From Thermoplasmatota archaeon (GTDB taxonomy: Archaea; Thermoplasmatota; Penumbrarchaeia; Penumbrarchaeales; Penumbrarchaeaceae), in contig CBDDUX010000038.1 in assembly GCA_965234725.1 (NCBI GenBank), forward strand, positions 19,323 through 83,322: a stretch of 64,000 nt of DNA, read 5' to 3'. The position numbers were made by a program, and so were the translations under genes. The notes beneath the pieces are model-generated. The model made no database searches. It was given only the letters and a program-made list of their open reading frames with translations, and was not told the origin of the DNA. Below are positions 1 to 64,000 of this stretch, one piece after another. Within the stretch, counting starts at the first letter, position 1; each line of letters opens with the position of its first letter.

Positions 1-108
1 GAACGACGTTTGATACTTAAACATTTCACATTGATTGTACTGATAATGTCTTTTCACAACTTTTAAGAACAAGAACTCTATTGGCCGCTGAACAGGAGGA
101 CCTTTTAA

Positions 109-276
109 ATGTCTGTTGAAGAAAAATGCTCATCCTGCGGCATTCCGTTGAAGAGAGAAAAGTCGGTTGGCTTCAAATGCCCGTCATGCGGTGTAGGATT
201 CATCGGTCGATGCTCTAACTGTAGAGACCAGTCAGCCATATATGTGTGCAAGAACTGTGGTTTCGAGGGTCCTTGA
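109..276 (+). CDS. Small Zn-ribbon protein (DUF1610/COG2888-like), 55 aa; not in the ORF track
   Basis: Translated by hand as MSVEEKCSSCGIPLKREKSVGFKCPSCGVGFIGRCSNCRDQSAIYVCKNCGFEGP, with four CxxC motifs and a GFEGP end. AGGAGG lies upstream, and the position before EF-1beta is the usual archaeal arrangement. Confidence 0.9.
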   Translation: MSVEEKCSSCGIPLKREKSVGFKCPSCGVGFIGRCSNCRDQSAIYVCKNCGFEGP

Positions 277-288
277 GGAGTGATTTCC

Positions 289-555
289 ATGGGAGACGTT
301 CTTATCAGGTACAAGGTCATGCCCGAGGGACCGGAAGTTGACCTTGAGGAGATAGCCAGGAAATTCAAGGAATATGTTCCGGACCATGGCAGGATATCCT
401 CTTCTGAAGTGAAACCCGCTTTTTTCGGTATGAATATGTTGGAATGGGCAGTGGTCCTCGATGACAAGATCGGCGGGGGAGAAGAACTCGAAGAGAAGAT
501 GAGGGGTACAGAGGGAGTCAGTTCCCTTGAGATCCTGGAAATGGGGCTCCTTTGA
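289..555 (+). CDS. ef1b: Translation elongation factor aEF-1beta
   Basis: Motifs MGDVLIRYKVMPEGPEVDL and EVKPAFFGM. ATG at 289 follows GAGGAGTGA (ORF track opens at 280). Confidence 0.9.
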   Translation: MGDVLIRYKVMPEGPEVDLEEIARKFKEYVPDHGRISSSEVKPAFFGMNMLEWAVVLDDKIGGGEELEEKMRGTEGVSSLEILEMGLL

Positions 556-923
556 TCATGATCCTTATCGAGGGAAGGGTTGCGATCCATCCAACTGAGG
601 ATCCGGATAGGGTCAGATCCTCCGTTTTGAATATCTTTCCTGATTCAAGCATTCGGGAGATCGATGATCATCTACTGTTCACATCAAAAGAAATCGATAC
701 TTTCGCTGAGATAATCAGGGACCATTCCATCAGGGATACTGCATCGATGGTCTTGGAGAGAGCCAGGATCGAGGATGCCACATCTTTTTACCTCAACAAG
801 CAGGCCGCATTCATGGGTGTTGTTAATTTCACTGAAGGTGAATCCACTTTGGGTGATATTGAGGTTCAGGTGAAGGAAGGGGCCAGAGAGTTCATAGAGT
901 CAATAAGACCCGGTCTAATTTAG
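552..923 (+). CDS. UPF0201/COG1931 RNA-binding domain protein
   Basis: Motifs HPTED..V...V.NIFP, IRDTA and LNKQAAFMGVVNF. Overlaps the EF-1beta stop codon. Confidence 0.8.
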   Translation: MIMILIEGRVAIHPTEDPDRVRSSVLNIFPDSSIREIDDHLLFTSKEIDTFAEIIRDHSIRDTASMVLERARIEDATSFYLNKQAAFMGVVNFTEGESTLGDIEVQVKEGAREFIESIRPGLI

Positions 924-973
924 GACATGTCAGTTCAACACCACTTATATACTCTCCAGGACAATCGACCATT

Positions 974-2674
974 ATGGCAGCCAAGATTACGATCATTACT
1001 GCTGCAGTTCTTATCTTGTCTTTATCATTGCTACTATTCTCACAAAAGGAATCCTTTACAGCCTCTGCCATACCACAGATAGTGGATATTGAACAGGAAC
1101 TCGCATTCATTTCGGTTTCGGAAGATGAGACCGGGTCGCTGGAATTGAACGTAACCATACGATCCCCATCCAACCAGAATATCATACTAAACATCGCATC
1201 GGAATTGAAGGGGGCTCCTTTCTGGACCGTCGAGCATATAAAAAGCATCTATCTTGAACCATTCGAGGAATGGAAATTCAAGGTCACTGTCACTGCTCCT
1301 GCCGGTGAAAGGGCAGACAAAGAGGTTGACCTAATGATGTCAGTTTCCTCAGACAGCGGTCTTGTAACTGGTGAGGATTCCTGCAGATTGAAAGTGCTTC
1401 CGTTCCTTTCTACAGAGGTCTCCTCCCAGGTCGACTATCTCCTGGAAAGACCACTCAGCGGTTCATTCCCACTCATCATCAAGAACAATGGAAATACAGT
1501 ATCTCCTGTGGGACTGACCTGGGATGGTGAGATCGAACTGACCTCCGGTGGAAGCATCATGCTCGACCCGGGTGAAAAGACCACCCTGAACATCGATTAC
1601 GACATACCAGACGATCTATCGGATACAACGATCTCCATCACTTCGTTTTCGGGAACGACATCGGGAAACGGAATGGATGTAAGTTTCATTTTGGAAAGGC
1701 CATTTGTCCATATCCTATTCAAAAAAGGACCTTTCCTTGTCCTCCTTCCTGGTATCCTGGAAAAGGATTCCGTCAAGGTACTCTGCATCGGGGGAGAACT
1801 GACCAATGTCGGGATAGAAGTGGTGGATCCTGATCCGGACCATAGTGTGGTAACCGAGAAGGGAGTGAACCTCGATCATCTCGAAAGAGAGGACCTCACA
1901 CTCTCTGGGAAAGACTATTCCGGGACCAAACTCTTAACGGTAGAAGCTTACGGGTTCTGGGGGGAACAGAGGATAACCTCCAATATCCTCAAGGTACCTG
2001 TCACGGGTGAGGATGATAGAAGGGATGGCATTCCTACAGCGATGATATTGTATGCCGGCGGAGGAACCGCGGCGATCGGTGCCACACTTGCCGGGACCAT
2101 TGCCTATCTGTATACGGCTTCCGAGATCTTCAGGTACAGATGGCTCCTGATAGCTTTCATACCCCTTTATTCAACGATTCATGGGGAGAAGGTCCTTGAC
2201 CATTTCTTCCGCGGCAGGTTGTTCGAGTTCATCAAAGAGCATCCTGGTGTAACCTTCACTGCTCTGAAGGACCATTTCGAGGTGAACAATGGAACCCTGA
2301 CCTATCACCTCCACAAGCTGGAAAGGGAAGAGCTTATTGTCTACAGGAACTATGGAAAATACAAGCTCTTCTATGCTGACGGGGTGAGGATCAAAGGGGT
2401 GGAAGCCGTGATCTCCCCTATTGACAAGGAGATATTCGACCTTGTTACTGACAACCCGGGGATCTCATCCGGAGCGATCATCAGCAATCTAACATCCGAG
2501 AGATCTGCAAGAACGATCTCCAGGCATCTCAAACAGCTGGAAAGAAAAGGATTCGTCACATCGGAGAGAAGGGATGGGAGGAGGGTTTTCTTCATTTCTT
2601 CTGACCTTGAACGGGTCCTGATGCCCGGAAGAGGAGTCATCGAGGTGTCAGAAATAGCAGGTCTGGACATATGA
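974..2674 (+). CDS. Membrane-anchored regulator: exported Ig-like region, TM segments, two C-terminal winged-HTH domains (COG3398-like)
   Basis: N-terminal signal/TM, beta-rich middle, PLYS..HGEKVLDHFFRGRLFEFIKEHPG...NNGTLTYHLHKLERE, and a second HTH TISRHLKQLERKG. Confidence 0.75.
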   Translation: MAAKITIITAAVLILSLSLLLFSQKESFTASAIPQIVDIEQELAFISVSEDETGSLELNVTIRSPSNQNIILNIASELKGAPFWTVEHIKSIYLEPFEEWKFKVTVTAPAGERADKEVDLMMSVSSDSGLVTGEDSCRLKVLPFLSTEVSSQVDYLLERPLSGSFPLIIKNNGNTVSPVGLTWDGEIELTSGGSIMLDPGEKTTLNIDYDIPDDLSDTTISITSFSGTTSGNGMDVSFILERPFVHILFKKGPFLVLLPGILEKDSVKVLCIGGELTNVGIEVVDPDPDHSVVTEKGVNLDHLEREDLTLSGKDYSGTKLLTVEAYGFWGEQRITSNILKVPVTGEDDRRDGIPTAMILYAGGGTAAIGATLAGTIAYLYTASEIFRYRWLLIAFIPLYSTIHGEKVLDHFFRGRLFEFIKEHPGVTFTALKDHFEVNNGTLTYHLHKLEREELIVYRNYGKYKLFYADGVRIKGVEAVISPIDKEIFDLVTDNPGISSGAIISNLTSERSARTISRHLKQLERKGFVTSERRDGRRVFFISSDLERVLMPGRGVIEVSEIAGLDI

Positions 2675-2701
2675 AACTTTACGGTCTTTGACCATAGACA
2701 A

Positions 2702-2709
2702 TTTAAAAT
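2702..2709 (+). promoter_or_regulatory. Probable TATA box of tRNA-Asn
   Basis: TTTAAAAT ends ~33 nt upstream of the tRNA 5' end. Confidence 0.5.
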
Positions 2710-2741
2710 AAGAAGTCATTATTCATCGCAACCTACCCTGT

Positions 2742-2815
2742 GCCGCAGTAGCTTAGCAGGTTAGAGCGTACGGCTGTTAACCGTAAGGTCGTCGGTTCGA
2801 ATCCGCCCTGCGGCG
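2742..2815 (+). tRNA. tRNA-Asn (GTT), intronless, CCA not encoded
   Basis: Acceptor stem GCCGCAG/CTGCGGC, anticodon arm TACGG-CTGTTAA-CCGTA, T-loop GGTTCGAATCC. Confidence 0.97.
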
Positions 2816-2862
2816 CTTTTTACATCAACATATTATTTGAACAATGAAGTTGGGACAATAAT

Positions 2863-4692
2863 TCATCTATTCCAATTGACGGGTTTTTTGGGGATCCTCA
2901 TCAGGAATATTGTTCCATGTGATACATCATCCTTGATCCACACATCCCCGCCATATCTCTCAACTACCTTTTTCACGATATACAATCCTAATCCGGTTCC
3001 CCTGTTCTCACCGAAAGAGAAGCTCTCTTCGAAAACCATATCCCTGATGTCCTCTGGAATCCCTTTCCCATTATCTGCGAAGGATATCAGGACATTCCCA
3101 TCCTCCTCGACTATCTCCACATTCATTCTGTCCGCACCACCATGGAACATTGCATTTCCGATGATATTTTCCACAACAGAATCGAAGGCTGAATCAACCA
3201 GGACCGATGAATCTCCCTCGATACTGTACTTCAAAGGAAAATCAGCGAGGATCTCTTCGATGGTATCCCTGAGGGAGATCTCTTTCTTTTCTTGACCCGA
3301 AACCATCAGGTTCTCCAGCTGGTTCATACGCTTTGTGATATCGATCGATTTCCTCACGGATTTGAAGGCCTCCTCGATAAGGATAGGATCCAATGTCGAT
3401 CCCTGCCTCAACATATCAAGGATCCCGAATGCTATTGTCAAACGATTCCTGATATCGTGACGGGTTATCCTTGCTATCAATCTTAAAATCTCATTCAGAT
3501 CGATGAGTTCTTCTTGTGCTCTCTTCAAAGTAGAAACATCCCACGATACAACACTGATAACATTCCTTTCATTGTATTCGATGAGACTTGCGGAAACCTC
3601 CACATCAATTGTCTTTCCTTCCTTTGTTCTGTATATTCTTGGTCCTACAAATCCATACTGCCTGGATGGAAGTTCTTCTATCTTGATATTGACATCATCC
3701 TTCGAATGGTCAATGAAATCATAGGGTGTCATCCCCTTCAGTTCCTCACCGGAATATCCCAGGAGGTCCTGCAATGTGGTATTGCTCTCTATTATCCTCA
3801 TGGTCTCCTGATCCACAAGGTAGATATTATTGGGACTGTGCTCCAAGACCGCCATATATTTCTGTTCACTACCCTTTAAGTTCAAAAGTGCCCGATTTTT
3901 CTCCGTAACATCCATATGGATCCCGGAGATGTAAAGGGGCTTTCCATTCTCATCCCATTCCTGTATCTGTCCCAGATCCAGAAACCATTTCCATGAACCA
4001 TCCTTACATCTCAACCTGTATTCAACTGTGAAATTCTCCGACCTCCCCTCAAGATGATCGGATTTCCTCCTGTTGAATTCCTCGACATCATCGGGGTGAA
4101 TGCTATCTTTCCAGGTTTCAGAGGTAAATTCTCTCTCACCTGGTTCGTAACCAAGAAGTGTTGACCATTTCTCATCGAATTCTATTCTCATATTCACGAG
4201 GTCCCATTCCCAGATCGCAATGTTCGCACCTCTGTAGGCCAGGTCCAGTTTCTTTTCGCTCAGGGATAGGTTTTCCTGGATTCTTTTCATCTCGGATATA
4301 TCAAGTGCGGTGATCAGCAGATATTGAATCCCTTCCAAGTTTACAAGGTCGGCATCGATCCTTAGTATCCTTGTTTCTCCATCCTTTCTGAATACCGGGA
4401 TCTCTATCGGTTGTTCGGTATCGGGATCCTTCAATAATCTTGCTGCAGCCTCCAGGACCTCTTCCATATGCTCTTCATCGGTGAGTTCCCAGAAATCCAT
4501 ACCTCTGAGTTCTTCAAGAGAAAAACCGGTATATTCAAGGACTTTGGGATTGGCATAGATGATCTTTGTATCCTTGACAATTGCCATCCCGTGTCTGGTC
4601 TTGTCAAGAAATAACCTGATCACTTCCGAAATTTCGGCCTCGGTATCAGACATCCCATCAAGAGAATTATCATTCTCTAACCTTGAAGGCAT
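2863..4692 (-). CDS. Cytoplasmic multi-PAS sensor histidine kinase
   Basis: Three PAS/PAC domains, H-box RHDIRNRL, N-box NIIGNAMFHG, DNGKGIP and GTGLGLYIV. Confidence 0.93.
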   Translation of the reverse strand: MPSRLENDNSLDGMSDTEAEISEVIRLFLDKTRHGMAIVKDTKIIYANPKVLEYTGFSLEELRGMDFWELTDEEHMEEVLEAAARLLKDPDTEQPIEIPVFRKDGETRILRIDADLVNLEGIQYLLITALDISEMKRIQENLSLSEKKLDLAYRGANIAIWEWDLVNMRIEFDEKWSTLLGYEPGEREFTSETWKDSIHPDDVEEFNRRKSDHLEGRSENFTVEYRLRCKDGSWKWFLDLGQIQEWDENGKPLYISGIHMDVTEKNRALLNLKGSEQKYMAVLEHSPNNIYLVDQETMRIIESNTTLQDLLGYSGEELKGMTPYDFIDHSKDDVNIKIEELPSRQYGFVGPRIYRTKEGKTIDVEVSASLIEYNERNVISVVSWDVSTLKRAQEELIDLNEILRLIARITRHDIRNRLTIAFGILDMLRQGSTLDPILIEEAFKSVRKSIDITKRMNQLENLMVSGQEKKEISLRDTIEEILADFPLKYSIEGDSSVLVDSAFDSVVENIIGNAMFHGGADRMNVEIVEEDGNVLISFADNGKGIPEDIRDMVFEESFSFGENRGTGLGLYIVKKVVERYGGDVWIKDDVSHGTIFLMRIPKKPVNWNR

Positions 4693-4811
4693 CGAAGGTG
4701 ACCCCTATTCGTATCATGAAAAACCATTGGATCTCCTTAATATGTTTTCCACCATGGTATCAAATCAGGTTACCCAGTCTCCGGGTTTCCTTCTGAAGGA
4801 TATCGAAATAC

Positions 4812-5462
4812 TCATACCTTCTTGATAAGGTCAAGGATCATCTTCTCGGGGGCGGCCCCTTCCTGATGATGAGCCTCATTTATTACCGTTCGAGGAACGC
4901 CCATTACCTTGTATTTTTGTGAAAGGTCCGGGAATTCCTGTGCTTCCACCATATCAGCTGTGATCCTGTCATTTAAAATTGCCATGTGATGAGCAAGAAC
5001 AACTGCCCGAGGACAGTATGGACATGTCGGTGTTACGAAAACCTGTAAATGAATATCCTTTTCCAGATTCTTGAGGTATTCCTGTCCTTCCTCGGAGATA
5101 CCAACGATACCTCTTGAGATTGTCAAGATCGAATCCAGTAGAGATGTGAACTCGTATCCAGCCGGAATTCCAAAGAACCTGATACCAAGATATTTTCCAT
5201 TCCTATCCGATCCTTTAAGAGGAACGATCGCCGGGACCTTGTCAACTCCATAGGTTTCCGATGTCACAGGATCCTCATCAGTATCTATCTCCTCGAAGGT
5301 TATCCCATCGCTCAGACCTGATAACTCCTCCACTATCATCCTTGTATCATTGCACATGGAACAGTCTGTCTTTTTAGTGAATACCAAAATGTGGACTGGT
5401 TCATCCATCTCCAACAAAGATTCTCTCACCTTCTCAGCTGTCTCTTCGTCCATTAACGACAT
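4812..5462 (-). CDS. Protein disulfide oxidoreductase (two thioredoxin folds, PDO/AhpF-N-like)
   Basis: CSMC and CPYC motifs, GIPAGYEF, VMGVP. Confidence 0.9.
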   Translation of the reverse strand: MSLMDEETAEKVRESLLEMDEPVHILVFTKKTDCSMCNDTRMIVEELSGLSDGITFEEIDTDEDPVTSETYGVDKVPAIVPLKGSDRNGKYLGIRFFGIPAGYEFTSLLDSILTISRGIVGISEEGQEYLKNLEKDIHLQVFVTPTCPYCPRAVVLAHHMAILNDRITADMVEAQEFPDLSQKYKVMGVPRTVINEAHHQEGAAPEKMILDLIKKV

Positions 5463-5547
5463 ATATAGATCTCCTTGTTTCGACTAGGACTATTAAAAGG
5501 TGTTTAATAACGTTTGTGCATAAAATTCACATAACCGATCGGTACGA

Positions 5548-6003
5548 TCAAGACCGTGACCACATATCGTCCGGGAGGTCCTCATATATCTCCTCCCCTC
5601 CGAGTCCCATATCCCCTTCCTGGCAGGTAAGATCTCCCGAGGTCAGGTCAGCGATATACTTCTTCTTCAGGGTCCAGTAATTTATCCTCCACTCCCTGCC
5701 ATCATAAAGGGTCGTCTCTTCCCTCTCCGTCTTGAGGATCCCAAGGTCCTCAAGCATGTAGAATATATCCCTGTCATCGGTCTTTAGCATGTTGTCTATG
5801 ATCCTTTCCCCGAATCCAAAAAAGTTGAGTACATGCTCGGCCATTTCCTCAGCCACATCGCATTCTATCTTCTCTTCCTCGTTCTTCCTGCTGAATGAGG
5901 ACTGAATAGCCCTTGACAGGACCAACCTTGAAATTACATCATCCCTTCCACCTGGAAAGTAAGGTTTGCTTCCCTGGAGGGGTACATCATATATTATAGG
6001 CAT
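5548..6003 (-). CDS. Conserved Thermoplasmata hypothetical protein (DUF6015-like)
   Basis: VLNFFGF.ERIIDNML...DRDIFYMLED.GIL.TEREETTLYDGREWRINYW, recognised from memory. Confidence 0.65.
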   Translation of the reverse strand: MPIIYDVPLQGSKPYFPGGRDDVISRLVLSRAIQSSFSRKNEEEKIECDVAEEMAEHVLNFFGFGERIIDNMLKTDDRDIFYMLEDLGILKTEREETTLYDGREWRINYWTLKKKYIADLTSGDLTCQEGDMGLGGEEIYEDLPDDMWSRS

Positions 6004-6136
6004 TTAAGATCAGACCTGTAGAAACACAACTCCTACCTTAAGTGTATTGTTTTGTTCCATATTTAATGTTCTCCTAATTCCATGTTGAAATTGTCTTTTT
6101 GTTACAATGTAACGGAAAAAGCTTTTACCATCATCC

Positions 6137-7357
6137 ATGGATGGTTTCCCGAGGATGAGTGCAATGTCTGGTATTTCTGTATCAGAGCGTACTGTAAAGA
6201 TAATTGTGATAACACTATCCATTGCGGGAGTGCTCGGTCTGGTAGTGCTTGCTCAATGGTCTGAAACTCCGCAGGTGAATATTTCTGAACTCCAGGACCA
6301 TGAAGGAGAAACCGTCAGGTCATATGGATTGGTTATAGGACAGGATCTTCTTTCTTCCGGAGCTTCCAGACTTCTGTTGGTGGATGGGAATGAGACAGCA
6401 GAAATATACATTGAAAGATCCTCCAATGAATATCCTTCGGGAACAAACATAAAGGTAAAAGGTGAGGTCTTCAGTTCTGATGGGAGCTTCTCGATAACAG
6501 TACAATCCGACAGTGGGATCCAGAAAATAGGTGAAATGGAGGAAATCGCATTTGGGAGGGATTCCATCACGGGCTCGATAGTCACTTTCCAGGGAAACCT
6601 TGTCAGCAAGGATTCAGGAGGGTGGAATGATGAGGAATGTATCATTATGGTGGAGGGAGATGATGGCCCGCTCTTTGTTGATGTTACCATATCCAGAGTA
6701 GATGAGGAATTCCACAACGGAGACCTCATTTCATTTTCTGGATATCTTTGGGAGGGGGGAGATGTACTTTGTTACGGCGACTCATCCGCTGAGCTCATAT
6801 ACAGACCTGAATCGGCTACCAGTTCTCTGGTCGCTTTGATAGATAGACTGAAAGATGATCAAAATGACATACCCGCAGGAAAGATGAATATCCTCTCATA
6901 TGTGAAGTATGAGCCTGTTTCAAAGAGTCTTTATGTAAGTGACGAGGTGGAAGGATCCGCGATCTCCGTGAAGGTCATTCTTCCGGATCCGGATCCTCTG
7001 ATCCATAAGGGAGATCTTATCGAGCTCATCAATACTACAATACTTTGGGATCCTCAATCACTGAGATACGAATTCCATGCCGAGTGGGCTTCGGTAATAA
7101 TGCCGTACGGTCCCTGGAGACTCGGACTGGATAATCTGGACTTCGGGGTCTCATCCTATGAAAACACCGAAGTGATCCTGACAGGGGAGCCGGTATTGAC
7201 AGGTGATGAACAATTTCTCTATAACGGTAATTCCAGGATCGAACTGAGATCCATTGATACCATCCCAATGGGAAGGGACATTGAACTGAGAGGATACATA
7301 CGTTTTGACCCTCTGACCAATTCATTTTACCTGGAGGTTATGGAGGTCAATGGATGA
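6137..7357 (+). CDS. Membrane-anchored multi-OB-fold protein (start may be 6155 or 6164)
   Basis: N-terminal TM followed by repeated OB-like strands (GETVRSYGLV, GTNIKVKGEV, GSIVTFQGNL, NTEVILTG, GRDIELRGYI). Confidence 0.6.
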   Translation: MDGFPRMSAMSGISVSERTVKIIVITLSIAGVLGLVVLAQWSETPQVNISELQDHEGETVRSYGLVIGQDLLSSGASRLLLVDGNETAEIYIERSSNEYPSGTNIKVKGEVFSSDGSFSITVQSDSGIQKIGEMEEIAFGRDSITGSIVTFQGNLVSKDSGGWNDEECIIMVEGDDGPLFVDVTISRVDEEFHNGDLISFSGYLWEGGDVLCYGDSSAELIYRPESATSSLVALIDRLKDDQNDIPAGKMNILSYVKYEPVSKSLYVSDEVEGSAISVKVILPDPDPLIHKGDLIELINTTILWDPQSLRYEFHAEWASVIMPYGPWRLGLDNLDFGVSSYENTEVILTGEPVLTGDEQFLYNGNSRIELRSIDTIPMGRDIELRGYIRFDPLTNSFYLEVMEVNG

Positions 7358-8712
7358 TAGAGACCATTCTATTGATCTCGATAACTGCTCTCCTTGGTAC
7401 TTGCTTAGGTGTCCTGACCGGACTTATACCCGGTCTGCATGTGAACAATGTGGCGATCATTCTGCTTTCCATATCACCTCTGGCTGCTGAAGGATTGATG
7501 GACCTTCTCGGACTCGATCAGTATACGGTCCTTCTCATGGTATCTGCAGCGATCGTAGCAACCTCCATGGCCCATACATTCCTTGATTTCATACCTTCGA
7601 CCTTCCTGGGCGCACCGGAACCGGAAACCGCTCTTTCGGTACTACCGGCACATGGAATGCTGATGGAGGGAAATGGGTTCAGGGCCGTATTCCTTTCAGC
7701 AGTTGGTAGTTTCGGAGCTGTTGTAGTCGGATGCCTTCTTCTGATACCTTACAGGCTCATGGTCAATGAACCGGTGAACGGTTATGCTGCCCTGAAGGAA
7801 TACATGGTATGGGTCCTGATAGGTGTTGTTATCCTGATGCTTGTCACCGAAACATCGAAGATTCCCTATATTAGAAAAAAGGAGGAAGGAGGAGAGGTCA
7901 AATGGTCAGAAGGGAGATTCTCAAGGACTTTGGGCGTAGTACTTGCAATGTTCCTATTTCTGCTTTCAGGGATCCTTGGACTTGCTGCACTGGACCTGAA
8001 GGTCACATCTCCTTTCGGCCTTCCGGCAACAGTCCTGTTTCCACTATTATCCGGTCTTTTTGGAACTTCCACACTTATAGAGAGTCTCAGAGGAGGAGCG
8101 GAGGTGCCTGACCAGATCACAGAACAAGGGGAGGTCGATCTGACCGAGGCCGCTGGTTCTGTAACTTCCGGAGGGATAGCGGGTTCCGTAGTTGGATTCC
8201 TTCCGGGAATGAGCGGGGGAGTTGCCACGATAATTGCAATGTTGTTCAGGAAGGACCCGTCACCTTCTTCGGTCATTTTGACGCTTTCAGCCATCAATAC
8301 GGCCAATTCTTTCTTTGTTCTGTCCGCATTATTTCTCATTCTCAGACCGAGGTCCGGAGCTGCGATAGTGGTGAATGAACTGATCGATGCTACGGAATGG
8401 ACCTCTCTTTCACCACCTATAGACCTGACACTCCTCATGATCTCGGCATTGATAGCTTCCACGCTTGGGTTCTTCCTAACCATCTTCCTCGGACGCAAAC
8501 TGGCCAATCTTCTACCCAAGGTGCCTTATCATTTACTTGTGAAGAGTATAATCGGTTTCATAATTACCATGGTCTTTGTCTTCACAGGACCTATCGGTTT
8601 ATTTGCCCTTCTTGTGGCAACCGCGGTAGGAATGATAGCCCCTTTGATCGGAATAAGGAGGTCGCATGCCATGGGAGTCCTTCTGCTGCCAGTTATCGTG
8701 ATGCTCTGGTGA
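7354..8712 (+). CDS. Archaeal TctA-like membrane protein (COG1784)
   Basis: GLIPGLHVN, HTFLDFIPSTFLGAP, LSVLPAH, GFLPG, RPRSGA and RRSHAMG motifs; polytopic. ATGA overlap with the upstream gene. Confidence 0.88.
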   Translation: MIETILLISITALLGTCLGVLTGLIPGLHVNNVAIILLSISPLAAEGLMDLLGLDQYTVLLMVSAAIVATSMAHTFLDFIPSTFLGAPEPETALSVLPAHGMLMEGNGFRAVFLSAVGSFGAVVVGCLLLIPYRLMVNEPVNGYAALKEYMVWVLIGVVILMLVTETSKIPYIRKKEEGGEVKWSEGRFSRTLGVVLAMFLFLLSGILGLAALDLKVTSPFGLPATVLFPLLSGLFGTSTLIESLRGGAEVPDQITEQGEVDLTEAAGSVTSGGIAGSVVGFLPGMSGGVATIIAMLFRKDPSPSSVILTLSAINTANSFFVLSALFLILRPRSGAAIVVNELIDATEWTSLSPPIDLTLLMISALIASTLGFFLTIFLGRKLANLLPKVPYHLLVKSIIGFIITMVFVFTGPIGLFALLVATAVGMIAPLIGIRRSHAMGVLLLPVIVMLW

Positions 8713-9519
8713 TCAGGAACTGCCAGGAGGTCTAACATGACCTATCTTCCTTGCTGGCACTCCCGTCCATATCTCATAGGGTCCTATCCTCGTATTCTTT
8801 GTCACGATGGAGTATGCTCCTACGATGCACCCCTTTCCAAGATGAGAACCAGGAAGGATCAGTGAAGATTGACCGATATCAACATCATCCTCTATGACAA
8901 CCTTCCTGAGGATCAGAACACCTCTCTCACCCACGTGCCCCAGGACCATTACATCACCTCCGAAGGTTACATTCCTTCCAACCGTTATGAGGTCCGGGTC
9001 ATGGAGATAGGTCGTATTGATGATGGTACCCTTTCCGATCTTCATCCCCATCAATCTGTAGAACATCACTATAAGGACCGTGGTCCTCGTAAGTTCAAGG
9101 AATAGATGCCTGTTGAAGAGGATAATGCCGTTGACCACCGACCAGTATCCTGCAACGGGAGATATGTAGGGATACTCGCCCTCCCTTTGATGCGAGAATA
9201 GACCCAATCCCCACTTCAAGGCAGGTCCGAATATCAGAAGTCCGATCCCGAAAATGAGATAAGAAGCTCCGAAGGAAGCCCCAAGGACCATTACATCCAG
9301 CAGAGGAAATGGTGTGGACCCCATGTAATTTTCCAGAGCGAACCGTAACAGATAAATGGGCGCCACAAGTGAAGAGGTGATCAGGACCAAAGCTATAAGG
9401 AAAAGTGGTATCCAGGTGAACGAGGTGGCAATACGAAATATTAATGGTACCTTCCACCCTCGTTGGTGATATATCTCCTCTCGGGATGGAACGGAATGGT
9501 CAATGTACTTTCCTGCCAA
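8713..9519 (-). CDS. Membrane-bound hexapeptide-repeat (LbH) acyltransferase
   Basis: N-terminal TMs, YRLMGMKIGKGTII, hexapeptide repeats, WTGVPARKI. Confidence 0.8.
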   Translation of the reverse strand: MAGKYIDHSVPSREEIYHQRGWKVPLIFRIATSFTWIPLFLIALVLITSSLVAPIYLLRFALENYMGSTPFPLLDVMVLGASFGASYLIFGIGLLIFGPALKWGLGLFSHQREGEYPYISPVAGYWSVVNGIILFNRHLFLELTRTTVLIVMFYRLMGMKIGKGTIINTTYLHDPDLITVGRNVTFGGDVMVLGHVGERGVLILRKVVIEDDVDIGQSSLILPGSHLGKGCIVGAYSIVTKNTRIGPYEIWTGVPARKIGHVRPPGSS

Positions 9520-9591
9520 GAGAAAACACCCTGATATTGGAACGATACATGTTCAAATTGCTATTAACACTTTTCACCTGGACTAAGATCA

Positions 9592-12500
9592 TCAGTCCGT
9601 TACACGGCTGAGACAGGTCGCAGCGATCCTGTAAGCTTTAAGATATTCCTTCTTTATTACAAGGTTCTGGATGGTCTCGATATCCCTCTTGATCTCTCCA
9701 GTAGCTTTTCCCTGTGTATGCCTGATCTTCATTTCCTGACGTATCTCGGCTATCAGGGAGAATAGTTTGGTCTTGGCTTCCTCTGGATCTAGCTCTATCT
9801 CATCCATCGCTATGTCACCTGGAACAGGATCAGGATCCATACCACCTGGACCGCTGATCCCAGAAGTTGAAAGCGTGGAGATCTTCTTCACAAGGGATGA
9901 CATCTCGGATCTAGCCTTTTCAACATCAGCAGCTTCTATTAGATCCCTGATTCGAGCCATTGATTCCCTAAGGCCTTCAACCGGCACCCCTGCATCGACA
10001 AGCTTCTTTATCTTCCCCTCTTGTCCAATAAGACCTCCCCTGAGCTCATCCAGCTGTGATTGCAGTTCCACTCTATTTTCTATTCTATCCTTCAAGGTCA
10101 GTATCTGTTTATCGACCAGTTCTATAACGGAATCAACATCACCAGCATCCATAAGGACCTTGGCTTTTGTGTGAGCCGCTTTAAAGGTGGCTACCTTCAA
10201 ACCAACAGATCTGGCATTCTTGATAAAGGTTCCAAGTTCCTCAAGAATAATGGATGCCCTGGCCGTTTTAACCTCCTGACTCAGCTTCTCCCTCATACCA
10301 TAAAGATGCTCCATGGCATCCTTGAACCTACCATCATCGGCCATATTATAAGAATGCTGGATCTCCGGTTCAAGATCTCCGAGAGTCAGTCCATATCTTT
10401 CAGAATCGCTCCAAAGGTCCCGGATCTCCTTCTCTATGATAGAGAAGGTCCGTTTGGTCATCCTTTCATCCAATTCCACCTGGGCCCTTGTCATGAGGTC
10501 AAGTGATTCTTCAACATCACCTGATCTCATTTTCTCCCTTGCCATGTCCATTATCCTCTTGGAAGCTTCAGTATCGACTAGGAGTCCTTCGGCTTCTTTC
10601 AGGGTGGCCATTGCATTATCGAGCCTGTCCCCGATCACAAGAGAGAGCTTCTTCTTCCGGAGCTCCTTTAATAGTGACCTCTCCCTTTCCACACTTGATT
10701 TATCCTTCCTTTCGAGATATAGGTCCTTTACCTCTTCAAGACCTTTCTCGAAGTGGTCAACATCCACTCCCTGTTGCCTCAGGCCTTTCATCTCGTTCAT
10801 TATCATTATCATTAATTTCTGATACTCGACCCTCAATTCATCACGTCTCATATAGTTGAGCCTTTCATTGAGTATATCCATCTGAGCGTCGAAGTCCTCC
10901 ATCTTACCATTGGAAAGTGCTTTGGTCGCCAATTCCAATGGCTCGTCCAGAGGTGAAACGTCTATGGATAGACCTAAAAGCTCGTTCCGTGTCGAAAGGA
11001 CCTCGTTCAGGCTTCTCTCGGCCTGTTTCCTGATACTGATGGTCACTATCTTCTTGAAGGTTGTTTCAGCCTTTGTTAGAAGTTCCTGGGCCACTTCCAG
11101 ATCATTATCCTCAAGGGCCTTCTCTGATTTCTCGAGTATCACTTCCACAGGCTTGGCGTCCATGGATTGATGGAGGGACTCAAGTTTCTCCTTTAGAACA
11201 TTGATGCCTTTTTCCAGGGTTTGTGTTCTGCTCTCTTCAAGATCGGCCAATGTATGCGCCGCATCATCAAGAAGCTTCTCCATCCCCTCAAGTGCGCCTT
11301 GAATATCAGATGAGAATCTTGACAGGAGGTGGTCCTTCTCCCTCACCATCCTGATATGATCTTCTGATGCTTCACCCAGTATGTAGGATATCCTCTGTAT
11401 CATGGGTTCAACGGACTGGAGTATCATTTCGAACTTCCGTTTCTCTGCTATTGCAGCTTCTCCCGTGACCTCTTGATAGAGTTTCCTGAAATTCATGTAA
11501 ACGGTTACTGTGTCATTTTCCGAACCTTCAGGGAACCGTTCTATCTTCTGGCTGAACGCAGTTCTTTTCTCCTCATCCACAACCCTGCTGAGAAGCGACT
11601 TCATTTCCTTTGTCTTATCTTTCATTTCCTTCTGGAGGTCTGAGAAAAGCATCTGATTATCTTTTTCAATGAGTTCAAGGGAGGTCCTCAATTCCTTCAA
11701 GGAAGTGATGAGGTGTTCCACATCACCGGAGTTGACACCTTTCATTATCGTGGTAATGTTTGGGACCTTACCATCCAATCTCACCTGTTTCCCTATATCA
11801 AGGTACTGAGATTCCACAGCCCGGATGTTGGCTATCATGTTGTTGATCGCATTTGGAGCAAGGGATACCAGGTACTGTGATAGCCAGTCGTATGATATCT
11901 TCCAGTATTGATCCAACATTCCCATATCTTTACGCTGGAAGGCCTCCTTCATAGCCTTGAGATGGGGTTGAATGCCACTTGTATCTCCTCCGATCATTCT
12001 GGCTTCCCGGTCAAGGTCTTCCACCAATCGAACCTTCTCCAAGGAGGGGTCCGTTACCTCAGCATTATCCTCCTTCAATTCAATATGATCAGGCTTGAGA
12101 GAAGGAGCTTGAGGCGCTTCCTCCATCTCATCAGGTATCTCAACGTCTTCTGTTTTTCCATGTGAACTATCATCTTTTGAGAGGTCCTTCTTCTCAAGGA
12201 CCTCCACTTCAATATTTGAAGTGGGCTGAGGGACCTGATCTTCTTTTCCAATGGATCTTGATCCTTCTTTTTTATCAGGATGAGCACTGTCCTTTTGTTT
12301 TTTGGATGTTGATGAGGAGGGAGGTTTGTCATCAACCGATCCACTTTCCTGGATGTCTGAACCTTCTGGTTTATTTTGAGTGGGTGCACCATCTGCTGAT
12401 ATCCCAAGCTGGGAGGATACTTTTTCAAGATAGACCTCGAATTTCGAAAGGGCCCGAAGAAGTTCCTTTTCAGGAGCTGCTTTGGCCACTTTTTCTATCT

Positions 12501-12615
12501 TATTCAGGCTATCTCTAAGCTTTCCTATATCCTGCCCCTTCTCTTCGATCTGTTTAAGGATACTCCAGCTCTTACTGATCCTTGCCTGAACAGAGCTATC
12601 CCCTTTCTGGACCAT
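9592..12615 (-). CDS. Large cytoplasmic helical-repeat/coiled-coil hypothetical protein (1007 aa)
   Basis: E/K/L-rich with recurring G-x-D-V...A...GD helical units and a disordered N-proximal linker. Confidence 0.7.
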   Translation of the reverse strand: MVQKGDSSVQARISKSWSILKQIEEKGQDIGKLRDSLNKIEKVAKAAPEKELLRALSKFEVYLEKVSSQLGISADGAPTQNKPEGSDIQESGSVDDKPPSSSTSKKQKDSAHPDKKEGSRSIGKEDQVPQPTSNIEVEVLEKKDLSKDDSSHGKTEDVEIPDEMEEAPQAPSLKPDHIELKEDNAEVTDPSLEKVRLVEDLDREARMIGGDTSGIQPHLKAMKEAFQRKDMGMLDQYWKISYDWLSQYLVSLAPNAINNMIANIRAVESQYLDIGKQVRLDGKVPNITTIMKGVNSGDVEHLITSLKELRTSLELIEKDNQMLFSDLQKEMKDKTKEMKSLLSRVVDEEKRTAFSQKIERFPEGSENDTVTVYMNFRKLYQEVTGEAAIAEKRKFEMILQSVEPMIQRISYILGEASEDHIRMVREKDHLLSRFSSDIQGALEGMEKLLDDAAHTLADLEESRTQTLEKGINVLKEKLESLHQSMDAKPVEVILEKSEKALEDNDLEVAQELLTKAETTFKKIVTISIRKQAERSLNEVLSTRNELLGLSIDVSPLDEPLELATKALSNGKMEDFDAQMDILNERLNYMRRDELRVEYQKLMIMIMNEMKGLRQQGVDVDHFEKGLEEVKDLYLERKDKSSVERERSLLKELRKKKLSLVIGDRLDNAMATLKEAEGLLVDTEASKRIMDMAREKMRSGDVEESLDLMTRAQVELDERMTKRTFSIIEKEIRDLWSDSERYGLTLGDLEPEIQHSYNMADDGRFKDAMEHLYGMREKLSQEVKTARASIILEELGTFIKNARSVGLKVATFKAAHTKAKVLMDAGDVDSVIELVDKQILTLKDRIENRVELQSQLDELRGGLIGQEGKIKKLVDAGVPVEGLRESMARIRDLIEAADVEKARSEMSSLVKKISTLSTSGISGPGGMDPDPVPGDIAMDEIELDPEEAKTKLFSLIAEIRQEMKIRHTQGKATGEIKRDIETIQNLVIKKEYLKAYRIAATCLSRVTD

Positions 12616-12709
12616 TTTCCCAGCACCTCCCGAACATCCAAAATGCCGGGTTTATTAAAATGTACGTACGTTAATAAGGTTTCTTATCTAATTCACTAAT
12701 GCTGAAAAA

Positions 12710-15469
12710 CTACCGGTTGGATGTGTCATCTCCAGTGATCTTCAGTTCCTCCACATGGGAAACGTTTTCAACCGGACCACCAAGACCTGGACCTGGTAAA
12801 GAGGTCAAAGGTGCAGAAACTCCTTTTTCATTATAGCCTTCCGGTTTCGGACCTCCGTAGAGTTCCTCGTATGATACCTTGGGAGATGCTTCCTCCTCTT
12901 CAAGATCCTTCCCGAACGGGTCCTTTCCCTGCTTCTTCATCGTTTCGATATGATCCAGGAATTCCCTTTCTCGCTCCTTTTTCTCTTTCCTCTGTTTCTG
13001 CACAAGGATGAATCCTGTTATTCCGAAGATGACCAGTACCAAAATAATGCCAACAATGACCAGTATATTGGTGGGTTTTGCAAAATCACCAAAACTTGAT
13101 GAGGAACTCCCCGAAGCATTTCCCAGTGGTTCTATTGTTGCCACAGATAATGCACCCTCCCCTGCAGTATCAGTAATGATATACCTCTCCGCCAACCCTT
13201 TAATCTCTGCATAATCCAGGTGGTGAATGGATACACAGAATATTTCAAAGTCCTCCGGGTCTATCGGATATGATAATCCTCCCTCGGCCATTTCGGAAAA
13301 GGGAATATCCCAGACCAGGGTCGCCTTGTTAAGGATCCTCCCGGTTGAATTCACATAGATGGAGGGATCACCAATGTAGCTTCTATTGGCTATCATCATA
13401 TCATTTTCAGGCAATCTATAAGGGATCTCATCCCAACTTGAGATATTCTTGAAATCAATAAATGGTTCCTGATACCCGCTCTTCATAATATAGAGATGAT
13501 ATTGGAAGGATCCGTCGATCTGTATTGTATCCTTGATCTCAAGTAGGACCTGGATCGCATTCCCTCTTCTCTGCGTCTTTATCGAGAGGATATCCAGACC
13601 TGACTGTGCCACTGTAGAAACCGTAAAAACCCGATCCCCGGAACCTTTCAGCTTCCATTCCTCCTGGGTCTTAACAGAATCTGATACTGGATCCCTTATA
13701 TCCCTGAGAAGTTCTCCGATAGCAATATCTTCAGGAGCTTCAACAAGGATCGTAATATTCTTTTTGACCGATAGTTTTCCATCACTTACGGTTAGAACAA
13801 TAGTGGTATTACCGGAATGAGATGTAGCGTAGACATGGGATGCCACCATCCCTTTGGAGGTCTTCCCGTCCCCCCAATCCCATTCATAGGATAGTGGGTC
13901 CAGATCAATATCCGTGAACCCGGAAGCTTGTAAGGTTATTTCTTCGGAAGGGAACAATGTCAGGTTCCCTTTCACAATTTCTATAATTCCAGCCTCCGGC
14001 TGATCGTTCACGGGTTCTATCGACAGGGCTATTTTGACTATCTCGAACCCTCCCCTACCATCACTGAGTGAAACATTGAAGAAATAACTTCCAACATCAT
14101 CTTGAACAGGACTGAGGACCATTGTACCATTTTGGAACAGTTCGAAAAATGGCATCAATGCTTGAGATGCATTTGTTGCAAAGGAGAGGCTTTCATACGG
14201 ATCATCATCATCACCATATATCATCTTGTAGACCTTGACGGTATCCTCATCGGCATACATGTTGAATATCTCACCATTGTATTCGGAATTTCCTATCTTT
14301 GTAATAAATGGTAGATCGTCGACCTCTTTTACGGATATTCTGATCGAATCGGAAACGGAACCATCCAGATCCGATGCCTTGAAAGATACGATCTCCTCAC
14401 CGTACCAATTTTCGGAAGGTATGATCCTTGCATGGGTGAACTGGACCTTCTTTGTCCCCTTACCAATGCTGAAATTGACGAATTTTACATCTACGTTGAC
14501 ATTCTTTGATGTGATCTGGAACTCTACTTTATCTCCGCCTTCCTCTATGAAGTGACTTGATAGATTGAGAGGGGGCTGAAGTTCCTCATCCTCATTAATG
14601 ATTATAGTCTCGGCCCAGGGAGCCGAGATGTTCTCTATCGGGATGGTAGTTTGGGACCATTCGGTCACGTTCAGAGTATAAGAGGGACTGTTGCTGGACA
14701 GGTATTGCGCTCCTCCCTGCAGAGGGAAATAGATCCTGAAGAATATCCGTATCTCCTGGCCCCCGTCATTTCTCAGTTCAAATACGTCCCCTTCTCCATA
14801 AGTTCCGATCAGGTCCTGTGTTGTGTTAAGGACCTCGAAGGTGGAAGGATTTGTGGTTATGAGGTAGGCTCTAACGGCTCTGAAGGGTTGTACGTCAAAC
14901 TGATAATAATCAACCGGATCGTGTATGGGATTGAGATTGGTTCCCAGGGCCAGTGAACCGGAGATCCCAGCTGAACCGGGCCAGTTGATCCCATCATTCT
15001 TACTGTTGACGATATCCTTTTCTCCTCCCATCTGAAATGTATAGCCAGATGAGCTTCCCACGGGATCTGTTGATATCTCCATGAAATAGTCCCCATCATA
15101 TGGGACAAAGAACTCGACATCAGACCATCCTCCATCGGAGTAAAGTGTTGCGATCGGTCTTCCGTTGGGTTCGTAGAATACACCCTTTACATTTGCACCG
15201 GAATCCCTTTTTAATGAGAGTGCCAACCTCTGTGACTTTTCATATTTGATATCGTCCCCTTGAAGATCCTTTATCCTGAACACATCTCTAGTATTAACTG
15301 GATCAAGATCACCGGCTCTTGCATCGGTATCAAAGAAAATATCAACAGCTTCATCGAACAGGTACTTGTTCGAATAACCATTTACATCTGGGGCTTGTAT
15401 CATGAATGGTGTGAATAGGGACAGTACCATTATCGATGCTATAAAGAATCTATTGTAGGTTGAAAACAT
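12710..15469 (-). CDS. Surface protein with cadherin-like/PKD domains and C-terminal TM anchor
   Basis: Start placed at ATG 15469 (MFSTYNR, after GGGTGATAGG, begins a signal peptide). PKD motif YEWDWGDG...SHVY, VNDQP and VDDLP motifs, TM near the C-terminus. Confidence 0.8.
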   Translation of the reverse strand: MFSTYNRFFIASIMVLSLFTPFMIQAPDVNGYSNKYLFDEAVDIFFDTDARAGDLDPVNTRDVFRIKDLQGDDIKYEKSQRLALSLKRDSGANVKGVFYEPNGRPIATLYSDGGWSDVEFFVPYDGDYFMEISTDPVGSSSGYTFQMGGEKDIVNSKNDGINWPGSAGISGSLALGTNLNPIHDPVDYYQFDVQPFRAVRAYLITTNPSTFEVLNTTQDLIGTYGEGDVFELRNDGGQEIRIFFRIYFPLQGGAQYLSSNSPSYTLNVTEWSQTTIPIENISAPWAETIIINEDEELQPPLNLSSHFIEEGGDKVEFQITSKNVNVDVKFVNFSIGKGTKKVQFTHARIIPSENWYGEEIVSFKASDLDGSVSDSIRISVKEVDDLPFITKIGNSEYNGEIFNMYADEDTVKVYKMIYGDDDDPYESLSFATNASQALMPFFELFQNGTMVLSPVQDDVGSYFFNVSLSDGRGGFEIVKIALSIEPVNDQPEAGIIEIVKGNLTLFPSEEITLQASGFTDIDLDPLSYEWDWGDGKTSKGMVASHVYATSHSGNTTIVLTVSDGKLSVKKNITILVEAPEDIAIGELLRDIRDPVSDSVKTQEEWKLKGSGDRVFTVSTVAQSGLDILSIKTQRRGNAIQVLLEIKDTIQIDGSFQYHLYIMKSGYQEPFIDFKNISSWDEIPYRLPENDMMIANRSYIGDPSIYVNSTGRILNKATLVWDIPFSEMAEGGLSYPIDPEDFEIFCVSIHHLDYAEIKGLAERYIITDTAGEGALSVATIEPLGNASGSSSSSFGDFAKPTNILVIVGIILVLVIFGITGFILVQKQRKEKKEREREFLDHIETMKKQGKDPFGKDLEEEEASPKVSYEELYGGPKPEGYNEKGVSAPLTSLPGPGLGGPVENVSHVEELKITGDDTSNR

Positions 15470-15565
15470 CCTATCACCCTGGACGTTCTGTAAAGCCTCC
15501 ACTGGTATATTGAGGTTACCTGGATGGATATTGGAATTGGACCCATATCTACCAAGAAAATGTAC

Positions 15566-15599
15566 AAAAAAAAAGCGCCCCCGTTTAACGGGAGCGCTT
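15566..15599 (-). terminator. Hairpin + U-tract terminator
   Basis: GC-rich stem (AAGCGC..CCCG / CGGG..GCGCTT) followed by a T run on the minus strand, just after the stop at 15618. Confidence 0.75.
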
Positions 15600-15617
15600 G
15601 GTTGATTCAACCCTCAC

Positions 15618-17696
15618 TCACTGTGGGGGCATTGGAGGCTCTGGCTGTGGAGGGATCGGAGGCTGCTCGGGAACTTCCGGTGCTACTGGCTCTTCCGGAG
15701 CGGGTGGCATGGATTCGTCCACAAGAGGTTCCTCGACAGGTTCTTCGACAGGTGCCTCGACTGGTGCCTCGGCTGGTGGTTGCTCATAGCTTTCTTCCAT
15801 AGGCTGCTCATAGCCCTCTTCCACGGGCTGCTCGTAACCTTCTTCCATGGGCATTTCACCGGTCTCAATACCCATATCCTCCTCACCCATAGGTTCGGAT
15901 TCCTCAGGTATCTCCTCTTCCTTCTTCTTGCCCTTCATCACAATAAGGATGATGACCAGAAGGATGACCAAAAGGATCACAACAACGATGATGATTATGA
16001 CCATTGTATTGTCATCAGTATCTTCGTCTTTCTCGGCGATGGTCACAGAGAATGTCTGGGTTGCGGTTCCGTCATATGGGTCAACCACTGTTGCAGTAAA
16101 GGTGTATGTCCCGGGTTCCAGATCGGTTATTGTGATAGGGTTTCCGGTCTTCTCCCAGGTGTCATCTCCGGTCCTGGTCCAGGTAACGGTAAGTGTATCC
16201 TGATCGTCTGTCACATTGGCCTCCAAGGTGAAGGATTCTCCTTCCTTCACTTCCTCGGTCGGTCCCTCGATGGCATTTATTATTGGAGCTGTGTTGGAAA
16301 TGGTCACGTTAACATGGAAGTAACCGATCTCAACGGTCTCGATCCCGTCTGATACATAAGCGGATACGTTGTAGATCTTGGCAGTGGACCAGTTGTAAAG
16401 GAAGTAATCCATGTTCCACCCGGTGACAACGGTTCCGTCGATCTTCCAGCTGACAGTGAGGTCGTCGCCGTCCACATCCATGAGGTTGTCAACAGAGACG
16501 TTCACCTCTTCTCCGGTCTTCTTGTCGATCATCTCCGCATACCCGGTTCCCCACTCTCCAGTGGGTGCATCGTTGACAGCTTCCACGGTGAAAAGGATCC
16601 AGACGTAGGCTTCAAGGTCACCCTGGTCCATAATCGAGTAGTTCACTAGGAAATGACCGTTGAGGTTCTCGTCAACAGTGACATTGTACTGGTGCATTCC
16701 GGAATCCCACATGACCTCTATTCCATCCATGATATCATCGGTGATATCAACGGAGATATTCATGTGATCCGATTCTAAATCGGTGAAGTTTACTGTGAAG
16801 TTCACTCCCATCTGGTCTTCCACTAGATCGAGTTCCACAAGCCAGGAGAAGTTTCCATCCACTCCGGTCACATTGAGCAATTCGGTCACATTGACCCACA
16901 TCGGCGGGTAGCTCATCTCTTCAAAGATCACCTCATGTATAACTGGGGGATCGTTGACCGGTGCCACGTTCAGGTCAAACATCTCATATGCTGAATTACC
17001 ATTGGTATCGGCTGCAGTCACATTGACCTGGGCCATTCCCGTGAAGTTGGCGGGAGGTGTGACTTCCCACCAGGGATATCCATCCGCATCGGTGATGGGT
17101 GTGAAGGTCCAATCGTCAGGGAATCCCTCTGGCCCAACACCGAAGGTTAGGAAGGCATCTGCTTGGTCCATGACTGGGAGGAAGGCTTTGGTGAGATTCC
17201 ATGCCCACATGGTGTCCTCGGTCAGTGAGGGCATTGTAAATCCAGCGTCTAATATTACTGGATGCCAAATTGTAATCATTCCGGTTGCATTGACAGCCAG
17301 AGTGTCATTTTCAATCTCTACCATCCAGTCATGATCACCCACATAATCAGGTGAGTCTGGGGCAAATTCATATACCCATCCTCCCCTGGTTGCGTTCCAA
17401 TCATTAACATCAAGGGTCACGGGGTCAAGAGGTCCAATGGTCAACTCCAGAGTGATATTGGAATTGTTCACTGGCGCTGCCAATCCCTCGATGAACCATT
17501 CAAACGTATCCAGGATAGTGTATGCATTTCCATCGTCAGCAGGCGCAAATGTATCCGTAACAGTGACATTAATGGTTGTTGGAAGAGGCTCATCTGCCTG
17601 TACCTGAATACCAAGGAATGCCACCATAATCATAGCCATCGTAATTGATATGGCCATGGCTCTTTTTCTTAACAAGTTCTCCATACTCATCACCAC
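15618..17696 (-). CDS. Acidic surface (glyco)protein with Ig/cadherin/PKD-like domains, TM anchor and Pro/Glu-rich tail
   Basis: Signal peptide, many N-x-S/T sequons, VNDPP/VNDAP/NTAP domain starts, TM IIIIVVVILLVILLVIILIV. Confidence 0.8.
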   Translation of the reverse strand: MVMSMENLLRKRAMAISITMAMIMVAFLGIQVQADEPLPTTINVTVTDTFAPADDGNAYTILDTFEWFIEGLAAPVNNSNITLELTIGPLDPVTLDVNDWNATRGGWVYEFAPDSPDYVGDHDWMVEIENDTLAVNATGMITIWHPVILDAGFTMPSLTEDTMWAWNLTKAFLPVMDQADAFLTFGVGPEGFPDDWTFTPITDADGYPWWEVTPPANFTGMAQVNVTAADTNGNSAYEMFDLNVAPVNDPPVIHEVIFEEMSYPPMWVNVTELLNVTGVDGNFSWLVELDLVEDQMGVNFTVNFTDLESDHMNISVDITDDIMDGIEVMWDSGMHQYNVTVDENLNGHFLVNYSIMDQGDLEAYVWILFTVEAVNDAPTGEWGTGYAEMIDKKTGEEVNVSVDNLMDVDGDDLTVSWKIDGTVVTGWNMDYFLYNWSTAKIYNVSAYVSDGIETVEIGYFHVNVTISNTAPIINAIEGPTEEVKEGESFTLEANVTDDQDTLTVTWTRTGDDTWEKTGNPITITDLEPGTYTFTATVVDPYDGTATQTFSVTIAEKDEDTDDNTMVIIIIVVVILLVILLVIILIVMKGKKKEEEIPEESEPMGEEDMGIETGEMPMEEGYEQPVEEGYEQPMEESYEQPPAEAPVEAPVEEPVEEPLVDESMPPAPEEPVAPEVPEQPPIPPQPEPPMPPQ
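15778..15852 (-). repeat. Three ~24-bp intragenic tandem repeats encoding P(M/V)EE(G/S)YEQ
   Basis: The protein reads PMEEGYEQ-PVEEGYEQ-PMEESYEQ-P. Confidence 0.85.
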
Positions 17697-18129
17697 CTAG
17701 TTTTCACATAGAAACTATGCTGTGTTATCCCAGGTGAGTCTATGTCCCCTTTGAAGCTCACCCTAGCGATGAAAAACAACTAATCATTATATAAGGATTT
17801 CCAGGAATTGTTTACTCATTGTCGAAGTATTTTTAGAATTCGTTACAACGATGCGTATTTATTGTGATTTCCGAAAATATGGAAAAAAACTGTTTTTTAT
17901 CAAGGCCAGGTTTTGCATCCAACCAAGTTAAGGACCATTGATCCCAACATGAGAAATGAATAAGACAAAAAATTGTTCTTGAAAAAACCTGTAAAAGGAA
18001 AAAAAAAATGACATTCAACAGCCTTAAGTTATAAACAACAGGGGCACCCATAAATATCAGTACTTGATTCAGCGCCATGCCCCTGATGACATCAAATGTT
18101 ATTGGGAGGTAATGAAGGGGTCGGGTCCA

Positions 18130-19479
18130 ATGGAAGACGAGACCATCTGGAAAAGGACGAAATTCGCTGCAGAGATTGGTGAAGAGGATTACAATACAGA
18201 GATCACTCTCTGCGGTTGGGTCCAGTATACACGTAATCTTGGAAAAATGGCCTTCGTCCATCTAAGGGATCGGACAGGGGTCTCCCAATTGACCGCTCTA
18301 TCCAAGACCATGGACAAGGAGCTTTTCAACCTGATAGTTAACGTTCCCAGGGAATCCGCTATAAGTGTTAGAGGTATCGTGAAGCAGTCAACGCAAGCCA
18401 AGGCCGGCTGGGAGATCATACCATACAAGGTCAGGGTGATGGGAGAGGCGATGACCCCACTACCCCTAGGAGTTGTGGACAAGGTTGACGCTGACATGGA
18501 GACAAGGTTGGATAACAGGTTCCTCGATCTGAGAAAACCAGAGGTCCAGGCCATCTTCATGATCAGATCGACATTGTTGAATGCTGTCAGGGAGGTCTTC
18601 CTAGAAGAAGGTTTCATAGAGATACATACTCCCAAGATAGTCGCTACCGCAACTGAAGGAGGGACAGCTCTCTTTGAGATGAAATATTTCAATAGGAAGG
18701 CATATCTGAACCAGTCCCCCCAATTGTTCAAACAGACCATGATGGCAACCGGACTTGACCGGGTCTTCGAGATAGGACCGGCATTTAGAGCCGAAGAGCA
18801 CGATACCGTAAGGCATCTCAACGAGTACACCTCAATAGACTGTGAGATGGCATGGGGGACCTTTGATGACTCATTGGAGATACTCGAAAAGGTCATTCAG
18901 AGGGTCTATTCCAATGTTCTGAACAACAACTACATGGGCCTGGAAATGCTTGGACAGACCCTTGTATCACCAGAGAGACCGTTTCCCAGGTTGGATTATA
19001 AATGTATCATAGACAAACTCTCGGCAAGAGGACTTGAGATCCATGATGAAAAATCAGGGAAGAAGAGGGTGATCGAATGGGGAGATGACATCCCCATGGA
19101 GGGATTCAAAGAGATAGCCAAAGATAGGCCTTCCCTCTATTTCGTTATGAACTGGCCCATGAAATTGAAACCCTTCTACATTCAGCCCAATCCAGATGAT
19201 CCGGAGATTTCCATGGGTTTCGACCTGAATTTCGGTGAGAAGGAGCTGGTCTCCGGAGGACAGAGGGTCCACGATCCTGAACAATTGAAGAAATTGATCA
19301 GGGAGAGAAAACTTGACCCTGCGAATTTCGATTTTTACCTCAAATCCTTTGATTACGGAATGCCTCCTCATTCCGGTTGGGGTCTTGGAGCAGAAAGGCT
19401 CACAATGATCATAACCGGACGGACCAACGTTAGGGAAACGGTGCTTTTCCCCAGGGACAAGAACAGACTCATCCCATGA
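18130..19479 (+). CDS. aspS: Aspartyl-tRNA synthetase, archaeal type
   Basis: OB domain, TRLDNRFLDLR, ATEGGT, LNQSPQL, FRAEEHDT.RHLNE, SGGQR, YGMPPH.GWGLG.ER and FPRD. Start placed at ATG 18130 (ORF opens at 18064). Confidence 0.96.
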   Translation: MEDETIWKRTKFAAEIGEEDYNTEITLCGWVQYTRNLGKMAFVHLRDRTGVSQLTALSKTMDKELFNLIVNVPRESAISVRGIVKQSTQAKAGWEIIPYKVRVMGEAMTPLPLGVVDKVDADMETRLDNRFLDLRKPEVQAIFMIRSTLLNAVREVFLEEGFIEIHTPKIVATATEGGTALFEMKYFNRKAYLNQSPQLFKQTMMATGLDRVFEIGPAFRAEEHDTVRHLNEYTSIDCEMAWGTFDDSLEILEKVIQRVYSNVLNNNYMGLEMLGQTLVSPERPFPRLDYKCIIDKLSARGLEIHDEKSGKKRVIEWGDDIPMEGFKEIAKDRPSLYFVMNWPMKLKPFYIQPNPDDPEISMGFDLNFGEKELVSGGQRVHDPEQLKKLIRERKLDPANFDFYLKSFDYGMPPHSGWGLGAERLTMIITGRTNVRETVLFPRDKNRLIP

Positions 19480-19560
19480 ACTCGGATCTTTGCAAACTGC
19501 AAAATCTAGATATATCCAGATAATCGATGGATGTAGGCCTTGTTCAGGTAGGGGAAGAAG

Positions 19561-21093
19561 ATGGATATCCAAGAGGAAGAGGGAAGGATGCCATCCATTG
19601 TCATTGTTGGAATTGGCGGTGGTGGGTCCAGGATACTATCAGATGGAATGGAAAAGGTCATCAAATACATCAATGTGGATAGATACAACTGCCTGGCGAG
19701 AGCTGTAAGGGCAAACACCGAAAGGCCTCTCACTTTCATCGTGGATACCTCTTCGGATCCCACCCGAAAGGGATTCTTCGAGAACATTCCGGATGACCAG
19801 AAGATATCACTTTCAGAATCTGCTCGTGGTATGTCCAGAGGTGCGGGAGGGAGACCGGGTCGGGCAGCAAAGGCAGTTCTTAATGATGAAGTCGTCAAGA
19901 ACCTTGCATTCAATCTCTATAAACCGATCTCAGAAGCAGAACCTGCCATTGTTGTGATCATCCATACAGCAGACGGAGGAACCGGAGGAGGTCTGACTCC
20001 CGAGGTAATCCATCATCTTGGTTACTGCTTGCCCATGTCCACAATATTCTGGATCTTCACCGTACTTCCGAAAAGAACAGCACTCTCTCTCCTGGGTCCA
20101 AGGACCGTGGCTCCCACAATGGGGAAACTCTTGAAGGTAGCAAGAAGGGTCACACGGAGGGATTTTACAAATATTCCATTCCGCTGCAGAGAGGTTATAA
20201 ATTCAGCCATAAAACTGAAAAAGCTGGACCAGTCATATGAGTTCCAGCATTCTCGTATCGCAATTTTTCCACTCTCCAATCACCATTTCGCCCAGTGCAT
20301 GGAAGGTTTCGGCGGGAAACAGATAAGGGAAGAGGTTCTAAATCCATTCCCGATAGAACTCCTTTCCCAGGCTCTTTATCCTTATCTGAAATATAATGTC
20401 GCAACTTATGATGAACAGGTCTGGATGCAGGAGAACTGGCCTCTCGGTCCGATAGACATCCCGGACATCATGGCGGGTCTCACATCTGAAAGGCCCTTTG
20501 TGATCCCTCACCTTTTTGTGGATCCTGATATAGATGATCAGGATAGTATTGAGAGTGTGGTTAAGGACCTGGAGGAGGGGAGGATAAGATTGGAAGTTCA
20601 GAATGGGGAAAAAGGGAGTGAGGATCTGGGCCTCTTCACTTTCACAGGTTCCTCATCAGCTCTCTTCGAGTTCAGAGCAACATCACTCTACTGCATCCCC
20701 ATATACCCGGAGGGCAGTTCATATTTCGACAGTTTTGGAGATTTCGTGTCTGATATCTGGTTTCCATCACTCTCAGGGAAATTAAAATTCATCACAGGGA
20801 AACAGGGATTGAAACTAGGGGTCATCAGCCATGCAGCCAATCTCAAACCCCAACCGATCCCAAGACCTCCAGGAGATATCGACCTGGGTTTCAAAAATGG
20901 ACTTTTAGTCACACTTCTGTTTGGCGCGGTTCCCAAGGACCTACCTATCTGGCTTGAGGCGACAAGAGATATCATAGAAGGATACAAGACAGAGGATTTC
21001 TGGGAAGTATCCGGATATGATGCAAGGGATTGGTTGAACGAGATCTCAGCTTATGTTGGATGGCCTGATTGGCCTTACAAGAAATATAATTAG
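19561..21093 (+). CDS. Divergent FtsZ/tubulin-superfamily GTPase (start may be 19588)
   Basis: GIGGGGSRI (T1), GAGGRPG (T3), TADGGTGGG (T4 signature), VLP, LSN and GPIDIPDI (T7-like). Confidence 0.8.
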   Translation: MDIQEEEGRMPSIVIVGIGGGGSRILSDGMEKVIKYINVDRYNCLARAVRANTERPLTFIVDTSSDPTRKGFFENIPDDQKISLSESARGMSRGAGGRPGRAAKAVLNDEVVKNLAFNLYKPISEAEPAIVVIIHTADGGTGGGLTPEVIHHLGYCLPMSTIFWIFTVLPKRTALSLLGPRTVAPTMGKLLKVARRVTRRDFTNIPFRCREVINSAIKLKKLDQSYEFQHSRIAIFPLSNHHFAQCMEGFGGKQIREEVLNPFPIELLSQALYPYLKYNVATYDEQVWMQENWPLGPIDIPDIMAGLTSERPFVIPHLFVDPDIDDQDSIESVVKDLEEGRIRLEVQNGEKGSEDLGLFTFTGSSSALFEFRATSLYCIPIYPEGSSYFDSFGDFVSDIWFPSLSGKLKFITGKQGLKLGVISHAANLKPQPIPRPPGDIDLGFKNGLLVTLLFGAVPKDLPIWLEATRDIIEGYKTEDFWEVSGYDARDWLNEISAYVGWPDWPYKKYN

Positions 21094-21099
21094 AATATA

Positions 21100-21355
21100 T
21101 CTGGAAATTCTTAGGTAATTACTAATTGATCAACAATTTCCAGATTTTATTTATCTGGCAACTCACTTGCGTCACTGATATAGAAAAACGTGAATTCGAG
21201 ACCATTGTAAAAAACAGGCTTCGCCTTAGGTTTTTTACTGTCCTTCGCATCACAGATACGAAGGCCCAGCAACAGTAGATCGTCAATTTCAAGAACTACT
21301 GTGCGGGTCTGGAAATTCTTAGGTAATTACTAATTGATCAACAATTTCCAGATTT
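21100..21355. repeat. Two identical 48-bp palindromic direct repeats (21100-21147, 21308-21355) flanking a 160-bp multi-hairpin segment
   Basis: TCTGGAAATTCTTAGGTAATTACTAATTGATCAACAATTTCCAGATTT occurs twice with a period of 208 bp. Confidence 0.95.
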
Positions 21356-21359
21356 AAAT

Positions 21360-21394
21360 AAAAAAAAAGGGGAAGGTCAACAAAGACCTCCCCC
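21360..21394 (-). terminator. Hairpin + U-tract terminator of the 1412-aa gene
   Basis: Minus strand GGGGGAGGTC-TTTGTT-GACCTTCCCC followed by a T run. Confidence 0.75.
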
Positions 21395-21420
21395 ATCAGG
21401 TTCTTCTCTCAAACCGGTTC

Positions 21421-24400
21421 TCAGATCCTCTTGGTGGTCTTCAGCAAGAGCGCAGCTCCGACGAGTGCGACAATGGCCAGCAGGATGATGAGCATGGTGG
21501 AGATTATCGGGTTGTTGTTCACCAGCTCCTTCACAACAAAGCTGCCCTGGACCTTGACGGTCCTGCTAACTGAGTTGCTGTCTCCTTCTCCTCCGGGTGC
21601 TTCAACAACGGTGTTCTCAGGATCGAGAATTACCTCGACCTTGTGATCACCTGCTTCTGCGACCCAGGAGAAGATGACCGTCTTCTCATCGGTCTCATTG
21701 TCTCCGTTCCTTACTGACCTCAGGGTCGAGACCTTCTTCTCCTCACCATCGATCTTCAGCTGGACATCCACGTTCTCTGCGGGGATATCACCGACGTTCT
21801 TGATCTTCACTATAATAGTGAGGACATCACCGACGGTGGCATGATAACCGCTGTCTGCGTTACCACCCGAGAATTCCACTGCCCTGCCCTTATCGTCCTT
21901 CACGAAGACGAGATCGGGGAACAGGACCTCGAGCTTGATGATGGTCTCATTCCAATCGTTCGGACCACCCTCTCCGCGACCTGCGACAGAGATGTCTGTG
22001 GTCGCTGAGGACTGGACCTCGAACCTCGGAGCCTTCAAAGTCAGATGGACCCATGCGGTCTGACCCTTATCCAGGACAAGGGTTATGTCGCGGATCTCGT
22101 TCAGGTTGGATCCAGAAACCGCTGCTGCGGTGAAGTTCGGTGTGTAGTAAACATCCGCCACCAGATTCGAGATCGGGATCTCGTTGGTGAAGTCGAAGGG
22201 TCTTATGTTGGTCGTGAAGTCAGGTGTGTTGGCGATTGCAACAAACTTACCTTCCCAACCATCATAGAGGACCTCCATCTGGTCCCTGACCGGATCATAC
22301 TGCTTTCCAAGCCTCAGGGTTACCCTCTCGAGGCCGTTTCCGTAGTTGCCGACCCGGAGGACGAATGGTTTCTCCTGGTCAGGCTGGATCTGGGCGGTCA
22401 TGACATTGGTATCGTCCAGGGTTTCGACCTGTAGATCGTATGTCTGATTCACATAGACCTTAACGTATACGACCTTGGATGAGCCTTCACCTGTCAGATT
22501 CACTCCAACAACATACCAACCGGTCCTTGTGTTTTCCGGGACCTTGATACGGCCGTTGATGAAGATATTGCTCTTCCAGTCCATGGTGAACTCATACTTC
22601 TGGTAACCTTCCAGATTGTAGAAGGTCAGATTCCAATCAAGGAGGATCTCGTAGGCATTGGGCATGATCATGTCCTCGCCGTTCCCAAGGTTGGATACCT
22701 GCATCCTGAACCATACGTTGTTGCCGGGATCCACCCTTACACTGTCCTTTTCAATTACCACCGCATCGAACTCATAGACATGGTTGACTATGACCGTCAG
22801 CGGAGCAGAAGCACGGATATTGGTGGCATCTTTGACCACACCTATCACATTCAGGACCAGCTTCTGATTTGCTCCAACGTATCCGGGGGCAGTTACTCTG
22901 ATGGTAACAGGTCTTGTCTGTCCCTGGTATACCGCCTGGGGTTCCTCGGGATATCTAACTGTCCAGCCAGGCTGCTTACCTTCTATTGAGAGTACAACAT
23001 AGATAATATCCTTGTTACCAAGGTTGGTTATCTCAAGTGTGTATTCCACAGTTCCGTTCGGATCAACATATTTGGTGGAATCCTCGATCCTGAGCTGAAG
23101 TTCGTTCACCTCACCGACTATCATGATCAGTTTGTCGACCTTGATGATATCCTCGATAACTGCTTCCTTGGACCTTCCGGAAACACCGGTCAATATGATG
23201 GGGATCTGTGTATCCTTGGTAGCATCGATGGGACATTTCACCTTTACGGTGAATGAAGTTCCGGTGATCCCACCGAACTGTTCGGCAAGAGGCGGCGCAG
23301 TAAGGGATATGTTCGCTGTAATATCTCCGGTCTCAACGAAATACCAATCCCAACCAGCATCCAGTGGAGGCGGGCTGAGTGTAAGCTCGTAGGTATCATT
23401 GAGGTTGCCCTTGTTCAGTACGGATATCGTGTATATACCTTCAGCTCCCGGATTGATCTTGTCCCATTTCTCGCCAACAAGCGGATCAAGGGGATCGGTG
23501 GAAGGTTGTTTCAGGTAGTTCAACTCGAAATCCACGAACAGGTCCAGGATCGTCAGGGTGGTTATCGAATCCGAAGCGAACTGGTCCTGTGAAGAGTTGG
23601 CAGATACATTGATCCTTGCCATCTCTCCGATGTCACCTTCCCACGGAGCATAGACCGTCAACTGAAGGAAAGCAACCTCTTGTGAAGCGAGTCTCACATA
23701 GCTCGGATTATCGTTTCCTCTGTCTGGGGGTGTGTCCAGGAAGACAGACCAGCCCTGGGGGATGGAATCCTGCTCGACTTCAACATAGATAACGTCCTTG
23801 TTGACCTCTGAGATGCCCTTTCCGGTGTTCTCAACGGTCAGGTTGTATGTGACATATGATCCGGGCTGGGCGGACTTCACAACGGTGTCCAGGGGTTGTC
23901 CGGTCTCTATGTCCTTCCTGGGATAGATATCCACACCGAAGGAGGTCTGGGGGTTGTAGAATCCGGTCCTGTTGAGATCATAGTGGAACTCGGCCCAATC
24001 GGCCTGGCCCTTTACGGACCTTCCACCAGCGGAGATGCAGTAGACATGGCCTTCCTGGTCTCCAATGACGACCTCAAGCATACCATCCAGATCTATGTCA
24101 CCAACCACTGGTGATGAGATCCCTATGGGGACTGTGGTGTCGTAAACCCAGAGAACATCCTGGGTAGGACCGTCTCCCGGATATGGTACTCCTTCATCTA
24201 TACCATCGGACGGATCTCCATCGAAACAGAAGACCTTGCCCGAATCAGAACCTATAACGATCTCCAATTCATCATCATTGTTGATATTACATATCGCGGG
24301 AGAAGACATACATCTTCCACCCGTATCGAAAGACCATAGAAGGTTATGATATTCAGTGTTCATCACATACATCATACCATTATCGGATCCGAAGACCACC

Positions 24401-25659
24401 TCATAGTCGAGATGCTTCTCTTCGGGATCGTCCTTTGCCACCTGAAGATCGGCAACTGCCGGTGATGAGAAAATGGAGGCACGGGAACTGCCGGTCTGGT
24501 AGTCCCAGAGCTTCTTTCCGGAAGGAGTATAGACATAGAGCTTTCCGCCCCATCCGGTCCAGGTCCTCGGATATCCTTCGGAACATCCGATGAAGATCTC
24601 ACACTCTGGGGAACCTGTGACGTTTGCAACAGCGGATGTTGCATAGGTCTGGTGACCTCCCAGATATCCGCTTGTGCTCTCGTCATAGTTGGGTTTCCCC
24701 TCAGCGTTCTCTCCCTGCCTTTCCCAGATCCTCAGACCCCTATCGTGGTTTCCTATGATGAGCTCGGTGTCCCTTTCCTTGGATGGATCAGGATTGATCA
24801 GCTCTGGACCATCCCAGAAATCACCATCAAGGTCGTGGGCGACGACAGAGCATCCGATAAGACCTCCCTCACCGCCGGTCGGAGCTTCTTCTCTGAAGAT
24901 CGCACCACCGTCGACCTCGAAGGCCTCCATCCAACCCTTCCTTCCTTCATCATCGGAAGCAAGGACGATCTCAAGGTCCTCCTTGTCACCAGTCCAATCT
25001 CCTTCAAGATCGGTGATACAGGCTGTGGAGAAGTAATATCCAGTTGTCAATCCCTTCTTCCACTGCTTCTCTCCATCCGATCCGATACAAAGGGCTCCGT
25101 CCTTCACACCAATGATGATCTCGGGAGTATCACCAAGGTTCACATCAGCCGCAATGACCGATGCAAAGATGTGCGGAGGATCGAAATCGAGACCGGACGT
25201 ACCAGCCGTCTGTCCGAGATAATCTATGACATCATCACCATACGGATTGGGCCAAAAATAGCCCCCGTCAGGTCGTAATGCATAGATGTAATCACCAGCA
25301 GAGGCGATGACGACCTCAAGATCGTTGTCATTGTCCAGATCGACAATGGCAGGGGAAGAGAGATATTCTCCCTCAGCCTCGAACAAGGTGGTCTGCCATT
25401 CCAGCTGACCTCCGCCAGACCTGGTGATGTAGTCATTCACAAGCGGGTTTCCAGTATCATCTACGGGTGCCTTGATCTGACCAAATTTCTCGAAGAGATC
25501 CCTCTTCGAATTGAGCCAGGTATCGAAAACAAGGTTGTCGACATCAACTGTATCGACATATTTGTAAAGCACATATCCCCCAATGGCCGAAGCCGTGAGG
25601 AGCATCAGGATGCCCCCCATGAGCAGTAGTCCCTTGGGGTGGAATCTTTCTGTAATCAT
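21421..25659 (-). CDS. Large surface protein: FG-GAP/PQQ-like beta-propeller, Ig-like (NEW3-type) repeats, CARDB, TM anchor
   Basis: SSPAIVDLDNDNDLEVV-type repeats, HYDLNRTG, V.N.GN..D Ig repeats, PDL...NVGDIPA...DPENTVVE (CARDB), N- and C-terminal TMs. Confidence 0.85.
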   Translation of the reverse strand: MITERFHPKGLLLMGGILMLLTASAIGGYVLYKYVDTVDVDNLVFDTWLNSKRDLFEKFGQIKAPVDDTGNPLVNDYITRSGGGQLEWQTTLFEAEGEYLSSPAIVDLDNDNDLEVVIASAGDYIYALRPDGGYFWPNPYGDDVIDYLGQTAGTSGLDFDPPHIFASVIAADVNLGDTPEIIIGVKDGALCIGSDGEKQWKKGLTTGYYFSTACITDLEGDWTGDKEDLEIVLASDDEGRKGWMEAFEVDGGAIFREEAPTGGEGGLIGCSVVAHDLDGDFWDGPELINPDPSKERDTELIIGNHDRGLRIWERQGENAEGKPNYDESTSGYLGGHQTYATSAVANVTGSPECEIFIGCSEGYPRTWTGWGGKLYVYTPSGKKLWDYQTGSSRASIFSSPAVADLQVAKDDPEEKHLDYEVVFGSDNGMMYVMNTEYHNLLWSFDTGGRCMSSPAICNINNDDELEIVIGSDSGKVFCFDGDPSDGIDEGVPYPGDGPTQDVLWVYDTTVPIGISSPVVGDIDLDGMLEVVIGDQEGHVYCISAGGRSVKGQADWAEFHYDLNRTGFYNPQTSFGVDIYPRKDIETGQPLDTVVKSAQPGSYVTYNLTVENTGKGISEVNKDVIYVEVEQDSIPQGWSVFLDTPPDRGNDNPSYVRLASQEVAFLQLTVYAPWEGDIGEMARINVSANSSQDQFASDSITTLTILDLFVDFELNYLKQPSTDPLDPLVGEKWDKINPGAEGIYTISVLNKGNLNDTYELTLSPPPLDAGWDWYFVETGDITANISLTAPPLAEQFGGITGTSFTVKVKCPIDATKDTQIPIILTGVSGRSKEAVIEDIIKVDKLIMIVGEVNELQLRIEDSTKYVDPNGTVEYTLEITNLGNKDIIYVVLSIEGKQPGWTVRYPEEPQAVYQGQTRPVTIRVTAPGYVGANQKLVLNVIGVVKDATNIRASAPLTVIVNHVYEFDAVVIEKDSVRVDPGNNVWFRMQVSNLGNGEDMIMPNAYEILLDWNLTFYNLEGYQKYEFTMDWKSNIFINGRIKVPENTRTGWYVVGVNLTGEGSSKVVYVKVYVNQTYDLQVETLDDTNVMTAQIQPDQEKPFVLRVGNYGNGLERVTLRLGKQYDPVRDQMEVLYDGWEGKFVAIANTPDFTTNIRPFDFTNEIPISNLVADVYYTPNFTAAAVSGSNLNEIRDITLVLDKGQTAWVHLTLKAPRFEVQSSATTDISVAGRGEGGPNDWNETIIKLEVLFPDLVFVKDDKGRAVEFSGGNADSGYHATVGDVLTIIVKIKNVGDIPAENVDVQLKIDGEEKKVSTLRSVRNGDNETDEKTVIFSWVAEAGDHKVEVILDPENTVVEAPGGEGDSNSVSRTVKVQGSFVVKELVNNNPIISTMLIILLAIVALVGAALLLKTTKRI

Positions 25660-25826
25660 TTTTCCATACCTCCTTTCTAAGAACCGGTCATACGTTTCCT
25701 ACAACCAAATTATCCCTGGCGATGATATTAATACATTCCTGTACACGACTTGTATCGATCACCTGGACTTATTAGCGGGTTGGGGTTCAAAGTCTTTGTC
25801 TTATAAAAGAATAATGGGATTTACCA

Positions 25827-26396
25827 TTAGTATGCGTCCAGGTTTGGTTTGTTAACAAGCTCTTCCTTTATGAGAGGAATGATCTTGTAAGGGAGGATGT
25901 TCTTGTTTATAGGAGTGACCTCCAAAATTCGGACATCATCCCTCCTTCGGATATCCTGTAATAGTGGATTCCTGGATTTCTTGTGAAGTGTGAGGAGAAG
26001 TGGTTTATCAGCCTCCAGAGCCTCTTTAACAGCCTCCACGAACTGTTTTGATTCCACCTCCAGCTTCCCAACCTCATCAATGACTATGACATCAGCCTCA
26101 TAAGTGGACCTTCTAATTGCAGCGACCCCGATACCATCGAGGGCGTCCATATCTATCCCGTAATCAAGGAACCGGATCTCAGAGACCATGTCGGTCCGGG
26201 CCAATACTCCCTCTTCCTTTGTAAGTAGGTCCTGGACCATGAAACCGACCTTAACTCCCCGTTCTATGATACCGTCGGTTATCATGCCGCCTACCTTTAT
26301 CCCCTCTGCCTCAAGCATCTCGACGACCTTTCTAAGGGCATGGGTCTTTCCAGCTCCAGGTAATCCGGTGATACCTATCTTTATCTTCTTAGACAC
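25827..26396 (-). CDS. Nucleoside-triphosphatase (THEP1/COG1618)
   Basis: ITGLPGAGKT, VGGMIT, IVIDEVGKLE. Confidence 0.9.
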   Translation of the reverse strand: MSKKIKIGITGLPGAGKTHALRKVVEMLEAEGIKVGGMITDGIIERGVKVGFMVQDLLTKEEGVLARTDMVSEIRFLDYGIDMDALDGIGVAAIRRSTYEADVIVIDEVGKLEVESKQFVEAVKEALEADKPLLLTLHKKSRNPLLQDIRRRDDVRILEVTPINKNILPYKIIPLIKEELVNKPNLDAY

Positions 26397-26604
26397 TTAT
26401 TCTCACCAACCCCTGTTCAGATTCGCCCCACAGGTCTTTTTACCGTAATATCAACGACCCTAATTAATCTATGGATTTCAATTCTATCCGAACTACCTGG
26501 AATATCTTAAGAAGGATAAAAAAAGTAAATTTCCTTTATGCTATCAGACCAATACGAAAAGTATTTAGGGGTTTTTAGGATATGGTATATGGAGGTGAAA
26601 ATGG

Positions 26605-26841
26605 ATGGTGATAGGATTCATTCTTATAAGTACGGCGCCGGCTAAGGAACATGACGTTTTCAAATCACTGATGAACGTCCCGGAGATAGTTGAACTTCAC
26701 CCCCTGTTTGGAGAGTACGATCTGATCGCCAAGATCGAGGCAAGGGATTTCAATACATTGGGCCAGATCGTGGTCGAAAAAGTGAGGTCAATACCCGGGG
26801 TCATCGATACAAAGACCCTGACCGGGATTAAGTTCACTTGA
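26605..26841 (+). CDS. Stand-alone Lrp/AsnC ligand-binding (RAM) domain protein
   Basis: LFGEYDLIAKIEA...VRSIPGVIDTKTL, with GGAGGTGA upstream. Confidence 0.9.
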   Translation: MVIGFILISTAPAKEHDVFKSLMNVPEIVELHPLFGEYDLIAKIEARDFNTLGQIVVEKVRSIPGVIDTKTLTGIKFT

Positions 26842-26865
26842 GGCAAAACCTTCCGGTCGATCCAC

Positions 26866-27348
26866 ATGCTTGATCAGTTAGTAGTGAAACATAGAGTACC
26901 GTCCAAGGGCATGCCAAGGACGGTCCTTCTTTTTCTTATCATCTGCACCCTCATAACTCTATCATTTATCTCCATCCCGGCAAATGGTGCTGAGGAAGAT
27001 GACAGCTCGGAACATGAATACCATAATAACGAGTTGACCTTTCTTTTGATCTCCTTTGTAATGACATACGGAGCCACTGCTGTTCTAGTTAGTATTTTCA
27101 CATTCAAATATGGCCAGGGAAAAGCAAAGATCATTGCGATCCCCATGCTTATTTCAGGTCTGTTGATCTGGTTTACCTGGATCTATTTCAAGTTCATTAT
27201 CAAAGCCGCCTTCCCGGATGATACCATATTGAATATCATTCATTGGTCCGCAGCACCCATCCTGAAACCATTACTTGCCGTGGTAGGGGTTTTCCTTGGC
27301 GGGGGGCTTTCTTTGTTCATATTCCTCACCATGGTTGTTAGATCATGA
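26866..27348 (+). CDS. Hypothetical membrane protein
   Basis: Signal peptide plus three TM segments. Confidence 0.65.
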   Translation: MLDQLVVKHRVPSKGMPRTVLLFLIICTLITLSFISIPANGAEEDDSSEHEYHNNELTFLLISFVMTYGATAVLVSIFTFKYGQGKAKIIAIPMLISGLLIWFTWIYFKFIIKAAFPDDTILNIIHWSAAPILKPLLAVVGVFLGGGLSLFIFLTMVVRS

Positions 27349-27552
27349 ACACTCGATCAAGATCGCAGACAATTGACCACATGTTTTATAAAAAAATCCC
27401 AAGATAACAAATAATTATCATTCAATATATCACATATTTATAAAATATAAATATGATAAAAGAATAAAATAAGCAAAAATGGAAACGATCCCGATCACCC
27501 ATACCAATCGACCGGGATAGTTTCAGATCTGCGATCCAATAATTACGTTGTT

Positions 27553-28023
27553 CTATTCCAGGCCAAACTCAATGTGTTTTATACCTTCATCTGATATCTT
27601 GAATCTTCCCTGTTTCCGGCCCTGATTGAGAAGACCATCTCCCATGAGCTTCCTGAAATAATAGGTCATATTTCCAGGGACCTCGATCATGTTCTTTTTC
27701 ATGAAACCGATCATTTCCTTGGAGCGGAACTCCCTTTTCCTTAGTTTCTTGTTGATGCAGAATGCAGAAACGAGCACTTTCATATCATTGTTCTTACCAT
27801 CAAGTTTCGGAAGAAGGTCACCGATCTCCAATGCTTTGACATCGATAGATGGCTTCGGTTTTGGCTTTGGACCCCTTTTCGCAGGTGCACCCTTGGATCT
27901 CTGTTTGGGAAAGATGACCTTGATCTCCTTGAAAACACCGTCAACGAATTCCTTATCTCCCTCGATCTCAATAAGATTCCTTCCATTCCTTACCTTTATC
28001 TTGTATAATTCCTTGGATTCCAT
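27553..28023 (-). CDS. Basic hypothetical protein, probably DNA-binding (AT-hook-like linker + winged helix)
   Basis: IEIEGDKEFV N-domain, KRGPKPKPKP linker, YFRKLMGDGLL...RFKISDEG (wHTH-like). Confidence 0.55.
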   Translation of the reverse strand: MESKELYKIKVRNGRNLIEIEGDKEFVDGVFKEIKVIFPKQRSKGAPAKRGPKPKPKPSIDVKALEIGDLLPKLDGKNNDMKVLVSAFCINKKLRKREFRSKEMIGFMKKNMIEVPGNMTYYFRKLMGDGLLNQGRKQGRFKISDEGIKHIEFGLE

Positions 28024-28330
28024 GTGATGGGATTATCTATTTCATATATAATATTATAGAATAAAATTTTAATAGAGATTGGAATGATTTGTTTTAATAA
28101 TTTTTTAATCACTCTTAATTTATATCATTGATATTCCTTTGGACCGTAAAGAAAATTAATGGAAATTTTTCCCCATAAGAATTATCCAATAGATAGCCAG
28201 TATACTTGAAAATGATCCGATAAGAATAACATCCGAACGGTAGGTTCAAGACCAAAACACACCAGATCGGATATTCCATTCCATTTGACTTTCAAAGGTG
28301 GAGGTCCGAGAGAAAAAATAGCGCAATATT

Positions 28331-30268
28331 TCAGACCCCACCTAATACATCTGTCCCATCATCATAGGTCCCAAGGACCCTGCTTGCAAGCTCATTCGGA
28401 TCAGCAACGATAACCCTTCCCTCACCTTCCTTTGCGATCCTCCTTGCAGCATTTACGAATGTCTCATCCTCAGGTTCCAATAGGAAGATATTGAATGTAA
28501 GGTCCCTATAGCGAAGTAGTCTGGAAGCCTGGATCAGGGCGAGTTCCATCGATCTTTCCAGATCTCCAGCAACAACCGTACCTTTTTCATCGGTATAAGC
28601 TTCTGGAAGGCCATCTGTTATCAGGAAGAGGAGGAGCCTATCTGCCCTGGTATTATCGAGAATGTTGGTGGCAAGTACAAGGGCTTCATGATGGTTCGTG
28701 AAGCCTCTTGGTTCCAGTACCATCACTTCTTTCAATGAGATAGGAATTGCCCGGGTGGACATTGATATCAGGTCCACACGGTTCCTTGGATTCTCCCTCT
28801 TGATGGCCTGGGTCAAGGCCAGGACTGACCTTTTGGCGGCTTCCAATCGGGAATTCTCCTCCATGGATCCAGATGTGTCAACAATTATTACACCATGGAC
28901 CTCTGTCGTTGTAACTTCCCTCAGGACCACCATATCATTCGAATCGATCACCTTGTCCCTTGGATGGTTCGTCCTTGCATTAACAATGGTCTGTAGAAGG
29001 TCCATCCTTGCCTCTTCCCCAAGCATCCTCAACTTTGCCTTCTCGTAGACACCGGCATCCGAGATGTGTGAACCCCTGCGGTCCCTTGCTCCTTGTCTTC
29101 CTTCCATTATCTCTGCATAGATCAATTCTGAGAATTTCTCCACCAGGGCTTCCGTTATCTCCCATTCCGACTCGATCCTGTCAAGGTTATCCTGGACTTC
29201 GGTCCTTGATAGATATCCCATACGGGATAATACTGACACCAGTTCTTCCTTGACCTCTTTTTTGGATAGTTCCATTATGGACCTTTCCCTATCCTTCATT
29301 TCAGATTCAAAGTTCCTTTCCATTTTCATGATCTTCTCTCTTATCATTCGTTCTTTGTCCTTGCTCTTCTTTCTTGTCTTGAGGTGTTCGGATCTCCTAT
29401 CATCCAGCTCATCTTTCTTCAAGCGTGCTGACCTCTCCACCTCCAACCTAAGGACCTTTCTGGCCTCTTCACTATACCATTTGGGATCGAAGGACCTTCT
29501 AAGCTGGATCTCGCCACTTGTATACCCATACTCATCCGACAACCTTTTATTGACCGCCCTTTGAAGATGTTCGTTTCCATCAAGATCCTTTTCCATCCTC
29601 CTCTCCCATTCATCCAGATCACGGGAAAGGGAAGGGAAAGGTAGTGATATGGCCCCCTTTGAATGTGTTTTCTTCCGCTCTTGCGATCCTTCCTTTCTTT
29701 CTCCCCTTCTGAACCATCTCCTTATCCATCCGAGAAAGGATAGGCATTTCGATGCGATCCAAATGAAGAATGTCCTTATCCGTCTCCATAATGACCTTAA
29801 GAATCCTTCCTTCTCTTGTCGATCAATGATCCTGACCCTTCCCTCAAGAGCACCTATCAATTCAGAAGCGAGTATTTCTCCTCTGATCTCCTCCGAGGAA
29901 TATCTTCTGAAGGCGGAATCATCCCTTAAAGATCCATCATTTGACTCCCGTAGTCCGATTCCCTCTGACTCTCTCAACCCTCTTACCTGATCATTTAGAG
30001 AGGTCCTTCTCAGGGCTTTTACACGTTCCAGTTCCTTCTCCATTCTTTTACGTAATTCATCCAATCGGTCATTTATCGTACCTTCGGTCCTTTTCTCTTC
30101 CAGAAAATCGTCGATCCCCCTCATTCCTTTCTCGGCCAATTTCTTGACGAGGTCCCTCTTCTCCCTTGAGGTCAGCCTGAAGGGGGTGTAAACACCCTTT
30201 GAACAATCCGGAATGACCACACCGGCCCCTTTTATATGGGGGTAAGATATGGTTCCTTTTTCAGGCAA
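28331..30268 (-). CDS. vWA-domain protein with coiled-coil N-terminus
   Basis: MIDAS motif DTSGSM, GFTNHHEAL and LITDGLP. Confidence 0.88.
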   Translation of the reverse strand: MPEKGTISYPHIKGAGVVIPDCSKGVYTPFRLTSREKRDLVKKLAEKGMRGIDDFLEEKRTEGTINDRLDELRKRMEKELERVKALRRTSLNDQVRGLRESEGIGLRESNDGSLRDDSAFRRYSSEEIRGEILASELIGALEGRVRIIDRQEKEGFLRSLWRRIRTFFIWIASKCLSFLGWIRRWFRRGERKEGSQERKKTHSKGAISLPFPSLSRDLDEWERRMEKDLDGNEHLQRAVNKRLSDEYGYTSGEIQLRRSFDPKWYSEEARKVLRLEVERSARLKKDELDDRRSEHLKTRKKSKDKERMIREKIMKMERNFESEMKDRERSIMELSKKEVKEELVSVLSRMGYLSRTEVQDNLDRIESEWEITEALVEKFSELIYAEIMEGRQGARDRRGSHISDAGVYEKAKLRMLGEEARMDLLQTIVNARTNHPRDKVIDSNDMVVLREVTTTEVHGVIIVDTSGSMEENSRLEAAKRSVLALTQAIKRENPRNRVDLISMSTRAIPISLKEVMVLEPRGFTNHHEALVLATNILDNTRADRLLLFLITDGLPEAYTDEKGTVVAGDLERSMELALIQASRLLRYRDLTFNIFLLEPEDETFVNAARRIAKEGEGRVIVADPNELASRVLGTYDDGTDVLGGV

Positions 30269-30284
30269 ATCCGATCACCCTGGA

Positions 30285-31733
30285 TCACTGACCCTTACAG
30301 CCAAAATCGTCCATTGAGTTCAATATCTGCACGATATGGGATATGAGCTCTCCGGTTTCAATATCCGCTTTGTTCCGTTCGCTCTTAAAAATAAAACTCC
30401 TCAATAGGTCCCCATCTCCACCAGAGGGAATTGAACCAGAACCCAGGGCCTTGGCCAATTTCTCCGCTCTAGCCAGGGAAGAGGATAGTTCCCGTTGGAA
30501 GAATGTGCACCAGTATACCCTGAAAGCTCTCTCCAGTGCTAGGGGCATATTACCTTCGAGGAACTCCTTCAGCACCTCTTCGTTCCGCAGGAATGAATCA
30601 CCACCCCTGGCCCTAATCCTTCCGAAAAGTGCATCCCTCACTCCCTTTTCGAAACTCTCCCTTGAAACATATGATTCTTCATTAAGGTCCGAAAAGGCAA
30701 CCGATCTCGTTACAGTATCCAAAATGGTCCTATTTGATCCGACCTCTGATAGCTCCGGGATATCCACTGATAGGTCTCTCCATGCTTCCACAACGAAGAC
30801 TGCACTGTGGAGATATATCTCGGGGAAGAACTTCTTTACTGGAACCCCTCCCCTTGCTACATCGATCATGGTCCTGTTCTTGAGGTGGTCCCGAATATAA
30901 TCCACATATATGTTGGACAATCTATCGTTCAATGGTTCATTGATCGCATCAAGGTCCCTCAAATTGGATGTGCTAACGGCAACAAAGGAGGCGGGAAATG
31001 TCTCTCTGGATTTTGCCGGTGTAACAATTCCTTCCTGCAATGCTTGAAGAAGGACGTTCTGTGTCCCGAGTGGAAGTTTGCCTACTTCATCTACCATCAA
31101 CAGTCCTCTGTTGGCCTGAAGGAGCTTCCCAGGCTCGAGCACAAGAGGACTTGTGGGATCACCGATCTCCTCAAGTTTATGGAGATTGAACACTCCGGTT
31201 AGATTATCAGGAAAGACCTCCGATGATCCCTGGACCCTTGCCAGGCCATATCCCTCTTTGAGGTGCATGACCTTGACCGGGACATTTGAGGGTTCTACTT
31301 GCTCTGGATGGAAATCTTCACCATCCATGCCGAACCTGGATTGACAAGATGGACAGCATCTGACCTTGGCAAAATATGCAGGGTCGATCACTGACATGGG
31401 ATCATCCTGCACCGGACAGCCATCCACTGCATAGACCTCTTTTGGAAAAAGGTTCCATATCTCCTTTGCGAGACTTGTCTTCCCGGTTCCGGAAGGGCCG
31501 AAAAGGAGAATATGCGATCCACCCATTAATGCGGCAATGAGGCTCTCGAGTACATTATTGTCCATTACTGTGCCCGGGAAAAGCAGGGCCATTGCCTCAT
31601 CTCTGGAATAACCTTTCCCTCTATACTCCTTCAACCTCCTCCCGATCTCAGTAGCCAGAGACTTCTGCGCTGTAAGGGGGACGTATCCGGAACTTTTTAG
31701 TTCAAATGCGTTCGGATATGGTGTTAGGGCCAT
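30285..31733 (-). CDS. ChlI/MoxR-like AAA+ ATPase
   Basis: Walker A GPSGTGKT, PGKLLQANRGLLMVDE (Walker B), QNVLLQALQEG, L.DRL; Cys cluster GCPVQDDP...CCPSC. Confidence 0.88.
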   Translation of the reverse strand: MALTPYPNAFELKSSGYVPLTAQKSLATEIGRRLKEYRGKGYSRDEAMALLFPGTVMDNNVLESLIAALMGGSHILLFGPSGTGKTSLAKEIWNLFPKEVYAVDGCPVQDDPMSVIDPAYFAKVRCCPSCQSRFGMDGEDFHPEQVEPSNVPVKVMHLKEGYGLARVQGSSEVFPDNLTGVFNLHKLEEIGDPTSPLVLEPGKLLQANRGLLMVDEVGKLPLGTQNVLLQALQEGIVTPAKSRETFPASFVAVSTSNLRDLDAINEPLNDRLSNIYVDYIRDHLKNRTMIDVARGGVPVKKFFPEIYLHSAVFVVEAWRDLSVDIPELSEVGSNRTILDTVTRSVAFSDLNEESYVSRESFEKGVRDALFGRIRARGGDSFLRNEEVLKEFLEGNMPLALERAFRVYWCTFFQRELSSSLARAEKLAKALGSGSIPSGGDGDLLRSFIFKSERNKADIETGELISHIVQILNSMDDFGCKGQ

Positions 31734-31881
31734 CGTTGCTCCTCCATTGACCGATCAGTTCTTCCTCGGGTCGGGACCTCCCGAACGCAGTATGGTGTAT
31801 AATTATCCTACTTCCAATAGGATCAACTGGGGATGGGTTTAACTAATACCACACTTTTTGGTTCAACAAGGATGGCTGGAA

Positions 31882-32868
31882 ATGAACCGAATGAAAGACC
31901 TCCCCGAGGTCCTGGTAACCAGAAAGCTCCCAGAAGTGGCCATTCGGACCCTGGAAGGAAAGGTCTCCCTTGAACTCTGGGAGGATGAAGGACCGATGCC
32001 TCGAGATCAACTTCTTGAGGGACTGCAAGGGAAAGATGGTGTGATATGTCTTCTGAGCGATAAGATGGACCGGGAAGCGATAGATTCTGGCAGGGACCTG
32101 AGGGTTATTGCCAACTATGCCGTAGGGTATGACAATATCGATCATAATTATGCCACCACCAAGAATATAGCTGTCCTGAACACCCCTGGTGTCCTCACGG
32201 ATGCAACAGCAGACCTTGCCTTCTCACTTCTCCTTGCATCAGGGCGGAGGATCGGAGAGAGTGATAGATATGTCAGGAAAGGAAATTTCAAATCCTGGGG
32301 TCCAAAATTGATGCTTGGAAAGGATGTCTGGAAAGCCACATTGGGAGTTGTGGGGGCCGGAAAGATAGGAGAAGCGGTCCTTAAAAGAGGAAAAGGATTC
32401 GAGATGGAACTATTGTACCATTCCAGAACCCCGAAACCAAAGATCGAGAAGGAACTCGGAGCAACATATCTTCCTTTGGAAGACCTCCTGAAGAGGTCAG
32501 ATTTCATATCTCTAAATTGTCCCCTGACACCCGAAACGAGGCATATGATAGGGAATAAGGAATTTCGGTCAATGAAAGAAGATGCCATCCTTATCAATAC
32601 CTCAAGAGGTCCTGTTGTGGATGAAGAAGCTCTAGTGGAAGCATTGAGCAACGGATGGATCGGAGGTGCGGGTCTGGATGTATATGAAAGGGAACCCAAG
32701 GTCCATCCTGACCTCCTTGAGATGGAGAATGTTGTCCTGGTACCACATATAGGGTCTGCAACCCATACTACAAGGAACAAGATGGCTTTGATGGTGTCCG
32801 AAGGGACCCTCAAGGTCCTTTCCGGTGGCAGACCGGAGAATATCGTGAACCCTGAGGTCCTGGAGTAG
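31882..32868 (+). CDS. gyaR: Glyoxylate reductase / D-2-hydroxyacid dehydrogenase
   Basis: NYAVGYDNID, NTPGVLTDATAD, GAGKIG, INTSRG, LDVYE.EP, PHIGSAT. Confidence 0.88.
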   Translation: MNRMKDLPEVLVTRKLPEVAIRTLEGKVSLELWEDEGPMPRDQLLEGLQGKDGVICLLSDKMDREAIDSGRDLRVIANYAVGYDNIDHNYATTKNIAVLNTPGVLTDATADLAFSLLLASGRRIGESDRYVRKGNFKSWGPKLMLGKDVWKATLGVVGAGKIGEAVLKRGKGFEMELLYHSRTPKPKIEKELGATYLPLEDLLKRSDFISLNCPLTPETRHMIGNKEFRSMKEDAILINTSRGPVVDEEALVEALSNGWIGGAGLDVYEREPKVHPDLLEMENVVLVPHIGSATHTTRNKMALMVSEGTLKVLSGGRPENIVNPEVLE

Positions 32869-32875
32869 GAGAAAG

Positions 32876-34924
32876 ATGGCAGAAGAAAAGGACCTCAGAT
32901 CGACCTTCGAGATCGAACAATGCGACCTTATGGGCAGAAGGGGATCATTCAAGGTCAATGGTAGAAAGGTACGGACACCTGAACTGATGCCGGTAGTAAA
33001 TCCGAACAAGATCGATATCCCTGGAGCGGTCACACCCCGGGAATTGAAGGAACGGTTCAGGTTCAATATGATCATTACAAATTCATACATCATCAACAGA
33101 GGAGAGGATCTGAAGAAAAGGGCCATTGAAGAAGGACTCCACAGGATGCTTTCCTTCGATGGGGTTATCATGACAGATTCAGGGACATTTCAGAGTTATA
33201 TGTATGGTGGAGGAAAGAAAGAGGTAAATGTGGATCCACTGGAGATCGTCAGATTCCAGATAGAGATGGGAGCAGATGTGGGCACGATTCTAGACAGGTT
33301 CACTGTTCCAGGATCATCATGGGAGGAGGCCAGGTCTGACCTTGATGTAACTCTTGAACGAGCAAAGGCGTCTCTCTCTCTCCAGGGAAATATGGAAGTT
33401 GCCGTTCCCATTCAGGGTGGAAGACATACCGATCTCAGGATGGAATCTGGGAAGGAAGTGGCAGACATGGGAGCGCGGTACGCTCCGATCGGAGGTGTCG
33501 TTCCTATTATGGAATCTTATGATTACCCTCTCTTGGTGGATGTAATTGCCAATTCAAAGGAAGGGCTCGGACCTTCGATACCTGTGCACCTTTTCGGAGC
33601 AGGTCATCCCATGTTATTACCACTTGCAACAGCTCTGGGATGTGATCTGTTCGATTCCGCATCCTACATCAAGTTCGCTCAGGATAACCGATATATGACA
33701 AGGGACAGGACCTATCACCTGGGCGAAATGGAGGTATTTCCATGCTCCTGTCCGGTTTGCTCAACAAAGGATCCGTCGGACATGATGTCGATGCCACCGC
33801 AGGACAGGACCCACATGATCGCAAGGCATAACCTCTGGGTGCTAAGGACTGTTCTGGATGATGTTCGATCATCAATAGAAGAGGGGACCCTGTGGGAGCT
33901 TGTGGAAAGGTCCGCGATGTCAAATCCGAGCCTGTTCGCTGCTGTTAAGAGGGTCGGAAAATATCGTGACCTGCTTGAGGAAAACTCACCAAGGTCGACC
34001 AGACGGTTCTTGTGCTGTAGCGGTCTTTCCCTGGCAAGACCTGAATTTACCAGATTTCAAAGGCAAATGGAAGATATGGAGAGCGAACATAGGACCAAGA
34101 CCCTGCTGCTCAAGGATTGGACCAAATCCCATAACAGGAATGTAACGGAATATATGTGCAGGAGACCTTCCGGGTGGTCGATGATGATAGATACACCCCT
34201 GGGTCCTGTGCCCTATGAGATACTCGATATGTACCCTATAGGCCAGTCGATCTTCCCACCACCAGGTGGACTAGACATGGACCTTTCTGACCACATGGAC
34301 CGGAAGAGGGATCTTGTTGATCTTGGAGAGGTATGTGAATGGGATGGTTCCGGGAAACCTGATATTCAGGAAGAAAGGATTACCATGGAGGCTTCGGATA
34401 TAGGCAAGGTCCTTCATCTTATCAGGTTCCAATTCGGATCCAAAGATGGGATCGATCCTGCAAAGATATTATTCGGAGATTTCAATTCTGAAATAGAACT
34501 TCTTGGCAGATTGATCCTGACAAAATCGAGGAACACTGGACGGATAAGGAACATATCAATTCAGGATGGTAACACCAGAAAGCATCTTCTATCCATCAGG
34601 GCGGAGGATGGGATGTTGACAATAAAGATCGAAGGGGCCAAGAAACTGCAGGAAGGAACCAGACCTCCCTGGAGAAGGGTAATGGTCGACAAGGAGACCG
34701 GTGAGTTCAACTCAAAGGGTCTAAATGCATTTTGCAAGTTTGTCAAGGATGCTGATCCGAACATAAGGGCAGGAGACGATGTCATGGTCGTTGATGAGGA
34801 TGATCACCTCCTTGCCGTAGGTAGGAGCCAGGCATCCAGGCGACATCTGATCACGTCTAGATCAGGTATCGCTGTAAAAGTTCGTGTTGGGGTACTTTCA
34901 AAAAAGGACAAGGATAATAATTAA
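32876..34924 (+). CDS. tgtA: Archaeosine tRNA-guanine(15) transglycosylase with PUA domain
   Basis: TPELMPVVNP, ITNSYI, MTDSGTFQ, HLFGAGHP, GCDLFDSASY, CSCPVC and a C-terminal PUA domain. Confidence 0.95.
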   Translation: MAEEKDLRSTFEIEQCDLMGRRGSFKVNGRKVRTPELMPVVNPNKIDIPGAVTPRELKERFRFNMIITNSYIINRGEDLKKRAIEEGLHRMLSFDGVIMTDSGTFQSYMYGGGKKEVNVDPLEIVRFQIEMGADVGTILDRFTVPGSSWEEARSDLDVTLERAKASLSLQGNMEVAVPIQGGRHTDLRMESGKEVADMGARYAPIGGVVPIMESYDYPLLVDVIANSKEGLGPSIPVHLFGAGHPMLLPLATALGCDLFDSASYIKFAQDNRYMTRDRTYHLGEMEVFPCSCPVCSTKDPSDMMSMPPQDRTHMIARHNLWVLRTVLDDVRSSIEEGTLWELVERSAMSNPSLFAAVKRVGKYRDLLEENSPRSTRRFLCCSGLSLARPEFTRFQRQMEDMESEHRTKTLLLKDWTKSHNRNVTEYMCRRPSGWSMMIDTPLGPVPYEILDMYPIGQSIFPPPGGLDMDLSDHMDRKRDLVDLGEVCEWDGSGKPDIQEERITMEASDIGKVLHLIRFQFGSKDGIDPAKILFGDFNSEIELLGRLILTKSRNTGRIRNISIQDGNTRKHLLSIRAEDGMLTIKIEGAKKLQEGTRPPWRRVMVDKETGEFNSKGLNAFCKFVKDADPNIRAGDDVMVVDEDDHLLAVGRSQASRRHLITSRSGIAVKVRVGVLSKKDKDNN

Positions 34925-34966
34925 CAATAGATCATGATTATGAGGTAATGTCGGGAGTGTGATCCC

Positions 34967-35653
34967 ATGACGGATGAAAAAGACCAGATGGATTCAGGGG
35001 CAAGACAGGAATTCGGAATAAGGAAGATGGAACTTGTCAGGATAATCGAAGGCAAGGAGGGAGGTCAGGGAAAGGGGACTTCATCTGTTACCCTTGTTAA
35101 GACTCCGACATCAACAGTTGTGGTTGACTCTGGGGCAAGGCATGTCAGAGAGAGACTTGTTAGCTTCATGAGGGAGAACGAAGCAAAGGTGGAAAAGGTC
35201 AACGTACTGCTAACAACATCCGTTGACGATCTACATGCCGGCAATGATGACCTTTTCGTTCATTGCCTTCAACATATCCTTGATTCGGATTGGGGGAAAA
35301 CACCGGTCAAATCCCAGAGGAAGGTCGCAATAACCACTCCTGTGCATTGGATCGATAAATATCTGAAGATCGTCAAACTGCCCTTCCCAGGGGATGGGTC
35401 CCTGGCCCTTCTTGCACATTTTCCAGATAGGGAGGAACTTCTGGAGCCGTCCACAATACCTTTCAAAGGCCAAGTGGTGGGGATAATGGGGGCCTCTGTC
35501 CCATCCATGGATCACCCTGAGGTTAGGACCGCATTGAAGAAGGCATTGAAAACGGAAAAAAGGACCGGAAGTATCGATACATTGGAGGACCTTATAGGTT
35601 ATTGTGACCATATCATCCCATCCTATGGAGCTATGTTCAAGGTCAGGGGATGA
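34967..35653 (+). CDS. Metallo-beta-lactamase-fold protein with degenerate metal site
   Basis: SSVTLV...VVVDSG is present; TSVDDLHAGN replaces THxHxDHxGN and HIIPSYG replaces IIPGHG. Confidence 0.65.
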   Translation: MTDEKDQMDSGARQEFGIRKMELVRIIEGKEGGQGKGTSSVTLVKTPTSTVVVDSGARHVRERLVSFMRENEAKVEKVNVLLTTSVDDLHAGNDDLFVHCLQHILDSDWGKTPVKSQRKVAITTPVHWIDKYLKIVKLPFPGDGSLALLAHFPDREELLEPSTIPFKGQVVGIMGASVPSMDHPEVRTALKKALKTEKRTGSIDTLEDLIGYCDHIIPSYGAMFKVRG

Positions 35654-36636
35654 AAATCTTGAATGAAGAGGCTTGGAAGAGACTTGCGGAAACCACCGAT
35701 GGCATCAGGGACATGTCCATCAGAGGAGCCGGAAAAATTGCTCGAGCCGCATCTGCTGCATTATCCGATCTAGCCTCATCTTGGGAGGGGGCTTCAAGGG
35801 AAGAGCTACTTGGAGACCTGAAAAGAGCGGCTAATGAACTAATTTCCACCAGACCATCCGCAGTTTCCCTGAGGAACGGTATCCTTCTTACACTCACAGA
35901 TGTAGACAAGGAGAAGGACCTCAGATCAATGAAGGATCTGGTGATCTCCAGGTCCTCTCAATTCGTAAGCTCCTCCCACATGGCCATGGATAGGATCGCC
36001 GAGATAGGAAAGAAGAGGGTCCCTTCGGGTTCGACCGTAATGACACATTGTAATTCAAGCGCGGCACTGGGAGTGATATACTCAGCATTCAAGGATGGCA
36101 GGGTCAAAGAGGTGTTCTCAACAGAATCCAGACCATGGAGGCAGGGGCATCTAACGGTCAAATGGCTTGCAGAGAGAAAAGTGCCTGTAACGATGATAGT
36201 TGATTCGGCTGTAAGATATTTCATGAACGAGATCGATATCGTATGTGTGGGTGCGGATACCGTAACTGCAAATGGAGCTGTGATCAATAAAATAGGCACC
36301 TCACAGATCGCACTTGCAGCACACGAGGCAAGGACCCCGTTCATGGTATGTGCGGAAACATATAAGTTCTCGGGAGAGACGCTGATGGGTTCCCTGGTGG
36401 AAATAGAGGACAGAGGTCCTGATGAAGTGGCAGACCCACTTCGACCAGAGGACCTGCCTGGAGTGAAGTTCAGGAATCCAGTGTTCGATGCCACCCCTCC
36501 TGAATACATTGACTCAATAGCGACAGAGATCGGTATCATTTCCCCTTACATGGCCACCGAGGTCATCAGGGAAATGTTCAAGTCATCAGGACCGATCTCC
36601 TCTGATAGGTCCCGATCGGAATTCAATTGGTTTTAG
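35650..36636 (+). CDS. Ribose-1,5-bisphosphate isomerase
   Basis: IRGA, TRPSAVSLRN, MTHCNS, ESRP, GADTV, NKIGT and NPVFDATP; adjacent to AMP phosphorylase. Confidence 0.93.
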   Translation: MKILNEEAWKRLAETTDGIRDMSIRGAGKIARAASAALSDLASSWEGASREELLGDLKRAANELISTRPSAVSLRNGILLTLTDVDKEKDLRSMKDLVISRSSQFVSSSHMAMDRIAEIGKKRVPSGSTVMTHCNSSAALGVIYSAFKDGRVKEVFSTESRPWRQGHLTVKWLAERKVPVTMIVDSAVRYFMNEIDIVCVGADTVTANGAVINKIGTSQIALAAHEARTPFMVCAETYKFSGETLMGSLVEIEDRGPDEVADPLRPEDLPGVKFRNPVFDATPPEYIDSIATEIGIISPYMATEVIREMFKSSGPISSDRSRSEFNWF

Positions 36637-38220
36637 ATGGTGATCGATATGAACGAGAGTTTGAATGGAGAGGAGATGACCGGCGTTCCCACCACATTCG
36701 AGATCATTGCAATTGACCTGGAAACTGGTGAGTATACAGCCATTCTGAACAGAAAGGATGCGGACATCCTAGGATTGAGATCACTCGATAGGGTCAAGGT
36801 CTCAAACGATAAGGAAAACATGACGGCAATAGTGGAACTCACAGATTCTGTGGTTCAACCCGGGCAGGTGGGATTACTTAAAAAGGGTCGGAAGAGATTG
36901 AAAGCAGAGCACGGCGACCATGTAAGGGTCGTCCCTGTGTCAAGACCAAGATCAATCGAGCTGATCAAGAAAAGACTCAATAACAGGGAATTGACCACAG
37001 ATGAGATCAATACATTAACAGAGGAGATCACGAACCACCGACTTTCCGATGTTGAACTTTCCGCCTTCGTCTGCTCCACATATATGAACCCTCTTAACAA
37101 CAGAGAGATTACGGATCTGACCCTTGCAATGGTGAACACGGGTGAACTGATTGAGATGGATATTGGACCTATCTTCGATTTCCATTCGATAGGAGGGGTC
37201 CCTGGAAACAAAGTGACACTTATTGTCGTCCCGATCGTGGCTGCGGCAGGTCTAAGCATTCCAAAGACATGCTCAAGGGCAATATCATCTGCTGGTGGAA
37301 CTGCCGATATCCTGGAGACCATAGCTAACGTGACACTTCCGGGATGGAAGATCAAGGAGATAACAGAGAAGGTGGGGGGTACTATCGCATGGGGAGGTGG
37401 TGTCAATATCGCCCCGGCAGATGACATCATTATTAGGGTAGAGTATCCCCTCTCCATCGATCCATACTCACAGGTGATCGCATCCGTTCTTGCCAAGAAG
37501 AAAGCCGTTGGGGCAGACCATCTCCTGATGGACATTCCCGTGGGCCCGCATACCAAGGTAGAGCCCATGGAACTTGCCAGAAGATATGCAAGGGACTTTA
37601 TGGATATTGGCCAGAAGATCGGAATTAACGTACAGTGTGCAATTACTTACGGAGGACAACCTGTTGGAAGGAGCATTGGACCAGCTTTGGAGGTAAAGGA
37701 GGCATTGATGGTACTGGAGAACGATCCGCCCTCCTCCTCAACGGTTGAGAAGGCCACATCCTTGGCTGGGATCATCCTGGAGATGGGGGGGTTTTCCGGG
37801 AATGGAAAGGTCGAAGCCATGAGGATACTAAAGTCAGGTGAAGCGCTTAACAAGTTCCGGGAGATAATTCGGGCACAGGGGACGGATAATCCTGAAATAG
37901 GATCACAGGAGGTCCCAATGGGTGAGTTTACAGCGTCGGTACTCTCACCAGGTGATGGGTATGTATCATCCATCAACAACAAGGACATTGTAAGAATTGC
38001 AAGGGCCGCAGGATGCCCTCACGACAAATTCGGTGGGATCGCCCTGAAAAAGAAGATCGGACATCAAGTGGAAAAGGGTGAGGTGCTCTTCGAGATATAT
38101 TCCTCCAACGACCAGAGGCTGAAAGTAGCAATACAGACGGCCAAGAAGATGATGCCCTTCCTGATCGAGGGAATGGTCCTTGAAAGGGTTCCGGGCGAGA
38201 GGATCATCCATTCCATCTGA
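36637..38220 (+). CDS. deoA: AMP phosphorylase
   Basis: Archaeal N-terminal domain, HSIGGVPGNK, PKTCSRAISSAGGTAD, APADD, IARAAGCP.DK. Confidence 0.93.
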   Translation: MVIDMNESLNGEEMTGVPTTFEIIAIDLETGEYTAILNRKDADILGLRSLDRVKVSNDKENMTAIVELTDSVVQPGQVGLLKKGRKRLKAEHGDHVRVVPVSRPRSIELIKKRLNNRELTTDEINTLTEEITNHRLSDVELSAFVCSTYMNPLNNREITDLTLAMVNTGELIEMDIGPIFDFHSIGGVPGNKVTLIVVPIVAAAGLSIPKTCSRAISSAGGTADILETIANVTLPGWKIKEITEKVGGTIAWGGGVNIAPADDIIIRVEYPLSIDPYSQVIASVLAKKKAVGADHLLMDIPVGPHTKVEPMELARRYARDFMDIGQKIGINVQCAITYGGQPVGRSIGPALEVKEALMVLENDPPSSSTVEKATSLAGIILEMGGFSGNGKVEAMRILKSGEALNKFREIIRAQGTDNPEIGSQEVPMGEFTASVLSPGDGYVSSINNKDIVRIARAAGCPHDKFGGIALKKKIGHQVEKGEVLFEIYSSNDQRLKVAIQTAKKMMPFLIEGMVLERVPGERIIHSI

Positions 38221-38273
38221 AGATGATCTAATTACTTTCGGTCCGGGAACCGAAATGGATTTATGACCATCCT

Positions 38274-39401
38274 GTGGCTATAATTGGTGAGAAGGAGCCC
38301 CTCAACATGAATGGCAAGGGAAGAAGTCCAATTGGAGGTCTCCTCAGGGGTTTTAGGAAGAGACCCAACAGGTTCACCCAGGTACAGAAGTCGTTGAGAA
38401 GAAAGGGTGAAGGGAGGCTACCTTTATCATTCTATGGAACCTCTGACATTCTAACAAAGGAACAATGGAAGAAGACCATTGAGAGATACAACCCAAGGGA
38501 AATGCTGGAGAATCTGGATAAGATAGAGGAGAAAGCCCTCCTTTCAGGAGCTGGGATCTCCGTTCCTGAGACCTATCTGTTGCTAGAAACCATGGATGAC
38601 ATGGAGAAGCTAAGGGAGTGGTTGAAGGATTGGAATGATGGATTTGCTATCAAACCAGCTTCAGGGCACGGTGGGGCTGGGATAAAGGTGATCAACAGGA
38701 GGACCGCCGGGAGGTTCATCACGATATCGGGCAAGGGTATAGGATCCGATGATATCATGGTCCATGCTGAAAGGATCTTGAGAGGTTCCTACACAAGGGG
38801 AGAACCGGACCGGGTGATCGTGGAAAGAAGACTCATCCTTGACCGATCGCTCAGAGAACTAATGACGCCGGGACTTCTGGATATAAGGGTGGTTTCATTG
38901 CACGGTTTCCCCTTGATGGCAATGACCAGGCTCCCCACCAGAAGGTCCAGAGGAAAGGCTAACATCCATCAGGGTGCAATAGGAGCCGGGATCTCATTAT
39001 GTGACGGAAGGATCACATCAGCAACCTTGCTTCGAAGGAATGTCAAAAGGCATCCCACATCTGGCAGACAGATCCTTGGATTCAAGTTCAATATGTGGGA
39101 GGATATCCTCGAGGTCGCATCTTTGGCCTCGGATGTTTCCGGATTGGGATTCGTCGGAGTTGACCTTACAGTAGATCTCAAAACCAAAGTAACCGTCCTT
39201 GAGGTGAACAAGAGGCCTGGGTTAGAGATCCAGAATGCTAATAAGGCAGGTTTGAAAAGGCGGATACGCTGGGTGGAATCGATGGTTAAAAAGAGCGGGG
39301 ATGACATCAAGGCCCTAGGTCCCGGTATCAAAGTCGAACTCTCAAGAAAATGGGATCAGAACGAATGGAGAAAACCATTGGAGAAGATGGAAGAGGAATG
39401 A
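38274..39401 (+). CDS. ATP-grasp ligase, alpha-L-glutamate ligase-related (RimK-like)
   Basis: KPASGHGGAGI, DIRV, AMTRLPTRRSRGKANIHQGAIGAGI, GVD, LEVNKRPGLEIQNAN. Confidence 0.85.
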   Translation: MAIIGEKEPLNMNGKGRSPIGGLLRGFRKRPNRFTQVQKSLRRKGEGRLPLSFYGTSDILTKEQWKKTIERYNPREMLENLDKIEEKALLSGAGISVPETYLLLETMDDMEKLREWLKDWNDGFAIKPASGHGGAGIKVINRRTAGRFITISGKGIGSDDIMVHAERILRGSYTRGEPDRVIVERRLILDRSLRELMTPGLLDIRVVSLHGFPLMAMTRLPTRRSRGKANIHQGAIGAGISLCDGRITSATLLRRNVKRHPTSGRQILGFKFNMWEDILEVASLASDVSGLGFVGVDLTVDLKTKVTVLEVNKRPGLEIQNANKAGLKRRIRWVESMVKKSGDDIKALGPGIKVELSRKWDQNEWRKPLEKMEEE

Positions 39402-40766
39402 TCAGGAGTGATCCTCCGGAGAGCTGTCCACAATGAGTCTGATTACCGATCCCCCTTTTAAAAAGAGTATATATCCATATCTATTAAGGCGTTCAAGCGA
39501 CCTTTCGAGGTCAAATTGAGGTGTTTTCAGATCGAGATCTTCCCTTTTCAGATCGAAGTTACCTGACTCTTCAGCCTTGGTCCTTAACTGAAAGAATATC
39601 TCTCTGTCGATCGGCTTCAACCTGTCCCTCCAAGGGTGGGATCCCATGGAGGATGTCACCTTCTCCTTCCTCATCCTTCTCTCGATCTCCTCCAGACCCC
39701 GTTTCATGAGCTCGCTGAAGAGTTCCTTCCCCTTTTCAAGTCCCGTGGGTTTTCGTGAAAAACCAGAGCCGTCGAAATGTTTTCCAATGCTCAACCTTGT
39801 CAGTGACATGCCAATTCTCAGGGCTGAAAGGGGATCTACCGATGTTGCAGAGAAACCATCCCAGATCGCTTCCCTGTGGGCAGCTTTGCTCAGATCTTCT
39901 GCCATCTCCGAGATCGCTTTCTCTGTTGGTGGAGGAGTGTACAATGCAGTAAGTTGATACTCCAGGACATCCAGGTCTACAGATTCCTTCTTGGTCATCA
40001 TTTCAGCGCTGTTCAGAACAAAAGGCAAATGGATCGGGACCTGGACCTTCCTCAAGGTTTTGAGATATTTCACTTTTCTTATGACCGAATATGCGTTCTC
40101 GGTTGATCTTTCCTTCTTGAAATCCTTGTAACCGCTGAGTGAATCGAATATTGAATATCTGTACTGTCCGGAACCCTTCAACCTGAATTCGAGTGGAAGC
40201 TGAGAAAGTATGGTATTTGATACATCCATGGGGGTTCCGGAACCTCCGATCCTCATGGTCTCAAGCCCTTCCGAACCAAGACCACCCTCCCCATATACAG
40301 AAGGAGGAGCAGAGACGAAAAGAAGTGAGATAACCCTATCAAGAAGGTCCTCATCAGCATATTTCCAGTTGGAAGAGGTCCGATATACAAACTCATCCGC
40401 AGGAAGGTTTGGTGGAGGGAGTGGGATCCTAGCTTCACGGACATCCTGGGCCTCCACTACGGTACGATATTGGGTTTCCATGGATCCATCCTTTCCGGAT
40501 CCAAAAGGTAGAACTGCCTTCTCCGTCTTGCCGGGAACTATCTCAACGAACTGCCCCTCCTCTATCTTCCCTGCGATATCCTTCGGAAGAAGATAGACAC
40601 GACCTCTGTCAATATCTGTGAAGCGGGAGCCTTGAAGCTTGATCGTGCCTGAATTGATGAAATGAACAAAACCGAAATCCACATGATCCCTGTCAAAGAG
40701 CAACATCTTCTCCAGTTTACAGAACTGGGAACCAAACTCCCTTTCAGATAATCTGAAGGAGGACAT
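39402..40766 (-). CDS. Hypothetical protein; possible OB-fold + degenerate AAA/MCM-like core + C-terminal winged helix
   Basis: C-terminal LERSLERLNRYGYI is wHTH-like and RIGMSLTRL resembles an MCM helix; no intact Walker A. Confidence 0.45.
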   Translation of the reverse strand: MSSFRLSEREFGSQFCKLEKMLLFDRDHVDFGFVHFINSGTIKLQGSRFTDIDRGRVYLLPKDIAGKIEEGQFVEIVPGKTEKAVLPFGSGKDGSMETQYRTVVEAQDVREARIPLPPPNLPADEFVYRTSSNWKYADEDLLDRVISLLFVSAPPSVYGEGGLGSEGLETMRIGGSGTPMDVSNTILSQLPLEFRLKGSGQYRYSIFDSLSGYKDFKKERSTENAYSVIRKVKYLKTLRKVQVPIHLPFVLNSAEMMTKKESVDLDVLEYQLTALYTPPPTEKAISEMAEDLSKAAHREAIWDGFSATSVDPLSALRIGMSLTRLSIGKHFDGSGFSRKPTGLEKGKELFSELMKRGLEEIERRMRKEKVTSSMGSHPWRDRLKPIDREIFFQLRTKAEESGNFDLKREDLDLKTPQFDLERSLERLNRYGYILFLKGGSVIRLIVDSSPEDHS

Positions 40767-41999
40767 TCAGATCTTCCCTCCCTGGGACCTTCTCGCACTC
40801 CTCCTTTCTGCTCTCTTCATCTTCAGATAATCCTTAAGGTCGGTCTCAAGGTCGTTGGTTGTCCTCAACCTGTGGAAGTATAGAGCGGAAAGACGTCTAA
40901 GGTCAGAATATGAGTCCAGATCAAGTGTCAGATCCGCTGAGACCGGAGCGACTTTCAGGTCTACCCCGGTGGCTCTCAAGAAGCATTTTTCTGCTTCGGT
41001 AATTGCCATATTCCATCTCATTGCCCTTATTAACGGACGTCCGAACTTATAGATAAGATATGGATATGTCAATGGGTTTGCACCCATCTTCCTGAGGGAA
41101 TAGAACCGGTTAATGAACTTCCTGTTGACCCTGTCGAACCTAGTAATGAACATATTACCCATCATTAGATGTTTTCTTGAATCCCTTTCACCGAAGATCC
41201 CAAGATCATCCTTAATAGGGATGCCGAACTTATTCAGATTTCCGGAACGGGGATGGTTAGGGCCGACAGCCCCCATTGACGTCAGATCGTTCCTCTCGAT
41301 GAAGACCTTGAGTTCCTGACGGGTTCCCATGCCGAACCTGATATCCGGGTCTCCAGGCCTTTCAAAGGCCCTTTCCAGGAACAATGAAAGGTTCATGCCG
41401 GTCAATAATGGGAGATCCCCACCTATAACAAGCATATATTTTCCTTTGTAACCAAGGTCCTTAAGGACCTTCTTTCCGATCAGTATGTTCTCCCCAATGG
41501 ACTCCCTCTGGTCCTCCACATGGAAACCGGATATTTCTGATCTGTCAAGTTCTCGCTGGATCTGTCGCCTGGGGCCGATTATCACAGTCCTGTCTTTATC
41601 AAGATATCTACATTTCTGGACACCAAGGAGAACCTTGGAGATAGGTGCTTCTCCTTTCCTGGAAAGGTATTCCAGCAGGTCCTTCTTATTTCGTTTGTAT
41701 ATCCTGTCCCCGGTCTTCCCTGCGAAGTATAATACCCTCTTCAGGAAATTGATATTCTGCTGGGATATCAGGTCCGGGTGGAGATATAAAAGGGTCTTGT
41801 TCTCTCCCACAATGTAATCATCCCTGTTGATCCGGGAAGCAAGACTGGCCTCAAGCTTCTTTTTATCAACATTCCAAAGGCTTGGATGGGAAATGCGAAA
41901 GAATACTCCTCTTCTTCTTCTCCTTCTAAGCTGCCGCTTGATCTTTGCATTTCCCGCCAATACGACTGTGGCGATACCTTCTATTTCACTTACGTCCAT
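40767..41999 (-). CDS. Nucleotidyltransferase/GT-A-fold protein (MobA-like NTP transferase)
   Basis: VVLAG, GDLPLLT and LDLDSYSDL motifs. Confidence 0.7.
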   Translation of the reverse strand: MDVSEIEGIATVVLAGNAKIKRQLRRRRRRGVFFRISHPSLWNVDKKKLEASLASRINRDDYIVGENKTLLYLHPDLISQQNINFLKRVLYFAGKTGDRIYKRNKKDLLEYLSRKGEAPISKVLLGVQKCRYLDKDRTVIIGPRRQIQRELDRSEISGFHVEDQRESIGENILIGKKVLKDLGYKGKYMLVIGGDLPLLTGMNLSLFLERAFERPGDPDIRFGMGTRQELKVFIERNDLTSMGAVGPNHPRSGNLNKFGIPIKDDLGIFGERDSRKHLMMGNMFITRFDRVNRKFINRFYSLRKMGANPLTYPYLIYKFGRPLIRAMRWNMAITEAEKCFLRATGVDLKVAPVSADLTLDLDSYSDLRRLSALYFHRLRTTNDLETDLKDYLKMKRAERRSARRSQGGKI

Positions 42000-42137
42000 T
42001 CCACATGCTCCGGATCGAAACTATGGACTGGTATCGATAATTGATGATATACAATTTGTCTGGGAAATGGGCATATGTGGTCCTGAGACCGTAAATTATT
42101 AACCAAGGTATGGAGCTGTTGATGTAGGAGCGGTGTC

Positions 42138-45100
42138 ATGAAGTATCCCAGGGCTGGTAGATCCTCCATATGGAAGGTGATCGCAGCTTTTTTCCTATTG
42201 ATCGTCCTTTCGATCCAGTCTATCCCATCTGTTGGATCAGACATTACCCATATCAGCAGCCCATCAATGAATATCAATGGGAAGACCTCAGAGACCTCAA
42301 GAGGATTATCTGACGCGGTAGGTCTGGAATATATCGCAATTGGAGAATCAAGGTTCCGGGATGAAATGGAACCTCTTATAGAATGGAAGACCCAGAAGGG
42401 CGTGAAGGCAGGATTCTTCCCAATGGATGGGGAGGGAGGCATTCTCGAAACGTATTCAGGCCGTGATATTCAGGAGAAGATCCGTAATTTCATTATCGAT
42501 ATCTGGACCACAGGTGGAGAAAGCGAAGGTCCCCTCAAATGGGTCCTGCTTGTAGGTGATGGAGAGATCATTCCCCCACGAAGGACCTTCGTGAACGGAA
42601 GTTCCGAATTCGGATCCGAAAATGATGAAAATTATGTTCTTTCGGACCTCTATTACGCCGGTCTTACCGGTTCCTGGGATGAGGATTCAGATAATATCTT
42701 TGGGGAAGAGGATAGTTTAGTCCAGGAAATGGATGCAATAGCAGAGGTCAACGTTGGAAGGTTCCCAGCATCCACTGAAAAGGAGCTTAGGACAATGGTC
42801 AAAAGGCAGCTTTCCTACGAGAGGGACCCTGCACCGGGATCATGGACAGGATCAATGCTCCTTGCCGGTTCGTTGATGGATGCCCCAAATAACCAGGCAT
42901 TGTTCGACCCATACAAGGATAACGCTTTCGAACTGATCACCAAGATCGAGGAAATGCTCCCTGATGACATATCACCATACCCCCTGCTGGACTACCCGAG
43001 GCTTGAGTGGGGAGGATATAACAGGATGTTCGACACGCTGAACGAAACATCCTTTACCAAGCATTTTGAAGCAGGATTCTCAACTGTTCTTCTCGCCTGC
43101 CATGGAGATATCGATGGGAACTGCACTCACTATCAGGGGAACAGTGGCGGTAGCTACCCCTACTGGGCAGATTATGGAGTATATTTCAATTATACAACCG
43201 CTGAGACGATCAAGAACGGGGAAAGGACTCCTTTCGTATACATCTCCAATTGTGATTCATTGAACTTCACCGAACCTGATGATTCCAATATGGAACGGTT
43301 GATGACAAACCAAAACGGGGGGGCTATTGGTGTCATTGGGGCTTCAGTTACAACCTACAGGGGAGAGTATTTCGATGATACCTCATGGGGGAACTGGTGG
43401 CTTGCTGAAGAGTTCTTTGAGATATTAAATTACAACACCTCAAGACCAGGGGAAGCTTTGTACAAGCTCAAAGAGGATTATGTCAATCATGTGAACATCA
43501 AGGACCTGGTACCTGCCGAGATAAGGATGTTCAACATTGACAACCTGGCCTACAATCTTCTGGGGGATCCAGAAGTTCCCCTTTGGTTAAGATCCCCTAA
43601 GAAATTAAACATAGAATATCCTGAGGAATTTTACCAGGGTAATACTTCCATTGAGATCAGGGTGAGGGATGAGGAAACAGGGGCTTTTGTGGATCGAGCA
43701 ACCGTTTGCCTGATGGACCCAGATAATGGTTCCATATACAAGGTCTATAGGTCTAATAACTATGGCGAGGTCCAGATCCCACTTGTAATGGATGACCTTG
43801 GTGAACTCCTTCTCACGGTCACAAAGGAAGGATATCTCCCCTCTGAGAAGATCATAGATGTGGTTTCTCTAAGGAATGTAAGGATCACGGGAGAACCAAC
43901 CCTTGACCCATCCATTCCGATATATGGAAGACCATTCAGTGTCACTGTCACTGTTGGAAACACGGGCAACTCGATCCTTGAGGGGGTTACACTTTACGTT
44001 GAACTCCTGTCCCCCGATACGTCCCAGCGGATCCAAATACCAGAGGAAGGCATGGGAACCGCATTCCGATTATTATCAGGAGAGATCATCAACAAGACCA
44101 TCACATTTGACTCGCCATTCCATAGTCTCAATGGATCCAGTACAAACAAGCTGACGGCATGGGTGGAGGTCCCCCCTGGGCCTCTGGAGAATGATATTTC
44201 GGACAACAGTATCTCAATCCAATTCAGAGCCAATGAAGAGCCTTCCCTTATCGGTCTGCCATCAGGCTTCCGGATCCCGGAGGATTCCAGTCTATCTGGG
44301 ATCAATAAGACCTTGGACCTTTCAGGCCTGGTCATCGACGATGATTTTCCCGAGGAGTTGACATTCTGGACATCTGTGATCTCAGGTAATATGACAACGG
44401 AGATATCAAAGGAAGACCGTCTGGATGTCATACCTGAAAATGATTGGAACGGAGATGGGCAGATACGGGTCTTCGCTTCCGATGGTTCTGTGACAGTCAG
44501 CAGAATGTTGGGTGTGATCGTTGAACCAGTCCCTGACCCACCTGTTTTCCGATCATGGCCAGATACCGTGGAAGGACTTGAAGATGAACCAGTAACCTTC
44601 CTGATCGAACTGATCGATGTGGATACCAATGATGGAGATCTGAACTTAACCGCCCCAGGATGGGAGAACATCAGTTTCAAGAGGTTGGAGAACCGGACCT
44701 CATTTGTATTCGAGGTTAACCTGACACCAAGAGAGGAGGACCTGGGTCCGTCGGTCCTATTAATTATTGCAAGGGATGAGAGCAATCTCACTGCTGAGGT
44801 CAAGATCAGTCTGGACATCGATACAACGAACGATCCTCCTGAAGCAGAGTTCGATCCAAAGATCAGGGTTGAAAAAGGGAAGAGGATCAAGATCCCGATG
44901 ATGATCACGGATCGTGATAACGATCTGGAGATCCGTGTAGGAGTTTTGGGACTCATTGTTGCGGGTTACACGTATGAGAACGGATTACTTACGATAACAC
45001 CTGTTGACGGATTGGAGACAGGGACATATCAGGTGGACATCTGGATCGATGATACTGGTACAAGGGGTAACAGAACATACAGGGCCGAGATCGAAGTGGT

Positions 45101-45491
45101 GGATAAGGAGAATAGTCCCATCATCTTGACATTCATCTTGTTGGTCCTTGTAATAATAATTGTCCTGGTAGGTTATGGTGTATTCGTAAGGTCACAGGAG
45201 AACAAGCAGAAGAAAATGCTCGACCGTGTTGGGGATGAGGTATTACTTTCAAAAATAAAAAGAAAGAAGAAGAGGGGAAAGGAACCGCAAAGAAGTTCCC
45301 GAAAAGGTTCCATCGAGGCTCCCCCTGTCCCGAATGAACTGGAGGGTGTGCTCGCTAGGAAAGGTATCGAGGAGATCGAATCCGAGGATTGGAATGTTAC
45401 AGAATATGATGAGGTCACGGCATTCAAGGACCTGGAATCGGAACTTGAAGAAGTAATAGATGAACTCTATCCCGGTTCGGATGACAGATAA
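42138..45491 (+). CDS. Secreted membrane-anchored C25 (gingipain-family) cysteine peptidase with CARDB/cadherin-like domains
   Basis: WKTQKG, VLLVGD, SDLYY, VGRFP, catalytic CHG and SNC, YNLLGDP, C-terminal TM. Confidence 0.9.
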   Translation: MKYPRAGRSSIWKVIAAFFLLIVLSIQSIPSVGSDITHISSPSMNINGKTSETSRGLSDAVGLEYIAIGESRFRDEMEPLIEWKTQKGVKAGFFPMDGEGGILETYSGRDIQEKIRNFIIDIWTTGGESEGPLKWVLLVGDGEIIPPRRTFVNGSSEFGSENDENYVLSDLYYAGLTGSWDEDSDNIFGEEDSLVQEMDAIAEVNVGRFPASTEKELRTMVKRQLSYERDPAPGSWTGSMLLAGSLMDAPNNQALFDPYKDNAFELITKIEEMLPDDISPYPLLDYPRLEWGGYNRMFDTLNETSFTKHFEAGFSTVLLACHGDIDGNCTHYQGNSGGSYPYWADYGVYFNYTTAETIKNGERTPFVYISNCDSLNFTEPDDSNMERLMTNQNGGAIGVIGASVTTYRGEYFDDTSWGNWWLAEEFFEILNYNTSRPGEALYKLKEDYVNHVNIKDLVPAEIRMFNIDNLAYNLLGDPEVPLWLRSPKKLNIEYPEEFYQGNTSIEIRVRDEETGAFVDRATVCLMDPDNGSIYKVYRSNNYGEVQIPLVMDDLGELLLTVTKEGYLPSEKIIDVVSLRNVRITGEPTLDPSIPIYGRPFSVTVTVGNTGNSILEGVTLYVELLSPDTSQRIQIPEEGMGTAFRLLSGEIINKTITFDSPFHSLNGSSTNKLTAWVEVPPGPLENDISDNSISIQFRANEEPSLIGLPSGFRIPEDSSLSGINKTLDLSGLVIDDDFPEELTFWTSVISGNMTTEISKEDRLDVIPENDWNGDGQIRVFASDGSVTVSRMLGVIVEPVPDPPVFRSWPDTVEGLEDEPVTFLIELIDVDTNDGDLNLTAPGWENISFKRLENRTSFVFEVNLTPREEDLGPSVLLIIARDESNLTAEVKISLDIDTTNDPPEAEFDPKIRVEKGKRIKIPMMITDRDNDLEIRVGVLGLIVAGYTYENGLLTITPVDGLETGTYQVDIWIDDTGTRGNRTYRAEIEVVDKENSPIILTFILLVLVIIIVLVGYGVFVRSQENKQKKMLDRVGDEVLLSKIKRKKKRGKEPQRSSRKGSIEAPPVPNELEGVLARKGIEEIESEDWNVTEYDEVTAFKDLESELEEVIDELYPGSDDR

Positions 45492-45537
45492 TCCTTAAAT
45501 ATCAAACCTGCTTGTAGTGACCCCTCGAGGCGCTATC

Positions 45538-45756
45538 ATGCCAATAAGACCACTGAACTTGCTCAAAGAATCCCTCTCGAACAGGGTCATCGTTGAACTT
45601 AAGGGAGGAAGGGAGTTCAGGGGTACACTCGATGGATACGACGTCCACATGAACCTTGTCCTGATGGAGGCCGAGGAGATCATGGATGGCGAGGTGGTCA
45701 AGAAATCCAGAACCACCATCGTCCGAGGGGACAACGTGATCTACATCTCACCATAA
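45538..45756 (+). CDS. Sm-like (Lsm/SmAP) protein
   Basis: [30 protein letters not shown]. Confidence 0.95.
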
Positions 45757-45768
45757 GGAGGAGCTAAA

Positions 45769-45939
45769 ATGTCAAAGGGAACTCCGGCACAGGGAAAGAG
45801 GCAGAAAAGCCTCCATATCAGATGCAGAAGGTGCGGCAGGCACTCATATCATATGAGACAGAAGGCTTGCTCATCATGCGGATTCGGTAACACCGCAAAG
45901 ATCAGGTCCTATGCATGGGCAAAGACCCATCGACCATGA
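45769..45939 (+). CDS. rpl37e: 50S ribosomal protein L37e; not in the ORF track
   Basis: Translated by hand as MSKGTPAQGKRQKSLHIRCRRCGRHSYHMRQKACSSCGFGNTAKIRSYAWAKTHRP. The Lsm-L37e gene order is conserved in archaea. Confidence 0.97.
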   Translation: MSKGTPAQGKRQKSLHIRCRRCGRHSYHMRQKACSSCGFGNTAKIRSYAWAKTHRP

Positions 45940-45956
45940 TCGTTACGTCATACCTT

Positions 45957-47423
45957 TCAATCCCTGAACCCTACTCCTGAAGAAGATAGTACGGTTTCCT
46001 TCCATCTTTTATCCAGTGCATTTGATAGAATGATTATTGCAACCACTCCAAGAATGATCATGGAAGTAATTCCAAAAAGGGATACGATGGGAAGGTCCAC
46101 CATAAGGAATGATAACATGGTTGAGAACATCAAAGGAAGGACCGTGAACACCATATATCTCAAGAATACAGAAGAATCGAAGATCAGTGAATTGGTCCAT
46201 AATCCTGTCAGATATGCTGTGACGAAACCCATGTAGGGAACTGCCACGAGGATCAGTGGTACCCCGTACAAAAGTCCCTGAAGATCACCCGTAATGATCG
46301 ACATTGCAACAAGGAATACCAGGGAAATGGGTAGGGAGATGACAAGGTATACCCTTAGTTTTACTCTGATGAGTTGGGGTGTATCTATTGGGATCGTCTG
46401 ATCGAACTCAAGGAAATCGATATTGGTAAGATGGGTATAGATCGAGATGGTAAAAAATGAGACCATTACCGCAAAGAACGTGAGATTGAAAGATACTGGA
46501 ATACTCTCCAATCCGGACAGGATACCAATCATCCCTGACATCACAATAAGTGGAAAAAGTAATGAAAAACCGATCCTAATGTAGGCTTTCCCCCTTATCA
46601 ATCCCAGAAGCTCCCGTGAGAACAATGAGCGGGAAACTACATCACGAGGGTATAGAACACGGGACAAGGACATCACATTGTTATAGGACCCGGGTGAGTT
46701 GGTCCTGGAACTTCTTTCCCCACCATCGAATACCAAAGTTCCGATGGTAATATAGATCGATACAAGAAGGATCGTGATCAATATGAAGGTCCATGAGTCA
46801 TATTCGACAGCTAGCAATCCCGGAACGAATCCTCTTACATCATATGTTATGATCTGGATAATGATCAGAGGGAGGATGGATAGAGGTACGAAAAGAAGCA
46901 TTCTTCTTTTTGTGTTGTTTAATGCTGAGGACACAAGCATGCTCAGGGAAAGACCAAGGAGGAATGTGGACCATTGCGCAAATGTGATGAGCAGAACCCT
47001 GTCGATTGGGATGGGTCTGATGATCAACCCCAGCAATAATCCTGATGTCATCGGCATCAGAACGAGGAATATATAGAACACAAGGTCATGGAAGAAATAG
47101 GCAAGATACATCTTTCTCTCCCCCACAGGTTGGTACCTTGTCGATGCAGAGAGCATTGTCACCGGACCAAGCGACCTCTCTATGAACTCCTTGCCCAGGA
47201 AAGCAATTCCTCCCATGGATACACCGAACATGAAAAGAGAACCGAGGACCGCAGTGTGTATCTGTTCATAGGTGAAGGATCCCGCAAGATCGGGAAGGAA
47301 GATATATCCGCACATAGCACCGATCAGAATGACCTCGGGGAAGATTATTAGTGAGAGTGAGGATGAGAAGGATCTTCTCAACCTTATCTCCTCTATGAGG
47401 AAAAGTCTCACCAGCTTCCACAT
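45957..47423 (-). CDS. Polytopic membrane protein, ABC-2-type permease-like
   Basis: About 12-14 TMs in a duplicated architecture, EEIRL near the N-terminus. Start placed at ATG 47423. Confidence 0.65.
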   Translation of the reverse strand: MWKLVRLFLIEEIRLRRSFSSSLSLIIFPEVILIGAMCGYIFLPDLAGSFTYEQIHTAVLGSLFMFGVSMGGIAFLGKEFIERSLGPVTMLSASTRYQPVGERKMYLAYFFHDLVFYIFLVLMPMTSGLLLGLIIRPIPIDRVLLITFAQWSTFLLGLSLSMLVSSALNNTKRRMLLFVPLSILPLIIIQIITYDVRGFVPGLLAVEYDSWTFILITILLVSIYITIGTLVFDGGERSSRTNSPGSYNNVMSLSRVLYPRDVVSRSLFSRELLGLIRGKAYIRIGFSLLFPLIVMSGMIGILSGLESIPVSFNLTFFAVMVSFFTISIYTHLTNIDFLEFDQTIPIDTPQLIRVKLRVYLVISLPISLVFLVAMSIITGDLQGLLYGVPLILVAVPYMGFVTAYLTGLWTNSLIFDSSVFLRYMVFTVLPLMFSTMLSFLMVDLPIVSLFGITSMIILGVVAIIILSNALDKRWKETVLSSSGVGFRD

Positions 47424-47455
47424 GGGGGAAAAATAACAAAGGTCCACTTAACGGT

Positions 47456-48244
47456 TTACCCGTTAATATCCGCAAACGAAGGGTCCTTAAGAAGAGGTAG
47501 CAGGTCTAAAATATTAGTGATCGTGGGTGTATTGATCTCAACTCCTTCCGGAGGTTCACCATCAGTATGGTATTCTCGTGTGTATACGGCCTTCATCCTG
47601 ACATTCATTGATCCAAGGATATCTGTCCGGTACCTGTCACCAACATAGACCGTTCTTTCGGGCCGGATATCCATCTCATCAAGGGCCATTTCAAAGATCT
47701 CGGGATGGGGTTTGGTCATTCCCACCTCTGATGATATGATCAACGGATCGAAATATCTCTGAAGGTCCTCTTTTTCCAGGAAGGATCTTATTGCCGTGCC
47801 ATCCATGGCATTGGAGATCAGGCCTACCTTGAGTTCCGAACCATCCAGGGTCCTTGTTGATCTCAGGATATTTAGAACATATCTAGAGGAGGATCTCATG
47901 TTCAGGCAAGCTGAAAAACTATCGGAATGAGTGGAAGAAAGTCGTTCGAAGAGGTCCGAACCATTATTTGTAAGCTTCTTGAGCTCAGTAGCGATCATCT
48001 GACTCCTGTATTCCACCGATGATTCCCACAGTGTCTCGTCAGCTCTTTTCCTTTCCTGCTTTACAACGGATCTGAATAGTTCCAGAAAGGTCCTGAAAGG
48101 GACCTCTTCTTCTGTCAGACCGGATGAACTGTACCACCTTACAACAAATTCCATGGAATCCCTTGGAGTAAAGGGAATGAGGGTGTTTCCCAGATCGAAT
48201 AGAACACCTTCAAAAAGGAAAGCCGAATCCATCCTATCAGCCAT
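47456..48244 (-). CDS. HAD-superfamily hydrolase
   Basis: FDLGNTL, LISN, KPHPEIF, YVGD...DILG. Confidence 0.9.
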   Translation of the reverse strand: MADRMDSAFLFEGVLFDLGNTLIPFTPRDSMEFVVRWYSSSGLTEEEVPFRTFLELFRSVVKQERKRADETLWESSVEYRSQMIATELKKLTNNGSDLFERLSSTHSDSFSACLNMRSSSRYVLNILRSTRTLDGSELKVGLISNAMDGTAIRSFLEKEDLQRYFDPLIISSEVGMTKPHPEIFEMALDEMDIRPERTVYVGDRYRTDILGSMNVRMKAVYTREYHTDGEPPEGVEINTPTITNILDLLPLLKDPSFADING

Positions 48245-48250
48245 CAGTGA

Positions 48251-48598
48251 TTATCGGGCCTTGTTGAAGTAGTTGGCAAGGTAGGTGAAAAGAGCACCAC
48301 CAATGATGATCGGCCACGCGACCTCGGGTTTTCCGTTCTGGGCCTCGTATACTCCCCAGAGAATGATTATCATACCGATGGGAGTAACGAAGTGATAAGC
48401 CCATCTCATTAAGTAGAATATCCTAGCAGCAGTGGATACTCTCCTCTTGGGTGTTGGAGGCGCCTTGGGTCCGCTTACCCCTGTATTCCGTGGTGCCGCT
48501 CTCCTTACACCTGCACTAACCCTTTGTTGCAAGAAATCCACTCCTTTTCTCCGGGTCAATGTCTTAAGGGTAGAATAAGGTTGTTGTCCAAGTATCAA
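48251..48598 (-). CDS. Small hypothetical membrane protein
   Basis: Basic N-terminus and two TMs; overlaps the upstream stop codon. Confidence 0.55.
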   Translation of the reverse strand: MILGQQPYSTLKTLTRRKGVDFLQQRVSAGVRRAAPRNTGVSGPKAPPTPKRRVSTAARIFYLMRWAYHFVTPIGMIIILWGVYEAQNGKPEVAWPIIIGGALFTYLANYFNKAR

Positions 48599-49350
48599 GT
48601 GGGTATGTCCTCTATCTTTGTGACCTCAGGGTGTGCCTTAGGGATCCATGGAATTCCTACCTTGCCGTTGCTGTAAAGCCACTTTGTGTCATCCTTCAAA
48701 GAAGGTTCCTTATCATTAACGGATGCAACAGGTCCGGTCCTAATCGGAAATCTCTTTCTTCTTTTCTTGTCGAACATCAACTCATTTAATCTCTTACCTG
48801 GCTTGATATCCTTGATGGCATGATACCGGTTCAATCCTCTGAATCCGTAACAAAGGTCCCAATCACCATGGTAGATGCAGCCTGCGCAGGTCCGGTAAAA
48901 ATAGTAGAGTCTCAAGGTGCCCATAAAACTGATCGATACCATGATCAAGAAAATGAAAAGAAGAATGAATTGCCATCCTGCAGGAATTGTGAGTGCCCAT
49001 ACGATCAACCCAGCCAGTGAAAAGCTTAAAGATACCTTTGCGGCCAGTCGGGTTATCCTGCCTTCTGATCTCATAAGATATTTCATCATATGAAAAAGGC
49101 CGAATAGGACCGATATTCCAATAAGGACCGATTGATGGAAGTATGGTTCAGGTATGTGTCTGTAGGATCTTGTGAGGAGTGTAAAAATGATAAGAATGAG
49201 AGCAAGGGGATATGAAATGGTGCATCCCATGCAGAATCTCCTTCCAAGAATAATATAGGTATCATTGTTGTAGAAAGAGCACAAAGGATGATGAGATCTG
49301 AGGAAGGGAGCCAGAGCTCTGAACACCGATAGGACCTCCCCGAAAACCAT
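48595..49350 (-). CDS. Membrane protein with His/Cys metal-binding motifs (DUF2085-like)
   Basis: SHHPLC...FCMGC, four TMs, CAGC...DLC. Confidence 0.6.
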   Translation of the reverse strand: MVFGEVLSVFRALAPFLRSHHPLCSFYNNDTYIILGRRFCMGCTISYPLALILIIFTLLTRSYRHIPEPYFHQSVLIGISVLFGLFHMMKYLMRSEGRITRLAAKVSLSFSLAGLIVWALTIPAGWQFILLFIFLIMVSISFMGTLRLYYFYRTCAGCIYHGDWDLCYGFRGLNRYHAIKDIKPGKRLNELMFDKKRRKRFPIRTGPVASVNDKEPSLKDDTKWLYSNGKVGIPWIPKAHPEVTKIEDIPT

Positions 49351-49536
49351 GAAGGAGCAGCCCTATCATCTATTTTGAAATTTTTGCATCCTTTTTACAA
49401 GATGTGAGTGAATTGAACTGGACATGATCGATCTTGAAAATATGTTAATGAAAAATGCGAACAATTTAAATATTGATTTCATCAATCAGCTATTGTCTTG
49501 TTCCTATGGACATAGATGATGATCGGGGGACTAAAA

Positions 49537-49770
49537 ATGGTTGATAAGACTGTATTTGGAATATTGGCAATCTTGCTTGGATGGTTAGGTGTTCATAAAT
49601 TCGTGGTGGGCCACACAAAATGGGGCGTAGTGTACCTGCTCATAACTGTTTGTACTGGTGGAGCCCTGGCCTTCATTCCAGGGATCCTCGGACTCATAGC
49701 TGGGATCAAGGTCCTTATCGGAACGGATGAAGAGTACCAGGAATACATCGATAGCGAAGGATTCCTCTGA
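49537..49770 (+). CDS. TM2-domain protein
   Basis: GILAILLGWLGVHKFVVG...GVVYLL. Confidence 0.85.
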   Translation: MVDKTVFGILAILLGWLGVHKFVVGHTKWGVVYLLITVCTGGALAFIPGILGLIAGIKVLIGTDEEYQEYIDSEGFL

Positions 49771-49782
49771 TCCAGAACATAC

Positions 49783-49814
49783 GGGGAGCAGACTATACTG
49801 CTTCCCTTTTTTTT
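49783..49814 (+). terminator. Hairpin + U-tract terminator
   Basis: GGGGAGCAG-ACTATA-CTGCTTCCC followed by TTTTTTTT. Confidence 0.75.
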
Positions 49815-49837
49815 ATTCAATTCATTCCCTAATGACC

Positions 49838-52800
49838 TCATTCCTCAATATCAATTTGGACCTGAGCGGTCACTATCTTTTGTGGAGATGGTTTCTTCTT
49901 TCCTTTAAGAATAAGGAAAATGACAACACTGGTGATAATAAGCAGTAAAATTGTCATTATGGCAATGAACCAGGATTCCGGCTCACCTTCGTTCACCACA
50001 AGGGCCTGATAGAATCCGGAGAAAGCCACCATGATGAATGAACCCGCACCTATCCTGCCTGCATATTTATGGATCTTCATGGTCGGCCTTTTATGTTTCA
50101 TTATCTTGGTGTATTTGAAATATAATCCCAATCCAAGAGCAGTGAAGGACCCAATTATAGCAATGATACCGAACCAGGAATGCAGCACTCTCAGATGATC
50201 CCCGGTTCCGGATTCAACCATGATATAACCCAGGATCAAACCGATCGTTCCCATTATCACTGAGGTCGACATCACATAGATATGGAATTTTAAGAAGAAT
50301 TTCCATTTCTTTCGGTATTGTGAGACCCAGGCAGCTATCATACCTCCTACACCCAGGGTCATGAATATTGCATGGAACGGCCACAATACAACAGGGTCCT
50401 CACTTGAGGTCTCTCCTGATGCGATATCGATAGTTCCATAACCGACTCTTGTATGCATATTACTGAAGGAATCCGAATCACCGACCCCCCAGATTATCTT
50501 GACAGTTCCGTTCCTGGGGATCGGATTATCCTTATCATCACCGGTATCCAGTTTTCGGACTATCTCTATGGTGGTAACACCATTTATCTCCCTTCCTCCG
50601 AATGAATCGATATCATCTGTTCCTCCCTGTTCAGTATCAGCGGGATGGGGGCCGGTTGGTCCTGTTGAATATGCATCAATGACCTTGACTGTTCCGTCTC
50701 CTTCCACCCATCCGAATATCATGTCGGAATCTGACATTGCCGTACTGTAATCGATTCCAATTGAGACCCATCCAGTGGTCTTACCCTGAATGGCCAACCT
50801 TATCGAATCACCTTCCACTTTCCAGTATATGGTGATGATCCCGTCTCCAAATGTACCGTTGAAATCATACTCATCTTCTGATATCATTCCATCCAGATCG
50901 GCTGTTACCGGTGGTTCTTTTCCGCCTGGACCAATGGTTAAAACGGCAAATCCTCTCTTGGAGTGTGTCTCCCCGAAATCGTCGTGCTCTCCATAGGCCC
51001 ACATGATGTTCAGGTTGCCTGCAGTGGGAATATCCTTGTCGTAATCGTCACCAGTGGAGATATTCCTTACGAACTCGATCGTCGTCACACCGTCAATTTC
51101 AGTTCCGTTATACTGAAGGATATCCATTGTTCCTCCAAGATGGGTGTCGGGAGGATGAGGGCCGAATTGACCCGTCGAATACGCATCTATGATATGGACA
51201 GCTCCATTTTCGATCCAACCAAGGACCACATCAGAGTCCATCATGACATCTTCTGGGTCGAACCCTATGGAGATCCATCCAGTGGTCCTGGCTGATATTG
51301 CCATGTGAAGGTCCTGGCCCTCGATCGTCCAGTGTACCTTGAAATTGTCGAAGTCAAAACTGGCAGAATCCTTGTACTCACCAGTTGAGATGATTCCATC
51401 CAATCCTCCCACAGGTTGGGGTTCATCCATGTATAGTAGTAGTGTTCCGGATCCTCTATCTGAATGACTGCTCTCCGGATCATCCGAAGAACCCAATCCC
51501 CAGATGATATTGAGGGATCCGGAAGAGGGGATCTCTTTGTCGTATACATCCTGGGTATCCAATTCTCTTATGAATTCTATTGTTGTGTTCCCTTCTGTCT
51601 GGGTTCCGTTGAATGTGATGATATCATCCGAACCACCAAGGTCCGTATCTAACGGGTGAGGTCCCAGGTTTCCCGTAGAATATGTATCCCAGAGACCTGG
51701 CCCGTCATCATCCACCCATCCGATGAGTAGATCGGCATCTTTCATCATGGTGGTTGGTTCGAATCCAATGGATACCCAGCCTTCGGTCTCACCAACCATT
51801 GCCATCCATATCCTGGTCCCGTTAATGGACCAGTGCAAAACAAAAGAACCTCCTCCGAAGGATGCGGAATCATCATATTCGTCCTCTGAAACGATTCCGT
51901 CCAGTGTGGTATTCCTCAGAGGTGGAGGGGGGGGTGGAGGAGTTGTATTGGTCCCGATCTTCCAGGTAGTTGTTCCTCTCCGTGTATGAAGTGAAGTTGG
52001 ATCGTCCGAATCAGAGACTGCCCAGATGATCGTCATAAGACCTGTTTTGTTGATGCTCTTATCATAAAGGTCTGTTGAGGTCATGTTCCTGAGGAACTCT
52101 ATTGTTGTCCATCCATCCGACTCCGTCACATTGAAATCCAGGATATCATTTGTCCCACCAAGGGTAGTATCTTCAGGATGCGGTCCTTCAGGTCCTGTTG
52201 AAAATTGATCGAAAAGATGGGGATCGCCGTCATGATATCCAAGCATCATATCGCCATCTGCCATCCTGTCGGAAGGATCGATGCCGAGAGATATCCACCC
52301 AGTTGCCTGGGCCCTGATCCCAATTGATATTGTGGTTCCATTTAAGTTCCAATGAAGTTCGAACCTATCTGAGTCGAATATCTTCGAGCTGTTATATTCC
52401 CCTTCAGAGATCATACCATCGAATTCTGAAAAATGTAACGGTGGTGGAGGTGGTGGAGGAGGAACGGTTTCATTGGAGAGGTTCCACATGATCGTCCCTC
52501 TCCTTGTATGGGTGGCCATCGGATCGTCTGATTCAGCAACTGCCCAGATAAGTGGGAAAGCATGATCGGTCCAAATCGTACGATCATTAGAATCGCTGGT
52601 GGAAAGGTTCCTTCTGAACTCGAATGTGGTCCAGCCTCCGGATTCCGTTCCGTTATAGGAGATAATATCGAAAGTTCCACCCAGGTCCTCATCGCGGGAA
52701 TGAGGACCTGTCGCACCCGTTGCGAAATGGTCCTCTGACTTTGCGAGGTTTCCTTCAACCCACCCGAAGATAAGATCCGCATCCAACATTCTATCGGTCG

Positions 52801-54100
52801 GGTCGATCCCGATCGACACATAACCGGAGACCTGTGCCCTGATCCCGATATCTATTGATGTTCCGTTCACTTTCCAGTATAGTTCGAACATGTCGCTGTC
52901 AGTTTTCGTTACGTTCCCATATTCATCCGGATCTATAATACCATCAAAATCAGATTTTGGAGGTGGAGGGGGAGGTGGCGGAGGAGTAGCGTCTACCCTC
53001 CAGGTGCCGTAACCGACCTTTGTATGTTTCGCGGAGATATCATCGGATGTTGAGATGCCCCAGATAATGTTCAGCGGAGTTCCTATCGAAATATCCTTGT
53101 CATTGGGATCTCCAGTTGAAAGCGCTCTCTTGATCTCGAGCGTGGTCCAGCCTCCGGATTCTGTAGCGTTGAAAGCCTTGATGTCGTCTGTTCCTCCGGT
53201 CAGATCGGTGTCAAGGATATGTGATGTTGTGGTCGTTGCATAATGGTCCTCTGCATAGGGACCGAAAGCAGAATATCCACCCATCAGGAAATCCGCACCG
53301 AGCATCATTGTAGTGGGGGATATCCCCAGAGATATCCAACCTGTGGTCAATGCCTTCACACCAATTGTGATATTCGGACCTGTAACATTCCAGTACAAAA
53401 GGAAATTCCCCGAATCATATGAAGTGCTGTTTGAATACTCTCCGTCCGTTATAATTCCGTCAAGTTCATCAGAAGCAGGAGGTGGAGGAGGAGGGGTTCC
53501 ATCCATCATGATAGTGTCGAAATCAGCATCATCGTGTTCTTTTGTCCAGTCATCATCTTCCCTTGTGGCCCATATTATCTTCATCGAGGTCCCGTTGACG
53601 AACTTCTTATCATATGCATCCCCGGTTGACATAGCTCTCTTGAATTCTATGGTGGTCGATCCAGCGGATTCAGTCCCGTCAAATTCATCGATATCGAAGG
53701 TCCCGCCGGTGAAGGTAGTATCTTCAGGATGGTTGCCCTTGTCATCGGTACAAAACGTGTCCTTGATGTGTGGTGTCCCGGTTCCATCAACCCATCCGAA
53801 TATCATGTCTGCATTTGTCATGAGGTTCACAGGATCTAATCCCAGGGAAAGCCAGCCAGTGACTTCCGACCTCATCCCTATGTAGATGTCGGCTCCTGTA
53901 GTGGTCCAGAATATCTCGAATTTCCCCTCATCAATGTTCTTGGAACTCTCATATTCGGATACTCCAATTACACCGTCTATTGTAGGATCCGCTCGGGTTG
54001 GAGCAGACTCTCCAGATGATCCGGTAGGACCAAATGGAATTATGAAGAAAGCTAATGCAATGTAGAGGACCGTGATCAGATGAATACCTTTTAAAGACAA
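49838..54100 (-). CDS. Secreted 7x DOMON (heme b-type) protein fused to a cytochrome b561-like membrane domain
   Basis: Seven repeats DG.I...EY / GW.S.G....M..AD / H..RG with Pro-rich linkers. The C-terminal TMs carry four His (FHAIFM, FHIYVM, LHSWFG, IHKYAG). Confidence 0.88.
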   Translation of the reverse strand: MSLKGIHLITVLYIALAFFIIPFGPTGSSGESAPTRADPTIDGVIGVSEYESSKNIDEGKFEIFWTTTGADIYIGMRSEVTGWLSLGLDPVNLMTNADMIFGWVDGTGTPHIKDTFCTDDKGNHPEDTTFTGGTFDIDEFDGTESAGSTTIEFKRAMSTGDAYDKKFVNGTSMKIIWATREDDDWTKEHDDADFDTIMMDGTPPPPPPASDELDGIITDGEYSNSTSYDSGNFLLYWNVTGPNITIGVKALTTGWISLGISPTTMMLGADFLMGGYSAFGPYAEDHYATTTTSHILDTDLTGGTDDIKAFNATESGGWTTLEIKRALSTGDPNDKDISIGTPLNIIWGISTSDDISAKHTKVGYGTWRVDATPPPPPPPPPKSDFDGIIDPDEYGNVTKTDSDMFELYWKVNGTSIDIGIRAQVSGYVSIGIDPTDRMLDADLIFGWVEGNLAKSEDHFATGATGPHSRDEDLGGTFDIISYNGTESGGWTTFEFRRNLSTSDSNDRTIWTDHAFPLIWAVAESDDPMATHTRRGTIMWNLSNETVPPPPPPPPLHFSEFDGMISEGEYNSSKIFDSDRFELHWNLNGTTISIGIRAQATGWISLGIDPSDRMADGDMMLGYHDGDPHLFDQFSTGPEGPHPEDTTLGGTNDILDFNVTESDGWTTIEFLRNMTSTDLYDKSINKTGLMTIIWAVSDSDDPTSLHTRRGTTTWKIGTNTTPPPPPPPLRNTTLDGIVSEDEYDDSASFGGGSFVLHWSINGTRIWMAMVGETEGWVSIGFEPTTMMKDADLLIGWVDDDGPGLWDTYSTGNLGPHPLDTDLGGSDDIITFNGTQTEGNTTIEFIRELDTQDVYDKEIPSSGSLNIIWGLGSSDDPESSHSDRGSGTLLLYMDEPQPVGGLDGIISTGEYKDSASFDFDNFKVHWTIEGQDLHMAISARTTGWISIGFDPEDVMMDSDVVLGWIENGAVHIIDAYSTGQFGPHPPDTHLGGTMDILQYNGTEIDGVTTIEFVRNISTGDDYDKDIPTAGNLNIMWAYGEHDDFGETHSKRGFAVLTIGPGGKEPPVTADLDGMISEDEYDFNGTFGDGIITIYWKVEGDSIRLAIQGKTTGWVSIGIDYSTAMSDSDMIFGWVEGDGTVKVIDAYSTGPTGPHPADTEQGGTDDIDSFGGREINGVTTIEIVRKLDTGDDKDNPIPRNGTVKIIWGVGDSDSFSNMHTRVGYGTIDIASGETSSEDPVVLWPFHAIFMTLGVGGMIAAWVSQYRKKWKFFLKFHIYVMSTSVIMGTIGLILGYIMVESGTGDHLRVLHSWFGIIAIIGSFTALGLGLYFKYTKIMKHKRPTMKIHKYAGRIGAGSFIMVAFSGFYQALVVNEGEPESWFIAIMTILLLIITSVVIFLILKGKKKPSPQKIVTAQVQIDIEE

Positions 54101-54183
54101 AACGACACCTCGATTTTTCCCAAATAGGATTTATCTTCATTCATTATATGGGTTTTTCTCTTGAAAAAGTGATTTTACAGGCA

Positions 54184-54737
54184 AAGGTGTGACTAAAGGA
54201 GGTTTAAATCAAGATGTAATTTCCTTTAGTCTACAGAGCGGTCCATTCTAACTTTAGTTTAAAAATCGTTGAAATTGAAATTATCCACACAAGGACCGGT
54301 TGGGAGGGGTCTTATCGTAGTATTATTGTCGATATTCAAGATAAGACCCCTGAGATGAAAAACGGTTCTCAGTTTATCTCATCATTTTTCATCGTGTGTA
54401 ATCAATTTGTAGCAGTGAAATCCGTATCAATATATCATTGACGATAGGAGTTCACTGCGGAAGAGGTCCACTCCCCGAATAGGATTATAAAACAATAAGA
54501 GGGGAGTGGACCGGTCGGGAGGAGGGTGAAATGCTTTTCACACGACTTAGGAAAATCGTTTGCGATTTTCTGGTATCTTGACCGCGGGGCAGAGTAATTT
54601 GAGAGTATCTGCCAGGTCAAGGTGTGACTAAAGGAGATTTTAATCTAAATCTAATAACCTTTAGTCTACGGGCCGGTCCATTCTTCGCAATAATTCAATA
54701 GTAATTATAAGAAGAATGGACCGGTCGGGATTTGAAC
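54184..54737. repeat. Structured repeat cluster 1: hairpin modules delimited by tRNA 3'-end fragments at 54293-54305, 54507-54520 and 54717-54737
   Basis: (T)GGACCGGTCGGGA copies, the first with one mismatch; the last extends to the reverse complement of GTTCAAATCCCGACCGGTCCA. The modules recur at 57.75-58.34 kb. Confidence 0.9.
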
Positions 54738-54839
54738 TAAATATGGTTTAGAACTTATTTTTATTCATTTAAGTTATTAAAGAGGTGATCTGTTCGAACC
54801 TACCTTTGCGAATCTCCTGGGATCGATTGTCCACTTATT

Positions 54840-55032
54840 GGGTGGACCAAGAGAAAACTCTGCCGCCCCCGGATGAAGTAGCATTGGAGGAAACCTCTCC
54901 TTTCCGGCCATTGAATTATCCGAATTGGAGAGGCTTCCGCCCGCGAAAAAGGAAATCTTGGACGAAAACCCGGATATGGAACCCGGGAAGGACGAAGAGC
55001 CGGAGATGGAGTATCTGGACCCAGAAGCATAG
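54840..55032 (+). pseudogene. Frameshifted remnant of an acidic Pro-rich C-terminal tail
   Basis: VDQEKTLPPPDEVALEETS, then in another frame FPAIELSELERLPPAKKEILDENPDMEPGKDEEPEMEYLDPEA*. Resembles tails of surface proteins elsewhere in this window. Confidence 0.45.
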
Positions 55033-55041
55033 ATGACCTCT

Positions 55042-57297
55042 CTACCTGTAGACTGTGTAAGGGACAGTGAACGAACCCGCGGTTGTTTGGATGCTCAGCT
55101 CCCCGCTTACGGACTGCGCGGTCATATAACCCGAAGCACCTTCCATAATCCCATAGTCTGAGGATGCGGAAACACTGGATATATAACCCGATACGGATCC
55201 CGAACTGCTGATCAGTCCATTTTTTTCTTGGTAGATCAGATGAGGACAACCCCCGGAACACGTGCTTGTCCAGGAACCTGTGACCTTCAATGTTCCGGTA
55301 ACCTTTCCGTTGTTGTTCACAGTCGCGGTCAACGTGACCGTCCCGGAAACCGTGAAGAGATTATTGTAGGCGACGGTCCCGCACTCGGGACAGTTCTGCG
55401 TCAATGTAAATACCGTATTTCCGGTAAAGGGACCTTGGTAGACCAACTCCTGATCGATCGGAGGTTTCTCGATCTTTCCGACAAAGGACTCGTATACATC
55501 TTTTCCTCCCTCGAAAATGCTCTTGATGGTCCCTTCGGCGTTGGGAATTATCAAGCTCTCCACTTTGGACCGAAAGCAGTTCTCGACCCTGTTGATACCA
55601 TTCTTGATCATATCGACAGTACCGGGGACATTCAGATTGTGCAAGGCGGCACCCAGGCCGATCTCCCCCATGCCGCCCGTTAATGTCACGTACAGAAGGG
55701 CAGCTGTTGGTAACGCCAGAGCAGCGGCCGGCGCCCCGAAAAGCGCGGCGATCCCAATGGCCACGGCAGCAGTACCGCCAATAACCTTGTAGGCCGTATT
55801 GAAGGCCTCTGCCGGTCCTCTCGCGGAATCGCCGAAATAACCCCTGGACGCCATATTCACATTAGATTCTTGACCGTTCGACAGTGCATCGTAATATGCT
55901 TTAAAGCAATCGCCGGACCGCGTTACGGATCGAACGGGACCTTCATCGATAACCGGTGATTCCCAGTCAGTATCCAATTCCGATTGGGCCAACAACATGC
56001 CCATTATCATCCTGTCAACGAAAGCGAGGGAGGACAGGTCAATATCGATATTATCATCACCGATCGTCCCTATTTTGTAGTTATCGGTATATCCCTGGAT
56101 AACGGGGCGAATACCCTCCACCAGGGATTCCAGGTTTGATAATTGAGCATTTACGGCAGAGGTCATCTCCGTGGTCTCCAGGGATGTGCCCTGGACCCCG
56201 TTCCTGTTCTCCCGGGCAAATTCCAAGGCCGCTTCGAGGAAAATGAGGGTCGCCTGGCCGTCGGGCAGCCCGGAATTGGGCAATTCCAGCGCATGGAATC
56301 CGGACAATGTGTTGGATTTCGTGATCTTGCCTCCGGATTCCTTGATCACCTGGATATCGTAACTCCCGGAGGAGAAGCCCCCATCGCTTGTGATCAAGGG
56401 CGGGACCGCGACCGATACAGTCTTTAGGGTAACATCCACCGAAGGCACCTCAATGGAAATACCATGGTCGTCGGTAAAGCATACCAGGATATCGCCGTAT
56501 GTCCCGAAACCCGTCCCCGAAACCGTAAGTATGGCACCGGGTACGCCGGAGTCCATGTCCATCGACGCTATCTCGAACTTGTCCTCGTCTTCAGTTCCAA
56601 ATCCCATGAACAAAAGACCCGCACCCACGATTATTGCGCCAAGGATCAAAAGGACAATTAAGATGGCAATTGCTCCCAGACAAAGGAACGGGGTCGCGGA
56701 CCCCTTCTTCCTGGGTTTTCTTCTTTCTTCCTCCCCGGTAGATGGAAGATGAGGCGCCTTCCAAGTGAACTTATGACCGCAATCGTTGCATTCCCCCCGG
56801 CCGTCGTCCAGGAAATCGATATCCTTGCTATTGCACTTCTTGCATTTGCCAGTTCTTAGAGTCTTCACATGCTCTTCGACCTGCTCAGGCGCCTTGGGCC
56901 TGGAACTCTTTCTTCTTGAAAGGATAATTATGACTATGATCAATACCACGATCAAAACAAGGATCCCGAGCACTATGGCGCAGATGCCGCAGATTGCAAG
57001 ACCGGAAAAAGCAAAGAGACTAAGATTGTTCCCTTCCTCGGGCTTGTTGGTAGCATCCCTGGGACCTGTTCCTGCCTCGTACTCCTCCTGGTTGTCGTAC
57101 CCCTCCCTGTCCGGGTCCTCATAAATTCCTTCTTCAACACCACCGAGATATTGGATCTCCCACAAATCCAGGAGCCCATCCGAATCGGAATCGCCCACAT
57201 TGTCCTGCGCCGATGTTGAAGTAAAGGCGCAGATCAGTATCAAAGTGGATAAGAACAATGCAAAGCTAATAAGGACAGTTCTTCTTTTATTCTTCAC
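55042..57297 (-). CDS. Cargo membrane protein: Ca-binding DxDxDG, TM, Zn ribbon, TM, IPT/TIG-like domain, long hydrophobic segment
   Basis: DSDSDGLLDLWE, CKKC...CNDC, SGVPGAILTVSGTGFG, and a Gly/Ala-rich hydrophobic stretch. Confidence 0.75.
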   Translation of the reverse strand: MKNKRRTVLISFALFLSTLILICAFTSTSAQDNVGDSDSDGLLDLWEIQYLGGVEEGIYEDPDREGYDNQEEYEAGTGPRDATNKPEEGNNLSLFAFSGLAICGICAIVLGILVLIVVLIIVIIILSRRKSSRPKAPEQVEEHVKTLRTGKCKKCNSKDIDFLDDGRGECNDCGHKFTWKAPHLPSTGEEERRKPRKKGSATPFLCLGAIAILIVLLILGAIIVGAGLLFMGFGTEDEDKFEIASMDMDSGVPGAILTVSGTGFGTYGDILVCFTDDHGISIEVPSVDVTLKTVSVAVPPLITSDGGFSSGSYDIQVIKESGGKITKSNTLSGFHALELPNSGLPDGQATLIFLEAALEFARENRNGVQGTSLETTEMTSAVNAQLSNLESLVEGIRPVIQGYTDNYKIGTIGDDNIDIDLSSLAFVDRMIMGMLLAQSELDTDWESPVIDEGPVRSVTRSGDCFKAYYDALSNGQESNVNMASRGYFGDSARGPAEAFNTAYKVIGGTAAVAIGIAALFGAPAAALALPTAALLYVTLTGGMGEIGLGAALHNLNVPGTVDMIKNGINRVENCFRSKVESLIIPNAEGTIKSIFEGGKDVYESFVGKIEKPPIDQELVYQGPFTGNTVFTLTQNCPECGTVAYNNLFTVSGTVTLTATVNNNGKVTGTLKVTGSWTSTCSGGCPHLIYQEKNGLISSSGSVSGYISSVSASSDYGIMEGASGYMTAQSVSGELSIQTTAGSFTVPYTVYR

Positions 57298-57372
57298 CTT
57301 GAGACCTCAAGTATATAGGTTTGTAGTAATATTAAAAACATCTCAATTATAAAGAAAATATTGTTTTATTGG

Positions 57373-57642
57373 CTAATGAATAGCGTTAACTCGATCTTTC
57401 ACGTGCTGATCGAGGGTGAACTGTTTGTTCCCCTTACCGTTCTTCTTCATATATTGACGGGTCCCTCGGCCGAATCCCATCTTCTCACACACAATATATG
57501 AAAAGGATAGAATTTTCTTTCGGAGGTCCTGATTATCAACACGTTCAAGTTTCAGAGTAGGTTGAGATGGATCGAGCGTTTTCCAATTGCCTATAATATG
57601 GTTGGATAATTCTTGAGTTTTCATTTGGATGATATTAATCCA
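57373..57642 (-). pseudogene. cas1: 5'-truncated remnant of a Cas1-solo/casposase gene (C-terminal helices + HTH)
   Basis: WINIIQMKTQELSNHIIG..KTLD...P..KLERVDNQDLRKKILSFSY...KMGFGRGT.QYMKKN...NKQFTL..HVKDR resembles, from memory, the HTH-bearing C-terminus of archaeal stand-alone Cas1/casposases. An in-frame TGA precedes the Trp. Confidence 0.7.
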
Positions 57643-57752
57643 TCACTGGTTTAGACTTAATAATTGGACCAATTGAGTTCTAAACCGGTTTTAGGGCAGA
57701 ACGTAATAATCTTGTTTAATCCAGATATATTGAGAATATTTCTAAATATGAA

Positions 57753-58341
57753 TGGTGGACCGGTCGGGACCTTGGCCGCGGGGCAGAGTATTTTGAGAGT
57801 ATCTGCCAGGTCAAGGTGTGACTAAAGGAGTTGTTCTTCAGAATATCATTACCTTTAGTCTACAGACCGGGACACTTTTCCTTTAGTTTTGAAAAGGTTG
57901 AAATTGATATTATACACACAGGACCGGTCGGGACCTTTGAATCGTAGTGATATTATCGTTTATTCAGATTCAAAGGCATCGCCAAAACCTTCGGTTTTGT
58001 CTGTCCCTCGGTTTCCCTACACTCAACCTCGGGAGCCAGATGAAAAACGAAAAAATGAGTTGTGATCTTTCAAATCTTTTCAATCATTGAAATTATTTTA
58101 ATAAACACAGGTGGACCGGTCGGGAGGGGTCTTATCGTAGTATTATTGTCGATTTTCAAGATAAGACCCCTCAGATGAAAAACGGTCATCATTAATATAT
58201 CATCATTTTTCATCGCGTATAATCAATATGTAGCAATGGTTTTCGTAGAAATTTGGAATTGACGATAGAAAACCATTGCGGAATAGGTCCACTCTCCGTT
58301 AATAATTAGAAAATAATTAGAGGAGAGTGGACCGGTCGGGA
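57753..58341. repeat. Structured repeat cluster 2: hairpin modules delimited by tRNA 3'-end fragments at 57753-57769, 57921-57933, 58110-58125 and 58328-58341
   Basis: The first copy is the reverse complement of TCCCGACCGGTCCACCA, including CCA. Module 58126-58327 is homologous to 54306-54506; 57770-57920 is homologous to 54577-54670 and 54184-54292. Confidence 0.9.
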
Positions 58342-58612
58342 TCAATACCATTTAAGGTTTTGACCACTTTTTTTTATTTCCTTTAAAAACTCGTATTTAC
58401 AAATAGTTTTTACCTTTAAATATTGATATATTTTAGATATAATTTAAATTAATATTTCATTCTACATGTCAATTCTTGGGAGTAAAGTAGATATCCCCTT
58501 GTTGATGACAATAATATATCTTGACCGGTTTCAAATATCAATGTGATGTAAGTGATATGTGTACAATAGCTTTTTATAATCGGTTAGAGATATAAATTTC
58601 AATTAGAAGGAG

Positions 58613-61600
58613 GTGTTCATCCTGAGAGGAAAAGAAGTGTATATAGTATTTGTTACAGTCCTGTTTCTGACCTCTGGCTTGTCTTTCTTGATGCAAGGAG
58701 AAGTTGATTCATTTGAAGATACCCTCTACAAAAATGTGAAAGGTCTTCATCTTAATCTGGATCTGATATCTGATTATTCTAAGGAATATGATTTGAAATC
58801 TGAAAACAATATACGGACAATATCATTCAATAAGAATAATCATGAAAAAGGTATTTTCTCAATTGAGGTTGATGATTTAAAGTTAAATGTTGAATCATTT
58901 ATCCTTTGTGAAGAAAATGGAATAGAAGAATATAAAGAGAAATCTAATGACAAAAATGCCTTAAATGGTTTTCCAAATGAAAATAAAATTAAGTACACCA
59001 GCGAGAATAATTATGAAATCAATTATGATGTTACTGTAAATGGGATAAAGGAAACTCTTGTATTGTATTCATATCCCGATAATATTACATCTGATTTAAT
59101 TCTCCGGTCGAAGATCTGGACGAACTCTTTTGTCAAAACTAACAATAATAATGGTAGTTATAATATTCCTGAAAAGGATATCAAATTCTTTTTCAATGAC
59201 TTCATGGAAAAAGAAATATTTTCAATATCAAAACCTTTCCTTTTATCATCACCTGAATCTATAATGACTGAAAATGGGAAGCTGGAAATGCAGGATACCA
59301 TTAAAAGGATGCCACTAGAACATAGATATCATTATGATAAACATTACATTTACCATGATATTATAATACCAAAGGATGTTGTCTATTCCGATATCAAGTA
59401 TCCATTATATGTCGATCCCTCTATCACTACATTCAGTGGAATAACGACGTATGAAGGTTATGTTAATGGTTCGATTTCACAAACAATTGACGGTGATACA
59501 ACATGGTATTATGATTGTTCAAGGACAATTCTACTTGATAGTAGTATAACAATTGGTGTTGATGAAGTTCTAACTTTCAAAAATATAAGAGTGAAAGCTA
59601 ATGATAATGATATGGCTATAAATGTTGATTATGGGGGAACCTTAAATATTATTGATAATTCAGTTTTAACAGCTAACTATGATTATTACGAGTATACAGT
59701 CATATATAAATATGGAAGTTATGGAAATATCTTGGATAGTGAAGTTAAAAAAGCAAAATTTGGAAATGGGATTGAAATTCGATCATCTAATGTTTGGATT
59801 AATAATTCTCTTATTCATATAAATGGAGATTATGGTGTTTATATTTATCAATCCAATCCTATAGTATCTCATTCAAATATTAATACAAACGATTATGGAG
59901 TATATGTCACAGCATTCTCAAGTCCAACATTAGTTGGAAATGACATTAATATCAACACATATGGTGTTTATTATGAGAGTTCCAATGTGGTTGAAGAATT
60001 TTCCTCTTCAATAAATATTGATCAGTTGGTTGGAACAAAGTACGAAAGTAATTCAGTTCAATGGGATGTCGGGTTGGGAAATTATGCTTTGACTTGCCCT
60101 TCTGTCACGGTAGATTCGACCTATCAAGCAGCATATAATGCAGGACACCTTTACGACGGAATAACTGAGGAAGTATGGTGGAATCAATGGGATAGTTGGT
60201 ATGATTATAATCCACATTGGGCAGTGTTTGATTTTCAAGAACAAAAGACAGTCGATGAATTTATAATTCATCATAGATCAGATTTCCTGACTCAGGATTA
60301 TCTAATTCAAACATGGACAGGCAGTTCTTGGTCAACCCAAGTGAATGTGAATGACAATACTCAACAGATCAGAACTCATACTTTGGGATCAAGTGTGACA
60401 ACTCAAAAGATTAGACTCTACATCACGGATGCGAATCCTTCTGATGGTATGGCAAGAGTACGTGAGTTTGAAATATATGGTGAAACAGACGATTATGAAT
60501 GTCATTACATGATTACAGATCCAATTGAAACACATGGAGATACCATTTTCGGTAACTTAATCTTGGATAAAACCGAACCAGGTGATTCTCAAATACTCGT
60601 TTCTATTCTTGATGGTGTGACTGAAAATGTCATTACTGGATTTGATAGACTCGAATCTGATGAAATTGACCTGAAATGGATCGACACTGAAGATCATCCA
60701 TCCATCAAAATAAAAGCTGAGTTTGAAAAGGTAGATACTGACACTCCAACCCTGAACGGGTATGACCTCTATTTCAGTCCGTTGAAAGATTATCTATCCG
60801 ATTTTGAATCAGATGACGAGTTTTCTTCAATGAATTATTTAGAAACAAGAAACGGTCAGGCAACTCTAGAGTTGGAAGAAGAAATCCTTGATGAGGAATG
60901 GAGCACTGGTTGGGATTCAAGATGGACGGTTGAGACCTTTGAAGACGGTGGAGATGTGTATGTCTCAACTGACTATTGGGAGGATTCTGGTAATGACCTC
61001 TATATGCATGGAAAATCACTTTCATCTACTTCAGGTCATAATGGTCATGTCCAGGTTTCTAAAAACTTCGGTGAGATTGATCCTGGTGACACTATTCAAA
61101 CTCATTTTGAGGGGAGTATCCACCGGTATGATTATAATGAAGCCGATTTCGAGATTTATCTCTATAACTCTGGAATGACCTCATTTAAGAAGATCAGATG
61201 GACAACAAATAATAATACGTATGATCCGGGAATTAGTGGTGATACTTATTACATCATCGCTCAGGATACTCATCCGTTTGCTCCTTACTTTTATGATGTT
61301 GTCATCCATTCTACCATTGAAAATCTCTTTGAGAAATACTTTGGAGAGGAACAGGTAGACTTCGAAACGTATAACGTTTTGTATGTGAAATCATTCGCAA
61401 TAGAACAATACAATCATCATGAAAATCCAAAGGTGTACATTGATTATTTCATTGTATCAGACATCGCAAAATCAGGTTCTGCAATTTCGACTGTATTTGA
61501 ACTTGAACCTTTGACCAAATGGGCTTTTGTTGCTCTTAACAAAGATGCTTATTATAACACAGATGTGAAGGTAAGTATTCTCAATGGTTATGGTGAATCA

Positions 61601-64000
61601 ATAGAGGGATACACAGAACTATCTGATGAAGTGATTGATATATCAAATCTAAATTATTTTGGTATAGAGTCAATCCGTGTGAAATATGATTTGATCTATA
61701 GCGAAGAACCTCCTGCCATTAACTGGATGAAAGTTCTGATGTCTCCCATATTCGATGATAATATAATTGATAACAATGAATATGGAATAGTCATTTTAAA
61801 TTCTCTTCCGATGGTGAGTAATAATACAATATCCAACTCAACATATTATGGTTTACATATTCAAGAAGATAGAGTTGAAACCAGGACAAATACTGGTATC
61901 AAATTTATTGCAAATGATAATTATTTCTATAATAATCCTGTAGGTGTTGAAGCTGAAATGACCTGTGCCTCATTTTCAGGTAATGAATATCGGAACAATG
62001 ACGTATCGATTGATGTTAAAGATTCTTCTGTCTGGTTTATAAGGGAATTTATATACGGAAATGAAGGAAATATCTGGTTAAATGACAGTTATATTTATTT
62101 CAAACAATGTTTATTCACTGAAGGTCATTTTGATTTGTTTCTTTTGAATTCTGAAGTGATGTTCGATAATCTCACAGGAACAGATAATGACCAAAACAGT
62201 ATTGATCTTAAAAATTCAATAGCGACTTTCCTTGATTCCCGATATTGTGACAGTCTTACAAAATCTCTTGATGCAACATCTGAGATCTATCATAACTGGA
62301 GGTTCAGTCTTTATGTGAATGATGATGGTTATCCGAATGTGAAAAACATTGATGTCTATGATAGAAATGAAGTTTCTGTATTATCTGTTCAAACAGATGA
62401 TAACGGGTATTATGAAGGATCACTTCCTGAAAAAGTGATTGATAACGTTGGGGAAGATATACTATCTCCGTTGAATGTAAAAGTAAATACAAATTACAAC
62501 AATTTTTATCTGAATATGAAATCCCCTCAACATCATTCCATCATCTTCGGGTATGATTCAGATGGTGACAGTATTGCTGATCTGGATGAGAAAGAGGAAG
62601 GAAAATACCTTTTTGAAGCTGAAGATTTCGTAGGATTGGATAAGCAGAATAACACAGGAGCCTTCCAGGTTATATCTCTTGATGATTCCAATATCGTTCC
62701 CATTGACATTGATTTAACCGAATCAGATGTTGGTGATTACAAATATTCTATTGCAGTTAAGGCTCATTATTTTGATGGATCATCAGATCAAAGTTTTCAG
62801 GTTGTTCTATCACAAGGTGTATCAGGTGGCTTGGATGAATCTTTTGAAGTGGATTCAGTCAGTAGATGGTACCAGACTCCATGGTTTATAGCCACAGATG
62901 ACAATATTATTGGTGAAATCATCGACCTGGGAGGGGGTGAAGAAGTTGAAGTTGATAAGTTCATGTGCTTAAAAAGGTATAATGATCCTCTTGAAAATCC
63001 ACCGGTTATCAATTCTCCATTGATATCTGACATTGATGAAGATGATCTTCCCGATGGGTATGAAACCACACCATTTGGTTGTTATATTGAAGCAGAACAT
63101 ACTACGTTAGCCAATGGTGATATCGAAGAATCCATTGACGCAATAAATTCAAAATATGTTGAAAATACTAATAATAACGATCCCACCTTGTCATTTTCTC
63201 TTGTTGTTGATGAAACCACAGATTATTATGTTTACGTAAGAGCAATTGATATCAGTTGTGATGATCCGCATTTCTCTGTAGATATCGGAGGTATTTCAAA
63301 GAATTCTCCCGAACTGGATGAAGAATTCAACTGGTATCCTTTTACATTTTCTTTAACCCAAGGAACGAAAACAGTTAATATTCGTGCATATGATGCAGAA
63401 ACAATAATCGGGATTGACCGTATTATTATTATTAAGGTCAGTGACGTTGAAATATCTACGGCTGAATCAGAAAATATTGAAATCCCGATATGGGCTAATA
63501 TAAGACAAGCCAATTTCGATTATATCGTTGGCTATGGAAGTTCCTCCACTATTTACGATAATCATATGCAGTCCAACTTGGAGTTTGATATAGATAATAA
63601 CCTGACAGTTTTCTCGTCAAATGATAATATTTATGCTTACAATGATACAAATGATCTTCTCTATGAGATTGAAACGGGAGGGGAGATCGATTCCGAAAAA
63701 CCTAGCATAAGTCGAGGTGAGGTTGTTTACCAGGATGATTCAGGAAATATTTATTATTCCGATATTAGGAAAGGACCATCGAATATTGATACCGAACTGA
63801 TTTCGTATTATGATGAAACTAACTATTATGGCAATACTCCAAAAATCTCTGATGGAACAGTCGTGTGGTCATATAACAATCAGTTAGTTGCTAGATTAAC
63901 AGATAGCTGGCATTTGATCCCCATACAAGATGAATCAAATTACCAGATAAAACAGCTTTATGATGTTAGTGGTAGAACAGTAGCATGGGTGTCCATTTAT
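58613..64000 (+). CDS. Giant secreted multidomain protein, 3' end beyond the window: beta-helix repeats, F5/8 discoidin, Ca-binding and CBM-like domains
   Basis: The frame is open in every segment I translated and at the window end (...DVSGRTVAWVSIY); its absence from the ORF track fits the lack of a stop. It has a signal-like N-terminus, N..YGVY beta-helix repeats, PHWAVFDF...KIRLYI...VREFEIYG, DSDGD and FEAED/IEAEH. AT-rich. Confidence 0.85.
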   Translation, partial: MFILRGKEVYIVFVTVLFLTSGLSFLMQGEVDSFEDTLYKNVKGLHLNLDLISDYSKEYDLKSENNIRTISFNKNNHEKGIFSIEVDDLKLNVESFILCEENGIEEYKEKSNDKNALNGFPNENKIKYTSENNYEINYDVTVNGIKETLVLYSYPDNITSDLILRSKIWTNSFVKTNNNNGSYNIPEKDIKFFFNDFMEKEIFSISKPFLLSSPESIMTENGKLEMQDTIKRMPLEHRYHYDKHYIYHDIIIPKDVVYSDIKYPLYVDPSITTFSGITTYEGYVNGSISQTIDGDTTWYYDCSRTILLDSSITIGVDEVLTFKNIRVKANDNDMAINVDYGGTLNIIDNSVLTANYDYYEYTVIYKYGSYGNILDSEVKKAKFGNGIEIRSSNVWINNSLIHINGDYGVYIYQSNPIVSHSNINTNDYGVYVTAFSSPTLVGNDININTYGVYYESSNVVEEFSSSINIDQLVGTKYESNSVQWDVGLGNYALTCPSVTVDSTYQAAYNAGHLYDGITEEVWWNQWDSWYDYNPHWAVFDFQEQKTVDEFIIHHRSDFLTQDYLIQTWTGSSWSTQVNVNDNTQQIRTHTLGSSVTTQKIRLYITDANPSDGMARVREFEIYGETDDYECHYMITDPIETHGDTIFGNLILDKTEPGDSQILVSILDGVTENVITGFDRLESDEIDLKWIDTEDHPSIKIKAEFEKVDTDTPTLNGYDLYFSPLKDYLSDFESDDEFSSMNYLETRNGQATLELEEEILDEEWSTGWDSRWTVETFEDGGDVYVSTDYWEDSGNDLYMHGKSLSSTSGHNGHVQVSKNFGEIDPGDTIQTHFEGSIHRYDYNEADFEIYLYNSGMTSFKKIRWTTNNNTYDPGISGDTYYIIAQDTHPFAPYFYDVVIHSTIENLFEKYFGEEQVDFETYNVLYVKSFAIEQYNHHENPKVYIDYFIVSDIAKSGSAISTVFELEPLTKWAFVALNKDAYYNTDVKVSILNGYGESIEGYTELSDEVIDISNLNYFGIESIRVKYDLIYSEEPPAINWMKVLMSPIFDDNIIDNNEYGIVILNSLPMVSNNTISNSTYYGLHIQEDRVETRTNTGIKFIANDNYFYNNPVGVEAEMTCASFSGNEYRNNDVSIDVKDSSVWFIREFIYGNEGNIWLNDSYIYFKQCLFTEGHFDLFLLNSEVMFDNLTGTDNDQNSIDLKNSIATFLDSRYCDSLTKSLDATSEIYHNWRFSLYVNDDGYPNVKNIDVYDRNEVSVLSVQTDDNGYYEGSLPEKVIDNVGEDILSPLNVKVNTNYNNFYLNMKSPQHHSIIFGYDSDGDSIADLDEKEEGKYLFEAEDFVGLDKQNNTGAFQVISLDDSNIVPIDIDLTESDVGDYKYSIAVKAHYFDGSSDQSFQVVLSQGVSGGLDESFEVDSVSRWYQTPWFIATDDNIIGEIIDLGGGEEVEVDKFMCLKRYNDPLENPPVINSPLISDIDEDDLPDGYETTPFGCYIEAEHTTLANGDIEESIDAINSKYVENTNNNDPTLSFSLVVDETTDYYVYVRAIDISCDDPHFSVDIGGISKNSPELDEEFNWYPFTFSLTQGTKTVNIRAYDAETIIGIDRIIIIKVSDVEISTAESENIEIPIWANIRQANFDYIVGYGSSSTIYDNHMQSNLEFDIDNNLTVFSSNDNIYAYNDTNDLLYEIETGGEIDSEKPSISRGEVVYQDDSGNIYYSDIRKGPSNIDTELISYYDETNYYGNTPKISDGTVVWSYNNQLVARLTDSWHLIPIQDESNYQIKQLYDVSGRTVAWVSIY

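Follow-up and report, generated by a model that had tools for sequence, protein, structure and literature searches.

A putative haem-b protein with seven DOMON repeats on a cytochrome b561 anchor, encoded by a Thermoplasmatota archaeon without haem-synthesis marker matches

The window analysed here is a stretch of 64,000 nucleotides from a Thermoplasmatota archaeon (GCA_965234725.1, CBDDUX010000038.1:19323-83322). The host is an uncultured archaeon from marine sediment. On the minus strand, positions 49838..54100 form a single open reading frame of 1420 amino acids with a TTG start, the stop codon being included in the coordinates (ORF list and translation). In profile searches of the genome its product is both the sole DOMON match and the sole cytochrome b561 match. 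The features of the gene are as follows.

49838..54100, minus strand: whole gene, encoding seven DOMON repeats and a cytochrome b561 anchor in one surface protein (ORF list, translation, Pfam)
54011..54100, minus strand: putative signal-peptide-like N-terminus, approximately aa 1-30 (translation)
53495..53995, minus strand: DOMON 1, aa 36-202, Met94/His124/His189 (Pfam, motif count, repeat and orthologue alignments)
53477..53494, minus strand: polyproline linker 1, 6 Pro, aa 203-208 (motif count; kept in 7 orthologues)
52985..53476, minus strand: DOMON 2, aa 209-372, Met266/His294/His359 (Pfam, motif count, repeat alignment)
52958..52984, minus strand: polyproline linker 2, 9 Pro, aa 373-381 (motif count, orthologue alignment)
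52463..52957, minus strand: DOMON 3, aa 382-546, Met438/His467/His531 (Pfam, motif count, repeat alignment)
52439..52462, minus strand: polyproline linker 3, 8 Pro, aa 547-554 (motif count, orthologue alignment)
51941..52438, minus strand: DOMON 4, aa 555-720, Met613/His641/His705 (Pfam, motif count, repeat alignment)
51920..51940, minus strand: polyproline linker 4, 7 Pro, aa 721-727 (motif count, orthologue alignment)
51413..51919, minus strand: DOMON 5, aa 728-896, Met786/His815/His879 (Pfam, motif count, repeat alignment)
50903..51412, minus strand: DOMON 6, aa 897-1066, Met953/His982/His1046 (Pfam, motif count, repeat alignment)
50405..50902, minus strand: DOMON 7, adjoining the membrane, aa 1067-1232, Met1122/His1152/His1216 (Pfam, repeat alignment, AF2, fold matches)
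49901..50395, minus strand: cytochrome b561 core, five transmembrane helices, aa 1236-1400 (Pfam, 5zle and 4o6y alignments, model, invariance)
49838..49900, minus strand: basic cytoplasmic tail ending in -EE, and stop codon (translation)

Read from the translation, the signal-peptide-like segment runs from one Lys through a hydrophobic stretch to SSGES, and a hydrophobic leader stands at the start of the orthologues too. The ectodomain contains 25 N-glycosylation sequons, compared with 8.0 ± 2.5 in shuffled sequences (0 of 2000 shuffles reached 25), an enrichment that supports an outward location. At the opposite end, the -EE terminus is common to the orthologues and to 85 of the 1982 long ORFs of the genome. 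The protein has 1 Cys in total and 0 CxxCH motifs, in contrast to the CxxCH-bearing multihaem c cytochromes of the MtrC/OmcS type, and the genome is without a multihaem c-type cytochrome (every ORF has at most two CxxCH motifs); an earlier note on this locus was thus correct in stating that CxxCH screens would miss the protein.

Pfam PF03351 (DOMON) matches seven stretches of the protein with an E value of 1.1e-161 and 530 bits (cut-off 32.7), the individual repeats scoring 70-99 bits each in the profile search of the genome. With the additional match to PF03188, this confirms the seven DOMON repeats on a b561 anchor that had been proposed from the sequence. The aligned repeats show 37-49% pairwise identity and 30 invariant columns, and one Met, one middle His and one C-terminal His are invariant in all seven. 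All 14 of the Met and distal His motifs quoted in the earlier note are present, each exactly once. Its second invariant His also stands, both the middle and the C-terminal His columns being invariant, although the exact GPHPxD motif given for it occurs in only four of the seven repeats (the aligned G-x-H-x-x-D is found in six, and D2 has SHILD). Similarly, the polyproline linkers it described are found in four positions, from D1/D2 to D4/D5, each with 6-9 consecutive Pro, but not in the last two, such that DOMON 6 is flanked on each side by a short linker free of polyproline. In the DOMON domains of the collected related proteins, the putative axial-ligand Met is retained in 334 of 370 and the whole Met/His/His triad in 222 of 370; because the triad is kept in these 222 domains, and in 65 of the 68 proteins that combine a single DOMON with b561, the Met/His pattern is, by this measure of conservation, not a product of chance.

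An AF2 model of DOMON 7 with the b561 core (pLDDT 89.8, pTM 0.80, five helices) was used for fold comparison with VIA-align, from which all Z scores are taken. The modelled DOMON matches four haem-b domains: the PDH cytochrome b domain (6jt6, Z = 14.0), the CDH cytochrome (1d7b, Z = 13.6), ethylbenzene dehydrogenase gamma (Z = 13.1) and NXR gamma (Z = 12.3). CBM9 is a related but more distant fold (Z = 8.4-8.9), and the top single match is the haem-free dopamine beta-hydroxylase (4zel, Z = 15.0). The Met column pairs with a Met in 6jt6 and with a Leu in dopamine beta-hydroxylase, the sequence match to the fungal cytochrome domain not being significant alone (E = 1.7). A search of the PDB with a wider DOMON profile found no entry. 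With the cytochrome domains of the fungal cellobiose and pyranose dehydrogenases (1d7b, 4qi3, 6jt6) the model shares the beta-sandwich (Z = 13.3-14.0, rmsd 2.6-2.9 over 148-151 residues), and in these domains, too, the first half holds a Met and a His stands close to the C-terminus; each, however, occurs singly, is secreted and is connected through a flexible linker to a dehydrogenase that uses flavin or PQQ, whereas here seven stand on a membrane cytochrome. In the 1d7b match, model residues 6..163 map to chain residues 7..176, and His150 of DOMON 7 would fall at position 163 if the alignment is ungapped near its end; we take the haem ligands of CDH to be Met65/His163, and the title of entry 1pl3 contains 'M65H'. 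The earlier note had named CBM9-like sugar binding as an outcome that would undo a haem assignment. Since the Met and C-terminal His are conserved and the fold lies closer to haem-b domains (Z = 13-14) than to CBM9 (Z = 8.9), sequence and model together support reading the repeats as genuine DOMON domains, probably of the cytochrome type that carries haem.

The membrane part scores 24.2 bits against PF03188 (cut-off 23) and 30.1 bits in the whole-genome search. A profile built from 51 family sequences matches Arabidopsis cytochrome b561 (4o6y, E = 1.4e-11) and human Dcytb (5zle, E = 2.8e-9), relatives that are remote at 14-20% identity, and the membrane part of the model reaches Z = 15.6 and 14.8, respectively, to the same structures. 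Four histidines (1243, 1273, 1307 and 1344) align with the four haem-ligand His of both; they are invariant in seven orthologues and at least 90% conserved across the 51 sequences. The four membrane His of the earlier note are therefore found at the b561 ligand positions, but its count was low, six being present (1243, 1273, 1302, 1307, 1336 and 1344), and His1302 is one further invariant His of the core. By this alignment, the outer haem would be held by His1243 and His1307 and the inner haem by His1273 and His1344, as two bis-His sites on four consecutive helices, and on the combined evidence of sequence and model the anchor can be called a genuine b561 core in which none of the four haem-ligand His is missing. 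It has five helices, compared with six in classical b561 (CYBASC, Dcytb), of which the first is missing. The inner loops are strongly basic and conserved in seven orthologues, a charge pattern compatible with the topology that we infer from it. Approximately 25 residues separate His1216 of DOMON 7 from the first membrane His.

The protein thus described likely contains nine haem-b sites, seven extracellular and two in the membrane. Outward N-terminal DOMONs followed directly by a b561 core in one chain is the architecture of the eukaryotic CYBDOM proteins (Arabidopsis HYP1 and CRR; animal SDR2/FRRS1), in which a DOMON is fused to cytochrome b561, and the likeness covers the signal peptide, the outward DOMON with its Met and C-terminal His, the five-helix b561 and the two His pairs. 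HYP1, for which a five-helix b561, a DOMON haem at Met90/His174 and a total of three haems b were modelled, is reported to act as a reductase on ferric and cupric substrates. Its b561 His spacings are 34/33/36 residues (30/34/37 here), and its DOMON haem does not use the extra invariant His present in every DOMON here. A further difference is the presence of seven DOMONs with polyproline spacers rather than the one of a typical CYBDOM, although plant CYBDOMs are described as having 'one or more' DOMONs and the amoebozoan protein P0101 has three; in addition, the present protein belongs to an archaeon in which ascorbate is not known and for whose genome haem-synthesis markers gave no match.

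Among the Thermoplasmatota relatives, D1-D7 pair with D1-D7 of the orthologues position by position, and the triad is complete in all repeats of five of the six seven-repeat orthologues (repeat 6 of P0010 has Lys in place of Met). Of the 37 genomes of the class, 24 carry the gene, including 11 of the 12 high-quality ones, and no conserved neighbour pointing to an electron donor was found, synteny being confined to the genus. A survey of repeat number in homologues, suggested in the earlier note, found the seven-repeat form in 7 of 170 collected proteins, all close relatives, and the combination of a single DOMON with b561 in 68 of 170. The latter is the common, widespread and already known form, and the seven-repeat form departs from its one DOMON per chain. 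These uncharacterised single-DOMON proteins of archaea and bacteria, which occur in Thermoplasmatota as well, are approximately 320-350 aa long and share both DOMON subtype and b561 core with the seven-repeat protein. The seven-repeat form was further seen as long multi-DOMON frames within this class and family f30, and two relatives, P0014 and P0015, carry five DOMONs of this kind but no b561, their anchor being a single plain helix.

The earlier note had also suggested a check of the genome for haem synthesis. In this genome, which is 97.65% complete, HemA, HemB and HemC gave no match, and within the class HemB was found in none of 37 genomes; the organism apparently lacks the ability to make tetrapyrroles, haem included. 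Any haem, that of all nine sites included, would then have to be scavenged from the environment, so that the haem-capture alternative, named in the earlier note as heme scavenging and discussed below, gains weight. Across a sample of 301 genomes of the phylum, in which related genomes are not independent, HemB is present in 1 of the 35 with the protein family as opposed to 86 of the 266 without it. Both the lack of haem-synthesis markers in a genome that encodes a nine-site putative haem-b protein and the lack of HemB across the class are new here. The genome gave no match to haem-copper oxidase COX1 or cytochrome bd, and none to Cytochrome_B or Ni_hydr_CYTB, with no other cytochrome b family matched, and a futalosine-pathway marker was not found. 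Among haem enzymes, the genome does carry KatG, which was apparently acquired (GC 0.549 vs 0.454 for the genome) and is patchy, being present in 7 of the 37 genomes of the class. A gingipain-type C25 peptidase is encoded 4 kb from the DOMON-b561 gene.

The reading that we prefer, to which we give about an even chance, is that of a CYBDOM-like transmembrane haem-b reductase, in which tethered DOMONs pass electrons by domain collisions and not along a rigid wire. With moderate confidence, the gene product may be described as an N-glycosylated, membrane-anchored b-type cytochrome on the CYBDOM ferric-reductase plan with seven outward DOMONs, and it probably carries electrons across the membrane to extracellular targets. 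The analysis itself establishes the domain architecture, the fold, how well the ligand residues are conserved, a charge pattern that fits the topology, the spread among relatives and the lack of haem-synthesis marker matches; haem binding, donor, direction of flow, acceptor and collisions are what we infer. A cytoplasmic reductant would dock on the basic inner loops and reduce the inner b561 haem (His1273/His1344), from which the electron would pass to the outer haem (His1243/His1307) and on to haem b in DOMON 7, the repeat nearest the membrane, with Met1122 and His1216 as ligands. D5-D7 abut via linkers of a few residues and D1-D4 stand on stiff polyproline spacers, a layout from which onward transfer to the six further haem DOMONs is expected to occur by collisions of tethered domains, within and between neighbouring molecules; for D1-D5, the conserved spacers argue against a fixed, tightly packed chain. 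At the end of the path, oxidants outside the cell would accept the electrons, for example ferric or cupric species, humics or reactive oxygen species. A parallel is PgcA of Geobacter sulfurreducens, in which (PT)x repeats connect three monohaem c domains and for which transfer of electrons by 'tethered diffusion', rather than along a packed chain, was shown experimentally. The likeness lies in single-haem domains (predicted here) on proline-rich linkers outside the cell; PgcA differs in its c-type haem (CXXCH), its three domains of unrelated fold and its soluble, secreted and bacterial nature, whereas the present protein has no CxxCH, seven DOMONs and an anchor that is its own transmembrane cytochrome.

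The interpretation offered by the earlier note, a possible heme-b electron conduit, is partly supported. Several results count against our preferred reading: the top fold match is to a haem-free protein; P0014 and P0015 would not be directly fed from the cytoplasm, because they have no b561; the futalosine marker is missing; the conserved neighbourhood points to no donor; and a nine-haem protein in an organism without haem synthesis must rely wholly on scavenged haem, or else bind something else. To our knowledge, moreover, ascorbate, the donor of eukaryotic b561, is not known in archaea.

The main rival, which we regard as unlikely, is haem capture, relay or storage, in which the seven outward DOMONs would collect haem from decaying biomass and either keep it on the cell surface or pass it inward, much as do the Gram-positive multi-NEAT Isd proteins and the Porphyromonas surface haem layer; the b561 part would serve chiefly for anchoring, or as a reductase aiding the release of haem or iron. 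The distribution of the Hem markers speaks for it, as do the need of KatG for intracellular haem, the paralogue-like P0014 and P0015 and the nearby C25 peptidase, and Met/His ligation occurs also in the haem-transport proteins IsdE and HtsA. Retention of the b561 fold and all four haem His in every orthologue is, however, hard to explain for an anchor, no transporter was found as a conserved neighbour, and the six-coordinate Met/His haem of the DOMON/CDH type is known from electron transfer and not from hand-over; the prevalence of the single-DOMON form with b561 likewise weighs against capture. Rather less probable still is that the same cytochrome serves another task in a strict anaerobe and is not a respiratory or fermentative electron outlet, its reduced surface haems instead quenching peroxide or oxygen as an extracellular antioxidant or shield, or drawing electrons from minerals or partner cells as an antenna. 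Electron transfer through b561 is reversible in principle, plant CYBDOM and AIR12 proteins are reported to work in apoplastic redox control, the genome has no match to a haem-copper or bd oxidase, and the apparently acquired KatG points to pressure from oxidative stress; KatG is nevertheless far patchier in the class than the DOMON-b561 protein, and the sequence data used here do not reveal which way the electrons flow.

We consider it very unlikely that no haem is bound in this lineage, with DOMONs that bind carbohydrate (CBM9-like) or a metal at their His, in a long adhesin or sensor whose b561-like helices are a relic. The fold is indeed common to CBM9 and the haem-free dopamine beta-hydroxylase, the two invariant His of each repeat could make a metal site, and no synthesis marker was found across the class. 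Set against this are the retention of the putative axial-ligand Met and of the triad in related domains, the Leu of dopamine beta-hydroxylase at the Met position, the invariance of four membrane His at the exact b561 ligand positions, a lead of 4-5 Z units for haem-type DOMON structures over CBM9, and KatG, which shows that haem enzymes are kept in a haem-synthesis-negative genome.

Tandem arrays of 6-12 DOMONs are also found in eukaryotes (Arcella, Styela, Haliotis and Protocruzia, and P0016 of Planoprotostelium). None of the arrays of 8-12 repeats has a b561 core, and most of their repeats are without one or both His; P0016 combines six DOMONs with a haem-containing ferric-reductase membrane domain.

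The DOMON–b561 protein (1420 aa) is encoded by a single open reading frame:

49838..54100, minus strand: DOMON–b561 gene, 1420 codons, TTG start (C38:69160-73422 in genome coordinates)

Pfam assigns seven stretches to PF03351 (DOMON; E = 1.1e-161, 530 bits) and the C-terminus to PF03188 (cytochrome b561; 24.2 bits against a cut-off of 23); an EB_dh match is below threshold (29.7 against 33.3), and NCBIfam returned nothing beyond a sub-threshold PEP-CTERM match. The repeats, named D1 to D7 from the N-terminus, are 37–49% identical in pairs, and 30 columns are invariant in the seven-repeat alignment. Each repeat carries an invariant Met (residues 94, 266, 438, 613, 786, 953 and 1122 in D1–D7, respectively), an invariant middle His (124, 294, 467, 641, 815, 982 and 1152) and an invariant C-terminal His (189, 359, 531, 705, 879, 1046 and 1216), together referred to here as the Met/His/His triad. 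The Met and His motifs that the earlier note had quoted were each found once in the protein; its count of four His in the membrane part has to be raised to six. The four linkers from D1/D2 to D4/D5 contain runs of 6–9 Pro, and the D5/D6 and D6/D7 junctions comprise a few residues only. There are no CxxCH motifs and only one Cys. The ectodomain is strongly acidic and contains 25 N-glycosylation sequons, compared with 8.0 ± 2.5 in shuffled sequences (at least 25 in 0 of 2000 shuffles); judged by its composition, this excess and acidity fit an archaeal surface glycoprotein.

A genuine b561 core forms the membrane domain. Searched by itself, the domain matches human Dcytb (5zle) with E = 0.045, and each of the four conserved His is paired with a His of Dcytb. 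A profile built from the D7+b561 unit and 50 single-DOMON relatives (A2) matches Arabidopsis cytochrome b561 (4o6y; E = 1.4e-11) and Dcytb (E = 2.8e-9), with the four His aligned in both. These residues, His1243, His1273, His1307 and His1344, are invariant across the seven orthologues and conserved to 90% or more in A2; His1302, a fifth one in the outer loop, is as conserved in A2 as the four at ligand positions. An alignment-based AF2 model of D7+b561 (pLDDT 89.8, pTM 0.80) has five helices, and its b561 part superimposes on 4o6y with Z = 15.6 and on 5zle with Z = 14.8; it supersedes a poor single-sequence model (pLDDT 55.1). Lys and Arg abound in the tail and in the loops that follow helices 1 and 3, and the remaining loops are acidic, a charge pattern that argues for an N-terminus outside and a C-terminus inside. 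With this topology, His1243/1307 would hold the outer haem and His1273/1344 the inner haem. HYP1, the Arabidopsis CYBDOM (DOMON plus b561) ferric reductase, was modelled with five helices and with His pairs H211-H278 (apical) and H245-H314 (cytoplasmic); to that extent, the topology and the two-pair His arrangement modelled for the DOMON–b561 protein are alike.

The fold of D7 was compared with known structures using the same model. The best match is haem-free dopamine beta-hydroxylase (DBH; Z = 15.0), with Foldseek agreeing on the match list, and it is followed by the cytochrome b domain of pyranose dehydrogenase (6jt6; Z = 14.0), the cellobiose dehydrogenase (CDH) cytochrome (1d7b; Z = 13.6), the haem-b gamma subunits of ethylbenzene dehydrogenase (Z = 13.1) and nitrite oxidoreductase (Z = 12.3), and CBM9 sugar-binding modules (Z = 8.4–8.9). 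We assign the DOMON repeats to the cytochrome type, with haem binding as a prediction. In the HMMER alignments, the invariant Met column lies opposite a Met of 6jt6 (a non-significant match, E = 1.7) and opposite a Leu of DBH. We take the haem ligands of CDH to be Met65 and His163, and the title of entry 1pl3, "M65H mutant", supports Met65 in this role. The 1d7b match spans 6..163 of the model and 7..176 of the chain, so that His150 of D7 would fall on chain position 163 if the alignment is ungapped near its end. The equivalence is carried by weak alignments and range offsets, because the seven-repeat profile (A1) matches only DBH (E = 0.0096) and 6jt6 in the PDB and a wider DOMON-only profile of 32 sequences (A4) finds no PDB entry at E up to 10; we regard the correspondence of the putative D7 ligands with the Met/His pair of CDH as supported, not as proven. 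The middle His accompanies the C-terminal His in nearly all domains that carry it. The DOMON haem of HYP1 was modelled with Met90/His174.

The array is conserved among relatives. There are 24 near-length homologues, of which the closest 14 are multi-DOMON proteins with the source names Thermoplasmata or Thermoplasmatota archaeon. With D7+b561 as the query, an exhaustive HMMER search brought in 2339 proteins with E ≤ 0.001; at the stricter limit of 1e-30 there were 172. Among 170 collected proteins, for which some counts are lower bounds owing to partial records, b561 is combined with one DOMON in 68, two in seven, three in three, five in one, six in two and seven in seven (the DOMON–b561 protein counted). 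The triad is present in 222 of 370 domains of relatives and in 65 of the 68 proteins with a single DOMON and b561, and it is kept in all repeats of the seven-repeat orthologues save repeat 6 of P0010, where Lys replaces Met. Lys is a haem ligand in the gamma subunit of ethylbenzene dehydrogenase, so by analogy this repeat may still bind haem. D1–D7 pair one-to-one as best matches with the repeats of the orthologue P0008, and likewise with those of P0010 except for D2, which is tied between repeats 2 and 3; the seven-repeat array is therefore old, with each position kept. Arrays of 8–12 DOMONs without b561 are eukaryotic (Arcella, Styela, Haliotis, Protocruzia), and their His residues are mostly absent. 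Some relatives have a second multi-DOMON gene, such as a 1278-aa frame in genome G027 (G027:C3:39858-42476). The orthologue in the same-genus genome G035 (L022 = G035:C17:281000-300000, at about 6271-10528) is split into four consecutive same-strand frames of 387, 244, 566 and 307 aa, reflecting either real frameshifts or assembly indel errors.

The window is archaeal, with genes for an archaeosine TGT with a PUA domain, aIF-2B-like and AMP phosphorylase-like proteins and an HVO_0163-type HTH protein, and the DNA runs containing the gene are labelled marine sediment metagenome. The genome (3.54 Mb, 97.65% complete, 2.54% contamination) has the DOMON–b561 gene as its sole DOMON and sole b561 match. 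Matches occur in 24 of the 37 genomes of the class, including 11 of the 12 high-quality ones. Within the class, long multi-DOMON frames are found in the gene's own family (f1) and in one genome (G001) of family f3, and the other matching families have a single match as a rule (two in one genome). In the phylum sample, 35 of 301 genomes match, concentrated in this class and in family f30. Parts of the gene are matched at 95–99% identity by contigs from four metatranscriptome libraries, all belonging to one study; this is a weak hint of expression and not proof, given that the runs were chosen via the gene and DNA carry-over is possible; uncovered neighbours prove nothing.

The surroundings of the gene include the following features:

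19561-21093, plus strand: tubulin/FtsZ-like protein (28.2 bits, below the Pfam cut-off of 33)
42138-45491, plus strand: Peptidase_C25 (gingipain-type) protein, 1117 aa (E = 1.3e-47), then Ig-like domains
45957-47447, minus strand: polytopic membrane protein, 496 aa, no Pfam match, conserved within the genus only
48595-49350, minus strand: Cys-rich membrane protein, 251 aa, no Pfam match, conserved within the genus only
55042-57297, minus strand: membrane protein, 751 aa, zinc-ribbon-like CxxC...CxxC between helices, no Pfam match, genus only

The C25 peptidase gene, 4 kb from the DOMON gene, is 89% identical in a same-genus genome. No conserved operon partner was found among the loci compared: neighbours are common only to G035, and the other six loci differ (Na+-oxaloacetate decarboxylase with an FN3/SBBP giant protein in one genus, tRNA synthetase, MatE, MMPL). 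Across 58000–64000 of the window, GC drops from about 0.47 to 0.30–0.36; this region holds a very long ORF, from 58613 to past the window end (>1795 aa), with an F5/8 type C (discoidin) domain, which may be an acquired giant surface protein.

The earlier note had proposed checking the genome for haem synthesis, and its markers proved to be missing: HemA (N-domain), HemB/ALAD and HemC have no match in this genome (controls respond in 10–11 of 14 genomes), and HemB, the marker searched in relatives, gives no match in any of the 37 genomes of the class. The HemB search is effective in this phylum, as 87 of the 301 sampled genomes match. HemB co-occurs with the DOMON–b561 family in one (G111) of the 35 carrier genomes, to be read as a pattern, not as a statistical test, since the genomes are related and not independent. 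As the gene sits in genomes without haem synthesis by this marker, its function would depend on environmental haem. Haem-copper oxidase COX1, cytochrome bd, Ni_hydr_CYTB, Cytochrome_B, the futalosine marker and monofunctional catalase likewise have no match in the genome, and CxxCH occurs at most twice in any ORF. The genome does encode a haem enzyme outside the window, a full-length KatG catalase-peroxidase (C47:44705-46570; 780-aa open frame, two peroxidase domains), and KatG is present in seven of the 37 genomes of the class. Its gene was probably acquired, as its GC is 0.549 compared with 0.454 for the genome; the 57-kb contig is of normal composition. With no haem-synthesis marker match and KatG present, the organism is best read from its gene content as auxotrophic for haem while continuing to use it. 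Marine Group II archaea and other aquatic lineages have been reported, in a preprint, to be apparent haem auxotrophs.

Our preferred reading, held at about even odds, is that the DOMON–b561 protein is a CYBDOM-like transmembrane electron carrier. Electrons would pass from a cytoplasmic donor to the inner haem, the outer haem, the haem of D7, the outer DOMONs and finally an extracellular acceptor. From the C-terminal His of D5 and of D6, some 22–24 residues lead to the first conserved motif of the next repeat, and about 18 of these are still domain strands in the model, so D5–D7 abut; stiff polyproline segments hold D1–D4 apart. For the outer part we consider a rigid tunnelling wire unlikely, because head-to-tail domains of about 165 residues keep equivalent haems about one domain width apart, and geometry suggests that transfer there would proceed through collisions of tethered domains. 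A static nine-haem wire was rejected as the default reading on geometric, uncomputed grounds, the polyproline spacers being conserved among orthologues in four of the six linkers. For PgcA, the Pro/Thr-linked trihaem cytochrome of Geobacter, tethered-diffusion electron transfer has been demonstrated, and the collision mechanism proposed here by analogy would be the same.

Haem capture or storage is an improbable alternative, although it draws on the apparent haem auxotrophy, on the need of KatG for a supply of haem, and on P0014 and P0015, relatives with five triad-bearing DOMONs, a single-helix anchor and no b561; against it, the b561 haem sites of the DOMON–b561 protein are perfectly kept. 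The same cytochrome might instead serve antioxidant defence or electron uptake, which we rate as quite improbable, and no conserved neighbour at the compared loci discriminates between the electron-carrier reading and any of its rivals. The conservation of the ligand residues speaks against a non-haem adhesin or sensor, to which we assign the least likelihood.

DOMON–b561 fusions are known in eukaryotes. What is new is that a seven-fold DOMON array with polyproline spacers is conserved, that it is confined to a Thermoplasmatota lineage and that it occurs in genomes without matches to tetrapyrrole-synthesis markers or to any other cytochrome family searched. The literature searched yielded no publication on prokaryotic multi-DOMON b561 proteins, none on DOMON with cytochrome b561 in archaea or on DOMON in Thermoplasmatota, and nothing relevant on haem in Thermoprofundales; DOMON in extracellular electron transfer with heme b gave only mention of an MtrA-DOMON fusion, and the items on DOMON, b561 and bacteria were, by title, all on plants or plant-associated topics. 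Surveys of extracellular electron transfer target multihaem c-type cytochromes, and here a lineage without them has kept a surface protein in which nine haem-b sites are likely. Tentatively, and with doubt prevailing, a class of fermentative marine-sediment archaea without tetrapyrrole synthesis could build its only membrane cytochrome from scavenged haem, as a nine-haem-b "string" loaded from outside that uses tethered diffusion to pass cytoplasmic electrons on to minerals, humics or partner cells. Extracellular electron transfer would then have a route that needs no c-type cytochromes and escapes CxxCH-based surveys, and haem cross-feeding within sediments would be linked to redox metabolism. 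Should the protein prove redox-active, the abundant Thermoplasmatota of sediments could trade electrons with minerals, humics or partners via a b-type tethered-domain conduit. Long-range transfer by tethered cofactor domains has so far been shown for PgcA, and the DOMON–b561 protein lends itself naturally to testing it; it is also an experimentally tractable prokaryotic relative of the plant and animal CYBDOM ferric reductases.

The DOMON–b561 protein and its orthologues end in -EE (gene end, 49838-49900). In this genome (G000), 85 of the 1982 naive ORFs with 200 aa or more share this ending, compared with about 10 expected from the Glu frequency and 28 for the runner-up, RK. Giant surface proteins of about 300–2550 aa, mostly >650, account for 44 of the 85; these combine a C-terminal membrane helix with a basic stretch and a short tail, which typically closes with W/F/Y-E-E, and the ending looks like a lineage-specific cytoplasmic tag of surface proteins.

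Follow-up and report, generated by a model that had tools for sequence, protein, structure and literature searches.

Hairpin modules and copies of tRNA 3' ends form putative tRNA-anchored arrays in a family of Thermoplasmatota archaea

Introduction

The described systems closest to the locus analyzed here are the tandem casposons (family 2) of Methanosarcina and Aciduliprofundum, which use the 3' end of a tRNA gene as target and make duplications of 14-15 bp. According to PMC4779613, the duplicated target consists of the tRNA's last 4 nt and 10 nt of flank, tandem casposons with one common target duplication are known at tRNA-Leu, and repeated use of the site leaves elements that are separated by the duplicated target alone. 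According to PMC6614799, the casposase of A. boonei recognizes the T-loop motif TCAAATC, treated as a 'leader', and makes 14-15-bp duplications. The present locus resembles these elements, and one of its cassettes holds a casposase remnant, but the copied segment is nt 60-73 or 55-73 of the tRNA. Furthermore, casposons are several kb long and affect one tRNA, whereas the inserts here are mostly non-coding hairpin modules of 150-215 nt without terminal inverted repeats (TIRs), nearly all tRNA species are involved and the scanned cassettes contain no PolB.

The E. coli tyrT gene is followed by tandem 178-bp repeats that each carry the tRNA's last nucleotides and that are transcribed together with it and cut at every tRNA-end copy to give small RNAs (rtT RNA, for which Rfam holds the RtT model). 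The arrays described below likewise consist of tandem units 3' of a tRNA gene, each with the end of that tRNA. However, the E. coli repeats occupy a single locus, while here most tRNAs of a whole archaeal family are involved, module families are common to different tRNAs, and the hairpin palindromes are unrelated to rtT in sequence. As short, non-coding, multi-copy, intergenic hairpins with compensatory change and no strand bias, the modules are also reminiscent of MITEs and of REP/REPIN elements; they differ from these in having no terminal inverted repeats, in being inserted strictly at tRNA 3' ends, in being flanked by a repeat of 14 or 19 nt, and in occurring in a source genome in which neither a Y1 (RAYT/IS200) transposase nor TnpB was found.

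Two kinds of array invite comparison as well. Like integron cassette arrays, the present ones combine ordered, promoter-less single-gene cassettes with short structured sites, a repeated core and a fixed anchor, and their content differs between close relatives; in contrast to integrons, no IntI-type integrase was found at the anchor, the hairpins do not have attC architecture, and each array has a tRNA end of its own as core. With CRISPR arrays they have in common a short repeat that alternates with inserts beside a 'leader', a Cas1-family gene nearby and, in one pair of congeners, distal units that are common to both while the proximal ones differ. The original prediction had called the locus CRISPR-like, which stands as an analogy only, as no defining CRISPR feature is present. 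The repeat is 14 nt, inserts of 150-3000 nt belong to reused module families and are not unique spacers, and the locus itself is devoid of cas genes, the Cas4-Cas1/Cas2 pair of the source genome lying on another contig than the window.

Results

Seven tRNA-Ala end copies in the window

The window, a stretch of 64,000 nt, was searched in full for TGGACCGGTCGGGA (plus strand) with at most 2 mismatches, using 100 shuffles as control. This motif, termed T and reading TCCCGACCGGTCCA on the minus strand, occurs in seven copies exclusively on one strand, compared with a mean of 0.53 copies in shuffled windows, none of which (0/100) reached seven. The copies start at 54292, 54507, 54717, 57756, 57920, 58112 and 58328, with spacings of 215, 210, 3039, 164, 192 and 216 nt; the scan thereby reproduced the predicted number, strand and spacing of the copies, while the start positions predicted for them were off by 1-3 nt. 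T corresponds to nt 60-73 of tRNA-Ala with its G3:U70 pair, as had been proposed, and all three tRNA-Ala genes of the source genome (G000) end in this way.

Copy 1 (58328-58341), the most tRNA-proximal within this contig, is exact, as are copy 2 (58112-58125), copy 4 (57756-57769), copy 5 (54717-54730) and copy 6 (54507-54520). Copy 3 (57920-57933) has 1 mismatch, a missing A73, and copy 7 (54292-54305), the most distal in tRNA sense, is degenerate with 2 mismatches. Both extensions reported earlier are present on the minus strand: CCA follows copy 4, and the T-loop sequence GTTCAAA precedes copy 5, which extends its match to tRNA nt 53-73.

The intact tRNA had been predicted on the minus strand beyond window base 64000, but the contig stops at that base. 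Of the source-genome contigs, the one with tRNA-Ala(CGC) and the one with tRNA-Ala(TGC) each end 23 nt past the tRNA. An orthologous array in a better-assembled congener (G004) begins directly at tRNA-Ala(TGC), as expected from the proposed tRNA-Ala linkage, and lies beside the same host gene outside the array (49838-54100, minus strand; 1420 aa with seven DOMON repeats and cytochrome b561), which anchors the orthology; the unique flank is 85.8% identical over 900 nt. The seven copies and their inserts are the distal portion of an array anchored on tRNA-Ala, and this orthology indicates TGC as the anticodon. The locus is covered by contigs of the probable source sample only.

Modules and cassettes between the copies

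The modules all lie on the minus strand. Module A occupies 58126-58327 and has four hairpins (covariance model R1, 165.8 bits; DNA fold z -7.0). The first of these, Hp1 (~58286-58333), is formed by the end of T and a sequence exactly complementary to it, and is followed by HpX (~58233-58279), Hp2 (~58174-58214) and Hp3 (~58124-58172). Its second copy is at 54306-54506 (157.3 bits), and with adjoining T copies the two (54306-54520 and 58126-58341) are 83% identical over 218 nt by BLAST. The B unit at 54521-54716 (z -9.5) begins with a 14-bp stem, CCGGTCCATTCTTC/GAAGAATGGACCGG, as Hp1, with four further hairpins in the DNA fold. The B' unit lies at 57770-57919. The terminal, truncated B'' unit (54150-54291) abuts the DOMON gene and is the orthologue of the last array unit in the congener. 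BLAST matches 57770-57933 to 54150-54305 (79% identity over 128 nt) and to 54521-54730 (87% over 100 nt). Module C (57934-58111) has no BLAST twin anywhere in the source genome (57934-58125 as query); by eye it is a degenerate mosaic of a B-like start, a 3' half of Hp2, a D-type hairpin and an A'-type Hp3, this last hairpin being common with an A-type unit of the congener. The recurrence of A and B and the hybrid nature of C thus agree with the original prediction. On both strands A and B+ units fold much more stably than dinucleotide shuffles, with z from -5.4 to -9.5 over the two parameter sets and from -5.8 to -9.5 under the DNA set; for C and the short B units z is -0.6 to -4.1.

A 3.0-kb cassette on the minus strand (54731-57755) has an exact T copy at each end and is a decayed casposon-like element. 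A subterminal motif, GTTCTAAACC (GGTTTAGAAC on the plus strand), lies at 54745-54754, exactly 14 nt off the cassette's distal T. The casposase (Cas1-solo) remnant that had been noticed beside the array lies inside this cassette (57388-57690, minus strand), overlaps an 83-aa ORF at 57373-57624 and is 47% identical (E 2e-23) to the Cas1-solo protein of the source genome; it covers residues 297-397 only, the C-terminal, non-catalytic part, and has one in-frame stop. The cargo ORF (55042-57297, minus strand) encodes a predicted membrane/surface protein of 751 aa that reaches the cut-off of no Pfam family. Close orthologues are missing from 23 family genomes, the best match being 30% identical over part of the protein. 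Another, larger insertion is represented by its distal end at 58342-64000 (plus strand). On the minus strand it carries GGTCAAAACC at 14 nt from T copy 1, and at 58613 begins a giant ORF that includes an F5/8 type C domain and runs off the contig beyond 64000. Such kilobase gene cassettes with subterminal inverted repeats are placed between the 14-nt copies and have the conserved motif at a fixed 14-nt distance from a tRNA-end copy. An ORF scan found single surface-protein or enzyme genes in them, without a recombinase of their own. The modules themselves lack terminal inverted repeats, and they have no ends in common with the cassettes.

Arrays behind most tRNA genes of the family

Although the predicted tRNA-Ala locus is real, the system is not specific to tRNA-Ala. 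In the source genome 14/40 tRNA genes, and in the congener 21/30, have downstream copies of their own last 12 nt; among the 40 genes of the former are 12 with less than 700 nt of contig downstream. The arrays in these two genomes comprise 1-6 units, each consisting in tRNA sense of a 150-215-nt non-coding module with 3-5 perfect hairpins and then the cognate tRNA end. Matching units follow Gly, Leu, Glu, Arg and Ser tRNAs of the source genome, each with its own 3' end; the copy always fits the local tRNA, while module families are common to tRNAs of different identity. The copied segment is nt 60-73 (14 nt), or nt 55-73 (19 nt) in other module types. Its left boundary is discrete, at T60 in 11/24 and 19/37 copies and at T55 in 8/24 and 8/37 copies of the source genome and the congener, respectively; the right boundary is mostly 0-2 nt past nt 73. 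Many copies are followed by T runs, distal ones are decayed, and in many units Hp1 repeats the target's last 3-12 nt exactly and in inverted orientation.

Module A type, with three hairpins in ~160 nt, is present in all 24 family genomes (the source and 23/23 others), in 1/2 genomes of a sister family and in 0/11 from the remainder of the class. ARAGORN found a tRNA gene in 21/29 loci excised around the best module A match per relative genome, always upstream on the same strand at 0-1019 nt from the module. The architecture spans 24 genomes in 7 genera, and on this sequence comparison tRNA-end arrays are a genome- and family-wide property of most tRNA genes.

Hairpin conservation and array change

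In an alignment of module A fitted to the model, 95.5% of cells are paired as opposed to 67.2% in shuffles, double changes occur at 23/25 pairs, and covariation scores 0.654 versus at most 0.125 for slid controls. An independent MAFFT/RNAalifold run on 12 copies gave compensatory changes in 16/25 pairs. With one column excluded, G-U pairs number 18 and A-C pairs 25; as G-U shows no excess over A-C, the modules behave as DNA palindromes rather than as one-strand RNA. One invariant U-G position (42/58 rows) exists on the tRNA-sense strand only. No Rfam family matches the modules, C/D-box and tRNA models included (best E 0.71-9, far under gathering scores).

The arrays are not invariant among relatives. 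Unit number differs between the source genome and the congener at 14/21 comparable tRNAs, and many tRNAs have no unit at all; the differences comprise whole-unit gain or loss and different modules inserted between two copies. Module C, for instance, separates the A and B' units in the window and is absent from the equivalent A-B' junction of the congener, and module order is shuffled among tRNA-Ala arrays. In the tRNA-Arg(GCG) array, module A lies between 143-nt units with exactly T60-G73 on either side, a clean insertion. At tRNA-Asp and tRNA-Leu(TAG), where filled and empty sites of the two genomes can be compared, repeats of ~95-120 nt (tRNA end plus trailer) flank the extra unit. This fits duplication or deletion of a unit by homologous recombination, whereas a new target duplication of 14 nt would not leave such repeats. 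When 62 copies of module A are placed in a tree, orthologues of the two congeners pair, and copies from other genera group partly by genus across tRNA types (SH-aLRT 90 for a mixed g6 clade and 89 for g5 Leu(TAA) with Gly(TCC)), which points to movement or homogenization between tRNA loci.

Candidate enzymes

The intact Cas1-solo casposase of the source genome adjoins tRNA-Leu(CAG). Casposons with 71% identity to this casposase have the classical geometry, with tRNA ...NGCA plus 10 nt and then the TIR, and no intact casposon flanked by copies of nt 60-73 was found. Casposase genes or remnants were found in 6/24 family genomes, in comparison with modules in 24/24, and only the window's remnant, among 9 loci scanned, is within 1.5 kb of a tRNA-end copy. 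The source genome also has 7 tyrosine recombinase genes. No integrase was found beside the anchoring tRNA-Ala of the congener, in the first four ORFs (at least 100 aa) of the source-genome contig beginning with tRNA-Ala(TGC), or in those cassettes that were covered by the ORF scan.

Discussion

The explanation that we favor, with about even confidence, is that small non-coding palindromes enter behind the discriminator base and duplicate 14 nt of the target, that the arrays then recombine unequally, and that casposon-like cassettes use the same sites. The modules would be small non-autonomous elements that insert directly after the discriminator, where a staggered cut of 14 bp would duplicate nt 60-73 as a target-site duplication. 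Given two or more copies, unequal homologous recombination could expand, contract and shuffle an array, and the repeated tRNA ends could give casposon-like cassettes additional places to land. Plain duplication of the target does not account for its inverted copy in Hp1. Casposase, a Cas1-type integrase, is the best candidate for making the 14-nt duplications because of their length, its known recognition of the T-loop and its presence in the array, although we propose it only tentatively.

Several features would also suit functional tRNA-trailer elements that are co-transcribed and processed into small RNAs, as at E. coli tyrT, or act as terminators or processing signals, and that multiply by unequal crossing-over only. 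Across 24 genomes and 7 genera the units constantly lie immediately 3' of tRNA genes in the same orientation, compensatory change strongly preserves their hairpins, T runs follow many copies, the tRNA-Asp and tRNA-Leu(TAG) comparisons fit unequal crossing-over, and the invariant U-G is restricted to the tRNA-sense strand. We nevertheless regard this as unlikely, since the lack of a G-U excess over A-C outside one column would be uncommon in an RNA under selection, unit number is so variable, many tRNAs do without units, distal copies decay and no Rfam model matches; moreover, one module occurs with different tRNA ends, and its copies group by genus across tRNA types. The association of one module family with different tRNA ends is also not predicted if modules and cassettes carry an att site, as they would were the copies att-type cores at which a site-specific tyrosine recombinase excises circles and re-integrates them at any copy, as in an integron. 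Partial duplications of tRNA 3' ends flanking integrated elements are the classical integrase signature in archaea (PMC9897764), and the 19-nt copy class that begins in the T-loop, the single-gene cassettes without their own recombinase, the motif at a fixed 14 nt, the tyrosine recombinase genes and the shuffled module order all agree with such a platform. It is rather improbable, however, as one enzyme would have to tolerate over 15 different cores, and as a crossover in the T-loop should be surrounded by inverted core arms, which the sequence 5' of the 19-nt copies does not form; furthermore, no integrase was found in the tRNA-Ala surroundings and cassettes scanned.

An assembly or binning artefact, with collapsed or chimeric repeats, would account for source-genome contigs (C102, C103, C12 and the one that stops at the window end) that break where such repeats occur, and for Logan unitigs of the source run that break at module borders too. 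Matching architecture in 24 genomes that are independent of one another, among them an assembly of 20 contigs with the array internal to a 353-kb contig, makes such an origin hardly credible, as do the orthology of the unique flank and window units that are 79-87% identical to one another and hence not identical.

A repeat array derived from tRNA-Ala

The 14-mer TGGACCGGTCGGGA (plus strand) occurs seven times in a single orientation, at 54292, 54507, 54717, 57756, 57920, 58112 and 58328, which confirms both the seven copies of the original prediction and their spacings of 215, 210, 3039, 164, 192 and 216 nt. In dinucleotide shuffles of the window this 14-mer appears a mean of 0.53 times, with seven copies reached in 0 of 100. 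The source genome G000 (114 contigs) carries 40 tRNA genes as identified by ARAGORN, and all three of its tRNA-Ala genes (GGC on C28, CGC on C102 and TGC on C103) finish in GGGTTCAAATCCCGACCGGTCCA. The motif is therefore the tRNA-Ala end that it had been taken for, namely nt 60-73 on the window minus strand (hereafter T), and the 5' end GGGCCGG of tRNA-Ala likewise supports the claimed G3:U70 pair.

Read in the tRNA sense, the window contains the end of a >5.6-kb element, a T copy, modules A, C and B', a 3-kb cassette, and modules B, A and B''; the final base of the window is also the final base of contig C38. BLAST analysis confirmed reuse of the interposed modules, for A (54306-54520 versus 58126-58341, 83% over 218 nt) and for the three copies of B (79-87% over 100-128 nt); C has no full twin. 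Folding z-scores are -5.4 to -9.5 on either strand for A and the long B unit, and only -0.6 to -4.1 for C and the short B units. The array is thus real and tRNA-Ala-derived, and is one part of a family-wide system. The sole tRNA gene of the window is tRNA-Asn(GTT) at 2742-2816 (plus strand), and neither in G000 nor in the congener G004 does a copy of its 3' end lie downstream of it.

The orthologous locus in a congener

In G004 (20 contigs, same genus) the tRNA-Ala(TGC) gene is followed directly by seven units in the order B-A-B'-A'-A'-A''-B'' and then by a DOMON/cytochrome b561 gene. This gene flanks the array in both the window and G004, with 85.8% identity over 900 nt of the distal flank. 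Variability of the array among relatives, as had been anticipated, is evident in that G004 shares the two most distal units while the proximal part is different. For example, module C sits between A and B' in the window, and those same A and B' units are adjacent in G004; C is thus a module of another type that has been inserted between two copies. Upstream of the tRNA-Ala(TGC) gene, the G004 sequence has no nucleotide match in G000, so we infer the tRNA-Ala anchor of the G000 array from the downstream flank only. In G000 the contigs with the tRNA-Ala CGC and TGC genes end 23 nt from the gene, the two trailers are identical, and the assembly break there falls just at the start of an inserted element. 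The conserved flanking gene (49838-54100, minus strand) is a 1420-aa ORF, kept beside the array in G004, in which seven DOMON domains precede a membrane domain of cytochrome b561 type, and looks like a large extracytoplasmic redox protein.

Arrays behind other tRNA genes

Module A matches in G000 also adjoin tRNA-Gly, Leu, Glu, Arg and Ser genes, and each of these loci, in tRNA sense, is a like unit that closes with a copy of that tRNA's own 3' end. When copies are counted as the last 12 nt of a tRNA with at most one mismatch downstream of the gene, they are present at 14 of 40 tRNA genes in G000, where 12 of the 40 have <700 nt of contig downstream and where one of the 14 (tRNA-Phe, at +901) is apparently a chance match. 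The corresponding count in G004 is 21 of 30 genes, with up to 6 copies at spacings of 106-526 nt. The left edge of tRNA identity is bimodal, starting at position 60 (T60) in 11 of 24 copies in G000 and 19 of 37 in G004, and at position 55 (T55, with TCRAATC kept) in 8 of 24 and 8 of 37, respectively. The right edge is mostly 0-2 nt beyond the discriminator.

Of the 21 tRNA species with sufficient flank in G000 as well as G004, 14 differ in copy number. At tRNA-Asp and tRNA-Leu(TAG) the extra G004 unit is flanked by ~95-120-nt repeats comprising the tRNA end and trailer, a pattern that fits duplication or deletion of a unit by homologous recombination. At tRNA-Arg(GCG), by contrast, module A lies between 143-nt units with exactly T60-G73 on either side. 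In contigs from the probable source sample, unitig breaks occur at module borders and modules are in another order in ~90%-identical relatives; joints that could be used for this strain were absent from the contigs covering the locus. In a tree of 62 module A copies (quick search, SH-aLRT only, last 16 alignment columns dropped), G000 and G004 orthologues pair, and for the other genera there is partial clustering by genus that cuts across tRNA types (supports 89-90), which argues for movement or homogenization between tRNA loci.

Structure and distribution of module A

Alignment of 12 module A copies from seven tRNA identities reveals three hairpins, HpX, Hp2 (with an A5/T5 stem) and Hp3, with compensatory changes in 16 of 25 pairs. 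A covariance model built from these copies detected full-length module A in each of the 23 further family genomes, which span 7 genera and have 4-24 copies apiece, in one of two sister-family genomes and in one of four genomes from the other families sampled in the phylum, but in none of 11 genomes from the rest of the class. Of 29 loci cut around the best match in each relative genome, 21 contain a tRNA gene (ARAGORN) that is upstream of the module on the same strand. The copy behind module A matches that genome's own tRNA, lineage-specific substitutions included.

These covarying hairpins, positioned downstream of and in the same orientation as tRNA genes, could be explained by a functional RNA that is co-transcribed with the tRNA. 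In a model-fitted alignment of 58 distinct module A copies, paired cells amount to 95.5% versus 67.2% in shuffles, double changes occur in 23 of 25 pairs, and the covariation score is 0.654 versus at most 0.125 with partners slid. With one loop-proximal column excluded, G-U pairs (18) are no commoner than A-C combinations (25), and module A is therefore read as DNA-level palindromes rather than as an RNA selected on one strand. A co-transcribed functional RNA is an unlikely, though live, alternative. Rfam 15 has no match to the modules at gathering score, and nothing near threshold in 54100-58450, also with E up to 10; its sole match in the whole window is the tRNA-Asn at 2742. A C/D-box or k-turn identity for Hp2 was rejected, its best backing being sR1 at E 7.1, and no Hp2-type pattern was found in viral contigs.

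An inverted copy of the target

Many units begin with a further hairpin, Hp1, in which the final 3-12 nt of the tRNA, together with the next few bases, pair with their exact complement 23-30 nt downstream. The Hp1 complement of tRNA-Ala has A opposite U70, and is therefore copied from the 3' strand and not from the tRNA 5' end. Perfect stems of at least 8 bp directly follow 4 of 35 tRNA genes in G000 and 8 of 30 in G004, where shuffles give an expectation of at most 0.11; these same counts rule out Hp1 as a universal feature of tRNA trailers. Plain target duplication does not account for this inverted copy, which remains the oddest feature of the system.

Gene cassettes between tRNA-end copies

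The cassettes between tRNA-Ala copies each hold a single gene. The 3-kb cassette (54731-57755, minus strand) encodes a predicted 751-aa membrane protein (55042-57297, minus strand) with no close orthologue in 23 relatives. It is bounded by exact 14-nt T copies at 54717-54730 and 57756-57769, matching the 14-15-bp duplication of casposons, and its ORFs include no family B DNA polymerase (Pfam). At the distal cassette ends, GTTCTAAACC stands at a distance of exactly 14 nt from the copy that follows. The proximal side of the 3-kb cassette has only a degenerate ATATTTAGAAAT, 6 nt from the T copy, and the full GGTTTAGAAC, the inverse of GTTCTAAACC, is present 10 nt after tRNA-Ala on C102 and C103. 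A giant F5/8 type C (discoidin) ORF of >1795 aa (58613-64000, plus strand), which runs off the contig end, is inside the element inserted between tRNA-Ala and the array. Cassettes between tRNA-Ala copies on C28 encode a methyltransferase, an FG-GAP protein and a papain/lectin protein. Cassettes caught in this manner, with their surface proteins and methyltransferase, suggest that the arrays also serve as landing pads for strain-specific genes.

Evidence for and against a casposase

A Cas1/casposase remnant had been proposed next to the array and is indeed present: 57388-57690 (minus strand) corresponds to residues 297-397 of the 407-aa Cas1-solo protein (casposase) of G000 at 47% identity with one stop. 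Only the C-terminal part is retained and the catalytic Cas1 domain is absent. A search of the 24 family genomes found no closer intact relative of this remnant. The intact Cas1-solo of G000 adjoins tRNA-Leu(CAG), and the other Cas1 of this genome is a Cas4-Cas1 fusion with Cas2. On C59 (1-2456) the 407-aa Cas1-solo and a 315-aa ORF abut tRNA-Leu(CAG), and the element end GGGGTATTATACAAATC... of C59 follows an orphan 22-nt tRNA-Leu-like 3' fragment at C55:200-300, which suggests tandem or multiple casposons.

According to two published accounts, the A. boonei casposase needs the T-loop TCAAATC plus CC and generates 14-15-bp duplications (PMC6614799), and in Methanosarcina the casposon duplication is CGCA plus 10 nt, with tandem casposons possible that have one duplication between them (PMC4779613). 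The casposon geometry, with a duplication ~8 bp after TCAAATC that consists of the last 4 nt of the tRNA plus 10 nt, is not that of the arrays, whose copies start at T60 or T55; the classical 4+10 geometry occurs only in GGGGTAGTATAC-type casposons. An initial metagenome scan detected nothing, and a second one that used an alignment recovered three casposons with casposases 71-72% identical to that of C59. These are located at tRNA-type ends, with 4+10 geometry and the TIR GGGGTAGTATAC, not nt 60-73. In one of the three, 19-nt repeats additionally enclose a 137-nt module in which the tRNA end recurs as an inverted copy. The metagenome contig L124 (5791-6040 and 11280-11330) has a casposon with tRNA-end-like sequences in inverted orientation on both sides, as well as a 29-nt imperfect inverted copy of the T-loop-to-trailer segment of tRNA-Leu(CAA) just behind that tRNA.

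Casposases or their remnants were found in 6 of 24 family genomes, and of nine such loci that of the window alone has a tRNA-end copy at a distance of no more than 1.5 kb. Intact elements with nt 60-73 copies on their flanks were not found. Around the intact casposon of G012 there is neither a nearby tRNA nor a direct repeat at its flanks, and among other intact-casposon boundaries a contig end truncates the G000 copy and the G001 copy is split over two contigs. Stop-containing remnants that retain only the C-terminal 50-80 residues, in open frames of 53-93 aa, are dispersed among genus and family members (G003, G001, G004 and G009; loci L142-L150) away from tRNA-end copies.

Comparison with known systems

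Like MITEs, the modules are short, non-coding, multi-copy and flanked by a direct target repeat, but they lack terminal inverted repeats matching an autonomous partner: module ends form no inverted repeat and differ from those of cassettes and casposons. There is no candidate partner for REP/REPIN elements, as PF01797, for the Y1 (IS200-like) transposase of RAYT type, has 0 matches in G000 (97.65% complete); for an IS200/IS605 omega-RNA with TnpB/IscB, PF07282 gives one sub-threshold match only. The likeness of the array to CRISPR is one of analogy, as 14-nt repeats with reused inserts of 150-3039 nt stand against CRISPR's ~23-47-nt repeats and unique spacers of similar length. A split or permuted tRNA gene was rejected since neither ARAGORN nor the Rfam tRNA model detects a tRNA in the array, and also since Hp1 has as its 3' arm an exact complement to the 3' strand of the acceptor, with A opposite U70, rather than the tRNA 5' strand with its G3. 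An origin from mature tRNA by reverse transcription, with a stop at m1A58, was rejected because just 2 of the 9 tRNA-Ala copies outside genes have CCA behind them, and the gene's own trailer often precedes a copy instead. No published description of such arrays was found in the literature searched.

How the arrays may have arisen

The reading that we favor, with about even confidence, is that small target-duplicating DNA elements together with unequal recombination built the arrays, with casposon-like cassettes as fellow users of the same sites. A casposase as the responsible enzyme is a rather doubtful candidate, the alternative being some other recombinase. It is also unlikely, if conceivable, that these are natural arrays built by a Cas1-family enzyme (casposase), in which the T-loop would act as leader, the 14-nt tRNA end as duplicated repeat, and modules and cassettes as inserts; if true, casposase-built arrays would be a living analogue of the intermediate step proposed to link casposon insertion with CRISPR arrays, and the inverted target copy in each insert would hint at hairpin-guided or self-templated site choice. 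An integrase platform is a live alternative that appears improbable: no integrase gene was found within a unit or cassette among the scanned cassette ORFs of the window and C28. Nor was a recombinase, as expected of an integron, found in scanned ORFs upstream of the G004 tRNA-Ala or among the four leading ORFs (at least 100 aa) of the G000 contig that begins at tRNA-Ala(TGC).

If the reading of small target-duplicating elements holds, a whole archaeal family bears fast-changing arrays of new small DNA-palindrome elements behind most of its tRNA genes, each landing copying the last 14 letters of the tRNA. These would constitute a new class of archaeal tRNA-targeting mobile DNA and a ready natural setting in which to study target measurement and selection by Cas1-type integrases. 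They would additionally explain why these MAGs break at tRNA genes, and the arrays could be used as a strain-typing marker.

Additional sequence families

Residues ~35-145 of the 751-aa cassette protein form a domain common to hundreds of large ORFs (often >900 aa) in all 24 family genomes, and this N-terminal domain may be a signal or anchor module that surface proteins have in common. Among the modules, a second family (R type) is represented at G000:C20:24857-25429, where tRNA-Arg(GCG) is followed by four tandem 143-nt units that each close with nt 55-73 and contain GGGATTCGAACC, which recurs in other tRNA trailers. The motif TTGGCAAGTAAAAAAGCGA, conserved ~35-45 nt past Hp1 of several tRNAs (loci L083, L094, L105 and L106; tRNA-Ile, Val and Pro of G004), may be the mark of a further module family.

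Follow-up and report, generated by a model that had tools for sequence, protein, structure and literature searches.

Hairpin arrays built on tRNA tail copies in Penumbrarchaeaceae: candidate mini-elements of an insertion route at tRNA genes

The window analyzed here, 64,000 nucleotides from a Thermoplasmatota archaeon of the family Penumbrarchaeaceae (contig CBDDUX010000038.1, positions 19,323 to 83,322), contains a series of hairpins that share a geometry while differing in sequence, which raises the question of what builds and maintains them. A preliminary description had proposed selection on base pairing and loop length, as for a structured RNA or a single-stranded DNA (ssDNA) measured by a protein.

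Units, hairpins and tRNA tail copies

All of the stems claimed in that description were located in the sequence. The GACTAAAGG/CCTTTAGTC stem occurs three times (54191, 54626 and 57820), every copy with the claimed 23-nt loop; stems GGTCCACTCCCC (54465) and GGTCCACTCTCC (58286) enclose 24-nt loops, and stems GCAATGGTTTTC (58233), GGGGTCTTATC (54306 and 58126) and CCTTTGAATC (57934) enclose 23-nt loops. One pair, GCAGTGAA/TTCACTGC, encloses 31 nt as written, and extending it yields a 12-bp stem that has one mismatch and encloses 23 nt. Read in reverse complement, the GGACCGGTCGGGA repeats interspersed among the hairpins are the tRNA-Ala 3' end; that these repeats are tRNA-Ala tail copies, the organizing feature of the locus, had been overlooked.

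The array is a minus-strand stack of gene-less units of 92-216 nt, of which the hairpins are modules, with seven copies of the tRNA-Ala 3' end (tRNA positions 60-72; Table 1) between the units. Judged by synteny with a same-genus genome, it sits behind tRNA-Ala(TGC), and the large ORF beyond it would belong to the cargo of an island that lies between this array and the tRNA-Ala(TGC) gene of contig C103; the tRNA-Ala genes of this genome (G000) were found on contigs C28, C102 and C103. Three orthologous units (88-95% identity) are common to this array and that of genome G004: the 215-nt unit matches unit 2 of G004 at 95%, the 210-nt unit its first (155-nt) unit at 89%, and the terminal partial unit its terminal unit at 88%. 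The 164-nt unit is 83% identical to a 165-nt unit of G004. The remaining differences are whole units, and whole units have been gained and lost by these arrays. Missing from the G004 array is the 3.0-kb cassette that carries the gene for the 751-aa protein. The GTTCTAAACC motif marks the distal end of gene-bearing cassettes, and its inverse follows tRNA-Ala on C102 and C103; modules of the 92-nt type also head gene cassettes behind tRNA-Ala(GGC) on C28.

Table 1. Features of the array and its surroundings (window coordinates)
Feature	Position	Strand	Details
Seven-DOMON-domain membrane protein	49838..54100	-	chromosomal gene next after array; in G004 as well
Terminal partial unit	54176..54305	-	tail copy 54293-54305 (one change); GACTAAAGG hairpin 54191-54231
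215-nt four-hairpin unit	54306..54520	-	tail copy 54508-54520; H1 54465-54512, Ha 54412-54458, Hm 54354-54393, H3 54305-54351
210-nt unit	54521..54730	-	tail copy 54718-54730; H1 54673-54724; GACTAAAGG hairpin 54626-54666
GTTCTAAACC motif	54745..54754	-	14 nt ahead of tail copy
751-aa membrane-anchored protein, no assigned family	55042..57297	-	cargo of 3.0-kb cassette within array
Casposase (Cas1-solo) gene, broken C-terminal remnant	57364..57672	-	
92-nt module	57678..57769	-	from tail copy 57757-57769 to degenerate T-loop/tail copy 57665-57686
164-nt unit	57770..57933	-	tail copy 57921-57933; decayed H1; GACTAAAGG hairpin 57820-57860
192-nt rearranged or decayed unit	57934..58125	-	tail copy 58113-58125 at start; H3 57934-57976 at end
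216-nt four-hairpin unit	58126..58341	-	
216-nt unit H1	58286-58333		arm = tRNA tail; 24-nt loop
216-nt unit Ha	58233-58279		23-nt loop, CGTCAAT
216-nt unit Hm	58174-58214		23-nt loop
216-nt unit H3	58125-58171		23-nt loop
tRNA-Ala 3' end copy (positions 60-72)	58329..58341	-	tRNA-proximal array end
Large secreted-type ORF, F5/8 type C domain	58613..64000	+	runs off contig end; start codon read from sequence

Each unit extends from a copy of the final 13-14 bases of the tRNA as far as the following copy. The copied block measures 13-15 nt, and 118 of 187 tail copies begin exactly at tRNA position 60. For 159 of 169 informative copies the local tRNA is the closest match; among the seven exceptions is a Gly(GCC)-type copy located behind Gly(TCC). 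On either side of the tail copy stands a stem of about 10-12 bp with a loop of 22-25 nt, H3 before it and H1 or Ha after it, and any further hairpins are optional. The first stem carries, as one of its arms, the local tRNA tail in inverted copy, 5-11 nt in its matching part and usually about 24 bases from the tail copy, and this stem is the target-specific part of the unit (GCA at Gly and Leu, GCG at Ser, CCA at Trp, GGTCCA at Ala and GGGAGCA at Glu).

Among intergenic perfect stems of at least 9 bp in the whole G000 genome, 22 have a 22-nt loop, 32 a 23-nt loop and 18 a 24-nt loop, and each other loop length from 5 to 60 nt has 1-15; coding DNA of the same genome has no such peak, and the fixed geometry is therefore not chance. 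As DNA, the 216-nt unit folds with z = -6.7 on the plus strand and -7.8 on the minus strand, and none of 200 shuffles folds as well. Across 51 units 94% of cells are paired, with two-sided changes at 30 of 33 pairs, and 265 of 405 hairpins have loops of 22-25 nt, so on this larger set the proposal that pairing and spacing are kept while sequence changes was borne out. Loop length is constrained, as had been claimed, but takes several values, the middle hairpin having loops of 19-24 nt and a shorter span. Helical phasing of unit lengths was weak (R 0.32 at 10.2 bp over 183 units, and at most 0.19 over 61 distinct lengths).

Hairpin units were found in all 24 genomes of the family with a covariance model, which was used in place of a strict two-motif pattern that picked up just 7 of the 24. 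In two distant complete chromosomes, tRNA genes are flanked by units of 93-102 nt, short for a double-stranded circle, that consist of the two tail-flanking hairpins and nothing else. An inverted tail copy was present at 12 of 46 tRNA genes in these chromosomes, nine of the 12 at a distance of 25-26 nt, and each fits its own tail best (non-cognate controls, 2 of 814).

How the stems change, and whether the units act as RNA

Mismatches within the stems favor the tRNA-antisense strand (G-T 50 vs. 21 and G-A 19 vs. 3 in 234 hairpins; 37 vs. 23 antisense to sense mismatches in a second hairpin set, p 0.09), and two-sided swaps are split evenly between transitions (71 and 63) and transversions (66 and 77), although hairpins share descent, so that neither mismatch nor swap counts are independent. 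G-T pairs on the tRNA-sense strand make up 21 of 2540 pairs (<1%), below A-C mismatches (21 vs. 50). At a loop divergence of 0.2, two-sided stem changes amount to 0.12 per pair, one-sided mismatches remaining close to 0.06; the two-sided changes build up far more quickly than two independent hits would allow, as would be expected if one arm served as template for the other. Such correction would not be constant, since the closest hairpin pairs hold one-sided mismatches with nearly no two-sided change. Rare, antisense-biased wobbles together with the parity of transversion and transition swaps speak for folded ssDNA whose arms undergo templated repair, instead of RNA under selection alone. Thus pairing is conserved, as had been proposed, but selection on it is probably just one part of the story, the two-sided changes being too fast for independent hits; of the two proposed substrates a folded nucleic acid fits, with RNA disfavored because of the scarcity of sense-strand G-T pairs.

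It is nevertheless conceivable, if unlikely, that the units act as RNA, as structured trailers (and leaders) of tRNA precursors, either excised as small RNAs or adjusting how the tRNA is processed, the tail duplication being a by-product of unequal recombination. The units are placed where read-through transcripts would cover them, RNA folding of the sense strand gives z -8.8, and mirror modules also occur at tRNA 5' ends. Precedent comes from the tRNA-linked repeats (TLRs) of E. coli, which in the portions of PMC8144298 drawn on here are described as between one and five non-coding repeats that follow a tRNA or rRNA gene, of mostly unclear function, with the same tail-copy layout; three are processed RNAs, and those located after rRNA operons give rise to small RNAs, which counts against insertion as ssDNA. 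Presence in 24 of 24 family genomes would also be compatible with a host function, a further point against ssDNA insertion. An RNA role is harder to reconcile with the pairing statistics above, both the sense-strand G-U-type pairs and the frequency of transversion swaps, and with copy number and unit type that differ between close relatives. [quoted passage not shown] The units here also bear an inverted, target-matched arm.

Loops, enzymes and related mobile elements

The preliminary description had further allowed that the loops might be guides or captured spacers, as of an RNA-guided system. A constant loop length of 22-25 nt and loops that diverge faster than stems would suit this reading, which is nonetheless scarcely credible and has been largely refuted: the loops are alignable and carry motifs shared by units at different tRNAs (CGTCAAT), and one loop is identical between two tRNA-Ala loci. 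When searched against the host genome the loops matched sister units only, and beyond these the best match (one of 21/24, AT-rich) scored like shuffled loops, which reach 20. Three module patterns had no match in viral contigs, phages gave no module match and plasmids just four weak ones, none of which supports captured sequence; the best Rfam match scored 21 bits against a gathering score of 48.5, placing the units in no known RNA family. The array is thus unlike CRISPR-like arrays in having no unique spacers with foreign or host targets. Should any part of a unit serve as a guide, that part is the first stem's arm and not the loop.

No integrase was found among the scanned window ORFs, no neighbor gene recurs beside arrays when the longest ORF per locus is compared, and of the enzymes tested, which comprised six named families and three single proteins, none occurs in every carrier and none is a consistent neighbor of the arrays. 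For this lack of universality, known families were rejected as the source of a resident inserting enzyme. Reverse transcriptase was found in 4 of 12 genomes plus one in G000; IS110 has two matches in G000, with no modules seen beside the full-length one; a 270-aa tyrosine recombinase family has no close match in G000; and a Y2 transposase search found none there, its control giving no signal anywhere. The most regular candidate is a serine recombinase of about 285 aa, present in 9 of 12 genomes and in G000, fixed behind tRNA-Cys in the family and not found in G007, G012 and G042.

The units might instead be minimal att-only satellites of ordinary tRNA-targeting integrases, moved by double-stranded attP x attB recombination, with inverted repeats as protein sites or cruciforms and integrases that come and go with mobile elements. 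We regard this as doubtful. Gene cassettes in the same array do terminate in GTTCTAAACC-N14-tail, and a related motif lies between the tRNA and a gene for an integrase of about 425 aa at tRNA-Arg (C97) and tRNA-Pro (C75/C56); G000 has seven PF00589 matches, and single integrase genes adjoin arrays in G008, G009 and G012. The small units, however, have no GTTCTAAACC motif, their freely replaced stem sequences are a poor fit to sequence-specific arms, and their lengths are not clearly phased. The integrase of about 425 aa was found in none of five other carriers by a weak search that gave no match anywhere, and PF00589 was found in 15 of 23 family genomes, amounting in G041 to two short frames of 98 and 63 aa.

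A casposase remnant inside the array (E 6e-19 to residues 333-412 of PDB 6OPM; 46% to a full casposase on C59) suggests that Cas1-solo might build the array in the manner of CRISPR, a staggered cut duplicating 13-15 bp of the tRNA end as mini-casposons are inserted. Indeed, casposons of Aciduliprofundum boonei and Methanosarcina form tandem insertions at tRNA ends with repeats of about 14 bp between them, the duplicated block of 13-15 nt resembles casposon target duplications as reported in part of PMC5137440, and G000 encodes a full casposase behind tRNA-Leu(CAG). We consider this very improbable. In the passages drawn on from PMC5137440 and PMC6977970, the 14-15-bp target duplications overlap just the last 4-5 nt of the tRNA, whereas our units duplicate positions 60-73 and their trailers differ from unit to unit; two casposon-type ends in G000 do keep the canonical casposon register and a GGGG-type terminus. 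Casposon termini are inverted repeats ending TCCC(C), but unit termini are not mutual inverted repeats, and many right ends are AAGG, ATG or ACA. Casposons carry casposase and polB, while the units are gene-less and one cassette holds the broken remnant only; remnants in relatives lie away from arrays, and of 16 carriers 4 yielded Cas1, while the two complete chromosomes yielded none. The casposase was rejected as array builder because of register, termini and distribution, and we judge the remnant to be a passenger.

Other systems share single traits with the units. Integron attC cassettes, which are also archaeal, keep structure while sequence is free and form tandem arrays, some of single-gene cassettes (bioRxiv 2022.02.06.479319, in part). 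The units, with their strong covariation and strand-biased mismatches, may likewise favor one strand of a structure-specific single-stranded site. Unlike integrons, the target here is a tRNA end with a 13-15-nt duplication, no IntI-type integrase lies next to the array, and all eight tyrosine-recombinase candidates fell under the TIGR02249 (integron-integrase) cut-off. Loops here are fixed at 22-25 nt and stems have no conserved bulges, unlike attC with its variable terminal structure and extrahelical bases, and a by-eye comparison with the R/L box consensus, RYYYAAC/GTTRRRY, revealed no such boxes in units. Kept structure with free sequence is also found in the CTX-phage attP(+), to which the units can be likened. 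IS200/IS605 and REP/BIME elements (HUH Y1) have ssDNA circles and sub-terminal hairpins, and IS200/IS605 chooses targets by base pairing with the element's own DNA, as proposed here (PMC5934647, PMC5027513, in part). Y1 transposase was not found in G000 or in ten family genomes, its two occurrences among 12 genomes being both distant chromosomes, and the arm here is 5-11 nt and inverted, unlike IS200/IS605 and REP/RAYT. IS200/IS605 and REP/BIME elements are not known to make a target duplication, whereas our units do. The gene-bearing cassettes of this array fit the kind represented by tandem integrative elements and by partial tRNAs next to tRNA genes, for example tycheposon islands; the gene-less units of 92-216 nt are structured and far smaller.

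A possible insertion route and its meaning

We give roughly even chances to the reading that the hairpins are structural parts of non-coding mini-elements, and that these elements enter tRNA ends in the form of folded ssDNA. A unit would be released as a small ssDNA circle, probably from the tRNA-antisense strand; a hypothetical structure-specific enzyme acting in trans would bind the stems, read loop motifs and loop length, and exchange one strand at the tRNA tail; and replication would complete the insertion, leaving the tRNA intact and one tail copy added. In the folded state the inverted arm would pair with the tail and be rewritten from it by repair synthesis, which would retailor the unit to a new tRNA and account for the concerted stem changes. 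Contigs of four sequencing runs, the best of them probably from the source sample, showed no circle or excision joint. Overall this looks like an undescribed route of DNA insertion at tRNA genes by a hypothetical enzyme, and a literature search of titles and abstract starts, with most subscription journals and supplements outside its scope, found no description of these units.

More tentatively, and with appreciably less confidence, the process may be self-retargeting: gene-less ssDNA mini-elements would find a tRNA end through its pairing with their own inverted arm, a structure-specific enzyme measuring 12-bp stems and 23-24-nt loops would insert them, and the arm would be rewritten from each new target. 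If true, this would be a DNA-guided integrase with a self-reprogramming guide, active at both tRNA gene ends and in several Thermoplasmatota lineages, and if the arm does update itself as a guide, the enzyme involved would represent a programmable integrase of a new type. Tail-copying tRNA repeats have been known in E. coli since 1978, without a mechanism. The design here is readable (fixed-geometry hairpins, a sharp position-60 junction, a target-matched inverted arm) and has a minimal form of 100 nt, so the origin of tail-copy arrays is testable with short oligonucleotides. In this archaeal family, the arrays mark uptake sites of accessory gene cassettes.

tRNA tails bound the hairpin units

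Reverse-complemented, the 13-mer that recurs between hairpins reads as tRNA-Ala positions 60-72. These tail copies bound units of 216, 192, 164, 92, 210 and 215 nt, a 3.0-kb gene cassette and a terminal partial unit. The array's own tRNA gene lies outside the window. In G004, a congeneric genome, six units stand immediately behind tRNA-Ala(TGC), and beyond them comes the DOMON gene that also follows the window array. The start of contig C103 in the window's own genome (G000) matches the upstream genes of G004 and its end carries tRNA-Ala(TGC); we infer, by sequence comparison and not from the assembly, that the window contig joins C103. Three units of the window have orthologues in the G004 array (89, 95 and 88%), and the remaining differences between the two arrays are whole units and cassettes.

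All stems and loops quoted in the preliminary description were recovered in place, although the GCAGTGAA stem reaches 12 bp with a 23-nt loop only if one mismatch is allowed. Across G000 (3.54 Mb in 114 contigs), intergenic DNA holds 22 perfect stems of 9 bp or longer with a 22-nt loop, 32 with a 23-nt loop and 18 with a 24-nt loop; every other loop size between 5 and 60 nt gives 1-15, and the profile of coding DNA is flat. The geometry is not chance. No Rfam family matched. One 23-nt-loop hairpin has one arm in a 92-nt module and the other within a casposase remnant, so this junction may have been chosen by inverted match.

Features of the array and related loci (G, genomes; C, contigs; L, loci)
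Feature	Location	Strand	Remarks
Tail copies (7)	window 58341, 58125, 57933, 57769, 54730, 54520, 54305	minus	
Degenerate eighth tail copy	window near 57677		
Broken casposase C-terminus	window 57364-57672	minus	E 6e-19 to 6OPM
Hairpin across module and casposase remnant	window 57645-57689		23-nt loop
DOMON region	window 49838-54100		seven DOMON domains, proline linkers, cytochrome b561-like end
Second hairpin-chain family	window 21099-21352 (G000:C38:40421-40674); also C3, C7, C26, C31, C60, C63, C69, C77, C100, C103, C114		
5'-end mirror modules	L236, L239, L253, L258, L264, L265, L273, L283; G000 C3 (Leu-TAA), C76 (Ser-TGA), C63 (Ser-CGA)		
Casposon-type ends	G000:C59:1-2456 (L042); C55 near 261		behind tRNA-Leu tails; 14-bp TGCA/CGCA segment + GGGGTATTATAC
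Single-gene cassettes	G000:C28:2021-14413 (L098)		after tRNA-Ala(GGC); separated by 92-nt modules
~285-aa serine recombinase	G000:C62:27164-28009; L318-L323, L325, L326		catalytic and recombinase domains, short C-terminus
~240-aa tyrosine recombinase	L173 1128-1856; L071 1399-2127; G000:C64:5114-5824		lacks usual N-terminal domain; adjoins arrays in two genomes
Packed tRNA matches	G041:C1:4640571-4643566		~17 in 3 kb

The first stem follows its target

Of 187 tail copies, 118 cease to match the tRNA precisely at position 60, 26 match for one base more and 30 for five more, which takes them into the T loop. Among 169 informative copies, 159 have the local tRNA as best match, 7 are closer to another variant and 3 are tied. 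Distal copies at locus L133 keep a variant present in relatives, and L202 and L208 carry tails of another Gly isoacceptor type; such copies may record the age order within arrays and transfers from one locus to another. The first stem begins within the tail: units of Gly, Leu, Ser and Trp tRNAs have its start at position 71, those of Ala, Glu and Asp, with their extra hairpin, at 64-68. Its partner arm varies with the target tRNA; the stem is target-specific.

A tail copy lies within 330 nt of sixteen G000 tRNA genes, and a covariance model built on the core of three hairpins found matches in all 24 genomes of the family, one of two from the sister family and one of 11 others of the class. The exact pattern of tRNA-Ala tail plus inverted arm occurs at 30 loci among GTDB species genomes, by title 24 Thermoplasmatota, 2 unclassified archaea, 1 Bacteroidota-labelled (a 2-kb contig with typical modules) and 3 Actinomycetes, the last probably chance matches. 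In the complete chromosomes G041 (CP070751.1) and G042 (CP070739.1), from other lineages, units of 93-102 nt have only two, tail-flanking hairpins. Downstream tail copies stand there at 20/44 tRNA genes and upstream head copies at 13/44 (40 regions, part of 85 tRNA matches), counts that include a few neighbouring tRNA genes. An inverted copy of positions 63-73 (at least 9/11 matches) accompanies 12 of 46 tRNA genes, 9 of the 12 at 25-26 nt and each fitting its own tail best, against 2/814 in non-cognate controls; inverted head copies lie upstream of 12/46, at a looser threshold and with no control. Some anticodon labels in these two genomes are unreliable because of introns.

Mirror modules occur at tRNA 5' ends as well: they copy the first 11-15 bases, and many have, 21-26 nt before the gene, an inverted copy of the head. 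A second hairpin-chain family, located away from tRNA genes, shares the CGTCAAT loop motif and the loop length of 22-25 nt; several members adjoin terminator-like hairpins and one lies beyond an apparent 16S rRNA 3' end.

Pairing, loops and proposed arm copying

The compensated stems proposed from the window were borne out in a larger alignment, for which 57 distinct cores were collected with an HMM built on sequence alone (51 full-length, aligned; 6 partial, dropped). Paired cells amounted to 94.3%, versus 66.9% when shuffled and 36-52% with slid partners, two-sided changes occurred at 30 of 33 pairs, the covariation score was 0.69 versus 0.19, and RNAalifold unaided recovered the same three helices. 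The near-fixed loop length held in part: in 183 distinct units at 99 tRNA loci, a set enriched by model search in which the finder allowed 8-45-nt loops, 265 of 405 distinct hairpins have 22-25-nt loops (shuffles, ~10 per replicate), but the middle hairpin varies more and is shorter (19-24 nt). The loops have the consensus sequences TTTCGTCAATT... and TGGATTATCGTCAATT...; their CG core is part of the selection rule and is also (nearly) invariant in the unselected alignment. The suggestion that loops act as guides or captured spacers found no support, as the best non-self genome matches of 14 window loops were sister units or scored at shuffle level, three module patterns matched no viral contigs, no phage record matched, and plasmids gave four weak matches of 28-38 nt. 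The loops are not spacers.

Between the structured RNA and single-stranded DNA originally proposed, the mismatches favour DNA. Of 2540 stem pairs in 234 distinct hairpins, 113 are mismatched, and on the tRNA-sense strand these include G-T 21, A-C 50, C-T 19 and A-G 3, so that the antisense strand, which is the window plus strand, carries the stable types G-T and G-A; a broader hairpin set points weakly the same way (23 vs 37, p 0.09). G-U pairs are typically far more numerous in structured RNAs, and the few sense-strand G-T pairs count against RNA. Selection on pairing, the earlier explanation of stem conservation, accords with the pairing kept but is probably not the only process. Along spanning trees of related hairpins, one-sided mismatches hold steady at 0.05-0.07 per pair and two-sided Watson-Crick swaps, at 0.005-0.014 per pair where loop divergence is 0.07, reach 0.12 where it is 0.2, with transitions about equal to transversions (71:66 and 63:77); these figures, like the mismatch counts, are trends and not p-values, because related hairpins are not independent. 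By our estimate two independent hits would give ~0.013 at loop divergence 0.2, or ~0.05 with free sites diverging at double the rate, and the excess suggests that one arm is repaired from the other, which would serve as template in a folded intermediate.

Candidate enzymes and known systems

The window's casposase remnant is 46% identical to the full gene behind tRNA-Leu(CAG) on C59, where a 408-aa casposase is cut by the contig start. Casposon target duplications overlap just the last 4-5 tRNA bases (PMC5137440, PMC6977970), casposons also occur in tandem (PMC4779613) and an end motif is described (PMC6614799). Two G000 ends are in casposon register with a GGGG terminus, a register that the hairpin units lack; remnants in relatives are located away from arrays, and 4 of 16 carriers have Cas1. 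Casposase was rejected as array builder on these grounds, and the remnant is a passenger.

The gene cassettes of the window array, C28, C12 and G004 end in a GTTCTAAACC-like motif 14 nt before the tail copy; its inverse follows tRNA-Ala on C102 and C103, and the ~425-aa integrase genes that lie behind tRNA-Arg and tRNA-Pro have a similar motif in front of them. We take these integrases to be SNJ2-like; they matched no NCBIfam family. Cassettes and integrase loci look like ordinary integrase islands sharing a target with the hairpin units. The C28 cassettes carry methyltransferase-like genes and large secreted-type proteins (labels by eye), and no integrase was seen in that region.

No enzyme inserting the hairpin units was found among the families searched in carriers. 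The most regular candidate, a conserved serine recombinase behind tRNA-Cys, is missing from three carriers and by our reasoning fits poorly, since exchanging both strands with a hairpin dumbbell would leave the ends capped and not yield the insert observed. A small gene, AbrB-like by eye, accompanies it; the recombinase keeps its synteny family-wide and looks domesticated.

Tests of membership placed the units outside casposons, integrons and IS200/IS605, and no description of them was found in the published literature. The closest precedents are E. coli tRNA-linked repeats in layout (PMC8144298), attC in structure (bioRxiv 2022.02.06.479319) and IS608 in pairing-based targeting (PMC5934647). 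The hairpin units are a real, family-wide class of tRNA-end mini-elements, and the best model, to which we give about an even chance, is that they insert as single-stranded DNA with an inverted arm that would rewrite itself.
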